Assembly: GCF_037042905.1 (NCBI RefSeq)
Contig: NC_087252.1
Span: 2,730,001-2,794,000 of the forward strand
DNA: 64,000 nt
Direction of reading: 5' to 3'
From: Lytechinus pictus
Taxonomy: Eukaryota
The translations under genes and the position numbers were made by a program. Below the pieces are notes generated by a model, which saw only the letters and a list, made by a program, of their open reading frames with translations, was not told the origin of the DNA and searched no databases. Shown piece after piece: positions 1 to 64,000 of this stretch (within the stretch, counting starts at the first letter, position 1; the number at the start of each line of letters is the position of its first letter).

Positions 1-377
1 AATACGAATAAATATAACATCAACTGAGGAGGGTGAAGGGGGGGGGGGGGGCATAAACTCGTTTGACATGAAAAAAGTATAGCGTCAACATAGACAAAGA
101 GGGGCGATCTCAATGTGCCGGAGTGAGAGTTAATTTTTCTATACAGGATTTTTTCTTCCATTTTCTACTTTGATTACCACAAAGTATCTACATGTATTCT
201 AGCTTGTTTGATCTCAAAGATATGTCGAAAGTATTATAATTCAAGACAATTGAATGCTAAAAGAAAGAATAAATTAATGGTACTAGTGGCCTTTTTATTA
301 CACATTTTTTTGACTAATGATGGTTAGTAAAGGAATCACGGCAGTGGATACATATCTACAGTAAAACTAAGCGTTTA

Positions 378-514
378 CACTCTAAAAAATGTTTGGAAAA
401 AGTGTTCCATGAGGGTAATTATGTGTTCATCCATAACCTTACTGGACAATGGTTGGACACATGATTACCCTCGTGGTGATAAAAATTCTACCCAATATAT
501 TTTTTTTTACAGTG
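378..514. mobile_element. Short CACT-ended MITE
   Basis: Starts CACTCTAAAAAA and ends TTTTTTACAGTG; internal inverted pair CATGAGGGTAATTATGTGT / ACACATGATTACCCTCGTG. Confidence 0.6.
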
Positions 515-541
515 AATAGATCGCCATGTGAATCTATCTAC

Positions 542-693
542 CAATATTAAAATCAAAGCGCATTAAATCTTCAACGACAGTAGACGTGGGTGAGAGGACA
601 GGCGATGGTAATAAATCGTCCATCGACGTCTTCAGATCCTTCAGCGGAACTGGGATACTGCAAGCGGAAGAGTTCGCCTTGAGCATCACACAC
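542..693 (-). CDS. Candidate coding exon of a gene running leftwards off the window (unverified)
   Basis: Minus strand reads TAG|GTGTGTG ATG(686) MLKANSSACSIPVPLKDLKTSMDDLLPSPVLSPTSTVVEDLMRFDFNI G|GTAGAT. GC-richer than its flanks; both splice sites are weak and I recognise no domain. Confidence 0.2.
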
Positions 694-1603
694 CTACGGC
701 TTTAAAGGTATAAATCAATATTAATTTATCAACTTCAATTTCGCAACCATTGAGAACTGTAGGCAGTTGCGTTCACAGCCCTAATAAACTGATCATGGGT
801 GAAACATCGAGAACATTGATAAGAATCGCAAAAAATGTCTAGGCATGAAACAGATCATGCTCCCATCCATAACACCATGTTAACACGAACACTACTAAAT
901 AATACAACCTACCACACATGTTGGCAATAATGAAACACGGAGAATCACCTGGGAGTCATCCTAAATACCTCTATGGATTTCTCCTGGACGTTACCGAGGA
1001 TGGCATTGCCAGTTGCTCCCGAGTTAAAAGTGCGGCTTCGATGCACCATCTTGAAATTCGACTTGGGAGTTTTTAAGGTGATGGTCATTCACAGTAAAAT
1101 TACCCTGGCGTGGTTATTGGTACCTTCACCAAGTTACAGATGCCACTTCTAGGTTACAGTAGAACTAGCAGAGCGTCTCGCCAGTCGACACCTCTGGAAA
1201 TCTCGCCCCCAGAGTTACCAAGATGGTCATTCCATGGACATTCACAATCATATCAACATGATCGGGTTACAGGCTCGGTGAAGGAGTTACAATCCTAGCG
1301 TAATACAGAAGCATCTTGGAATTTTGCTCGGGAGCTTTTCGGATTTCCTACTCTAAACATGCTAAAAGCCACCTTCATGGAGTATCCGGGGTGCTCCGTA
1401 GGGTAGACGTAACATTTCTGTAGTCCCATAGGGTACAGAAGAACCATGTGGGAATATTGCTCGAGAGTTATCAGAATGGCCTTCCAAGGTAAAACCAAAA
1501 CCACTCTACTCCCAACTCCCTGGTAAAACTACCTTGATCATGTTGACAAAGTCACCATGGGTACAACCTACAATGAATTTCTACTTCAAACTCCCTGCAC
1601 ACA

Positions 1604-1680
1604 CAGCGGTGCTAAAAAGTTTAGTGAACCCCACCATAAATTGCACTCTTTCATGCTGAGTGTTGAACGGAGACAACAAA
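1604..1680 (+). mobile_element. Tc1-like terminal fragment
   Basis: CAGCGGTGCTAAAAAGTTTAGTGAACCCC resembles a Tc1-type TIR start; it is interrupted by the L2 fragment. Confidence 0.45.
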
Positions 1681-2175
1681 TCATTCTCAAATCTCTTCAC
1701 TGGTTACCTGTTGTACAGCGCATTACATTTAAAATCCTCCTACTTGTTTTCCATTCTATTCACAGAACTGCACCTCAATACAACTCTTCCTTGATTACTC
1801 CATACAATCCCTCTCGCAACCTTAGGTCTTCTAGTTTATTCTTACTCGCTGTACCACAATCTCACAATTCATGGGGGGATCGATCATTTCAACATGCTGG
1901 GCCTTTCCTATGGAATAAACTGCAAATAGAAATCCGCAATATTTCTTGTCTCACCACTTTCAAAAGTTATCTTAAAACCTGGTTATTCACGCAAGCTTAT
2001 AGTTAATTGTTATTTCACCCCTCTTTTTTTAGTAGGTTTTCTTTCTTTCTTCCTTCCTTTCTTTTTCTTTTTCCTTTTCTTTTCTTTTCTTTTCTTTTCT
2101 TTATTGCGCCATGAGCATCTTTTTATGATGGATACCGGCGCATTACAAATGTTCATATTATTATTATTATTATTA
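1681..2175 (+). mobile_element. 5'-truncated L2-clade LINE: ORF2 C-terminus, 3' UTR and (ATT)n tail
   Basis: LKSLHWLPVVQRITFKILLLVF...APQY...RNLRS...GDRSF..AGP.LWN.L...FKS.LKT.LF is the typical L2 ORF2 end (stop at 2006). It is followed by a GCGCC...GGCGC stem-loop and an (ATT)n tail; ACAACA occurs on both sides. Confidence 0.9.
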
Positions 2176-2281
2176 ACAACACTGCCACGTCAGGCGAGCC
2201 CAGAGAAACAAAGTTTATTGAATATAATATTTTATCCCCAGACTTAACAATTATAAATATCTAAATCATGACAGAACTTAA

Positions 2282-2870
2282 AGGGGGATGAAACATTTGG
2301 AACACGTGGGCATGTGCGGAAACAGAAATACAAAAGAATAAGATTAAAGAAAGTTTGAGATAAATCAGACAAATAATTAGAAAGTTATGAGCATTTGAAT
2401 ATTGCGATCACTAATGCTATTGAGATCCTCTCGTTGGCAATGCGACAAAGACGTGAGATGTCACATGACTTGTGAACAACTTTCCCTTTGTTAGACTATA
2501 AAATACCCACAAAACTTTTCTTTTTGCTCTTTCTTGCGGGTATACAAACTCTTTATCCATAATGTATTCTTTAAAAAAAAATCGTATTTCCATGCCCTCC
2601 TATAGAAAGAATACATGCCCTACTGATAGATGTGATAAAAGAGTCAGTTTAAGAAAAATATATGCAAAAGTAATGGCAAAGTTGTTCACATGTGATACCA
2701 CGCATCTTTGTCGCATTGCCAATAGGAGGATCTACATTACAATAATGACCTAAACTTCAAATGCTCACAACTTTCTTATTGTTTATTCAATTTTTCACAA
2801 ACTTTCGTTGATCTGTTTCTTTGATTTTTCTGTTTTCACCCAAGCTCTCGTTCTAAGATTTCATTTTCCT
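2282..2870. mobile_element. Kolobok/T2-like MITE
   Basis: TTAA|AGG start and CCT|TGAA end; long imperfect inverted arms (TTGGCAATGCGACAAAGA / TCTTTGTCGCATTGCCAA). Confidence 0.8.
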
Positions 2871-4639
2871 TGAACGTCCTTGACATTATCTCCAACACAA
2901 TGTGATGGACATTCCATTGTCTCGAGCTGCCCTGAACTGACCTTTCAAAAGTACTTGCCAATATGAACTCCAGAGGATAACCAATTCTTATTATGGATGG
3001 CGGAAGGAAGATCCTGAGATGAAATTCTATGCTGATTATGCATCTGATGACAGCCGTGTGTTTCAGCACGACTTCACGAAACAGTCTTTAGAGGTAACTC
3101 TACTCTCCAATATGACTAATCCCCTATCGACTCCAGGCTCCGATGTCGACATGGTGAAGTTGGGCAATATTCGCTCGGAAACAGAATACTACTTCCATCA
3201 CATTAACAATACGTTTCTCGAGGGTGTTATGTGAATAATATGAAGAATTGTAAAAACAGTTTTAATTTTTTAGAGCATCCTCTTTATGCGTGATAAGATG
3301 AAGTCCTTCATATGCGAGAACAATTGAGTACATATAGATGAGTAATTGTTGCTGTACATCCGATTAAATTCTTGACGGTTTTATGCGAAAATGACAATGT
3401 CATTAAATCTCAACAAGTCTTTCACTGCATCGTATTCATGGTATCTTAGTTCCGATTGAAAAGAAAAGAATTGTAAATGAAATATTCAACAAATCGTGAA
3501 TCCTCAATAAGTACCCTTTTTCAATATAGATAGAAAACTCGTGACTGATTAAATATGAGACGAAGGTAATTCGGTATAAAGAATCGACGTCATTCTCATG
3601 CAAGTATAATGAATACAATTTTGTCTCGTTACGCAATTTAATGTGACCACTTGCGTGATTTGAACGCCAGGCTTGAACGTACTCGATTCCCATACATAAT
3701 GAAGTTCTTTCAATTTTAGAAGGTTTGTTTGTTTTTACCGGAACACCCCTGTTGACAGCTCAGAATGGAAATTGCTACCACATCAGAAAAAAAAACACAC
3801 ACAAAAGAAGATAAAAATCATTTCCCAAGGTAATACTTTACACCATGTCATACGACTGAGCGAGTTGACTTCCGTATGCAATTGACTCGAAGGCAGTCAT
3901 TAGCCTGCAAAATGTGCTGAATGCGCCGAAGTCAACACCCTAACAGAAAATACACTCTCAATTTCGATTCTTGGTTGCATTTAAACACTTAAATAGCGAG
4001 GGATTTGGCAATACCTGTTTGCAAAATAATAATCTTAGTAATAAATGAGATGTTTAAAGTAATAGTGTTGCCTCTCCTTCACCTTGTGAGCTTAAATGCC
4101 CAATCCCTGAAATACACATCCGCGGGGAGCACAGATCCATTAATACATGCCGACTAGTCTTTAAAGGCAAATGATCACTCAAATTGGCAACACGAGGGAT
4201 AATTCAAAACCATTACTCCATGCAAATAGGCAACTTGCTTACTCCAAAAAGTTCTTCATCAACCATATTCGTAATGCGTACGTTCTAAAGCAATATATAC
4301 AAGTAATACATTTATATATATGTTAGGAAAAGAAAAACATGTTGTAAATTTAAAGAATAGAGTTTATCAAACATTTCTTGAAATAATCCATTATCGTCAT
4401 GAGTAAAAAAAAAAGCATAAGATAATTACCTGAAGTTTCAAAGCTGAGAAACACTTAGAGAGTTGTCATTCTGTGTGCAGTGAGTATATCTGTGTATTGA
4501 CAGAGTTGTGGATTTATACACGACAGAAGCCCATGCATGGCAGAACTCCGTCAAAGTATTTTCATTTTGGTGATTTGAGCACAGGGGTGCTAGTTGTTTA
4601 AAATCAAGGAAAGGAGAAAAACCAAAATAAAATTTGGAA

Positions 4640-5053
4640 GTTCAGTTATGTCCTCAGATCCAGCTGGCACAAAAAGGGTAAAGGTTGTGCTTACTAAGGG
4701 TTGAAATTTCAATTTGGGTGGCAAAATTGTTACAAAATGCTTGAATGTATCCGTTTTATTTCAATTGACTAAAAGTGCAAGGGAAATGTATGAGAAATGT
4801 TTCGCAGGGCAAGTTAGATTTCGCCCTTTCCCCTTGACACAGCGTGAAAACGAGCGTTTCTGCGCAAACAGATTTCTACGAGCTTTACAAAAATGGACAG
4901 TGCTCACTCAAGTGTAACATTCTGTCAAAACTTTTACTTTTATTGGATAGATTAGACCCAAACCCAAGATTATATGTGAAAAAATTACCCACATGTTGTA
5001 TATTTTTTAATTCCCAGGTCTTTTTCAAAGTGTAAACTTTTTTTTGATACGCA

Positions 5054-5056
<3 letters not shown>
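4640..5056. mobile_element. Tc1/mariner-like element end (left boundary uncertain)
   Basis: Ends TTTTTGATACGCACTG|TA, the reverse complement of TA|CAGTGCGTATCAAAAA, and abuts a (TA)n run. Confidence 0.5.

Positions 5057-5144
<88 letters not shown>
5057..5144. repeat. (TA)n microsatellite
   Basis: About 44 TA units with one interruption. Confidence 0.98.
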
Positions 5145-5632
5145 AAGAGGAAGAATAAGAAAAAAGAAAGTGCGGGAAATTAAAAATGGGGGAATGAAGG
5201 GGGGGGGGTGTTATGATATTACTTGAGAATTTAATCGTCAGTTACTCTTGTGAATGACGTACTGAAGAGGCAATAAATGCTGGTACTCGAGTATGAAATT
5301 GGACCAGTTCAAAACACGAATTCACAAGCACACTCAACTCATATCTTCAATCAAAACGTAATGAATAATAGAAAAGGGAAATCAGAATAAGTCTATTTCG
5401 ATCTTGCATATGAGTACTGCCTTCAAATGACCATAATGGCACTGGCATCATGGACTAAATATGTAAAAATACGAGCAACAAATATACTGGACTGACTGTA
5501 AAATCTTGTTTTAACCGTGAACCACGATTATATGTCCGTGAAAATTTTGCGGAGGCTTTTAACATGGTAGACTTATTTCGGTGCATGCAGGTGTTTTTTT
5601 TTTTTGGGGGGGGGTGGGGTGGAATACAACAT

Positions 5633-5815
5633 GGTGGGTGTTTCATAAAGCTGTTCGTAAGTTAAGAGCGACTTTAAGAACGACTGGTGAAACTTTCATA
5701 CGCGCTAAAAAATTAATGATGAATACCATGTACCACAAGAAAGGATCACCAGTCATTCTTAACTTACGTTCTTAAGTCGTTCTTAACTTACGAATATCTT
5801 TAAGAAACACACACC
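5633..5815. mobile_element. Palindromic MITE (Harbinger-like)
   Basis: GGTGGGTGTTTCATAAAGCTGTTCGTAAGTTAAGAGCGACTT is inverted at AAGTCGTTCTTAACTTACGAATATCTTTAAGAAACACACACC. Confidence 0.75.
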
Positions 5816-7240
5816 TGGATATGAAATCATTTCTTCACAATTTAATACTAATGGCATTACCTGTCGCCCTGAACGTCTACTATTCCCGTCTTATGCTCTT
5901 GTTTCTTCTTTCCTCCTCCCTTTACTCAGCTCTTTCACTTCTTGAAAAAAAATTGTTTTACGTCGCCCCCGCGTAACGCCGCCCCTGATTGTATGACTGT
6001 CAAATGAAAAAAAAAAAAAATTGTTTGGATATTAATGACGAAATACGTACAAGATAGAATGAAACTTACCTTTTCCATCCCCATTTGAGGTACTTGATCT
6101 TAAGCTACTTTGAGATAAAAATATCGACAAAGGTCGTGAGCCGACACACTTACTATCGATCAATAACGCTTAAACTTTCATCATGTTCACCACGCTGAGC
6201 AATGTCCAGAATTGTTTCCCCTTCGGAAATCATTAAGTGATGATCCTTGAGATGGGGGCGACCGACATCTTCACGACGCGTCGTCCCGGTCACATGATTG
6301 AACCGAATTCAGAGCGGATACTATATCTAACCGAAAAGTAATCCGACCATATTACTAACGCGGAGATTCTGCTGGACATAGGGCATTTTTTTTCTTTCCC
6401 GGCATGCAGCAGTCTATATCACCATCGAAAAAAAAATATTATAAACCTACAATGATTTATCCCGAAACTCGCACTCTTTCACAATCTCAATGCGACACTC
6501 GTCTCACCATAGTGTTGCAATGTACATGTAAAAGGCAAAACTTGCAGTTGTATACTTTTGATTGTTATCCTTAATTTCCTTTAATCAATGGTATTGCATT
6601 TGCTGTACGACTGTACTTATATGATTAATCGCGTCACTACATTGCTATGCCCCCCTCTCATTTGGTGTACATGACTCTGACTTAAAACTCCTTCCTACTT
6701 GTATGATCTGCCGACTGAAATGGGCTGCCGCAAGTGAATTAATTCTCTCTTTACGACATCTTAACGTCTGATTCAACCTGCAGTCTCAGGCCGATACTCG
6801 AGGGAAATGCGAAAGGTAGCAAATTAATGGCGTTTTATAGGATTTGTGGCTTAACGAAAGTAATAACGGTTCACATTTAATGACACTGTATACCGGAATA
6901 CGCCTTACTTAGGGCATGTAAATGCGTATATTGCTTTACTCTGCATGAGATGTACAGTCAGAATCTTTTCAGCGAACCATGTAAATAGATGGCTCTGTCG
7001 CGTTTATGGGAGGAGATAGATGGTTGGTGGCTAAATCGACATTTCAGCCTTTTTTAGCATTCCATACCACAGTTTTGGAGTCTTTGAAGTAAGCAGGCTC
7101 CATGACTTTGACTTGTATTTGTTCTCTTCTAAGTTTTTTGCCGAAAGAAGATTTTGTTTTTGTTCACATAAGTTTCTTGCCTGTATTGAGATTCGAACCC
7201 GCACCTTTCCCCTTATGGGCAAGGATTAGATTATCCCATG

Positions 7241-7477
7241 CACTGCCGGATTCAGGGGAGAGGCACAATCAAAATTTGTAATGTAAAAATGCTGTTAAAA
7301 CAGAATTGTGCCCCCCCCCCCTTCAAAAGTGAAGACCTTTTTTTTTGCTTGTCAATTTTTTTCGTGGACGGAATTCGCTTGATTTTTCGGATGAAACCCT
7401 TTTTTTGTTTTGCTTGTCAAATTTTCCTCGGGAAAATGTGCCCCCCCCCCTTTCGAAAAATCGTGGATCCGCCCCTG
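7241..7477. mobile_element. hAT-like MITE
   Basis: CACTGCCGGATTCA...TGGATCCGCCCCTG with a near-perfect 8-bp TSD, ATCCCATG / ATCCCATT. Confidence 0.8.
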
Positions 7478-9459
7478 ATCCCATTGCTCCAAGCTGACGA
7501 GTTGTTCGAGTCGCTGCCAATGGATTTATAGCTTTACATTCGTGTTTATGAATATTCATAAAGTGTATACTCGTAGACGGGATAAACTATTATCTGACGC
7601 CGAGAAGAAAATGCCCTAGGAAACTTTATTCAGTGACATAACACCAATGTAGTGTGAACACTTTTCTATACCGTTTTCTAGTATACATCGGTGCTAAACA
7701 AACACCAAAATGTTTGCAGTGTTATCAAGGAAGACCTTGGATTGACCCCTTCACCATGTTTGTGTAACCATGGTATCTTGAAAGTAATTTTCAAGAAAGG
7801 AAAACAAAAACACACTCTTTATCATAATGATGTTTGCCCTGATCGTCAAAATGGCGGCAAGGCTTTGACAAGCTGACAAGCCTCCCCATCACTTTATTGG
7901 CAATTTTCACAAAAAGGAATATTCCTCATGAGACATTAGATACAAAAAAAAGAAAAGAAAACATCCAAGAAAATCGGCAAGCCTCGCAAATTTTATTTTA
8001 TGGGTTGCATGGATGCAATGGCTTCCGAAAATAGGAATATACGATCGTTGAATTAATTTATGGTCTCATTTTGAGAAAATGCTTTGTACATGACAAAAAT
8101 ACTAAGCACGATTGACCCAAATTGTCAAATTCACGGAAAGCATATGTCTAAAAACCATACTGCAATTTCCAGATTTACTCATTTACCTATCGATTTAGCA
8201 ATTTAGTTATTCGTTCGTTCGTTCATCCATTTACTTACATGTATTCATTCATTCACCATATTGCGATGAGCGAGATTACCATTTATCAATTCACTTACTT
8301 CTCCATGTATTCATTCACTTGCTTATTCATTTATTTATTGGAATGTCCGTTTCTTGTTTTCATTATTTTGGGGTAAAGGGTTACCATGGTTACAGGCGCG
8401 CTTTTCTTTCAAGGTTTTATGAAGAGATGTTGATTTTTTTTCAAGACAGTGGACTAGAATAGAGTGAGAACAGATGGTTTTATTAACGTCATCTTATCCT
8501 ATTCGATATTTTCGATTCAGACATTTAAAGCTTACATCATTTGCATTAATATTCTAAAATATGTACCCTTTTTGTTAAATTTGATTGATTCCAAGTTCAA
8601 ATACAAGCATACCAAACAGGACTTAGGTATGGATAATTTGCTAGTTAGTCTTTAATTAAATACCGGTAGATGTATCAGAATTTTGGAGTGTAACTGTGAT
8701 TGGGCATTAAAAATCGCCCACGATCATGACGATGGTTTGGTGACGAATGGCTTTAAGAACTGCCCCCTCCCCCAAGGTATCTGGAGTGATTCTTTTATTT
8801 CTTTAGCGCTGTCCACTTAGCACCATTCATTTCAATTCAGTTCTCCTCCTAATTCATATTTGCTCTGAACTTGACCAACTCAATTTGTTAGCCAATACCT
8901 CCTTCAAAAAGCGGTCATGAGCATTTCCTGAAACCGTTGATATTTGTGGACGGAATGGCGTCGTGAAATGCAAAAAAGGGAGAAAGGTAAATGGAAGAAA
9001 GTATCTGTGGAGAGGCGGGGGAGGGGAGGGGTATAAATGGGGTCGCAAGTGTGTAAAAAAAACCCGATGATTAAATTGATGTACTTGGTTAAACAAGGGA
9101 TAACTCATGGTTTAACAGATAAAGAGGGAATATTTCGCGCCATGTGATGAGAGTCATCACCCACGAAACATCCTTTATATTATAATTATGACATTTATCA
9201 ACAAAAGAGCATAGCTTTTAAACAGCGTTCTACTGTTTACTCATTCATTACCAATGAATCCAAGCAATATAATGTCTTTTCCATCCTGTAAATACACTGC
9301 TATCATGACTATCAGGACACTTGACCTATCTTCTTATTCCACTGACCATCTTGACACTCTCCTTGGGAAATAACTCTTTCAGGGGCATTTGCTCACCCAG
9401 CTGATATGTATGACTAAATAGTGGTAGAATTGATGACAGGGTGCAATCTTGGCGGCGCC

Positions 9460-9755
9460 GGGACACACAATGTTACTTGAAAAATGTCAAGGAAATGAGT
9501 ATTTGCCGATACTTAAAGTAGGACATGTAAGACGACCAACGTCATGTCCCGTTATCATCGGAGCGATGGAGTTCGCTGGTCAGGGAGAAGAGAAGTTGCA
9601 ACGAGATGGATTGATGACGGTACGGAATGGACAAGGGTGAAACGAGGAGTGAAGATGACTCTTCTTAGCATGCTAAGGGGTAGAGGGGGTAGTGCGGTGT
9701 TTATACCAAGCAAACATGGAGAGATGGAGTGAAAGGCGACTTGTTGCGCTATGTC
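9460..9755 (+). mobile_element. Degenerate RTE-like LINE 3' remnant
   Basis: Frameshifted peptides GHVRR and GRREVATRWIDDGTEWT resemble the RTE C-terminal GHVxR...GRPxxRWxD...EWT motif. Confidence 0.45.
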
Positions 9756-10102
9756 TTTTTATTATTATTTTTTCATTGGTAAATATCTGCGTTACAATAT
9801 GCTGAAATGAGGCCACGCATGCCCAAGGAAGCAGCCCGATTTGTGATTTTCGTGTAAAAAATATAAGGAATGCGATTTTACGGTAGCACCATTTTTCGTT
9901 TTAACCCGATGTATGTATATAAACTGGTAATCTTATTATGATGAAGGGCACTGAACATTGGGGATAAATGTAGGTGAATATCCATTTCTAATTTTTGTTT
10001 CACTCATGAACAGGAATTTGCAATGTGGCGGTGTTGCAGTATAGAAACTTCTGTTTTTTTTTTCAATAAATAACCCGAGGAACTAGATGGAGAAGACAGA
10101 CT

Positions 10103-10105
<3 letters not shown>

Positions 10106-10134
<29 letters not shown>
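10106..10134. repeat. (GA)n microsatellite
   Basis: Direct reading; followed by poly-G. Confidence 0.95.
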
Positions 10135-10137
<3 letters not shown>

Positions 10138-13100
10138 GGGGGGGGGGGTGATGGTTACATACCATCCCCGCAAACATGGCAAAGTGAGGGTGGTAAATCC
10201 AACATGAGCTTCAACATAATTACTCACGGCATACAAAATATGACACATCGAGAAGGAATGAATAAAAAGGAATTAATTACAATGTATAATGAAAAAAAAA
10301 AATCCTGTGATCGTGGTGATGCTGTCTAAGTATGGGAAAAAATCATAAGTCTTTACAGAAAACACAATTTATCATCTGCATTTCCCAATCATTGCAAATA
10401 CGTACTACTTAACTATATTATCATCCTCAACATGAGATAAGGTCGGGGCTATTTTTAATCTCCGCATTCCATAATTTTCACAATAATGTTAATTAATTTC
10501 AGTATGAGAAAATTGAGGAAATTGGTTCACGTCGAAGTATGGCGGGTGAGCAGAATTTCTCTTTAAGAACGAAGAAAAAAAGTATTTCAACGATCTGCAA
10601 AGTAATATTTTATTCTATATAATATCGGATGCCGTGTTATTTATGATAATTCAGTGTAAAAATATAACCCAACTTTTTTTCTAAATGGTTGCCAAGTAAA
10701 AAATAAAATGAAGATAATTCGGGGGGGGGGGGGGGTGGGCTCTTAGACCCAATTTTCATATGACACCATCCCCTCGGAAAATAATAATGAATATTAAATG
10801 AATCAAAACAAGCAAATGAAACAAATAGGCCAATATTTCCAAATTATATGGGGTGCGCCTGCACATTCCGCTTACCCCCTAGATCCATGCCTAAGGGTTT
10901 TACATTTTGTTCATACATAACAAGTTAATGTATTTATATTGGTGACGCATTGTGATTTTCACTTGCAGACTTTAGTTGTGTGTTCATGTGAGTCAAATGA
11001 AAGTTAAGTCGACGGGCTATCTATACATTGTCGCACAGAATTTATATACTTTTCTATTTCACAGACATCTCAATTCTCTGTATAACAGCTTTCGTTTTAT
11101 TTATTTTGTGTTTTTTTTTTATTTATGTAGACGCACTGCATACATGGTATATTAAAGGTGTTTTTATGTCACCGTAGTAAGTTCACAACACACACCCACG
11201 TTCGTACGTTACACATCAAAGCAGAGAGAAGAAAATCTTAAGACCCTGCAGTGCAGAGGAGCTCCTTGAACATTTTGTATTTTCCCGAGTTAAACAAACA
11301 GATCAATACATATAAATACACCGCCACTGGGAAGAATGACGTCACATCAACAGACCCATAACGGCGGCGGCAATAAACGAAATCTTCAAGTACAATCAAA
11401 CTTTCTCAGAAGCAATTAATGTATATTTTGTCTGCCATTTGAAGAAATAAACTATTGACATCATCCTTTAGAAAAATGCCAAAAACGGAAACAGAACAAC
11501 ACGAATGGCGTCATTTTTACCAACGCTGATTCTCAAATGTCCCACGTGAGCTTTCGAGCTAATCACGTGACTTTAAGGACGCTGTCGCCAGAATTTTGAC
11601 AATTTCATACATGCATATATTTTCTTGACCTTGATATCTGCACTTACTAATAAAAGAACCTAATCCCCATTTTAATTTCTCTATTTTTAATAGTTTCGAA
11701 ATGGATTTACGGAAAACGATTCAAGGGCACACGTTTTGAACACTCTTTGAATCTGAAGAGTGCAGTGTTGACGTCAAGGCCCCACTCAAAAGGGACGACA
11801 AAGACCAATGCACGGTGACACAACGCCAAAGACCAAGTCGATATAACCACGAACGGGATGATGGAAGATCCACATTAAGTCAACAAACATAGTCCACAAA
11901 AAATACAGGAAATATCACCACTTTTGAAGATGACCTACATGACCCTAAGAAGAAAATCAATGCATACATACCATCTTTTTTAATGTTTTCGATTTCCATG
12001 AAAAAAATGCTGGCACAATTAATGGACTCGTGATGAATATCAAATAGTTTGTGTTTGCACAGATGGCTATATCGACCGACAAGTCATATAATAAATATGC
12101 GCTCTTTCTCAGTAGCGTTAACCGGAATATACATGAGTCCCGCAACTGAAACATGACATAGCTGCATATAATTTCCAAAGAAACAACAAGGTTTGTTTTT
12201 ATTGCCTTTTTGTTACAACAACTCAGATCTGTTTTAATAAGTTGTAAATATTGTAATTTTACCTTGATTATGATTAATTATGATATAATAAAACATACAA
12301 ATATAAAAAGAAACAAGGTTGTTGCCGTAGATATTAATCAGTACCCTAATGAACTGTATCTTTAAAATCCTGTCTTAAACATGTTAAAATGAAATTATGG
12401 TGTACATGTACTTAAAGCCGCAGAAAAACTAATAGCTGTGTAGGAAAGCGTTAACTTGCAAATTCAAACATCAGCTGGCTTCATTTCGTTCTTGCAATGA
12501 CGTGTTTCATTAAAAAGAACGCCCTCAAACCATGGACCTATTAAAAATAATAGGTCCATGCTCAAACCCACGACAGAGAGAGAGAGAGAGGGGGGGGGGT
12601 AGGAGTAAGAAATAAGAACGGCAAGGTCATGAAGGTGACAGATTACTATTTCTTAAAAAAAAATGCGAGCGAGCAAACAGTGTTAGGAAAACGTGGACAA
12701 GTTTTAATACGCAATTTATTCTGTTACAGGTGAAATGAGCAAAGTTTCAAGAAATATTCATGAATATAATATACATGTATACTTTAGGAGAACGATTGGT
12801 CTTTCGAGCGTAGACACTAATCTTTTTAAGTGTTTTCTAGATTAATTTTATCAAAGTGGACGAACATTCTCATTTGGTCATTGGACTGGGCTTAGTCATA
12901 AATTCAACCCGAGGTTAATAACCCAAAGTTGACTGTTGAGAAAAATACATAAAAACAAACTTATAAATCAACCTAGATATCAATGACAGAGTTTATTATG
13001 CAAACCTTTTGAGCACTGTCGACGTAAAATTATTACAAGAAAAACCAGGGAGGGTAGATACATAAGTCGTTGTAAACTAAAACTGTTCTCTTTTCCATGT

Positions 13101-14256
13101 TTTCAGAATCTAACCGTGTGTTACTATGGACATAGTCCACGGTCTTACATGAAACAAAACATTTTGAAGAGAGACTTTTCTCGTTTTTGGTTAGGTAGTA
13201 GGAATTCCATGGAATTTTTGTGCAACCGTGATTAACCAATGAGTGGATCAAAAAGAACGGGGACCAAATACACAAGGACATTATGATGAATAAGATCCCG
13301 TATCCATTCGCTGTGTTTTGTTAAATGCAAAAAAATAAGAAAATAAATGGAAAAATAATTCTTTTTATAGATAATTCCAAAATCTAACATCATGACAGAA
13401 GAAAAAAAAGGTCCGTCATTTACACGAAGACTTCGCGTTTGTAAACATACTAAATCTATTCATATTTCCATTCATATAAAATTGTTCTCTCTCATTCCGT
13501 TTTATTATTATCACTATCATTATGAATATTGATTATTACGTTATAGTTTGATAAGTTTCTCTTGTGTTATTGTTTAGTACATTATGTAATTATAAAATAG
13601 ACTCAAAATAATTATGCAAATTGTTTTAAAATCTGTTCAAAATTATGTAGATATTTTTTTTTGTCCAGGGTCATTCAACAAAATATTAGGAAAACTATAG
13701 ACCCTTTGTATTACAAATTTGAGATTCGAATAGCTTCATAAGTAATAAATGATTAATCAAATATATACATGTATATAACACACACCATCCAAATGCATCA
13801 TGTATGATGGAATAAGAATGGATCTTTAATATTAATAATCCTATGATGGTACTTGAAAGTTGGGATTATGCCAATTAGACCGACAGCAATCCGAGGAGAA
13901 CGCGTCATTTTCCAAACATTAATATTGATTGACGATAAGTGCGCATTGAAGTCCGTGAAACTAGATTTTTCTATCAAAACATCATCATGACCACGCGATC
14001 ATATTCGATATTTCAATGACGATTTTGTATCAGTAAGCATTGTATAGGTTTGAAGAATTTAAGTGTTAATTTGTTTTCGAGAGCATTTGAGGTTTCCATG
14101 GATATCACGTGATGTTTCGTGACCCAAAGGATATTATTACAATGTTATCACACGGGGGGGGGGGGGGCATTTGCTACACACAGTAGATGTATGCACCTTA
14201 CACATAAGACACTCTCGGGGAGGGGGAGGGGGAGTGGGGGAATCAGAATGTCCGGT

Positions 14257-14765
14257 AAAACTGAAACTGAAACTTTATTCTGTCGACCCCTTTCGGAGTA
14301 TGAGAATACACACAGTTATACATACATCATACATTCATACATAGTATGCATACGTACATAAATACATACATAACAAAACATGAATAAATATAAAAAGCTA
14401 TAACAAGATGGCAAAAAAAAGGTGAAGGAAGCCTTGAATGCAAAATATAATACTGTTGAACACATGAATAACAAAAAGAGATAGAAAAAAAGGATATAAC
14501 AGATTAATATACAGGTATATACATTTGGTACTTATCTACGAAACTGTGTCATAATATTATTAACAAACTTGGCAAGTTTTGACAGTGTTTTGGGAATTTT
14601 AGTACTAAATAGACTATGCATTTTTAAAGTGTTTGGATGTTTGGCAAACTGAGAGGGAATATATTTGCTTCTGTCTAATTTGAAGTAAGAACACTCAAAT
14701 AAATAATGAAATTCATCACCAATCTTACCCAGGTTACAAAGATTACATAATCTATTCTGAATGAT
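14257..14765 (-). mobile_element. 5'-truncated LINE (RTE-X-like): CCHC zinc-knuckle C-terminus plus 3' UTR
   Basis: RLCNLCNLGKIGDEFHYLFECSYF...R..YI (CX2C-X8-H-X4-C), stop at 14532; TATG-rich UTR, then AATAAA and a (GTTTCA)n tail on the minus strand. Confidence 0.8.
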
Positions 14766-15672
14766 CTGAATCGAATACTTTTCCTTTTTGGTGTATGTAT
14801 AAAACCTTCTAGAATGATTTCGGGTTATCATGGCTATTCAGACGGACCTGAATTTATAGGTACACCTTTTGAGAATTGTTGGGATTTATTATCTCATCAT
14901 AGCAACTTATAAACAAACCCCCACGAAGGATACATCCTACTCATCCACAATACCGAATAGGTCACCATTCATAATTTGGGTCATTAACAATAGGTGGTCT
15001 GTATGATCATGAATGACAGAGACCAAAGTGAAGTCCAATAAGCCAGTTAACGGTTCGCTCATGATCATTCTCAAATGACCTTTGTGATTTTTCATTAGGA
15101 TAAGCACTATCATTTTCAAATGTAGATGTTGCGTATAAGCTTTACCGGTAGAGTATTCAAATTCTAAGAACAAAAGGCATTGTATAGACCAGGTGACTAT
15201 AATAGTACATCAGGGATAAAGTTTGGAAATCTGTTTTATTGTCTGCCTTTGGTACATTTGACTACTGTTTAAGCTACTGTCCAATACCAGTGATTATGAA
15301 GGCTCTATTTATTACTCTTCAGCTTGGATGTGATAAATATTTTGAAAGGAATACATGAATAATCATCAAATCACAAATGCCTATGTCAGTGAATTTGAAA
15401 GCCACCATGGTTGTCTCCAATTTTCTGCTCGTGCGCATTTTACAACCGTGAACAGGCTTATACACTACATTCTGATACAAACAAAATACCCCTTTTTACC
15501 CTTACCTTTAAGACGGCGCACGTAATGTGTGTCACACTGTCATGCAACTTTACCTTTGTTTAATTGTTACGACAGTGTGACGAAAAGACCTTGCATGCAA
15601 TACGGGTGATAATGGGGTCACCATTTGTGCTCATATTTTCATGATTAAACAAAGCAGAGCATTTGTATTTAA

Positions 15673-16282
15673 AGGTCAAGTCCACCTCAGAAAAATGTTG
15701 ATTTGAATCAATAGAGAAAAATCAAACAAGCACAGTGCTAAAAATTTCATCAAAATCGGATGTAAAATAAGAAAGTTGTGACATTTCAAAGTTTCGCTTA
15801 TTTTTAACAAAATAGTTATATGAACGAGCCAGTTACATACAAATGAGAGAGTCGATGATGTCACTCACTCACTATTTCTTTTGTTTTTTTATTGTTTGAA
15901 TTATACAATATTTCAATTTTTACAAATTTGACGATTAGAACCTCCTTGCCTGAAACACAAAATGTTAAAATAATGGAATTCCACGTGTTCAGGGAGGAAT
16001 GAAACTTAATTTCACATGACAATGACGATAAAATAAAAATATTTCATATTTCATATAATGAAATACAAAAGAAATAGTGAGTGAGTGATGTCATCAGTTC
16101 CTCATTTGCATACCGTATACCGACCGAGATGTGCATATAACTGTTTTGTGAAATTAAGCGAAACTTTAAAATGCCATAACTTTCTTATTTTACATCCGAT
16201 TTTGATGAAATTTTCAGTGTTATGCTTGTTGAATTTTTCTCTTTTTATTCAAATCAAGTTTTTGTTGGGGTGGACTTGTCCT
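15673..16282. mobile_element. Kolobok/T2-like MITE, family A copy 1
   Basis: TTAA|AGGTCAAGTCCACC...GGTGGACTTGTCCT|TTAA with ~250-bp imperfect inverted arms; homologous to 49734-50339. Confidence 0.92.
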
Positions 16283-16962
16283 TTAAGCATGGTAATACCC
16301 TATCATAATTGGGGAGATCGTTATCTCTTTCAAAGGGATGCACAGTCATTGGCGCATGGACAAATACATCGATGTATCGATCACTGATTCAGAACGTGGG
16401 TGCATTATATTAACTGATGCAATTCTATGACGTCATCGAAACGGAAGATATGAAAATAATAGAAGTATATTTCAATGTTGTGCAATAAGTGCGAGATACG
16501 ATACCATGCACCCATGGTCCACAAACAAAGAAGATGAAGGGGGTAATTCTAAAACTGCCAACCGTTATAAACCTATACATTGCATCTCCCATGATGTCAG
16601 GTAAGTACAACCATGTTTTCTTCCTAGGTCCATAGTATACATGGTATAACAACTCCCACTTCCCTGGTATAACAAACACAGGTGAGTTTCAACAGGAAAC
16701 AGACCTAACGGTCATCACATTTTAACATGAAGCTTTAAAATACTAATTCACATTATTTCAACCGCAAAACTCACTCTCGACACCAATCGAGACATTCAAC
16801 CCATTAAATAAAAAGGACGACCATACTGCAGAAGAAAGTTTCACCAGTCGAACTCTACTGATTATTATGTTTAAAATGCTGCCCCATGCATTCGATTTTA
16901 TTTCCAGACATTAAACAACACTCCCTCTTTTATCTTTATCAAGAAAAGAGGTTGCTCGTACT

Positions 16963-17044
16963 TCTGAATTTGGCGGGGTAGACAGAGAACATGGACAGAA
17001 TATCTGAATTTGGCGGGGGTAGACAGAGAACATGGACAGAATAT
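16963..17044. repeat. ~40-bp local tandem duplication
   Basis: TCTGAATTTGGCGGGG(G)TAGACAGAGAACATGGACAGAATA twice. Confidence 0.9.
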
Positions 17045-17429
17045 ATAAAAACAAGCTCTTAAAAACATGACGAACAAAAATAATTAGATGATCAACCGCC
17101 TATGAATTATGATATTCATCCCTCGTTTCAAAGTAGTATTGAAGATCCTGACATGAACGGTTTCCACAATCGATTACTTACGAAGGCAGCTACCGGCCAA
17201 TGACCTTTATACAATGATAGGTTGTTGTGAAGGAGGGGGAGGGTGGGGTGAGAGGACGATGAGTTGTAGAACACGAAGAAGGGAGAAGATGGTGGGCAGA
17301 GATAATATGAGAAGTGGAGAAGGATATGAAGATAGTACAAAGAAAAGAAATGAAGAGAAAGAAAAGGAGAGTCCAATTCTTCTTAACCTATTCCATATTT
17401 TCCAGTTCTTCCCGTCTCTACAATAAGGA

Positions 17430-17570
17430 TGACGATGGTCATGATGAGCAGCATTTATATAGCGCAATTTATCTGTAAAACATTCAAAGGCACCGGTTCC
17501 CTAATAATGTCACACATTGTTCACAAAGTTGCTGGAAAAGATGGGTATTTAGTTCAGATTTGAAGGTTCG
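17430..17570 (-). mobile_element. L2-type 3' end remnant
   Basis: Minus strand encodes FKSELNTHLF and is followed by GCGCTATATAAATGC and a (CAT)n-like tail. Confidence 0.55.
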
Positions 17571-18524
17571 AACTTTTTGACGGAAACGTTTATCCATGCG
17601 CCCTCATTACTGACGATAATTATCATGATAATGAGACAATGGTGATTTTCAACATACAATTGCCTATTACCACCATTATGCACTATATTTTTGTGATTGC
17701 CAAGCTTTAAGCATCACTATCACAACTGTCATCATTACAATCTCATAACATTAAAATTGGGAAATTACGAAGACGAAAGAGAAACATAAAGAAAGAAAGA
17801 TGAATAAGAACAGGAGAAAGCGAGAGAAAGAAAACGGTTACAAAGAGAAAATTTGTCGAAATATAGACCATACAAATTCATGATTTACATGCAGCTGGTA
17901 AAATCACGAAAAGAGTATGTTGTAGGCCTATGTCAGGTTTGTATCTATCATCTTGATTCTGCAAGCGAACCAGAAAACACTTCACTGTTTCCACAAAATG
18001 TGGGAGTAAACCCTTTTTGACCATGGACCTAGGAAATGTTTAGACCTGCAGGTTTGAATAAATAAACTTCGATCTTTCCCGGGAAACGAAAAATCGTTAC
18101 ACGCACATGATATGCACACATTCCCTTCGTAAGCAGGACAACTACCCATCATGTTGTGAACTTGTGACATTACTCGAAATCTCATGATGCAGGCCTAATA
18201 GTGATCTAAGCAAAATTCTGGGAAACAAACATTAACTTATAGTCTTATCTCATCATTGTTTCTAACAAACATTCATTTCCAAAAACAAAAGCAACTCGAG
18301 GACAATGAACCGACATGCCTTTATGTTGTATTGTGTGGAAATGAAGAGCCGCCGCAGGCATGAAAGGGGGGGGGGATGAGCCCAATTTATTTCAGAAGAT
18401 TATGCTTTTATTAAGTACTTACAACATCTTAATGACATTTCTAAGCATTCACAGATCCATACATTAACACCCTACATGCCCTATAGTCACTGAATCCTCG
18501 ATTGCCCGCGTGCAATAATGTATT

Positions 18525-18742
18525 TATCCACTCCCTGGGGAGTATTCCATTAGGATTTTTTTTACCCAAATGCAGGCATACACCGTAATGTTTTCGCATA
18601 CTAGCAATTTAACACGAAGGGTGTGGATTGGGGAGGTGTGGGTAGACACCTTGCCAAATGACCTCTCCGGGCCATGGTGGGATTCGAACACACGACACTC
18701 TGATTACAAGGGCGAGAGTCAGAACCACTACATCGCTCCGCT
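18525..18742 (-). mobile_element. tRNA-derived SINE
   Basis: Minus-strand head with A-box-like GATGTAGTGG and B-box GTTCGAATCCC, then GGCAAGGTGTCTACCCACAC and a body ending near GGATAAATACA. Confidence 0.7.
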
Positions 18743-21088
18743 TCCACACTATCTGCCTACCCCTGGAATCTAAAGTGGAGCAATTGTCGCCTCAGCAAAA
18801 TATTGTCATGGAACCTTTGCGATTGATAAAAACAAAAGTGAGAAGATCGGGGGTGGGGTCGGTGGGGTTTAAAGCAAGATAAGGGAAGCAAAAGAAGAAT
18901 ATGAAAACGAATGGAGGCTGTATACTCACATACATAAAGTTAAAAAAAAACTCTAGCACCAGGCATTGTGAACAAAAAATCGTGTCGACTCCCAAGTCAT
19001 GGACGGTCCATGTTAAAAAAAAAATGCCTTTGTAGGAATAGCGCAATATTCCACGGTGGTGAAATTATGCTTGTGAAAATGAATTCCCAGAGTCGACAGG
19101 GAAATACTTGAGATACATATACTCACATACAACTTGATTAGCTGAATTGACTCTGATTAGCACTCCGACAACGTCCAGCTGTGAGTCTGTAAACAGATAT
19201 GAAATGAAAAATCGTATTTTATACCGTATCTCTTAACGAGCGAACAGTTCATAGTCCAAGTGCTCAAAACGTCACCGCAAGTTCATCATGCTCTTTACAG
19301 TACGAAAGGGTGTGTTAACACGGACAATAACAAGACAATGATCAAGTGGAGGTATTGACGATGTGAAACCTAGAAGCCTTAGGTGTGAACTGGAGTGTGA
19401 CACCGAGTAATCTCAATCGCATTTCATTCTTGCAATTTATAATAATAAACATGATTCACCTAATAACCAAAAACATTAATAACAGTGTTGAATTTGCAAT
19501 CGTAAACAAGAATGCAAGGGAAAGACAGAGAGGGTGGGGGCAGAGAAAAGTAGTCTACAGGCACAGACCCTGATTGAAACTTTGATCAACAAGTGGTCTC
19601 CACGCAGAGACTAGCACATATAAAACTTGCTGAGCGAGAGGGTCTCCGGTACACAAGGCATCATAGGCTGCACATTCAGACCCTTAACTCGAGAGAAGGG
19701 TTTGTAGAGCAGACTAGAGAGAGGGGCCCGGGAGGAGAAAGGTAAAGGAAGAAGGGGTGGGAATTTCTACAGGCGTTTGTAGAAAGGTCATATTTAGGGG
19801 CGGCGCCACAAGGGCGACCAACTAAATTATTTTCAAATGGTCAAATAAATCATATGGGAAGGGACAAAGGAAAACATTGGAAACGACATGCATTAAACGT
19901 TAGAAATTCTTCACCATCCCACAATCATGATAACTGAGAATGATTGGCGTTAATCTTGTCTCCCCTCCCGAAATAATACCCTGGCACCGCCAGTGGTGTT
20001 ATTCCGCATGTTAGAATGTATGTACGCGATTTCAGACGCACTCAAAATAAGCAATGGGCAGGTTATTGTAATAAAATCAGTAACATGGTAAGTAAATTTT
20101 TGGCCTCTCGGTATTTCGCACCTTATTAAAATCCGTCTTGCCAAATTTAGAAGGAATTTTTTTTTATCATTTAGCATTTTGTACTAACATCATTATCATT
20201 AAGCCAAACCCACACATTTTCACGGCAGGTGTATATAGAAATTATCCCGAATTTATCGAAATAAAGGTAAATGAGCTATATTGAACAGAAGTCGAAAGAA
20301 AACGCGAAGAAGACTTGGTAAAGGTTGTGTATAAAGAGAAGTACATGACTTGTTTGTTCCTTTTTTGGGGGTAAATATTAGGTGGATATGAAGGGTAAAT
20401 ATTTACACACTGTTCGACATTTACGCAGTATTTGCGCAACGACGCTACTCTCATTTTCTTATCCTAGGAGTTGGGTCTCTTTCAAAAGTAAAGAAGAACC
20501 CATGGCCTTGGTGGTAACTTCACATGCTTTCAGTTTCTGATTTTAATAAATTGATATAAATAACATGATAAACATCCATAATATCATTGCTCCTTAAGTA
20601 GGCCTACATGTTAATTTAATATGTATAATTTAATTGCGGAGAAAGCCTAAAGAACCTGCAAATAATATAATCCCGTGCCAAGGTACAATTATTAGCTTCT
20701 TGCTCCAATCATAAACGTTTCAATACTAAATGTGATGTTTTTATTGTCTTTGGGAATAACAAGTCTCCTTTGACCTATATACGAATCCATTCGATACATA
20801 GGCCTTTGATCTCTTTCTTATTGTCAAGTATATACCATGTTTTAGGATTAATTACCTCATACTACAGTTTCGATGTGGTATAAGTTTCAGGTTTTATCAA
20901 AAGAGAACGACTTCAAGTTCAATGTACGTATAGATCTTGAGATGATTTGTTACCATTATTCTTATCTCGTATCAAACACGACAATGAGAGGCCAGTCACC
21001 TACTCCAGACGGAGATGAAACAGGGCAACATAAAATGGATACAGATTGATGCATAAAGTTTATTATGCAAAGGTGGAATTACTACATA

Positions 21089-21315
21089 CACTGCAAAAAC
21101 ACCGGCGTTGGTTTAACACCAGCCCGGTATCTATATCGGTCCACACCAGAGAAGCGTTGAAACAACACCAGTTAATAATCAAACCGATATTGGTTTAACA
21201 CTAATTGGCGTTGGTGTTAGCCTAACACCAAACCGGTGTTGTTTCAACACTTCCCTGGTGTGGACCGATATATATAAGGGGCTGGTGTTAAATTAACACC
21301 GGCGTTTTTGAAGAG
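21089..21315. mobile_element. CACTG-ended MITE, family C copy 1
   Basis: CACTGCAAAAACACCGGCGTT...AACACCGGCGTTTTTGAAGAG, ~80-bp inverted arms with AACACC subrepeats. Confidence 0.88.
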
Positions 21316-22020
21316 TAGATAATTAAGTAATCAAAGCGATTGCAAAATCCTCTCAAATCATTGAAAACTGAAACTACTCGACGACAACAACAAGCTCTAA
21401 AAAATTAACGAAATGTTCGAAGCAAACATGCCGTATAAATATCACATGACCATGGACAGGTACAAAACACGCCTTTCGAAACCAGATAGTGAAGTAATGA
21501 ACAAAAATTAATGATGAACTAACTAAGAGTTTATCGCCCTGATCGTGTAAATCTTTCGCTCACAATCAAAGTGAATATAGGCAGATACCATTTAGCACTG
21601 TATAGAAATGCTGTGTTAGTAGCACCTGTCGGTGTTGTAGAAGGACCACACCTTATGGTATAAAAATGCTCCATGAAAATTAAATATAACACCAAATGGT
21701 GTCGGAATAACAGAGAAAATAACACCGAGAGTGTTAAACCAGTTTATCACCGCTAATTCCATGATTCAATTTTCACAGTGATGATTATGCAGACTTTAAC
21801 ACCGCCCCCATCTGTTCACAAGAACAGATAACGTTATTGTTCTGCAAAAAAATAACCATCCTCTTTAGCTAATGGTTTTACGCTGCACACATAACGAAAT
21901 GAAAAGGTTTTTTTTCTTTTGAGAATAGCCGAATAAATGCCCTAAGCAATTTGAGGACACGGTTCCTTTTTACATATTAATGAAAACACAAGTAAAATAA
22001 ACGATGTAATTAAGGCATAT

Positions 22021-22391
22021 GGTTTATTTCCAATTCGTCCAATTGCCAACTCGTCTACTATCATTTGGTCTACAATCAGTTCGCTCACTATCCACATGGT
22101 CTAATTGCCTATTCGTCCACTCACCATTTCGTCTAATAATCAGTTGGTCAAAGAGCCATTTAGTAATACCATTTGGTCTAATTGGACTAAGTGTTAATTG
22201 TGCAAAAAGAATGAAATTGAAAATGGATACCAGACCAACTGGTTATGAGACAAAATGGTCATAGACGAAATGGTGATTAGATGAAGTGATGATTGGACCA
22301 AATTGTTGTTAGATGAAATGTTGATGGACGGACAGGCATTAGACTAAATGAAAGTATACCATGTGGTGAGTGGACGAGTAGGCAATTCACC
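22021..22391. mobile_element. GGT...ACC MITE with ~15-bp TCGTC/TGGTC subrepeats, family D copy 1
   Basis: First half carries periodic TTCGTCYA/TTGGTCYA, second half TRGACGAA/TRGACCAA; homologous to 35653-36063 and 42788-43195. Confidence 0.85.
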
Positions 22392-22894
22392 AGGCTTAGT
22401 ACTAAATGATGATTACACATGCAGGTCAGCATGTAGCATCATGAGTTAGGAAGCTGGGTCGTTTCAGGTATTTGAAGACTTTTGGTGGTGCTAAACTTGG
22501 CTCCTGCTTAAAATCTAATACAATTTGTACAGATCCCAGTCTCGAGCGAGATCCATATTTTTCTCTCAGAAAGACGTCATATCTATCAAATGAATGCATT
22601 GTTTCAAAAAGAATCTTTGGAATAATTTTCAAAGACGTTTTTGGAATAACATTTTTCACAGTGCTTCGAAAGCTATCCGAGATAAGCTTTTGAAAAAATG
22701 TCTGTCCGATGAAACGTCAAGGGTATATGTCATGCATCGGATTACATCTTCGCTTTAAATCTGTTGTTGATCAATCATTTATCATGGTCAAGGGACTCTC
22801 TTGTAATTCCTGGAGGAGTTTTTCAATGCAAAGGACATCTACGATGATTAAACGCATCGAAAATATCTCGCGAACCAACTTGTGGGTGGGTTTA

Positions 22895-23062
22895 TACCTC
22901 CGTCAAATTTGCTCTACGGCGGTCGTACGGCAAGTCGAAAACAGTCGTTAAAAAAAAAAAATTTGCACCAGATAACATATAGGTGGTTTGAAAAAAAAAA
23001 TGAATAGGACGGCTGTTTACGACTCGCCGTACGGCCGCCGTATAGCAAATGTGACAGAGGTA
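22895..23062. mobile_element. PIF/Harbinger-like MITE
   Basis: TACCTCCGTCAAATTTGCTCTACGGCGGTCGTACGGC is inverted at the right end (~53-bp arms); flanked by TTA / TAA. Confidence 0.85.
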
Positions 23063-23791
23063 TAAACGCTATTTGATACATGTTGATATATTTTACTTCT
23101 TGGAAAAAAATGGCTGTACAATATTTACATCTTCTCCCCCTTCTACTGAGGGACGTGTCTCTAAAATTAACCAATAATTTATTTATTTATTTATAATATA
23201 TAAATGACAATTCCTCGGCTCCCTAGTGTTCCTCTTAATTATTTTCAGTCCACCTCCCTCTGTTTTTCTGTTTTTTTTTCTTCACTCCTTCTTTCGTTTT
23301 TTTTTTTTTTTGAAATATTTTTTTCTCTTTCTCTTTCTTTTCTTGTAACATATTGATATCAAAACAATTTGACAACTACTTTTAATTTTATTAATAGGGA
23401 AACTATAAATTACAAGCTCTGCTTTTTAATAGTTTGCCCTTCATATCCTCATCTATCTGTCTCCAATCTGAACGTTCAATTGTATAACATTTGTCTTATT
23501 TATTATGAATAATGGTGATGTATTGTATTATTTTATTATTAATGATTTACTGTCTTTTGATGGACGTTACATTGTATTTGATATTTTATGAGATATGAAA
23601 ATAAACCAAACTGAACTGAATTTATTGGGATGGGAATGGCATTATATCACGATAAGCTCCAAAACGTAAGTTGATGCAAAGCTCAAGCACAGTTGTTTCC
23701 TTGAAATCCTGGCGCAAGGACTTCGTTTATTTTATTTTATTCACATTATATGACATGCCTTTTTTTATTCCATAGTTGCAACCCCCTCCCC

Positions 23792-23890
23792 ATAATAATA
23801 ATGATAATAATAATAATAATAATACAAATTATGATGATGATGATGATAATGATAATAATGATGATGATGAAAATAATAATACTAATAATA
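23792..23890. repeat. Compound (AAT)n/(GAT)n microsatellite
   Basis: Direct reading. Confidence 0.9.
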
Positions 23891-24813
23891 ACAAAATTGA
23901 ATAAAGAGAAACATTGAATGATAAAAATAAGAAGAATAAACTATATAAACAATCAGCAAGGATACCCTGTTTCGTTATATGTAACACCTAGTCATTTATT
24001 GTTTTAGGAAGAGAGCGATCATCCCATATCAGACAGGGGCAGTGGAGGGGGTGACTAATCTCTTTAATTTTCTTTTTAATCGTAGTTAGTAGACAAAAGA
24101 AAAGATTAAATAAGATGATTCGTTTCAAAATAGGGTCCATACATTGCCCCCATTAATATAATTGAGAAAAGTAATGAGGTCACATTCGGGTCGTCTTACC
24201 CCCTCTACGGCTCTGCCAAAACAACAAGGCTCCGCCTCTACTTTTAGAAAAGAAAACCCTCCGAGAACAAACCAAAGTATGCTACCGAAATGCAGACATA
24301 GACCATGTAGACTGTTTTAGCTGCATGCTCTAGGAATCAATTATTAACATTTAATCCGATTACAATCTAATTCCGACCGCCAAGAGCGTCAATACACTGG
24401 ACTTTATTCTATATTTTATCAGGATTTACTTTCATGCTTACAAATATTTCTCGAAGAGAATATTTGTATGCATGCCGTGCAGCGCTTTGTGATCTATTCT
24501 TATTAGGTGCTTTGATATGCCGGTGGATATGAACTGAAAATCAATTCAATATATTCATTTATTACGGGTCTTCTTCCAATTTGCCCATAGACTCGCACTT
24601 TTTTCACAAAAGAAGGCTCGAAGGTGGTATCAACATTTCACAAACTAAATCACAAAGTTTGAAAGAAAAAAATTACAATGGAGATGGGTAAGTCCCTAGC
24701 ATTCACCGAAGGAACCCTGCTGAAAAAAAATATTCAATCTCATTTTCGTAGTCTCGATTCAACGTGCGAGATAAAAAATAATATTCTTTGTATCATCCAC
24801 AAACTGAGATTAA

Positions 24814-25061
24814 AGGAAAAAATCACCATGGCGATAAGTTGGGGTTTTTTTGCATCTAAAAGCAGAAAACTAGAGAAAACATTGTTGAAGGTTTGATGAA
24901 AATCCATTAAAGATTTATGTAGGAGCTGTCTCGTCTGTGATGTCATAAAAAAAACTGTAAAAATTCTCAACTCCGTTATTCTTTCATCAAACTTTCACCC
25001 ACATTTTCTCTGTTTGTCTGCTTTCATTATAACCAACTTATCATCAGGGAGAAATTCCCCT
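24814..25061. mobile_element. Short degenerate Kolobok/T2-like MITE
   Basis: TTAA|AGG...CCT|TTAA with inverted GATAAGTTGG / CCAACTTATC and TTTGATGAAA / TTTCATCAAA. Confidence 0.7.
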
Positions 25062-26824
25062 TTAAGTCCATGGAAAGGGAAACCCTAAATTAAAAAAACG
25101 GGAGGAATTCTGGGCTCTAATCGGAATTCGTCTTCAATATTGGAAACATCTTCCTGCCCATGCTAGACCCCACACCAAAACCTAATCAATTCTAGGGAGT
25201 TGGGAGGTTTCATCCTTGGTTATTAATTTCAACTCGTGTTACAACCACGGAGAGCCACGTTACATGCCTTTATACTGATTAAATTACATTACTCCTAAAC
25301 ATGCCAAGAGGAATTCCTTTCTAAAGATTCTCCTGATGCAATTCATGTGACGGATATAATAACCAAATGTAATACTTCGGTGAAAACTGTGATAAACCAT
25401 GGGGAGACATTAATTTTAAAAATTTTCATTTCCATTATTGAAGAAACCTAGTTCTTTTGTGTCAGGTTTTCTTCATCAAGATCAGCGAATGTCTCATGAT
25501 ATAACCCAAGAGGGCGTGTAAGCGAATCATTAATCAGTTAATGGGATGAAACCAGGCGATCTGAAAAGAATCAATTTCATCCAAACTTGGCAATGCTTGG
25601 TGGCGGGGGCAGATTTGAATAAAAAAAAAAACCCGGAAGCATTATGACATGAAGGATACTGTATAACTTCTATCCATTTGAGCTTTCTTCATTTACTAGG
25701 TGGACATCTGTTTCCTTTCAAAGCTGACTCCAGGAGAAAATTAAGGAATCATGTTATGTCACGAATATCAAAATAGATTAAAACATGCCTCATTAAAATG
25801 TGTTTTAAACAATGATCACTGGCAGCAGTTTATGCAATCAAATTCGTCATTCTATATGTCTGAAAGATCATCAGATCATCTCCTCTCACATATACAGATA
25901 TTTTGGGATTTGATATTAGTGGCCCTTTGAAATGAAGAAGTGTATAGCATCGTATTAATTTTATAATTTATGTCCGCATTGTTTTCAATTTAATGATAAT
26001 ATACTGGACATGTAATGAACGTCCGAATAGACTTTTTATTCTAGCTTGTTTAGGTGCATCCATGACTTGTATACCTTTCCTGAAATAATCATAATCATGA
26101 TAAGATTCTTATATTAACAAACAAAACGAAATTGAGGCGGGGGGGGGGGGGAGGGCACTGCCATGCTGGACATACAAATGAAACACGGGTATGACGGGTA
26201 TGTTACCCAATATGTTCAAAAGAACCACGATTCTCTCTCTCATTTCCAACACGTGTCGATCGGATGCATATACACAGGGTCATCTATCTCTGCTCTCTGC
26301 TTCAGCGACTTCCCCCAAATAGTCTAGGAGATGGGGGGCTTTATTCAGAATTTTTGGTGGGCAAGGTTTGACAGACTTATCCTGGGTAAAATTGTGTGCT
26401 GATTCCAAAAATGTCAGTCTTATTGAGCGTACTCACGACATTTTAGCCATTTTGGCCAATTATTGACCAAAAATGACAAATTTGACCACATTTTGGCCAA
26501 TTATTGACCAAAAATGACCAATTTGACCACTCTTTGGAAAATGGTCCCTTAACAGAATGCTGTTGTAACCACATCCAATTAAAAGGGTCTTTCCTAAGCA
26601 AAAATGCACCCAGATTCCAAATAAAGTGGTTTCATTTTCCAAATCACACTAGAAGTGGTCATTTTGGCCATGTTTTGACCAAAAATGACAATTTTCATGA
26701 TTTTTATGTCCGAAATGTGTTACAAACATTGATCAGTACAAAGATTGGATGTCTTTAGTAATCCACAATTATTTTTAAAATGTGCGCTGGATCATAACAA
26801 TCAACCTCATATAATTTATTCTGT

Positions 26825-28380
26825 CAGTTTTGACCTATGACGGTCATTTTGGGTACTTCAGACATAAACTGACCATTCGCGTAGTTATGCATTATAAACT
26901 GTGCAAATCGACAGGAATTTGAGGTCTTCAGCATGTATCTTCTTAATGGGATTGCATTTAAAGGTCTATCCTGTGTAGAATTTTATGCTGATTCCAAATA
27001 TATCAGTCTTGATGACCCTTTTCAAAAGCTTATGGTCATTTTGGTCATTTATGTCCCTCAAAATGACCAATAATACAAGTTAAATTTATCCAAAAATACT
27101 TCGAATGTTTCCAGAATCGTTACAAGGGTGTGCTGTGACACCTAACATTGATGTATTAATCCTTAAATTGAACATCTCAAATTTATTTTGACCTCATGTA
27201 ACTTATTCCAGCAGTTTTGACCTATGAAGGTCATTTTTGGTACTTTAGACATAACTGACCATTCGCGCAATTCTGCATAATAAACTGTGCAAATCGACAG
27301 GAATTTGAGGTCTTCAGCATGTATCCTCTAAATGGGATTGCATTTAAAGGTCTATCCTGTGTAGAATTTTATGCTGATTCCAAATATATCACTCTTAATG
27401 ACCCTATTCAAAAGATTATGGTCATTTTGGCCACTTATGGCCCTCAAAATGACCAATAACATCAGTTCAATTTATTAAAATATATGTCGAATGTTACCAG
27501 AATCGTTACAAGGGTGTGCTGTGACACCAAGCATTGGTTTATTATATCTTTAAATTGAACATCATGAGAGCATTTTGACCTCATGTAACTTATTCCAACA
27601 GTTTTGACCTATGAGGGCCATTTTGGGCACTTTAGACATAACTGACCAGTAGCGCGGTTTTACATTCATGTACTGTGCAAATACGTAAGAACTTAAGGTC
27701 TCCAGCGTGTTTTATCTTCTTCCCTTATAAAATGAAAATGCATTCAAAGATCCATTTTGTGTAGAATTTTATGCTGATTCCAAATGTATCACTGTAAATG
27801 ACCCTATTTAACAGCTTATGGTGATTTTGGCCACTTATGGTCCTCAAAATGACCAATAACATCAGTTTAATTTATCCAAAAAAACTTCGAATGTTACCAG
27901 AATCGTTACAAGGGTGTGCTGTGACACCAAATATTGGTGTATTATTTCTTTAAATTGAACATCTCAAAAGCTGAGTATTTTGACCTCATGTAACTTATCC
28001 CATCAGTTTTGAACTATGAGGGTCATTTTGAGGATTTTAGACATTACTGACCATTCGCGCAGTTTTGCATAATAAACTGTTCAAATAGGCAGGAATTTGA
28101 GGTCTTTAGTGTGAAATATTTTCTTCCCTTATAATATGGGAATGCATTTAAGGTCTATCTTGTGTAGAATTTTATGGTTATTAAAAATAAACCAGTCTTA
28201 TTGACCGTATTTAAAATCTTTTGGTTATTTTGGCTTCTTTTTGGCCCCAAAATGACTAATAACATAATTTATCCAATAATACTTCGAATGTTACCAGAAT
28301 CATTACAAGGGTGTGCTGTGACACATAACACTGGTGTATGAACCCTTGAAATTGAGCATCCCCAAAGTATTTTTACCACC
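26825..28380 (+). repeat. Four ~390-bp tandem units in the foldback left arm
   Basis: CAGTTTTGA(C/A)CTATGA recurs at 26825, 27212, 27599 and 28004. Confidence 0.92.
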
Positions 28381-29489
28381 TTGGTCATTTTGTCCACCTT
28401 GACCCCGGGCTTGACCCCTGCCCAATGTGTATGTTAATTCACCCTATAGCGAACATGATGAGGATAGATTCAGGATTGCGTTTATATTAGCATCAGTTAT
28501 TGTTAAATGGGGAAAGTTTGAAAGCTTTTGGGTGAAAATCAATACAATGATTTCATATAGTCCAGTGTTATTGGCCTAACTATTGGACCCTGTGGTCCTT
28601 TTGACCACTTTGTACTCGGTGACCACTCATACTTTGATGAAAAAAAATGCTTAAATGTTGGTCAGTGTCATTATCAGCATGAACTACCAATAATCGGTGA
28701 AGAGTGTTGATAAATGTGATGAAATCCTTTACATCGAGTATACATAAGGTTGTTTGACCACGCACTGTGGTTATTTACTATAAGTAATGTTATATTGAAA
28801 TCAATAAGTGTTTTGTCACTTATTATGATTGATTATAATACATCTTATTATCAATAAAGAGCGACAACAACATTTGAATCCGATTTGATACATTCAAATG
28901 TTATGGGTCATTGTTGGGACCAAAAGTGACCAAAATGAGCACTAGCTCATAAAGGAATTAATCTACTTCATAAAGTTTAGAAATATGTCCTAACATTGAA
29001 TTATGCTAAAATGTCTCATTCCTAAATTTGCCTCCCTATATATGTGAAGTTTCCATTTATAGCTACATTGTGGTCAAGGTGGCTAAAATCATGAAAATGA
29101 CCACAGTGCATGGTCAAACAATCTTATGTATACTCGATGTAAAGGATTTCATCACATTTATCAACACTCTTCACCGATTATAAGTAGTTCATGCTGATAA
29201 TGACACTGACCAACATTAAAGCATTTTTTTTATCATCAAGCAATAGTGGTCACTGGTCATTGAGGAAAAAGTGGTCAAAAAGACCACAGGGTCCAATAGT
29301 TAGGCCAATAACACTGGACTATATGAAATCATTGTATTGATTTTCACCCAAAAGCTTTCAAACTTTCCCCATTTAACAATAACTGATGCTAATATAAACG
29401 CAATCCTGAATCTATCCTCATCATGTTCGCTATAGGGTGAATTAACATACACATTGGGCAGGGGTCAAGCCCGGGGTCAAGGTGGACAC

Positions 29490-30369
29490 AAGGCGGTGCT
29501 GCACCATCCCGAGTTTGCTCAATCTCGAGATTTTAGCCCGATCGGCCCACTTCGCGATTAATCTCGAGATTCAAGAAACCCCGTCTGCACCATCGCAAGA
29601 AGAGCATTCCTGCTCGAGCGAGGCAACAAGCCCGATATTACGAGCATGCGCACTTTCGGATCTTGGAGTTTCAACGGCCCGCGCTTTTGAATAACTTCCC
29701 GCGATATGCAAGCAATGTACTCCTTTCACTAGCACTTTCGCCGAATTCAACCGGTGTTATGCAACAATCCTCTTAGCTCAGCGAGTGAAGAAGTGTATTC
29801 TTCGTTAAATATGATGGCGGAGTAGGAGGCAACGACAGAGAGAGAGAGAGAGGGAGAGAAGGAGGAAAGAAATGCTATTTGCTCACATTTTGCGAAGGAA
29901 TAAGACAACACTGCTGTCAGTGTTGTTATTGAATATGACCATCGTCGATGAGCGCCTCCCCCTTCGGTCTGGTCTCTCCCAAAATCCATTCACTGGTGGG
30001 ACACCATCGTTGCTTATGAACGCTATTCGCATGTACGTATAAAGTTGACTTTCGCACGTGTTTATGTTTTGACCAAGGCGGAAGTGGAACGCGAATTGCA
30101 CTATGGACTGACGTCATGAATAAATTACCCCGAGTCCAATCTCGAGTGCGTCTGCACCGACGAATTAGCGGGATAATTCGTAAAATAGCGCGCTATTTTG
30201 CAAATAAACCCGAGTTGACTTGGGATTGCAATCTCGAGATTAATCCTACGAACTAGCGCGATAATTGCGTCTGCACCGCCAACTATCTCGAGATTTTTCA
30301 GATCGGGATAATTTGCCGGATCAGAAATAGCGCGCTAATTTGAAAACTCGGGATGGTGCAGACGGCCCT
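29490..30369. mobile_element. ~880-bp non-autonomous TIR element (Harbinger-like) inserted in the foldback right arm
   Basis: CTGCACCATCCCGAGTTT...AAACTCGGGATGGTGCAG termini; it splits GGTGGACAAAATGACCAA, which is intact in the left arm. Confidence 0.88.
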
Positions 30370-30384
30370 AAAATGACCAAGGTA

Positions 30385-33089
30385 GTAAAAATACTTTGGG
30401 GATGCTCAATTTCAAGGGTTCATACACCAGTGTTATGTGTCACAGCACACCCTTGTAATGATTCTGGTAACATTCGAAGTATTATTGGATAAATTATGTT
30501 ATTAGTCATTTTGGGGCCAAAAAGAAGCCAAAATAACCAAAAGATTTTAAATACGGTCAATAAGACTGATTTATTTTTAATAACCATAAAATTCTACACA
30601 AGATAGACCTTAAATGCATTCCCATATTATAAGGGAAGAAAACAATACACACTAAAGACCTCAAATCCCTGCCTATTTGAACAGTTTATTATGCAAAACT
30701 GCGCGAATGGTCAGTAATGTCTAAAGTCCTCAAAATGACCCTCATAGTTCAAAACTAATGGGATAAGTTACATGAGGTCAAAATACTCAGCTTTTGAGAT
30801 GTTCAATTTAAAGAAATAATACACCAATATTTGGTGTCACAGCACACCCTTGTAACGATTCTGGTAACATTCGAAGTATTTTTGGATAAATTAAACTGAT
30901 GTTATTTGTCATTTTGAGGACCATAAGTGGCCAAAATCACCATAAGCTGTTAAATAGGGTCATTTACAGTGATACATTTGGAATCAGCATAAAATTCTAC
31001 ACAAAATGGACCTTTGAATGCATTCCCATTTTATGAGGGAAGAAGATAAAACACGCTGGAGACCTTAAGTTCTTACGTATTTGTACAGTACATGAATGTA
31101 AAACCGCGCTACTGGTCAGTTATGTCTAAAGTGCCCAAAATGGCCCTCATAGGTCAAAACTGTTGGAATAAGTTACATGACGTCAAAATACTCTCATGAT
31201 GTTCAATTTAAAGATATAATAAACCAATGCTTGGTGTCACAGCACACCCTTGCAACGATTCTGGTAACATTCGACATATATTTTGATAAATTGAACTGAT
31301 GTTATTGGTCATTTTGAGGGCCATAAGTGGCCAAAATGACCATAATCTTTTGAATAGGGTCATTAAGAGTGATATATTTGGAATCAGCATAAAATTCTAC
31401 ACAGGATAGACCTTTAAATGCAATCCCATTTAGAAGATACATGCTGAAGACCTCAAATTCCTGTCGATTTGCAGTTTATTATGCAGAATTGCGCGAATGG
31501 TCAGTTATGTCTGAAGTATCCAAGATGACCTTCATAGGTCAAAACCGATGGAATAAGTTACATGAGGTCAAAATAATTTTGAGATCTTCAATTTAAGGAT
31601 TAATACACCAATGTTAACCCTAATTCTCCCGGGGGGGGGCCATAATGGCCCCCCCCCTCGACAATTTTCGCGATATATCCGCTGCGCAAAAAATTTTGAC
31701 CTCGACGCTCACTGACTTTTTACTTTCAAGTCTCGCGCAAATTTTGAGACCAAGTTTGTGATGCCCGGGTACGCGGTTACGACATTACGCAACATTATGT
31801 AAGTGCATGTCAAACCCAAAATTGCTCATAAACGTGATTTCATGTACAAATCCAATGCAAATTGTGTATTTAGCCAAAATTCATAAATGTATCATTATTT
31901 CTACTTTTACTGATTGAATTTAATTGATTTTGCCTTGCATATGATCAGAATTAAGTCTGGAACAATTTCCATTGAAAAAACAATAAAAAACAAAAAAGTA
32001 AAAAAACAAGGAAATACATAAGAAATTCATAAAACAATAAAATACATAAGAAATTGATTTCCAAACCGAAGTTTTTTTTAATTGCGATTGTTAAGAATGC
32101 TACAAAGAATATTTTTACCAAAAATTAGCATTCTAGGAGCTTTATTTAGTGAATTAGAGCAAAAAATATGATTTATGCATAAATTAGCATAATTAATTCA
32201 TATAAAATAAAATCTCATTATTTTGGAAAATTTTACCATACAGCCTTGTAGATTACATCGCACACTACCAGCGTGCAAATTTTTGCGTCGCTCGAGCGAT
32301 CGGCGGCCGAGATCTTAAGGGGGGGCCATAATGGCCCCCCCCGGGAATGACAAGAATCAAAATACCCCGGGAGATTGAGGGTTAAGTGTCACAGCACACC
32401 CTTGTAAAGATTCTGGAAACATTCGAAGAATTTTTGGATAAATTTAACTTGTATTATTGGTCATTTTGAGGGACATAAATGACCAAAATGACCACAAGCT
32501 TTTAAATAGGGTCATTGAGACTGATATATTTGGAATCAGCATAAAATTCTACACAGGATAGATCTTTAAATGCAATCCCATTTAGAGGATACATGCTGAA
32601 GACCTCAAATTCCTGTCGATTTGTACAGTTTATTATGCAGAATTGCGCGAATGGTCAGTTATGTCTAAAGTACCAAAAATGACCTTCATAGGTCAAAACT
32701 GATGGAATAAGTAACATGAGGTCAAAATAGATTTGAGATGTTCAATTTAAGGATTAATACATCAATGTTAGGTGTCACAGCACACCCTTGGAACGATTCT
32801 GGAAAAATTTCGAAGTATTTTTGGATAAATTTAACTTGTATTATTGGTCATTTTGAGGGACATAAATGACCAAAATGACCATAAGCTTTTGAAAAGGGTA
32901 ATCAAGACTGATATATTTGGAATCAGCATAAAATTCTACACAGGATAGACCTTTAAATGCAATCCCATTAAGAAGGTACATGCTGAAGACCTCAAATTCC
33001 TGTCGATTTGCACAGTTTATAATGCATAACTGCGCGAATGGTCAGTTTATGTCTGAAGTACCCAAAATGACCGTCATAGGTCAAAACTG
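30385..33089 (-). repeat. Five ~390-bp tandem units in the foldback right arm (one interrupted)
   Basis: TCATAG(G/T)TCAAAAC at ~30742, 31147, 31532, 32686 and 33074. Confidence 0.9.
31618..32381. mobile_element. Non-autonomous piggyBac-like element
   Basis: TTAA|CCCTAATTCTCCCGGGG...CCCCGGGAGATTGAGGG|TTAA; subterminal GGGGGGCCATAATGGCCCCCC palindromes at both ends. Confidence 0.93.
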
Positions 33090-35652
33090 ACAGAATAAAT
33101 TATATGAGGTTGATTGTTATGATCCAGCGCACATTTTAAAAATAATTGTGGATTACTAAAGACATCCAATCTTTGTTCTGATCAATGTTTGTAACACATT
33201 TCGGACAAAAAAATCATGAAAATTGTCATTTTTGGTCAAAACATGGCCAAAATGACCACTTCTAGTGTGATTTGGAAAATGAAACCACTTTATTTGGAAT
33301 CTGGGTGCATTTTTGCTTAGGAAAGACCCTTTTAATAGGATGTGGTTACAAAAGCATTCTGTTAAGGGACCATTTTCCAAAGAGTGGTCAAATTGGTCAT
33401 TTTTGGTCAATAATTGGCCAAAATGGCTAAAATGTCGTGAGTACGCTCAATAAGACTGACATTTTTGGAATCAGCACACAATTTTACCCAGGATAAGTCT
33501 GTCAAACCTTCCCCACCAAAAATTCTGAATAAAGCCCCCCATCTCCTAGACTACATTCATCTGTCTCTATCATCATGAATGTTCACATTGCCTACAAATT
33601 TATGAAGAGTATAACATTTGAGAGATGCTTCGGTTGTGCGTTTGAACTTAAACTGAGAAAACTGCAACTTGATCATATTTAATATTCACCCACTTTACCT
33701 TTTTATCCTGCAAATTTAAATTTATATCACAAAAAGTGCAGTCTAACCTCACTGAGGGTGTATGCTACTATGACACGATAGGGAGCACTGGCACAATCAT
33801 GACAATGTAGGGGGGGGGGGCAACCTAAAGATGAAGTCATATTTTCTTATCTGTTCTCATTTGAATAATGGTGATAAGAGTTAAACGACCCAGGTCTCTC
33901 TCTTAATTTGATACTTGAATCTCTTCCTTTTCTTCTTCGATACTTACCCCCCCCCCTTATTTTTCAATGCTTGAAGATCATCGAGGAGGGGGTGTCATCC
34001 CTGCCCCCTGTATCACTACCATCCCCCCTGAACTGGTAGACGGTAAGGAGCAATCCCTAATATAGGACAGCGACCTCATAAATATATATACGTGTTATAA
34101 TATCCTGCTAGTATTGTTTCATACATGATGTATGACCTATATTTCATGCATGATTTAGCGAGAAATCTAGAGGGTTCGAGGGGTCTTATTTCGAATACTG
34201 GAATAACACGAATATGCTAGAGTAGAAAAATAAAACAATCACGAGCTATAATACTGATATAAATTATTGCGATTTGAAAATCAAATACTTATCGCGGTTG
34301 TTGTAGTGCCGGAATAAAACACATGCACTTGAAAAAAAATCTGATGTATTGTTGCGTCAATATTTCGGAAGTAAAGTCAGATTTAATATCAACCCAAGTC
34401 CTAAATTGGCTCGATAAAACTGTTCAAGTTGATGGAAGGGCAAAATGATTGTTTCAGAAAGGAGAATTTCAAAGATATGTTCCCTAAGTCATTTTTATTT
34501 TTGGTGTACGACACTTGATTGGCAAAAATTGAACTATTGAAGACCGTGTTCATAAAGGGAAAGACGAGTCATTTTATCATGGTTATTGGTTTGTGAGAAA
34601 CATATTTTCCAAGCCCTCGTTGACTTGAAATTCCGACCTCTTATTAAGTGTATTCTATAAAATGGGGATTTGCGCATCCCCCCCTCTCCGCAAGAAAAAA
34701 AAAATTCCAGACTAAATCGTCAAAAAATCTTAAATCCATGCTCATGGACCCTATTAAATCAAATACTATCACCTCCATGCATAGTCATCCCCCTCCCCAA
34801 CAACATTCGCGTTACCCCATCCTACTGTCAGCCGTTCTATGCCTCCCATATAAAGCCCGAGGCAAGCATATTAGGGTGAACTGAATATGGAAGAAAAATA
34901 CATTATGTTTCAGTTAATTCAATAAGCTTCAAGTTTAGGTACTAGGATGAAGGAAAATCTGAGTGGGTGTAATGTCTCATGTGTCATTCCCCTGGGGCAA
35001 CTGAAAAATGTGGACCAGATTTATTTGAAGAAAAAAAAAGATATAGAATGTGGTAATGTCTTACTTTTTATAAATAGCTAGCTAGCAAATAAATGGGCGT
35101 GACTGTTGCCCCTTCAAAAATCTTGTGTTGACTGAAATTATGCTGAAGTTATTCTCTGTATTTTCAGAGTACTGTTTAATGTGTAGGACTGAATTGTACA
35201 TGTATTACAGATTTTATGGACTTCAGCTACTTGATGGTATATAGACTAAAACAACTTTCATTTTTCTTTTTTCTTAAAGCAAATTTCCAACCACACCACA
35301 CATGGAGAGTTTTGTATCAATTTGGTCTACTATCAGGTGGTCTAATTCGCAGATTGTGTAACACAGCAATGACTATTGGCTATAACCACTTGGCCTACTA
35401 TCATTTTGTTCTAATTACCGTTTGGTTCAACCATAGCTCTATCGTTTAACAGTCAATTGGTGTAATAATCACTTGGTCCACCCCTTATCTTGCACTTTCT
35501 CAAATTAAAATGTGCTCATAGTTCATGAGCTGGACAACGTGGATATGACATGTAATTGGTGGGCGTATATATAAGGCCTATATTCTAAACAGAAATTAGA
35601 TAAAAAATGGTAATGAGCTAAATGGCAAATAGACCAAATTAGTAGTACACGA

Positions 35653-36063
35653 GGTGTATTTTCATTTGGTCCAATGTCAATTCGTCCAACTGCCAACTCG
35701 TCTACTATCATTTGGTCTACCATCAGTTCGTCCAATATCCATATGGTCTAATTGCCATTTCGTCCACTCACTATTTCGTCTAATAAACAGTTGGTCCAAT
35801 TGCCATTTAGTTCATCCATATACCAATTGGTCTAATTAGATTAGGTGTTAATTGGGCAAATTCAATGATAATAAAACGAATATTGGACCAACTGCTTATG
35901 AGACGAAATGGTCATTGACGAACTAGTGATTAAATGAAGTGATGAATGATTGGACCAAATTGTTATTGGACCGAATGTTGATTGACAGAATGGCATTAGA
36001 CTAAATGAAGGTAGACCATGTGGTGAGTGGGCGAGCTGGCAGTTGACGAATTGGCAATTTACC
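35653..36063. mobile_element. Family D MITE copy 2, within an older degenerate relative (~35310-36150)
   Basis: Shares TGCCAACTCGTCTACTATCATTTGGTCTA and ACCATGTGGTGAGTGG with the 22021 copy. Confidence 0.85.
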
Positions 36064-36151
36064 ATACATGAACTAGTCGTGGACAAACAAGGATTAGACC
36101 ATGTGGGATAAGATCTAACTGAAAGCAGACACAGTCGAGAGGGGTAGACCA

Positions 36152-36310
36152 GGGGAGCGTTTCATGAAAGGACTTGTCGGACGTTTTATCCAACAAGTCC
36201 CATTTTATCCGACAGTTACCATAGTAAGAGTACCTCTCAGCCAATCAACATCAGAGAAAGATGTCAGATCTGACAACTTGTCGGATGAATATGTTGATGA
36301 AACACTCCCC
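36152..36310. mobile_element. MITE family E copy 1
   Basis: GGGGAGCGTTTCATGAA...TTGATGAAACACTCCCC; homologous to 41792-41950. Confidence 0.85.
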
Positions 36311-36945
36311 CGGTGCCAATTTACAGAAACGAGCAACAGATCTCAATTTGGATTGGATCATTATCAAAATATTACAAACAGTATGATAAAATGTCGGACT
36401 GATGAAATGGATTTAAAATCAAATGAATAAATATAAAAAAGCTAACGCTCTGAAGAGATTAAGAGTACTGAGTTAGACAATAGTGAATAAGAATATCATA
36501 ATCTTTCATTGCAATCATAAATCATACATCTTTGGGGGATTTCCCATCAAATGTCAGCTAATCGTCAATTTACTTGAAAATGGCACGAATTTCAACGCCT
36601 CCTCCTCTTTCTATCTTTTATAAGATACAAGTTGAGTACCATGAACACTCAAACCAAAGAAAAAAAAGACAACAAAAACAATAATACAACATAAAATACT
36701 AAAACATTAACAATTACAAAATATAGACGCGAACCCGAAAGAGGTACGATGATGGATATAGGGAAATAGTTTGATAAACCAAAGTGCGTTCAAATTATAA
36801 TTTCGGTAACGCGATAAAAAGAAATCCGCTCTGCACTTAAATTTCATCGAAATCGCATGTCTTAGAAGTACAACAAAAATCAAAGTGTAGCGTAATTGTA
36901 CATAAACAGTAATGCACTAAATGTATAATTAAAGTAGATTTTTAC

Positions 36946-37151
36946 TGATTGATTGATTGGTGGGGATTTATTAGCTGATTGCTAAGAAAGCATAAATGCT
37001 ACCATAGGACCGACGGCTTAAGGTCCGCTCCGAAGGACCTGGTAATGAGGATTAATGCCTTACCAAAGGGCACTAGCGCACTAAGTGGGATTTGAACCCC
37101 GGTCACCGGAATACGAATCCCCTGCTCTACCGACTGAGCTATCGCGCCTCC
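36946..37151 (-). mobile_element. tRNA-derived SINE, apparently full length
   Basis: Minus strand: GGAGGCGCGATAGCTCAGTCGGTAGAGC (A box), GGTTCAAATCCC (B box), core GTCCTTCGGAGCGGACCTTAAGCCGTCGGTCC, then AATAAA and a (CAAT)n tail. Confidence 0.85.
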
Positions 37152-38149
37152 ATTAACTCATTTCTTTGTTACGCTGGACATGTCAAATAGGTCGATGATA
37201 AAGATGCCATTGATTGACTTGTCATGATTGTAAATTAAGCTATTCAATAATGGCAATTCCCCATGTTTTATATGAGCATGGCGAGAAGTTAAATCACGTT
37301 TGATAATGACTTATGAAAATATGGGCATAAATACATGTATACAGTTTATAAGGGTAATCTATAAAAAAAAATACGTGGCGTCATTTTGTTCCAAGATTTT
37401 CATAACACCCGGGTAATGCAAATTAATTTTTTGTGAACACATGAAGGAACTAAATTAAACACTGTTAAATGAATATGAAAAGGACAATGCTGCGGGTGTA
37501 CTTGGCCTTTGAAATAATCTGCAGATGGCGAGTTGCACAAATTCTAAGGGCAAGGGCGATTTATTTACACATTGATGATGCAATCATCATGAAATAATAG
37601 ACGTTCCACCGTGAAATCAATTTAGTTATGAAATCGAACCACAGATTATCATGATTATAGAGCGTTTGATTTTCAACATTTTATTTTTCGCAATAAGCAC
37701 TAATCATCTTACTTAGGTTAGATATAAATTGCACATGAGAGGATCAGGTTTGATAATTAATCATCCCTTTTTGAAACAAGAAGATATTTAATCGAATTTT
37801 CGTAGAATCATGTCACTCAAAACATGCCTATGGGAAAGAAAGGCATCGGTATCATAGCTCCCAATGGTTATGATGGTTGTATACATTATCAATGTTCACT
37901 CTTCGAGCATGCATTCATGTGCTTTCAAATCGATTTTTCTTCAAATCCAAAGCGATGGGGTTACTCTTTGTTTTTCAAAATCATGAAATACATTATCGTG
38001 ACTGCAGAACTAAGCCCGGTATATCAATTGACGCTCAGTGCTCATAAAGCGAGCACACCATTCTGTTCTAGTATATTTCATACCCTTTCATTATTAAAAG
38101 TCCCGCCGTTATTTAATTCAAAATACCGTTTCCTTTTCTCCCTCTCCCC

Positions 38150-38267
38150 CTTGATTGATTGATTGATTTTATTCGTCAAGATTATCACAGGAGATTACAA
38201 TGAAATTGAAGAATACCTTGACAGGATAGCCCATGAAAGCAGAAAGGCTTATTTCCAATGGGGTCCT
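38150..38267 (-). mobile_element. LINE 3' terminus remnant
   Basis: Minus strand AGGACCCCATTGGAAATAAGCC...CATGGGCTATCCTG stem-loop, then AATAAA and a (AATC)n tail. Confidence 0.5.
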
Positions 38268-39184
38268 ATAGTTAGTATAAAACATTAACATATTGTAACT
38301 CTTCTTTCCAAAAAAAGAAGGGGATGGGGGCAGAAAAGAGAGAAAAAAGATTTCTCGTTCTCACCAACTGACGTTTAGTCCTGATTGGATTTGATATGTG
38401 GCAGTGCAAGGTTTTTTTTCTAAAGAAAACGTAGCGGGTATGAACACCAAATCCCCTAACCCAGCATCCCAATGCACAGGTTAGGGATTTCAAAGCCAGG
38501 CCCTCTACGTTAGCTTTGTTAGGAAACAGTTTCCACATAATTATATCAACGTTTGTATTCCACCATGTCCACATTCTTCCTGATACTTCCATCCTAAGGC
38601 AACAACTCAAAATGAAATTTATCTAGTTCATGCTGCAACGTAGACAATGTGAAATATTGCTCAATTAAAAACAAAGATTTGCAAAATAACAACGCTAAGT
38701 CGCACATCCAGCTTTCACATGCATGTCTACACCGATTGGACTTTCAAATTACCTGATTACGAAGCCGGTAATTGGCATTTCGTAATCGCTCAACCTGTTT
38801 TTTCTACAAAAGATAATGCTTTGCGAGACAGACGCAGTCAATCACCACTGAACTAAAAATGGAAAGAAATCAGAGGAGGTTCCGTATATTTGTGTAAGGC
38901 ATGATAATGAAAAGCGTATGGCACATAACTCTCAATGAATACAGGCACAGATCATGGGGGTGGAGGACAACCCTCCCCCTTTGAATCAAAATGGGCTGCC
39001 GAACGAACTTGAAGTGGAAGAGTGAAGGGGTGAGGTGGGGTGGGGGGTCGTGGCCCCTATGCAATCATTGCATACCTATCTATTTTGGGGTGGGGGTTGA
39101 AAGTGACCAAGAATGCAGTAATGATCCAACCCACTTTTTGTTTGTTTTCAATACTTTGAGGGGACGGGGTAGATGACCGATGAC

Positions 39185-39320
39185 TTTATTTATTTATTCA
39201 ATTTATTCATTTATTTATTTATTTATTTATCTATTTATTAATTCATTTATTTTATGTATATATTTATTTACTTATTGATTGATTTATTGATTTTTCATCT
39301 ATTTATTTATTCATTTATTT
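39185..39320. repeat. Imperfect (ATTT)n microsatellite
   Basis: Direct reading. Confidence 0.9.
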
Positions 39321-41791
39321 TTGCTTGTCCAAAAATGTGTGCCCTGTAGCCCTCTTCCCATTAAAGTCTTTGATTCTGGAGTAAACCTGTACAAACTAAA
39401 GTAACCATGGGCTGTCAACACATTTATATACAAGATTTCCCAACACATTGTAATGGTAACCATGGTAATGATGATGGATGTTCGCCCACAACTACATCAT
39501 CGAAAAAGCAAGATTAATAATATTTAGAAATTCAAATAACTTGAATAAACTCTATAGGTGTCTGATAGTCATGGTTTAGTTACATCTGGGATAACTTACA
39601 CTACACTTTTATGGAAAGCCAATTGTCAACTTATTTGCCCGTTCAAAATTATTATTATCATGATGCAAAAAGTTGCAAAAATATAATTGAGTCGTGAAAA
39701 GGGAAGAATAGGAGAATTAAAAAATTTTATGATTTTTTTCTTCAATATATTATAATTTCCACGAATTCGGAAAAAATATTATTCAGCCAGCATTCCATAG
39801 AATTGCGTTTGAAAATTCTAGTTTAGACTCGGGCTAAACCTAGGTTTAATTATCAGAATGCCGCCGTAAAACACCATACAGGCATTCAAAGTACATCCAT
39901 ACTAGCCAGGTGATGTCGAATGAGCAATCGAAATCCAGATCCAAGTACCCCCCCCCCATCCCCTCTCCCTCCTCTGTCCACTCACTACCCATCTTTGTCC
40001 TTCTCATCTCTTTGGTCCAATCTACCCTGTGTGTCTTTCAGTCTGAGATTCGCTCTGTCTATATCTACATTTATATCTACACTATCCCCATCAATCACTG
40101 TCACTTTTTCCTTTCGTTTTTATATACCCAAGAGAAAATAAGAAACGAAAAGGCGCATTCATGAAGTCATTTATATTTACCGCAAATATTTATATTTATG
40201 TAACACCCGAGTGCGTATAATCTGCTGAAAGAAAAATATTTCAGCAATAACTAAAATGGAATATTCCTGATAATCAACACTCGAGAAGAAATTCACAACA
40301 AACCTCAAACACCCATCTTCAACAATCGGTCTCTGGTCTTTACGATCAGGGTGTTAACGAGAAGTTTTGGAAATAAAAAGTAAAATCAAATTCAAATTCA
40401 AATTCATTTATTTCACACCGAGATCAAATCAAATCAATCAAAATGATTTAATAGTAATGGAGTAAAATAAATAATGAATATTGTAAAAATTAAGACAAAA
40501 TAAGTTCGTTGAACAGTAAAGCAGGTAGCGATGGATCCAGAAAACCGTTTAAAAATCACAATCCAAAGAATAAAGTGTTATTACTTATTTCGTCACTATG
40601 CAAATTGTTGGAAAGATAAATACCTTGGTTTGAATCAAATAGATGTCAACTTATAAGGGGCCTATCTCTGACTGGAGTTTCACAAGCTGGATGAAATTTA
40701 TTTTTTGTTAATTTTATATTTCGAAGAATGATTGTCGTATCGGAAATCAATACACGCGACGACGAGGGATTCCAATTTGGTGTAAACAGAAAAACAAGCG
40801 TGTGTGCTCATTGGATGCGTTTAATTGGAAATCACGAAGGCGTTCCATTGGGACAGCCATAGAGGTCAAGTGCACTGTCCTGTGAAGAGCCTGTCCCCAA
40901 AGACTAACGGTCATGCGTCTTTTTCAGACGACCGTGCGTGAGCGGCTTGATCAGTGGTAACCTCCGTCACACCACGGAAACTAATTTCAAAGCGACCGAT
41001 GGTAAGCAATTCGCACATATGCAATAGCTTTGATCGGTCTGGAGTCGGTTTCGTTGATGTGACTATAATGAGGGGTAAAACAATGCATTGCATGCTGTGA
41101 ATGATAATCAGTAAGAGCCTTCACCAATTTATCAAAGAGAGTGAGAGAGAGAGCTGTGATAAAAAGTTTCATGCTCCGGTACTTTCTAAATTGAAATTCA
41201 ATCACGACTTGCGCTAATTGGAGTATAAACTCGAGGGATCGCATCTTGTAATCATTGGTGTATGTACATGCACTTTCCTTCCGCCCGACGTAAAAAGACA
41301 GTTGAATTTCAAGAAAAGTTGTTGCTTATTTTTTGTTTTTCTTTCTGATTCACGCACGAATTTTAGGGATGTGGGGAAAGAGGGTGTGCTGTAGGAGAGG
41401 GGAAGAAAACAATGAAAATGTGGTGAGGGGAAAGAAAGAAAGAAGAGAGGGAGAGTGGGAGATGTTGAATGATAATAAAAAGACGTAGCGTGAAGTGCGC
41501 AATTGCACCGCTTTCTATTATTGTGAATTGCATGGATTTGCACAGACCCTCCACTTCAATTGCTGATGAAAACTAATTAATTTCGCTAACACCATCATGT
41601 CCACTGAAAAGAAAGTCTAAATCCTTATTAAATAACGAATGAATAATCTCATGTTGTACAAACAGCAGTGTGTCTGTTACTCCAGCATGATTGCCCAATT
41701 AAATATCTACGCAAGATGTGAATTTAGCGCTCCGATATTTTGCTTTTTAATCTTCGACGAAGTTACACAGCTCATTTAAAAAGCAACAACT

Positions 41792-41950
41792 GTGGAACGT
41801 TTCATGAAAGTACTTGTCAGACGTTTTATCCGACAAGTACTGTTTTATCCGTCTGTTACTATGGTAACAGTGTCTCCCAGCCAATCATAATCACGGAAAG
41901 TTGTCAGACCTGACAACCTGTCGGACGAAAGTGTTGATGAAACGCTCCTC
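41792..41950. mobile_element. MITE family E copy 2
   Basis: GGAACGTTTCATGAA...TTGATGAAACGCTCC; colinear with 36152-36310. Confidence 0.85.
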
Positions 41951-42178
41951 TGATCTGCAAATATTGAAAAAAGGACATCTCTCTTATAACTAAGATTGAA
42001 GCGGAAAGTTGAATCACCTTGAAATGTCGGCCGATAGCTCAATTCAAACGCACGGTTCTCCCGAAGGAAATATATCGATACGGTATTTGGTTCAGGGTAT
42101 CGTCAAAATCCTGAAGGGTTTTGAACAGATATGTCACTTATATCCCTATGTATGCGTATAGTAATCTATCGTCTCTGG

Positions 42179-42629
42179 CGCCGTGTTTACACTTAATCGA
42201 CAATTGGTTCTGAACCAAATGCCGATGCAGAATCGGCATTTGGATTGCGTTTACACGTTGTTACAGCTCGCGGTTCAGAACCGCGAGCCGATGCAAAAAC
42301 CTGAAATGATACGCATACCTACAATATACGTCATAATAAAGACAACGCTGGATCAGTGCGCTTACAATTACGTCACAATGGTACAGTAATTGAAATGCGC
42401 ACAAATTGCCGGTGCAGAATCGGCTTTCTGTTTACACGTAGTAAAAAAGCCGATTCTGCATCGGCTCGCGGTTCAGAACCTATTACTTTGGTGGAGCAAA
42501 TTGCCGTTTCTGAACCGCGAGCCGATTCAAGTTGCTCGCGTTTACACGCTATGAAAAAGCCGATGCTGAATCGGCTCGCGGTTCAGAACCGCGAGCCGAT
42601 TCAAATGCCGATTAAGTGTAAACACGGTA
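42179..42629. mobile_element. Harbinger-like MITE with internal palindromic subrepeats
   Basis: CCGTGTTTACACTTAATCG...CGATTAAGTGTAAACACGG; repeated GGCTCGCGGTTCAGAACCGCGAGCC palindromes. Confidence 0.85.
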
Positions 42630-42787
42630 TTAAAGGGACAGAATAGTTTTCGCACTGGGAGAATGAGAAAGCAATTAATTCACTTCGCAGTCCTAAAATT
42701 GCCGAAGCCCCTCAGAATAGTATTTCCGTCATCACAGCAAAATGCTATTAATCATGTTTGATTGAGGATCATCCAGAATATTGCATT

Positions 42788-43195
42788 GGTTTATTTCCAA
42801 TTAGTCTAATGCCAATTCGTCTAATTACCAACTCGTCTATTATCATTTGGTCTATCACCGATTCGTCCACCATCCAAATGGTCTAGTTGCAAATTCGTCC
42901 ACTCACCATTTCGTCTAATGACCAGTTGGTCCAATAGCCACTAATTTTAGTCCATAAACCATTTGGTCTAATTTGATAAGTGTTAATTGGGCGAAATGAA
43001 TGAAAAGAAAATAGGTATTAGACCAACTGGTTATTAGACGAAATGATTATAGACGAACTGGTGATAAGACGAAGTGATTATTGGACCAAATGGTTGTTAG
43101 ACGAATTGTTGATCGACGGAATGGCATTAGACTAAATACAGGTAGACTATGTGGTGAGTGGACGTGTTGGCAGTAGACGAATTGGCCATTTTACT
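42788..43195. mobile_element. Family D MITE copy 3
   Basis: Starts GGTTTATTTCCAATT like the 22021 copy and is colinear with it. Confidence 0.85.
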
Positions 43196-43205
43196 ATATT
43201 GCATT

Positions 43206-43381
43206 CACAGGCGGATCTAGGATTTTTTAAGGAGGGAGCATTAATATTTTGTACAGAAAAAAAGTATTTTAACAAGCAAGGAAAAAACCTGAGTATGTAC
43301 GACATTTTGCACTATTTTCTTTTCTATGGCACTCAAGGGGTGGGCACGGGCTGGATATGCCCCAAACTGGATCCGCCACTG
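43206..43381. mobile_element. hAT-like MITE
   Basis: GGCGGATCTAG...CTGGATCCGCCACTG termini, the same type as 7241-7477. Confidence 0.65.
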
Positions 43382-45350
43382 ATTCACTGATTACATTGAT
43401 TTTCATTACAATATCTTAAGTGATATTGAGGATTCCTCCGCAAGCAATTCGCGAGGAGATCACTGAGTGTCCACTGGGTTTTAAGATAATCCCCGCTCTT
43501 ATTCAAGTTACAAGTTGAAGATAATTAATATTGCCTTAATTATGGCTATAGTCGGAAATACAACCTACCTCCTGAGAATACAAAAGCCAAAAATGTCCGC
43601 CCTTGAGGGGTTACTTACATTTGCCCATTGTCCTGTAAATTATTGATAATTAGCAAGCACGACACACGAGGAAGACCATGACTTTGAGTTCATCAGAACT
43701 GTGTCTAACGGGTATGGACCTATGTCTTCCGCAGCACTTGGCGTCGGTATGTTACGATTGGACGCGGGAGGGTTATCAATGAAAAAATTCATTGCTATAT
43801 TGTTTTAATCATAATTATGATTTACCTCTTTCACTAGGCATTTAAAAAACATAAACATTGATTTTGTTTATGTCATGTCCTCGAATACCATATCTATGGC
43901 AAATATCAAGAAAGGGTCCACTGATGTAATCAACAGAAAGAGATAGGAAAAAATATCTCTATGGAGATTTTAATATTTCGAATGTTTCTATCATTGGAAT
44001 ACCTCACATATTATTATACCTTTGCGAATTTCAAAATGAGGTACCTGACTTTGTTTACTTGAAGAAAAACAAAGACATCGAATACAATAATCTCTGAAAG
44101 TTATGGTTGAGAGGAACAATAGTGCACGCGGGTAACTCGCAACAAGAGTAAATGATGATTGAGCACTTGCTTGTGATTTGGTTTAGTTATTACAAAACCT
44201 TTGATCCAGCGAAAGAGAATAATGTGTAAACTGCCAAGGACCCTCGACTGGAGTTTATTGGCCTGGCTAAGAAGGAATGATGTAGTATTTAAGTGGGTAA
44301 TGGTATATGATTAACCACTGCCACATACCCTCTTGACTACGCGGCTTGTCAAGGGTGAATAGTACTTATTACTGCCCTTGATGATCTGTGATAATGAATA
44401 TACGAAATATACCGGTTATTCTGTGTGTGTCACTGAACGGAAATGAACTAATAAAATCCAGTTAACGACAATGATAGAGACACACCGATTTCTTTCTACA
44501 TCACGTGCAATAAAAAAATGGTAAAACCACCATCAAATTTACGAATTTTCTCCTCGCTGGTCCCATTGTGACGTTGATACGCTAATACTTCCAGTTGATT
44601 GGAATCGGATCCAACCTTTTTTATTTCAGAAAATCAGAAATACTTTGGAACATTCGCAAAATGAAAGATCAACATACCAAGGATAACCTCATTATAATTA
44701 ATCGAAACATATAGACCTATGTATCTGCAAAGCTGATTGCATGGTCATTATCGCAAAATTTGTAATCTATCCCCAAAATATGTTTTATAAATGACATAAC
44801 ACGATGATTCATATATAGCCCTAGTTGTTTAACAACTACTCATGGCAAGGGTAATACCTATATTTTTATTGTAGGAGTGGAAAATAAGATATTTTATTGT
44901 AGAAGTGGAAAATAGGATAATGTTGTCTTCTGTCTGTCTAAGTTACTAATTACGATCACGCCTTCATTATTCATTAAGAATTATCGAGATAGATCCGAAT
45001 CTCCTGATAGGCAACCGAGATATCAAGAAAATTACTTCGAAAACTAATTTACGCAAGGATGTTTTCTTTGATATTATTCCGCAAATCATGAATAAAAATT
45101 TAAAAAAAAATCAGATAACATCACATACAATAAAAAATGATATATCAGATTATGCCATAATTACAGGGCGAGAATAAAAATCAGATTGTAAAACTCAAAC
45201 TATCAAAAGACCTCTGTAATATTGAAGAAAAAAAAGATAACATTATCCAGGCCTACACTATAGTGAGCTGACCGTAAACTATGAAGAAAATTGAAATTAT
45301 ATTGAGATTGAATAAGAGGTCTAAACAGCAGGAAAAGAGAAAGTGCATAG

Positions 45351-46482
45351 TATACAGATAGCGAATAGGCATGAGTGCGATGGTGCGAGATTTTGCATGA
45401 GGTGAAAGAAAGATGCTCTATTCAACGAGGCGTGAGCCGAGTTGAATAGAGCGTCTCTTTCTTTCACCGAATGCAAAATCTCGCACCATTGCACGAATAA
45501 GAATATTCGCTATTTGTGTTGTACAACGCCTCGGAATTTAGCGAAAATATGAAAAAACAAAGTTTATCCCTATAGTAATCTATTAAAAGGGAGCTAAAAT
45601 ACCGAAAGCCGAAAGCAAAATCCCACAAGCGCACATGACATTGGGCAGCCTTGCGCATTTAGCCAGCTGGCTTATACGCGTATTGTTCATTTTTACCGAG
45701 CGCAATGAATTAAATCGTATTGTGACGTCACCTCCTAAAGCCGTGCAACGGTACATTTTGGACGGTACATTTTGGATGGTACGTCTTTTGTGCAACGGTA
45801 CGAATGTTTGACATTCAGCATCCCATTTGCTCGCGTACAACAAGCTAAGTAGGCGTTGTACAAATATACAAATAGCGAATAGGCATGAGTGCGATGGTGC
45901 GAGATTTTGCATGAGGTGAAAGAAAGATGCTCTATATTCAACGAGGCGTTAGCCGAGTTGAATAGAGCGTCTCTTTCTTTCACCGAATGCAAAATCTCGC
46001 ACCATTGCACGAATAAGAATATTCGCTATTTGTGTTGTACAACGCCTCGGAAGTTAGCGAAAATATGAAAAAACAAGAGTTTTTCCCTGCAGTAATCTAT
46101 GAAAAGGGAGCAAAAAAATTGAAAGCGAAAAGCAAAATCCCACAAGCGCACACGACCTTGGGCAGCAATGCGCATTGAGCCAGCAGGCTTGTACGCGTAT
46201 TGCACCTTATTTTACTGAGCGCAATGAATTAAATCGTATTGTGACGTCACCTCCCAAAGCCGTGCAACGGTACATTTTGGACGGTACATTTTGGATGGTA
46301 CGTCTTGTGTGCAACGGTACGAATGTTTGACATTCAGCCTCCCATTTGCTCGCGTACAACAAGCTAAGCAGGCGTTGTACAATACATTTTTGATGGTACG
46401 TCTTTTGTGCAACGGAACGAATGTTTGACAGTCAGCCTCCCATTTGCTCGCGTACAACAAGCTAAGTAGGCGTTGTACAATA
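45351..46482. mobile_element. Head-to-tail dimer (plus partial 3' duplication) of a ~515-bp element with split inverted repeats; Crypton/DIRS-like non-autonomous element
   Basis: Units start at 45351 and 45865. Each opens with a ~165-bp hairpin centred on CGAGGCGT(G/T)AGCCGAG and closes with AGGCGTTGTACAA; the last ~100 bp are repeated at 46385-46482. The repeat is certain, the superfamily is inferred. Confidence 0.75.
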
Positions 46483-46678
46483 CTAAATAACGAAGAAGTG
46501 TGACAAGGCAACTTTGATAACATGGAAGTAAATCATGATACAGCCAGCGGCGGTTATGAATCAACGGATTCTATGCTATTTCCACGAGATTCTCCTTTTC
46601 GAATAAAAATACAAGTAGTTTGCAGAGCGTCAGACTGTCGACAAATAACTTAATTAAGACATACCCTCAGTAGAAGTA

Positions 46679-46861
46679 CACTGCAAAAACACCGGTGTTG
46701 AAACAGCACCACTTCGGCTTTAAGCTAACACCATTTAAACACTCATCAGTGTTAGACCAATATCGGTTTGAATATTAACTGGTGTTGTTTCAACACTTCC
46801 CCGGTGAGTTCCAATAAGGATACCGGTCTGGTGTTAAATTGACACCGGTGTTTTTGCAGCG
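46679..46861. mobile_element. Family C MITE copy 2 (internally deleted)
   Basis: CACTGCAAAAACACCGGTGT...ACACCGGTGTTTTTGCAGCG. Confidence 0.85.
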
Positions 46862-47740
46862 GATCTACTCGTTCTTCATCTTTCTGTCTGTCCGTCCGTC
46901 TGTTCCAATTTTACGAACATCTTCCGTGAGCATGTCCATTATGCTAAAAGTGTAGTCACACCAACGAAACCGACTCCAGACCGATCAAAGCTATTGCATA
47001 AGTGAGCTAACGACACGTTAACCCTTCTCGATCACCCGAACCTATTTTCATTATCTCCTAGATTCTTAGGGTTTTTATTACTTGCCATGCAACATACACC
47101 TTGCTTGTTTGATCTCGGAATAAGACGTTAATGGTGGCAAGAAAGATATACTCACTATCTGCATTCGGGACATGGTACAAGCAATTAGAAAAATAGGGAG
47201 AGGGAAGAACGAGCGAGAAAAATTTCCCATTTAAACATGTTAAAAGGCCGCTCATTTTATTCCACCGTTACTTCTCTCCTCCCAATTTGATCTCCTATCG
47301 GAAACAAAAAAAGAGCGAAATTTCTTGTCCGTTTGGAATGGTAACATGATTGCGCATAGATGTATTAAATTTGAAACTAGCTATCAAAACGAAGTGATAT
47401 GTGTATTTGATTCTCTAAAAAAAAAAAAAATCTGCGCGTTCCGTAGCATATTCAATTAGATTTTACAATGGTATTTGAGTAGCAAATTAAAATGAAACAA
47501 GTAGCGATAGTATACGACGCAGACGGAATTGAAAGCGGATGTGGCGATGTAGGCATGGTAGAAGTATTAAGGAATATTAATTGGACGACAGATGACTGAC
47601 GTCATGCAATAAACGACAGGTAACGGATTTCTTATGAGACGACTAACAGCAGTCAACGGACGATGGAAGATAAAGGACAGGCAATGGAAGTCAAACCAGA
47701 CGATAGACGCCATACGACATACAGATACGACAGACATCAT

Positions 47741-47982
47741 CACTGCAAAAACTCCGGTGTTGATTTAACACCAGCCCGGAATCTATATATGTCCACACCA
47801 GAGAAGTATTGAAACAACACCAGTTTGGAATCAAACCGATGCTGTTTTAATACTAATTGGTGTTGTATAAACTCCTATCTGGTGTTAGACCAAAACGAAA
47901 GTGGTGTTGTTTAACACTTCTCTGGTGTGGACATATATAGATTCCGGGCTGGTGTTAAATCAACACCAGAGTTTTTGCAGTG
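47741..47982. mobile_element. Family C MITE copy 3
   Basis: CACTGCAAAAACTC...GAGTTTTTGCAGTG, ~80-bp near-perfect arms. Confidence 0.92.
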
Positions 47983-48073
47983 TACGACCTGACAAGACGA
48001 CTGACGCCACGCACAGGGACGGCATAAAATTATCTACCCATTCGGGCCGGATGAGCTAAAGATATCTCCTTAA

Positions 48074-48655
48074 AGGGATGGTCCGGGCTGAAGATATTTA
48101 TATTCTGATACATAGAGTAGAATTCACTGAGCAAAATGCCGAAAATTTCATCAAAATCGGATAACAAATAACAAAGTTATTGAATTTTAAAGTTTAGCAA
48201 TATTTTGTGAAAACAGTCGTCATGAATATTCATTAGGTGGGCTGATGATGTCACATCTCCACTTGCTCTTTTGTATTTTGTTAAATAAAATTAGGTTTAT
48301 TCAAATTTTTTCCTCCAAGAACTAGAAAAATTGGATAGACAACTGACTTAGTGCATTAGATATTTATTGCTGCAACTTATTTCATTATAAGGGAGACATA
48401 TTATTCACACAAGTATGAAATAATGAAAAAATTATGATTTTATGTAATAACATAAGAAAACGGAAAGTGGAGATGTGACATCATCAGCCCACCTCATGAA
48501 TATTCATGACGACTGCTTTCACAAAATATTGCTTAACTTTAAACTTCAATAACTTTATTATTTGTTATCCGATTTCGATGAAATTTTCGGCATTTTGCTC
48601 AGTGAATTCTACTCTATTTATTAAGCTATAAATATTTTCAGCCTGGAACATCCCT
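48074..48655. mobile_element. Kolobok/T2-like MITE, family B
   Basis: TTAA|AGGGATGGTCCGGGCTGAA...TTCAGCCTGGAACATCCCT|TTAA, ~190-bp inverted arms. Confidence 0.93.
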
Positions 48656-49267
48656 TTAACCATTTTAACTTCGTAGATCTTAATCAATCTTCTCCGTAAT
48701 CAGATCATTTTTGTTGCAAATGAATACTTTAATGTCAAGGGGATAATATTGACAGTTAGGGACTAACAAATATCAATTTACCTTTGTAAGTGCAGTGTCT
48801 ATTTTGGCCCCTTCTTCTCCATTAGAATGCACACTCGAGGGATAATCATCAAATAAGGGGATCACAATTGGACAAGTCAACATTCAGAGCTGTAACATAA
48901 AATGAAATAAAAAAAAGTGTACCATGATATTATGCCTATTCTACCATCATGCATTGACCATTTACTGATATAGACGTGTCGGAGGTATCAAATTATTGCA
49001 CCTCACCACTCTTCATGTTTTTATTCATAGCAAATTACTTGAGCGATAAAAAGATAGTCAGCACGTCATACTGCGAGGAGAAGAGGGACGAGATAAGAAA
49101 CATGCCATATGGATCACAAAGTAGGGGGGTGTGTTTTGTGGGAGTGGCCAATGTGCACAGAAGGCACTAAGCTTTAAAGTTGTTCATATATAGTAACGAA
49201 TGTTCCCCCAATCATGACGTAGGCCTACCTAGGATGCATCACTAATCTATGTTCTCAGAACCATGAC

Positions 49268-49452
49268 TAGTCTAGTCCTAGATGACGATTTTAACTGGAT
49301 TCTATTCGCCGACGCACTATACCATGCGTATACCAAGCCGATTGAACGCGCAGCGCCGAAAAACCTGTTTTGCGCGGTCCCTCGTCCGAGCGTGCGCACG
49401 GAATAGTACGTAGGCAAATATCACACATTTAAATTCGTCTAGAACTAGACTA
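49268..49452. mobile_element. 185-bp MITE with TAGTCTAG termini (Academ-like ends)
   Basis: TAGTCTAGTCCTAGATGA...TCGTCTAGAACTAGACTA; flanks GAC / AAC. Confidence 0.75.
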
Positions 49453-49733
49453 AACGATAGCGAGAACCGATACTACTTCGTTCGATATTATATCATGGAT
49501 ACCATCAACATGGAGTGCGGAAGAGCCCTACATGAGTATAAAGGGATGATGAGATAACTATTATTTTGTTTCATTGCTCACAGTTCCATCGTCAGGACGT
49601 GTCCCCATGTGCTTTAATTATGTTCATACTTCAAGCACATTCAGAGTGACATAACTTTCCAATTGCTCAATTTTCAACTAGAAGAAATTTGCCCATAATG
49701 CGTATCAACAAGCAATTCCAGGATCTTGTTTAA

Positions 49734-50339
49734 AGGTCAATTCCACCCCATACAAATGCTGATTTGAATGAATAGAGAAAAATCAAACTAGCACAATGCT
49801 GAAAATTTCATAAAAATCGGATGTAAAATAAGAAAGTTGTGACATTAGTTCTGCTTATTTTTCACAAAACAGTGATATGCACAACTCAGTGACATGCAAA
49901 TGAAACAGACGATGATGTCTACAATTCATTATTTCTTGTGTTTTTTCTTGTTTGAATTATACAATATTTCATTTTTTTACAGATTTCACAATAAGGACCA
50001 ACTTGACTTAACCATATAGTATCAAACAATGCTAATTCCACATGTTCAGGGAGGAATTGACCGTTGTTTTACTTGACGATGGGGAGAAAATTAGAATTTT
50101 TCATATTTCATATAATAAAATACACAATAAATAGTGAGTGGATGATGTCATTAGTAGCCTCATTTGCATACCGACCAGGATGTGCATAAATTATAACTGT
50201 TTTGTGAAATTAAGCGAAAATTTAAAATGCCATAACTTTCTTATTTTTACATCCGATTTCGATGAAATTTTCAGTGTTATGCTTGTTGGATTTTTCTCTT
50301 TTTATTCAAATCAACTTTTTGTTGGGGTGGACTTGTCCT
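49734..50339. mobile_element. Kolobok/T2-like MITE, family A copy 2
   Basis: TTAA|AGGTCAATTCCACCCCA...TGGGGTGGACTTGTCCT|TTAA; colinear with 15673-16282. Confidence 0.92.
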
Positions 50340-52116
50340 TTAACAATGCTCATTCGTAATTGTGTGTTCTAACAGATCAGGAAAGAATGACTCGATTGTA
50401 CTCGATTGAAAAATGATTAATTCTGAAAGGGAGATTCATTCAAATCTTTAACTGGAGATGCACTTTTGAAATAGAGAGGGAGAGCTTTATCATTTCTGAT
50501 CAACATGGACAGGTTTCTTGGCTAACTTAGGACGTGAACCTGAGGGACTAAAAATGATGTCATGTCTCCGCTTAGCCATTACCCTGATCAGACGCGGTTT
50601 CTCGCCCCGTTTATTCTGATTCTTCTACTTTCCCCCATCACGCATATGAACTGAGATGGGGAATATTTACGATATCCTCAATTGACAGCCATTTATCAGA
50701 GTCCTGCTTGGCTACCTCATCAAGCAAAGCGAAGTAAACATCATGGAGAACTGTTTTGCTCATTGGCTAATATTCGCCGTCCGTGGCAGGCAAGTCTTCT
50801 CGAAAATTACGGTTCAGGTCTGGGTTTGGGACCGATCTTATTAGTATTATTATTTTTTTTTTCATTTTTAGGTCAGACTCGGTCATGTAAAAGATGAAGC
50901 AACAGTTGATATCGACGTCATTAATGTGCATTAGGTGGGCTGATGATGTCATATCACCACTTGTTCTTTTGTATTTTACTATATGAAATTAGGTTTATTA
51001 AAAAATGTTCTGCCAAGAACAAAAGCAGTTGGATTGACAACTGATTAAGTGCATAAGTTCTTTATTGCTGCAAATTATTTCATCATAATAGAAACACATC
51101 ATTTAAAATTTATGAAAAAATGAAATAACATAAGAAAAAGGAAAGTGGGGCCCGATGCGACATCATTACCTCATAAAGACATGCCTATAACGGTTTCATC
51201 TGAATGATGCAAATCTTTAAATTCAATAACTTCATTATTTATTTTTACAAAGAACGATGTGCAAATTTCCTGTTGAACAATTATGACATTGATGGACTTC
51301 CATATATTTGAGGTTGATCGGATCAACCGTAACTCCATGTAATACGTGGCCCTGGTATGGTCAACATCAGCTAGTTGGTAGAATAAAAATACATACCAAA
51401 AGAAAAAAAATAAAACAAGCGCAACACTGAAAGGTTCATAAAAAACTCACAAAGTACTAGTATTAAGTGTGTATAGGCATAGCAAGAAAATAGCAATCTC
51501 ATTAGTTTCTAATTCCCCGCAGGACACTTTTAATTGGTATTTGGAAGGTCTTCTTGGCAATCAAACAACCTCGTCAATATTTTGAATGTTAGCAAACAAC
51601 CTTTTTTTCCTTTCTTTGGCAAATAATCACTCGAAAATATCTCAAGGAGTAGTGTAGATCTGGACGTTAGTACTTATTAATTTAGTTCAGAAACCCTTCA
51701 CTAACATGAACATGATGAAGGGAAGTGAAAAGACGGTGTGTGTATACTGTGTGGAATGGATATGTAAAGTTTTCCAAACAAATAACTACTAACGCCCAGC
51801 TCTAGAGTACTGAAGTAGCTCTGAAGTAAATTAATTATCTTCAGACTTTACTGTAGATGGTGATGAAAATGATAACAATAATTACATACAATTGTTGAAG
51901 TAGAGATAATGATGTATGTTTCATTATAGTATGGCGATCCTTAATTTCTGAAGATGATGAGGAGGGGGGGGGGGACCAAGAGCCTTATAAGTCATGCAAC
52001 ATTCTGCAGGTTCGCCACTCTTCTCTAACAGTTTACTCGGGACTGTCAGAGTTTCCTCAGTGTATATACTTGAATGAATCAACTCTTTCCATTTAGCTGT
52101 AAGTTTGCCAGAGTCC

Positions 52117-52490
52117 AATCTTTTGTGACCATCGAAATCCGTTCGACAACTTCGACCGAGGAGAAATTCGACTCCAACACATATACAAGTTTCGCATAAT
52201 CCGGTCTACAAAACGTCGAATCTTTTGTGACCACCGAAGTCCGTTGGACAACTTCGATCGAGGAGAAATTCGACTCCAACGCATATACGACAAGTTTCGC
52301 CTAATCCGGTCAACAAAACCTTGATTCTTTTGTTACCACCGAAGTTCGTTTGACAACTTCGACCGAGGAGAAATTCGACTCCTACACATATGACAAATTT
52401 CGCATAATCCGGTCTACAAACGTCGAATCTTTTGTGACCACCGAAGTACGTTCGACCATTCGACTTTCGAGAATTTCGACTCATATGACA
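52117..52490 (+). repeat. ~103-bp tandem repeat (~3.5 copies) upstream of GPCR copy 1
   Basis: A(A/T)TCTTTTGT(G/T)ACCA at 52117, 52219, 52324 and 52426. Confidence 0.92.
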
Positions 52491-52571
52491 TACGCTGTGC
52501 ATACTGGTAATCTGCATGAACTACGGTGATAATATTCGACTTCTGGAAGTTTTACTAGCTTACCTGTAGCT

Positions 52572-53642
52572 ATGATTAATAACACGACTGCGATTGCCGA
52601 AACGGAAGTGCCAATACATCCATCATGGTATATTGTGATCGCGTCTTTCTTCAGCTTGATCTCAGTCACTGGTCTTGTTGGAAACTGTTTGGTTCTTCTC
52701 GCCGTGGTACTCTCGGCTAGTCTACAAACCAAGATCAATGCATTTGTTGTTAACCTAGCAGTCTGCGACATGATCACATGCTTGTGCATCCCGAGCCAAG
52801 CCGTGGCCATCTTGTTTACAAGCGAACTCCCGATACCAGATAGTCTTCCAAACATCGTAGGGATCATCGTAACGGTTTCGCTGGATGGCACGATGCTAAC
52901 ACTCGCGATGATCGCTTTCATGAGGTGTGTAAAGATTACACAACCCGCGTCCGTATCCAATAAACTTCACACGAGGTCGAAAATTGCATCTATCATTATC
53001 TGTATCTGGGCCTTACCGGTTACGCTGAACATAACATTCCATTATCTGGGTATATTGCACTTTGGTTATGACCCGGAAACAAAACTTTATCGACTTACTA
53101 GTGAAGTTTCTAGTAAAATTGGACCATTGATTGTATGCTACATAGCCGATGCAACAATTGTAACCATATCTCTTTCCTTCATATCCATTTGTTATATCAA
53201 AATAATTCTTCAGCTCAGAGCGCACTCAAGAAGGATAATGGCGAACGTAGAGGGAGCTCCACAACGTCAGATGCAGGACATGGGGCATCAACATGATCTT
53301 CAAGGAAGCCGGCAAGCTCAGGAGAATCATGCACCGGCGATGAGGCAAGAACGACGTAACCGAATAAGGGACCACGAGCTTTCCACCACAAAGAACCTGG
53401 CACTGGTAACCTTGGTATTCCTCCTCTGTTTTCTACCCTTTCCCTTCTGCATCAACAGTTTGAACCCATATCTTTACACCGTTGGTCTGTGCTTGGTTTG
53501 GAGCAACTCTGCAATGAACCCGCTGATATACGCTTTCAAACACACCCATTTTCGGACGGTGTTTCGATGCATTTTATCCGGGTCCTTCGATAAGATTCCA
53601 TATCCATCCCGTCAATTGCGGTCAATGATGCGACGTCATTGA
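52572..53642 (+). CDS. Intronless class A (rhodopsin-family) GPCR, 356 aa, orphan
   Basis: Seven hydrophobic segments; TM1 GN, TM2 NLAVCD, TM3 end AFMRC, TM4 W, TM6 CFLP, TM7 NSAMNPLIY, helix 8 FRTVF; N-terminal NNT/NTT sequons. Confidence 0.95.
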   Translation: MINNTTAIAETEVPIHPSWYIVIASFFSLISVTGLVGNCLVLLAVVLSASLQTKINAFVVNLAVCDMITCLCIPSQAVAILFTSELPIPDSLPNIVGIIVTVSLDGTMLTLAMIAFMRCVKITQPASVSNKLHTRSKIASIIICIWALPVTLNITFHYLGILHFGYDPETKLYRLTSEVSSKIGPLIVCYIADATIVTISLSFISICYIKIILQLRAHSRRIMANVEGAPQRQMQDMGHQHDLQGSRQAQENHAPAMRQERRNRIRDHELSTTKNLALVTLVFLLCFLPFPFCINSLNPYLYTVGLCLVWSNSAMNPLIYAFKHTHFRTVFRCILSGSFDKIPYPSRQLRSMMRRH

Positions 53643-54931
53643 AGAGACTGCCTGCAAACAAGTCGGACTTTTCGCTCAACGACGGAGACGGACCTCGGCG
53701 ACGCTGTAGTTGATTTTGGAAGAGACTCGTGGCCCCGTCGTCCAGCATTGCAAGTTCTGTGATATTATATATTTTTTTACATTTTGCATCCACAACGGAA
53801 ACATTCAATCTGCAGTTCGTGTGTAAAATTCTAGTTGCTACTATGGTAGCAAAATGTTAATCTTGACAAAAATAATACCAATTTGGGGAAACAATCAATT
53901 TCATTTTCTGGTCCTACTTGGAATCATCAGCCAAGTAATATTAGAAACACCCCCAGTCGTAAGATATTTAGCAAATCGTTAAAAATAATGCTACTGGAAG
54001 ATTATAATTAATTTGGTATGGTAACATACTGCCTCAAAACAAATAATTCTATATAAAGATTTGTGAATAAGTAAGATATTTTTTCTTGTAAATAGTGTAA
54101 ATATGTTCACTGAAAATGATCGAAATTTTCTGCAACAGTAATAAGTAGAATTAGTCCTGAATTTGATGTACAATATTGAGATTTAGTTAAATTTATTGTT
54201 TAAACTATGATGACATTATTTGGGGCTAACCTCGATTAGCATCTTGCTATTACGTTTATAGCTCCAATTACCAAATGTTTTGTTTTTATGTGATGTACTA
54301 TTCCTTGTAATTGTACCTGACAGTGATATTTTGTAATAAATTCAATTCAATTCATTTCAATGGTAACAATGGCAACTCCGATTTGGGAGGATAGGCGGGA
54401 GCCACAAGTGTGCCGTCCTGACGCTCGAGCTAGCTGTGGAAGCAACAGCCAATCATCGCGCCTGTACCTTAAAAGCACTTGTGTTAAAATTTCGCCCTAG
54501 AACTAGAGATCTACAATCTAAATAAAACTGTACGTTAAAGAATGATTAAAGTAATGAATTTAACGGATGTCATAAATCTCCGCTTTAATTCATTGAGTTT
54601 TTTTTAGTCTTTATCAAAATACTAGCATTTGCTTGAAGTTAAGCACTTGCTCTTACTACCATGGCTAGTGGCAAAGCATTTCATGAGATCCATGTACGGC
54701 AAGACCCTGGCCGGCTGTAATGGTTAAACCTGAGCTGATTAGACAGATGGATGGTAGCCCTGGCAGAGGGTGTATGAGGCTTGCTTTTTTGGTAATAATT
54801 ATGAAATATGATGAAAAATGAAAAATCTAAATTTTATTGTTAATTCGAAATAGAAACGTGATATATTCCGAAAATTCATTTTGCCCAATCGATGGAGGAA
54901 CTTGGATGGTTCCGTTCGATTACGACTCGAG

Positions 54932-55153
54932 CATGGGCGGATCCAGTTTATTCCAAGGGGGCACATTTTTCCAAGGAAAATTTGATAAGGCCCCCCCCCC
55001 CAAAAAAAAAAAGTTTTCATTTTTCTGCTGAGTTTGTCTCTCAAAGGGTAAAAAAGGGCACACTTGTGTATTAACGAATATTGACTGTGACTCTCAAGGG
55101 GGGGGGGGGGGGACACTGGCCGAAAATACCCTCCCCCCTCGGATCCGCCACTG
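54932..55153. mobile_element. hAT-like MITE (duplicated at 61309-61528)
   Basis: CATGGGCGGATCC...GGATCCGCCACTG. Confidence 0.75.
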
Positions 55154-55237
55154 TGTGTGTGCAAAGCTACTCGTGCCATTTGCCATGTACATTACACTTC
55201 TCATGTGTCAGCAAAATGCGTGCAAAGCTACTACTAC

Positions 55238-55391
55238 TATTCATGACGACCGTTTCCACAAAATATTGCTAAACTTTATCTTCAATAACTTTAGTATTTG
55301 TTATCCGATTTTGATGAAATTTTCGGCATTTTGCTCAGTGAATTCTACTCTATGAATTAGGATATAAATATTTTCAGCCCGGACCATCCCT
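55238..55391. mobile_element. Right arm of a family B Kolobok-like MITE (duplicated at ~61613-61766)
   Basis: Matches 48501-48655 and ends CCCGGACCATCCCT|TTAA. Confidence 0.85.
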
Positions 55392-56684
55392 TTAATCCAA
55401 GTTTCGTTATTACCTTGAATATAGTATGTCCGATCGCGTCTTCATTCACTCTTACTAGATTTCGTTTTTTTTTTTCATTTCGGGTCCGTAACTTGCGGGA
55501 CAATACTTAAATTGTTATAAAAAGTGAAGGTTTAAGAAAACTGGGATATCTTTCATCAAACAGTTTAATTTAAAAATATATATATATATATATATATACT
55601 TCACTGACTGCGAGGAAATGAATTGACATATTTTTCTTTTCAATCCATGATCCCATCTTGAAAAGTCACATATTGGGTACATTCCTTTCTATTCTTACAT
55701 CATCTCTCTACATTATTTCTTTGTAAGTATCGCACATACCCTTTCACCAATTTTGTGTGTGTAAAATAGTGGTTTTGTATTTTGTAATACATGAACTTGA
55801 GATTCAAGCTTATGTCGGACAAGTTTTTGTGTGTGTTCTATTTATGATAAATTACATTCAGATGTGATATACATATTGTGTATGTAATAATCTTGACTTA
55901 TATACTGTATTTAAATATTTAGGATGTGACCGCGCATGTATGGACCAATAGGAATACTTGAAGGTTTATGATCTTGTGTATAATTTGCCTAGACCTTTGT
56001 GAAAATTAAGAGTGGAAAAGTGTGGGGGGGGGGGGGGACATGGGAAAATTACAGCTTAGCCGGGTAATAATAATAGCAGGGCCCGCTGGGTGAACAGTTT
56101 TCGAAAATTTTCGCTGTTACCGTTATTAATGTTATTATTATTATTTTTAGTATTATTATTAGCGGTAGCAAATAACCGAAATGAACCCTTTGAAATCTTT
56201 GAAGTTTGGAGATGAAAATAATGCAGTTACATAATTATTCTGTGATAAAAAAATGTCAGAAGGGGATAAAATAACTGCAAAGTGAAACAATATACCTATT
56301 TCAAAATGTCAACGGTATTTGAGGAATTTACAGCAAAATAGGAATGAGTCCAATGTGATATCTCTAGGATTTATGCTCGATAATCTTGGAGTCTTTATCA
56401 CGTTCATGGTGGAATGATCGATTGTATAGTATCGTATTGTAGAATATTTCATTTAGAAGACAACTTATTGCTTCTATCCAGATTATGTTAAATGGAAATG
56501 TCATCCGATAATATGGTCCAGAATGCCGATTATTTAAAATTGATATTTTTCCATGATTATTATCTCTTGAATAAATAATAGAACAAATCAGTTCTTAGAA
56601 AGTGACACTCGCTTTTAAAGTCCATTTTTAACTTCACGTTGTGTTTGGTTAGTTTTTATCATGTTTATTAAAGACTATTTCATT

Positions 56685-56923
56685 CACTGCAAAAACACCA
56701 GTATTGATTTGACACCAGCGTATTTATATCGGAAAACACCAGGGAAGTGTTGAAACACCAGTTAAGAATCAAACTGATACTGGTTTAACACTGAGTATTA
56801 GTGTTATTTAAATGTCTATCTGATGTTAGCCTAAAGCCGAAGTGGTGTTATTGAAACAACTCTCTGGTGTTTTCCTATACAGATCCCAAGTTAGTATCAA
56901 AATAACACCGTAAATTTTGCATG
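56685..56923. mobile_element. Family C MITE copy 4, degenerate (duplicated at 63058-63296)
   Basis: CACTGCAAAAACACCAGT start, colinear with the 47741 copy. Confidence 0.8.
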
Positions 56924-58508
56924 TTTCAAGAAGATATAAAAGTTAATTAACTTTTCATGAAGGATTTATCTCTTATAATAGGGAAAAAAATAATGTCATG
57001 TCTCCGCTTAGCCATTACCCTGATCAGACGCGGTTTCTCGCCCCATTTATTCTGATTCTTCTACTTTTCCCCATCACGCATATGAACTGAGATGGGGAAT
57101 ACTTACGATATCCTCAATTGACAGCCATTTATCAGAGTCCTGCTTGGCTACCTCATCAAGCAAAGTGAAGTAAAAATCATGGATAATTGTTTTGCTCATT
57201 GGCTAATATTCGCCGTCCGTGGCAGGCAAGTCTTCTCGAAAATTACGGTTCAGGTTTGGGTTTGGGACCGATCTTATTAGTATTTTTTTTTTCATTTTTA
57301 GGTCAGACTCGGTCATGTAAAAGATGAAGCAACAGATGATATCGACGTCATTAATATGCATTAGGTGGGCTGATGATGTCATATCCCCACTTGTTCTTTT
57401 GTATTTTACTATATGAAATTAGGTTTATTCAAAAAATTTCTGCCAAGAACAAAAGCAGTTGGATTGACAACTGATTAAGTGCATAAGTTCTTTATTGCTG
57501 CAAATCATTTCATCATAATAGAAACACATCATTTAAAATTTATGAAAAAATGAAATAACATAAGAAAAAGGAAAGTGGGGCCCGATGCGACATCATTGCC
57601 TCATAAAGACATGCCTAGAACGGTTTCATCTGAATGATGCAAATCTTTAAATTCAGTAACTTCATTATTTATTTTTACAAAGAACGATGTGCAAATTTCC
57701 TGTTGAACAATTATGACATTGATGGACTTCCATATATTTGAGGTTGATCGGATCAACCGTAACTCCATGTAATACGTGGCCCTGGTATGGTCAACATCAG
57801 CTAGTTGGTAGAATAAAAATACATACCAAAAGAAAAAAACTAAAACAAGCGCAACACTGAAAGGTTCATAAAAAACTCACAAAGTACTAGTATTAAGTGT
57901 GTATAGGCATAGCAAGAAAATAGCAATCTCATTAGTTTCTAATTCCCCGCAGGACACTTTTAATTGGTATTTGGAAGGTCTTCTTGGCAATCAAAGAACC
58001 TCGTCAATATTTTGAATGTTAGCAAACAACATTTTTTTCCTTTCTTTGGCAAATAATCACTCGAAAATATCTCAAGGAGTAGTGTAGATCTGGACGTTAG
58101 TACTTATTAATTTAGTTCAGAAGACGGTGTGTGTATACTGTGTGGAATGGATATGTAAAGTTTTCCAAACAAATAACTACTAACGCCCAGCTCTAGAATA
58201 CTGAAGTAGCTCTGAAGTAAATTAATTATCTTCAGACTTTACTGTAGATGGTGATGAAAATGATAACAATAATTACATACAATTGTTGAAGTAGAGATAA
58301 TGATGTATGTTTCATTATAGTATGGCGATCCTTAATCTCTGAAGATGATGAGGAGGGGGGGGGGGGACCAAGAGCCTTATAAGTCATGCAACATTCTACA
58401 GGTTCGCCACTCTTCTCTAACAGTTTACTCGGGACTGTCAGAGTTTCCTCAGTGTATATACTTGAATGAATCAACTCTTTCCATTTAGCTGTAAGTTTGC
58501 CAGAGTCC

Positions 58509-58882
58509 AATCTTTTGTGACCATCAAAATCCGTTCGACAACTTCGACCGAGGAGAAATTCGACTCCAACACATATACAAGTTTCGCATAATCCGGTCTA
58601 CAAAACGTCGAATCTTTTGTGACCACCGAAGTCCGTTGGACAACTTCGATCGAGGAGAAATTCGACTCCAACGCATATACGACAAGTTTCGCCTAATCCG
58701 GTCAACAAAACCTTGATTCTTTTGTTACCACCGAAGTCCGTTTGACAACTTCGACCGAGGAGAAATTCGACTCCTACACATATGACAAATTTCGCATAAT
58801 CCGGTCTACAAACGTCGAATCTTTTGTGACCACCGAAGTCCGTTCGACCATTCGACTTTCGAGAATTTCGACTCATATGACA
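58509..58882 (+). repeat. ~103-bp tandem repeat upstream of GPCR copy 2
   Basis: Duplicate of 52117-52490. Confidence 0.92.
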
Positions 58883-58963
58883 TACGCTGTGCATACTGGT
58901 AATCTGCATGAACTACGGTGATAATATTCGACTTCTCGAAGTTTTACTAGCTTACCTGTAGCT

Positions 58964-60019
58964 ATGATTAATAACACGACTGCGATTGCCGAAACGGAAG
59001 TGCCAATACATCCATCATGGTATATTGTGATCGCGTCTTTATTCAGCTTGATCTCAGTCACTGGTCTTGTTGGAAACTGTTTGGTTCTTCTCGCCGTGGT
59101 ACTCTCGGCTAGTCTACAAACCAAGATCAATGCATTTGTTGTTAACCTAGCAGTCTGCGACATGATCACATGCTTGTGCATCCCGAGCCAAGCCGTGGCC
59201 ATCTTGTTTACAAGCGAACTCCCGATACCAGATAGTCTTCCAAACATCGTAGGGATCATCGTAACGGTTTCGCTGGATGGCACGATGCTAACACTCGCGA
59301 TGATCGCTTTCATGAGGTGTGTAAAGATTACACAACCCGCGTCCGTATCCAATAAACTTCACACGAGGTCGAAAATTGCATCTATCATTATCTGTATCTG
59401 GGCCTTACCGGTTACGCTGAACATAACATTCCATTATCTGGGTATATTGCACTTTGGTTATGACCCGGAAACAAAACTTTATCGACTTACTAGTGAAGTT
59501 TCTAGTAAAATTGGACCATTGATTGATGCAACAATTGTAACCATATCTCTTTCCTTCATATCCATTTGTTATATCAAAATAATTCTTCAGCTCAGAGCGC
59601 ACTCAAGAAGGATAATGGCGAACGTAGAGGGAGCTCCACAACGTCAGATGCAGGACATGGGGCATCAACATGATCTTCAAGGAAGCCGGCAAGCTCAGGA
59701 GAATCATGCACCGGCGATGAGGCAAGAACGACGTAACCGAATAAGGGACCACGAGCTTTCCACCACAAAGAACCTGGCACTGGTAACCTTGGTATTCCTC
59801 CTCTGTTTTCTACCCTTTCCCTTCTGCATCAACAGTTTGAACCCATATCTTTACACCGTTGGTCTGTGCTTGGTTTGGAGCAACTCTGCAATGAACCCGC
59901 TGATATACGCTTTCAAACACACCCATTTTCGGACGGTGTTTCGATGCATTTTATCCGGGTCCTTCGATAAGATTCCATATCCATCCCGTCAATTGCGGTC
60001 AATGATGCGACGTCATTGA
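58964..60019 (+). CDS. Intronless class A GPCR copy 2, 351 aa
   Basis: Protein identical to copy 1 except F26L and an in-frame deletion of VCYIA. Confidence 0.93.
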   Translation: MINNTTAIAETEVPIHPSWYIVIASLFSLISVTGLVGNCLVLLAVVLSASLQTKINAFVVNLAVCDMITCLCIPSQAVAILFTSELPIPDSLPNIVGIIVTVSLDGTMLTLAMIAFMRCVKITQPASVSNKLHTRSKIASIIICIWALPVTLNITFHYLGILHFGYDPETKLYRLTSEVSSKIGPLIDATIVTISLSFISICYIKIILQLRAHSRRIMANVEGAPQRQMQDMGHQHDLQGSRQAQENHAPAMRQERRNRIRDHELSTTKNLALVTLVFLLCFLPFPFCINSLNPYLYTVGLCLVWSNSAMNPLIYAFKHTHFRTVFRCILSGSFDKIPYPSRQLRSMMRRH

Positions 60020-63000
60020 AGAGACTGCCTGCAAACAAGTCGGACTTTTCGCTCAACGACGGAGACGGACCTCGGCGACGCTGTAGTTGATTTTGGAAGA
60101 GACTCGTGGCCCCGTCGTCCAGCATTGCAAGTTCTGTGATATTATATATTTTTTTACATTTTGCATCCACAACGGAAACATTCAATCTGCAGTTCGTGTG
60201 TAAAATTCTAGTTGCTACTATGGTAGCAAAATGTTAATCTTGACAAAAATAATACCAATTTGGGGAAACAATCAATTTCATTTTCTGGTCCTACTTGGAA
60301 TCATCAGCCAAGTAATATTAGAAACACCCCCAGTCGTAAGATATTTAGCAAATCGTTAAAAATAATGCTACTGGAAGATTATAATTAATTTGGTATGGTA
60401 ACATACTGCCTCAAAACAAATAATTCTATATAAAGATTTGTGAATAAGTAAGATATTTTTTCTTGTAAATAGTGTAAATATGTTCACTGAAAATGATCGA
60501 AATTTTCTGCAACAGTAATAAGTAGAATTAGTCCTGAATTTGATGTACAATATTGAGATTTAGTTAAATTTATTGTTTAAACTATGATGACATTATTTGG
60601 GGCTAACCTCGATTAGCATCTTGCTATTACGTTTATAGCTCCAATTACCAAATGTTTTGTTTTTATGTGATGTACTATTCCTTGTAATTGTACCTGACAG
60701 TGATATTTTGTAATAAATTCAATTCAATTCATTTCAATGGTAACAATGGCAACTCCGATTTGGGAGGATAGGCGGGAGCCACAAGTGTGCCGTCCTGACG
60801 CTCGAGCTAGCTGTGGAAGCAACAGCCAATCATCGCGCCTGTACCTTAAAAGCACTTGTGTTAAAATTTCGCCCTAGAACTAGAGATCTACAATCTAAAT
60901 AAAACTGTACGTTAAAGAATGATTAAAGTAATGAATTTAACGGATGTCATAAATCTCCGCTTTAATTCATTGAGTTTTTTTTAGTCTTTATCAAAATACT
61001 AGCATTTGCTTGAAGTTAAGCACTTGCTCTTACTACCATGGCTAGTGGCAAAGCATTTCATGAGATCCATGTACGGCAAGACCCTGGCCGGCTGTAATGG
61101 TTAAACCTGAGCTGATTAGACAGATGGATGGTAGCCCTGGCAGAGGGTGTATGAGGCTTGCTTTTTTGGTAATAATTATGAAATATGATGAAAAATGAAA
61201 AATCTAAATTTTATTGTTAATTCGAAATAGAAACGTGATATATTCCGAAAATTCATTTTGCCCAATCGATGGAGGAACTTGGATGGTTCCGTTCGATTAC
61301 GACTCGAGCATGGGCGGATCCAGTTTATTCCAAGGGGGCACATTTTTCCAAGGAAAATTTGATAAGGCCCCCCCCCCAAAAAAAAAAAGTTTTCATTTTT
61401 CTGCTGAGTTTGTCTCTCAAAGGGTAAAAAAGGGCACACTTGTGTATTAACGAATATTGACTGTGACTCTCAAGGGGGGGGGGGGGGACACTGGCCGAAA
61501 ATACCCTCCCCCCTCGGATCCGCCACTGTGTGTGTGCAAAGCTACTCGTGCCATTTGCCATGTACATTACACTTCTCATGTGTCAGCAAAATGCGTGCAA
61601 AGCTACTACTACTATTCATGACGACCGTTTCCACAAAATATTGCTAAACTTTATCTTCAATAACTTTAGTATTTGTTATCCGATTTTGATGAAATTTTCG
61701 GCATTTTGCTCAGTGAATTCTACTCTATGAATTAGGATATAAATATTTTCAGCCCGGACCATCCCTTTAATCCAAGTTTCGTTATTACCTTGAATATAGT
61801 ATGTCCGATCGCGTCTTCATTCACTCTTACTAGATTTCGTTTTTTTTTTTCATTTCGGGTCCGTAACTTGCGGGACAATACTTAAATTGTTATAAAAAGT
61901 GAAGGTTTAAGAAAACTGGGATATCTTTCATCAAACAGTTTAATTTAAAAATATATATATATATATATATATACTTCACTGACTGCGAGGAAATGAATTG
62001 ACATATTTTTCTTTTCAATCCATGATCCCATCTTGAAAAGTCACATATTGGGTACATTCCTTTCTATTCTTACATCATCTCTCTACATTATTTCTTTGTA
62101 AGTATCGCACATACCCTTTCACCAATTTTGTGTGTGTAAAATAGTGGTTTTGTATTTTGTAATACATGAACTTGAGATTCAAGCTTATGTCGGACAAGTT
62201 TTTGTGTGTGTTCTATTTATGATAAATTACATTCAGATGTGATATACATATTGTGTATGTAATAATCTTGACTTATATACTGTATTTAAATATTTAGGAT
62301 GTGACCGCGCATGTATGGACCAATAGGAATACTTGAAGGTTTATGATCTTGTGTATAATTTGCCTAGACCTTTGTGAAAATTAAGAGTGGAAAAGTGTGG
62401 GGGGGGGGGGACATGGGAAAATTACAGCTTAGCCGGGTAATAATAATAGCAGGGCCCGCTGGGTGAACAGTTTTCGAAAATTTTCGCTGTTACCGTTATT
62501 AATGTTATTATTATTATTTTTAGTATTATTATTAGCGGTAGCAAATAACCGAAATGAACCCTTTGAAATCTTTGAAGTTTGGAGATGAAAATAATGCAGT
62601 TACATAATTATTCTGTGATAAAAAAATGTCAGAAGGGGATAAAATAACTGCAAAGTGAAACAATATACCTATTTCAAAATGTCAACGGTATTTGAGGAAT
62701 TTACAGCAAAATAGGAATGAGTCCAATGTGATATCTCTAGGATTTATGCTCGATAATCTTGGAGTCTTTATCACGTTCATGGTGGAATGATCGATTGTAT
62801 AGTATCGTATTGTAGAATATTTCATTTAGAAGACAACTTATTGCTTCTATCCAGATTATGTTAAATGGAAATGTCATCCGATAATATGGTCCAGAATGCC
62901 GATTATTTAAAATTGATATTTTTCCATGATTATTATCTCTTGAATAAATAATAGAACAAATCAGTTCTTAGAAAGTGACACTCGCTTTTAAAGTCCATTT

Positions 63001-64000
63001 TTAACTTCACGTTGTGTTTGGTTAGTTTTTATCATGTTTATTAAAGACTATTTCATTCACTGCAAAAACACCAGTATTGATTTGACACCAGCGTATTTAT
63101 ATCGGAAAACACCAGGGAAGTGTTGAAACACCAGTTAAGAATCAAACTGATACTGGTTTAACACTGAGTATTAGTGTTATTTAAATGTCTATCTGATGTT
63201 AGCCTAAAGCCGAAGTGGTGTTATTGAAACAACTCTCTGGTGTTTTCCTATACAGATCCCAAGTTAGTATCAAAATAACACCGTAAATTTTGCATGTTTC
63301 AAGAAGATATAAAAGTTAATTAACTTTTCATGAAGGATTTATCTCTTATAATAGGGAAAAAAATAATGTCATGTCTCCGCTTAGCCATTACCCTGATCAG
63401 ACGCGGTTTCTCGCCCCATTTATTCTGATTCTTCTACTTTTCCCCATCACGCATATGAACTGAGATGGGGAATACTTACGATATCCTCAATTGACAGCCA
63501 TTTATCAGAGTCCTGCTTGGCTACCTCATCAAGCAAAGTGAAGTAAAAATCATGGATAATTGTTTTGCTCATTGGCTAATATTCGCCGTCCGTGGCAGGC
63601 AAGTCTTCTCGAAAATTACGGTTCAGGTTTGGGTTTGGGACCGATCTTATTAGTATTTTTTTTTTCATTTTTAGGTCAGACTCGGTCATGTAAAAGATGA
63701 AGCAACAGATGATATCGACGTCATTAATATGCATTAGGTGGGCTGATGATGTCATATCCCCACTTGTTCTTTTGTATTTTACTATATGAAATTAGGTTTA
63801 TTCAAAAAATTTCTGCCAAGAACAAAAGCAGTTGGATTGACAACTGATTAAGTGCATAAGTTCTTTATTGCTGCAAATCATTTCATCATAATAGAAACAC
63901 ATCATTTAAAATTTATGAAAAAATGAAATAACATAAGAAAAAGGAAAGTGGGGCCCGATGCGACATCATTGCCTCATAAAGACATGCCTAGAACGGTTTC

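Follow-up and report, generated by a model that had tools for sequence, protein, structure and literature searches.

Organization of the element

The window, a stretch of 64,000 nucleotides of Lytechinus pictus DNA, contains at 26320–33553 an element whose bulk consists of long inverted arms around a non-coding middle, the foldback-type class as defined for Tetris (Table 1). These outer limits, claimed earlier in a sequence-only reading, were borne out: over their first 128 bp the arms show 99.2% complementarity, and the sequences on either side of the element have no similarity to each other. Arm-against-arm BLASTN aligned stretches 1209, 1249 and 397 bp long with 93.6–97.5% identity, and the inverted structure is therefore not a product of chance. 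The aligned arms agree at 2369 of 2415 columns (98.1%), with 46 substitutions separating them. Both are modular, with a flanking domain, an outer tandem domain of varying copy number (four versus five units) and an inner domain.

The left arm (2457 bp, with four ~390-bp units) has the anatomy originally described for it, a terminal module of ~480 bp followed by 4.0 copies of a 386-bp period and a ~400-bp inner module, and the spacer, previously put at ~320 bp, measures 318 bp. The right arm (4459 bp) contains five units and two nested MITEs. The element had also been described as a giant 7.2-kb mirror image, its arms distinguished by no more than scattered substitutions and a few indels. Although the inverted structure exists, two 2457-bp arms and the spacer make just 5.2 kb, and the 2.0-kb excess consists of inserts of ~880 bp and 764 bp and the fifth right unit, less 41 bp private to the left arm. 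Nested MITEs thus account for 1.65 kb of the apparent size; minus both insertions, the element is ~5.58 kb long, with arms of 2457 and 2809 bp. Nor does ongoing homogenization of the arms, which had been suggested, agree with the persistence of four structural events (two nested elements, a fifth right unit and the 41-bp left duplication) alongside the substitutions.

Table 1 Features of the element (window coordinates)
Feature	Position	Strand	Evidence
TA: target-site duplication or first two bases of TAG end	26320..26321	.	End-position scan
Left terminal (flanking) module	26320..26803	+	Two degenerate partial unit copies; contig depth
Private 41-bp tandem duplication, in left terminal module	26448-26488	+	Absent from right arm
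Left tandem array (four 385-405-bp units, mutually 80-90% alike)	26804..28377	+	386-bp period, 4.0 copies
Left inner module, distant unit copy	28378..28776	+	BLASTN; unit profile match 28547-28761
Spacer, 318 bp, non-coding	28777..29094	-	Degenerate unit at 28869-28953, right-arm orientation
Right inner module	29095..29488	-	385/398 columns identical to left inner module
Nested MITE 1, ~880 bp	29489..30369	.	Own inverted repeats; absent from left arm
Right array, inner part: R5, R4, R3, end of R2	30370..31617	-	Unit comparison
Nested MITE 2, 764 bp	31618..32381	.	TTAA both sides, CCC…GGG ends
Right array, outer part: remainder of R2 and R1	32386..33110	-	Unit comparison
Right terminal module, CTA at end	33111..33553	-	438/443 columns identical to left terminal module
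TA mirroring 26320-26321	33552-33553	-	Tip of right terminal module

As claimed, the element carries no transposase ORF: it contains no ORF of at least 100 codons (longest, 96), none of its 9 frames of at least 72 aa matched Pfam, and Rfam gave no match for the element. Among the 94 frames of at least 72 aa beginning before window position 57000, Pfam detected no transposase. The same search recorded one GPCR and one sub-threshold PUL match at 24743–24994.

An inverted structure of this kind could be an assembly fold-back artifact, and the best of 24 public sequencing runs contains just 0.17 of the sampled words of 24500–34499. We regard this explanation as extremely improbable, because folding of a read would yield two near-identical arms, whereas the arms here are distinguished by 46 substitutions, by the 41-bp duplication, by one unit and by two nested elements, of which one has an exact TTAA duplication.

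Repeat units and nested insertions

Comparison of the units across the arms paired R1 with L1 (97.9% identity), R3 with L2 (97.7%), R4 with L3 (98.0%) and R5 with L4 (98.2%), leaving R2 without a full left-arm counterpart (93.8% to L1, 90.7% to L2). L2, the second unit of the left arm, joins R2 sequence to R3 sequence, with 1 of 136 5′ columns differing from R2 and 4 of 209 3′ columns differing from R3. R2 itself differs from R1 at 17 of 208 3′ columns (p=7e-7 against arm divergence); since this exceeds the divergence of the arms, the fifth unit predates their split. On these column comparisons we rejected a recent unit duplication in the right arm in favor of a loss from the left arm, and the crossover of that loss maps between unit columns ~114 and ~192.

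A search with the unit profile matched the left terminal module at 26316–26507 (E 2e-19) and 26583–26702 (E 3e-6), the left inner module at 28547–28761 (E 2e-4) and the spacer at 28869–28953 (E 6e-10; the alignment score was reached in 0 of 500 shuffles). Across the window outside the element, the best match had an E value of 6.6. These matches show that the terminal module, the inner module and the spacer are degenerate copies of one ~390-bp unit. The motif TGACC/GGTCA occurs 5, 8, 7 and 3 times, respectively, in one terminal module, unit, inner module and spacer; means in shuffled sequences were 0.4–1.1, and the observed counts were reached in 5, 0, 0 and 6 of 1000 shuffles, in the same order.

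Nested MITE 1 is bounded by a perfect 18-bp inverted repeat (29499–29516 and 30344–30361) with imperfect outermost bases, and we found no clear target duplication around it. Nested MITE 2 has CCC…GGG ends, which fit the piggyBac type. It lies between TTAA at 31614–31617 and 32382–32385, its ends are complementary at 19 of 21 bases, TTAA included, and the left arm holds the uninterrupted site with one base different. TTAA is the piggyBac target duplication (PMC5199201). With its TTAA duplication and short inverted ends, nested MITE 2 thus carries a piggyBac-type signature.

Copy number of the element ends

The left part of the locus (24000–27200, comprising the flank, the left end and the first unit) was compared with contigs from 4 of the 24 listed public runs. 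Over the flank, identity to the compared runs is only ~90%, so these represent another haplotype and maybe another species. In three runs from one organism, summed contig depth, which is no copy number, was 0–104 over bins 25177–26246 and 11,054–57,970 over bins 26247–26781, the high depth starting in the bin that contains the left end of the element. From this jump at the terminal module it follows that the element ends belong to a high-copy family; the observation covers the terminal module and first unit of the left arm. Among the alignments listed for 24000–27200, neither a second full-length copy nor an empty site appeared. Several internal-deletion joints, marking deletion derivatives, fall inside the terminal module in the run contigs. 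Depth jump and derivatives together uphold the earlier description of a non-autonomous foldback of a repeated family.

In one of the runs (X2), depth is zero on the flank 25177–26032, and contig record 12, 4875 bp long, has the terminal module at one end; the long flank of this contig could be the right flank of the present element, which lies outside the compared stretch. The fourth run (X7), from a different organism, showed zero flank cover and a depth of 0.7–49 on the element. Depth over the unit bins is roughly one- to a few-fold that of the terminal bins, a ratio that gave no sign of a large unit array in the run contigs, contig depth being weak evidence. An exact scan with the terminal 18-mer returned 0 matches in metagenome contigs and 0 in viral contigs. 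Exact 17-mer matches (32 metagenome loci for the unit, 6 prokaryotic loci for the terminal sequence) were discarded as chance, the longest alignment to the element among these 38 loci being 28 bp.

Element ends and the mobilizing superfamily

Because TA is self-complementary, the ends can be read in two ways: as TAG…CTA without a target duplication, or as an element at 26322–33551 flanked by a TA duplication. A scan of 14 symmetric end positions found 2-bp TA as the sole perfect duplication, with ends at 26322/33551 or 26327/33546, and no perfect target duplication of 3–12 bp. An 8–10-bp duplication, as in the Mutator-type foldbacks Tetris and Muta1, was not found at any of the 14 boundaries with at most one mismatch, and the 7–8-bp duplication of P/Galileo was also absent, the lone 7-bp near-match consisting of the arm's own palindromic tip. 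With the ends moved inward by one base, a 4-bp duplication with a single mismatch results, a boundary that is possible and not favored. Boundaries of the Polinton, Mutator, P and Spy types did not fit the flanks.

TAG…CTA termini are an Academ signature, and the sequence-only reading had interpreted the ends accordingly. Such termini can indeed be read here, but their TA may be a target duplication, and the duplication expected of Academ is absent. AcademX makes duplications of 3–4 bp and AcademH of 9–10 bp (PMC10045372); outside TAG/CTA neither length was found (AAA vs CAT, CAAA vs CATT), although the arms are just 1.9% diverged. Mobilization by Academ, with the target duplication lost or never made, has in our judgment close to an even chance.

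A G as the first base is unusual among Tc1/mariner ends, which speaks against a TA-targeting transposase of the Tc1/mariner type. Such a transposase, or one of another 2-bp family, would nevertheless require no lost duplication and would leave the perfect TA found on either side of 26322–33551, TA being the Tc1/mariner target duplication (PMC5199201). A literature search returned no earlier case of TA-flanked modular arms of multi-kb size, and the 2-bp test is weak, since 26327/33546 also yields TA. We place mobilization by a TA-targeting transposase somewhat below an even chance. On this single copy, both a TA-duplicating family and Academ are candidates for the mobilizing superfamily.

The paucity of target duplication also bears on a local rearrangement, in which inverted duplication of one arm, or recombination between two family copies, produced a structure that never moved as a unit. 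Such an event would explain the missing 3–4-bp duplication if the ends are Academ, and the lack of any duplication beyond TA; the spacer, moreover, is another unit in right-arm orientation and not a separate middle domain. The two arms carry the same letters at 26768/33146 and at 26503/33411, as if from one template, and the run contigs listed all differ from the element at 26768 and at the twin site 26462. However, a subfamily or species variant would account for the shared letters equally well, and with the alternative boundary the TA forms a perfect duplication. The innermost 159 columns of the inner modules are 93.7% identical, against 98–99% in the rest of the arms, a pattern better matched by an old inverted repeat that came with the donor than by one recent duplication. 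We therefore consider a local rearrangement improbable.

Comparison with known foldback elements

Modular inverted arms with repeated short motifs characterize Drosophila FB and sea urchin TU. Tetris, a foldback of Drosophila virilis (PMC4079207), has ~220-bp units in a flanking/outer/inner layout, and resembles the present element in its long inverted arms with a flanking domain, an outer tandem-unit domain and an inner domain, the lack of an ORF, the homology of its units to part of the flanking domain, unit numbers that vary by unequal exchange and the absence of an identified autonomous partner. Tetris differs in its shorter units (~220 bp versus 385–405 bp here), its arms of at most 1.7 kb (2.5–2.8 kb here) and its 8–10-bp duplication (TA or none here), whereas in the present element the inner module and spacer are unit-derived too. 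No satellite expansion was seen for the present unit, as judged from weak contig depth. Galileo copy 112 of Drosophila willistoni, a 9-kb, ORF-less member of the P superfamily with arms of 4246 and 4680 bp, shares the multi-kb arms, unequal internal tandem-repeat numbers and nested TEs, and differs in its ~140-bp repeats, 7–8-bp duplication, known transposase family and host (PMC4168063). Muta1 and its Mutator-type relatives likewise have modular inverted arms with repeated short motifs, but their 9–15-bp subterminal repeats and 8–9-bp duplications (PMC5225508) are lacking here. Academ shares the apparent TAG…CTA termini, whereas the present element has neither the 3–4- or 9–10-bp duplication expected of Academ (PMC10045372) nor a linked transposase. 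The present element is a further example of a known foldback design. The argument that known subrepeats are mostly much shorter, and the family possibly undescribed, is weakened by the ~220-bp and ~140-bp units of Tetris and Galileo copy 112.

Proposed origin and significance

Taken together, these observations make it likely that the element is a non-autonomous foldback-type cut-and-paste DNA transposon with arms of amplified modules, later damaged by unit loss and nested MITEs. Its long terminal inverted repeats would have grown by tandem amplification of one subterminal module with paired TGACC/GGTCA motifs, these pairs probably serving, by analogy with Galileo and Tetris, as additional binding sites for a trans-acting transposase. 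A copy of ~5.9 kb with five units per arm would have inserted at the locus as one unit. Presumably after this insertion, recombination or slippage involving units 2 and 3 removed one 387-bp period from the left arm, the same arm acquired the 41-bp duplication, two MITEs entered the right arm, and the arms drifted to 1.9% divergence.

As it stands, the locus represents ordinary repeat biology, and it records in a single copy how foldback arms change, through module amplification, a mapped loss of one unit and nested insertions into one arm. We advance only tentatively, as an unlikely reading, a foldback family derived wholly from one ~390-bp module and mobilized by a transposase of the Academ or TA-targeting kind, not by the Mutator or P transposases of the published foldbacks compared here; our search of the literature retrieved no foldback built from one module with an Academ or TA-type mover. 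If true, the foldback design would have arisen independently in another superfamily, with units almost double the length of those of Tetris, and, if the partner is an Academ or TA-type transposase, the TGACC/GGTCA pairs would be its candidate binding motif.

Two unequal arms with nested insertions

Self-BLAST of the window resolved the element into three inverted blocks, not one. The outermost 128 bp of the arms are complementary at 99.2% and the flanks beyond are unrelated, bearing out the limits of 26320 and 33553 proposed in the sequence-only reading. Size and symmetry had been overstated there: the parts described account for 5.2 kb and leave out 2.0 kb, namely two nested elements and a fifth tandem unit in the right arm, offset by a 41-bp duplication private to the left arm. 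In the left arm (2457 bp), four tandem units with a period of 386 lie between a terminal and an inner module; a 318-bp spacer separates this arm from the right arm, which measures 4459 bp with its nested insertions and 2809 bp without them. With these insertions removed, the arms are identical at 2369/2415 aligned columns (98.1%; longest perfect stretch, 207 bp), distributed as 438/443 columns in the terminal modules, 1546/1574 in the units and 385/398 in the inner modules, whose innermost 159 columns are 93.7% identical. An assembly fold-back is excluded because the arms differ in substitutions, nested insertions, the fifth unit and the 41-bp duplication.

No frame of at least 100 codons and no Rfam match was found in the element, and its nine frames of at least 72 aa gave no Pfam match, in agreement with the earlier claim that a transposase ORF is absent. 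Nested element 1 has no clear target duplication at its borders; TTAA, which borders nested element 2 on both sides, is the target duplication of piggyBac (PMC5199201).

Features of the foldback element and the surrounding window
Feature	Position	Size	Remarks
Inverted block 1	26320-27527 with 33553-32386		inverted
Inverted block 2	27143-28391 with 31616-30370		inverted
Inverted block 3	28388-28776 with 29491-29095		inverted
Left-arm duplication	26448-26488	41 bp	
Nested element 1	29489-30369	~880 bp	perfect 18-bp inverted repeat 29499-29516 / 30344-30361
Nested element 2 (MITE)	31618-32381	764 bp	CCC…GGG ends, TTAA at both borders; one 24-bp near-palindrome just inside each end (31633-31656, 32319-32342)
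TA-flanked palindromic MITEs	21087-21317, 47741-47984, 46695-46867, 56684-56921	~240 bp	CACT ends
Palindromic MITEs	15668-16289, 49727-50343, 48070-48659	~600 bp	start AGG after TTAA (Kolobok-like)
Subrepeat-bearing repeat	42788-43191	~400 bp	15-16-bp tandem subrepeats; 10-bp direct repeat on flanks (42778, 43196), Mutator-like signature
Related copies	22022-22390, 35653-36060	~400 bp	no flanking direct repeat found
Head-to-tail pair	45351-46483	~515 bp each	93.6%; palindromic starts, then 98-bp duplication
Tandem duplication	50550-57627 / 56986-64000	period ~6.4 kb	98.7% identical
Open frame, first copy	52533-53642	369 codons	rhodopsin-family GPCR (7tm_1, E 7e-30)
Open frame, second copy	58925-60019	364 codons	matching frame

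Both open frames of the tandem duplication have a 102-bp tandem repeat shortly upstream.

A single module and the history of its array

A profile built from all nine units (L1-L4 in the left arm, R1-R5 in the right, numbered from the outer end inward) gave two matches in the terminal module (E 2e-19 and 3e-6), one in the inner module (E 2e-4) and one on the minus strand of the spacer (E 6e-10); its best match in the window outside the element had E 6.6. Pairwise terminal-unit, terminal-inner and unit-spacer scores were reached by 0/500 shuffles and inner-unit scores by 1/500 and 3/500, while the inner module against the plus strand of the spacer was not significant (50/500). Terminal module, units, inner module and spacer all derive from one module. 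Single copies of these contain 5, 8, 7 and 3 TGACC/GGTCA motifs, respectively, against means of 0.4-1.1 in shuffles, and two 9-mers containing this core occur 24 times in the element (repeated units included) and 0 times in the remaining 56.8 kb. Motifs of this kind have been proposed as extra transposase-binding sites in Galileo and Tetris (PMC4079207), by analogy with which they are candidates for that role here.

Units pair across the arms as L1-R1 (97.9% identity), L2-R3 (97.7%), L3-R4 (98.0%) and L4-R5 (98.2%), whereas units at non-matching positions are 80-94% alike, and R2 is left without a full partner. L2 differs from R2 at 1/136 and from R3 at 5/134 positions in its 5' 150 columns, and from R3 at 4/209 and R2 at 34/208 in its 3' part; being nearest to each in turn, it is a hybrid, the start of R2 joined to the end of R3. 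R2 is ruled out as a recent duplicate, since its 3' part differs from that of R1 at 17/208 positions, far above the divergence between arms (p=7e-7). On the simplest reading of these alignments, the element would have inserted with five units per arm (~5.9 kb) and later lost one period from the left arm.

Ends and superfamily

Fourteen symmetric boundaries were scanned for target duplications of 2-12 bp, and no perfect duplication other than TA was found; duplications of the Mutator type (8-10 bp) or of the P type (7-8 bp) were not seen there either. Because TA is self-complementary, a TA duplication always mimics two extra inverted-repeat bases. TAG termini are an Academ signature, and the Academ ends suggested earlier can be read as TAG…CTA without a duplication, a reading that comes close to an even chance. 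Against an Academ assignment, the expected duplication of 3-4 or 9-10 bp (PMC10045372) is absent and, the arms being only 1.9% apart, should remain visible if made. Alternatively, the ends may be GTC…GAC at 26322-33551 with a TA duplication, a serious possibility that falls somewhat short of even. The ~240-bp MITE family is flanked by TA, and hence TA-flanked elements exist in this genome.

Copies of the terminal module elsewhere

Contigs of 4 among 24 public runs were aligned to 24000-27200 (left flank, left end and first unit) and bear on the left terminal region rather than on complete two-armed copies; no second two-armed copy was seen among them. In three runs of one organism, depth was 0-104 in flank bins 25177-26246 and 11,054-57,970 in bins 26247-26781, the jump lying in the bin that contains the left end at 26320; summed contig depth does not equal copy number. 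The satellite seeding suggested earlier finds no support in these depths. Contig joints skipping 50-244 bases within the terminal module show deletion derivatives. A terminal module ~85% identical sits at the end of two contigs from separate runs, record 4 of X1 (2208 bp) and record 12 of X2 (4875 bp). X2 has zero depth on flank 25177-26032, and record 12, compared with the left flank alone, therefore runs into other DNA than this left flank. With flank contigs that match the window at only ~90% identity, the runs represent another haplotype or species. Within the left flank, a short high-copy repeat at 24856-25069 (first-bin depth 8,000-32,000 in three runs, opposite-strand joints) is probably another MITE.

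The right arm agrees with the run contigs at 26737 and 26882, where the letter of the left arm is private. A letter common to both arms at 26768 and 26503 is absent from the run contigs (at 26768 and its twin site 26462). This pattern fits a subfamily variant or past conversion and argues against full homogenisation at present.

Relation to known foldbacks

Tetris is described as having three-domain arms with ~220-bp units that share homology with the flanking domain, no ORF, and a unit number that alters by unequal crossing over (PMC4079207); our element shares the three-domain plan and the lack of an ORF. The account of Galileo copy 112 gives 9021 bp, no ORF, and two arms (4246 and 4680 bp) whose tandem arrays are unequal and which contain nested TEs (PMC4168063), and here too an ORF-less element combines unequal arrays with nested insertions. 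The element resembles both and probably works like them, but it lacks the target duplications of either and is therefore classed as a foldback by structure only. No published TA-type or Academ-type foldback was found in the literature searched, and the family may already be catalogued in Repbase or Dfam. The element is a real, fairly young and already decaying non-autonomous foldback of a known structural class.
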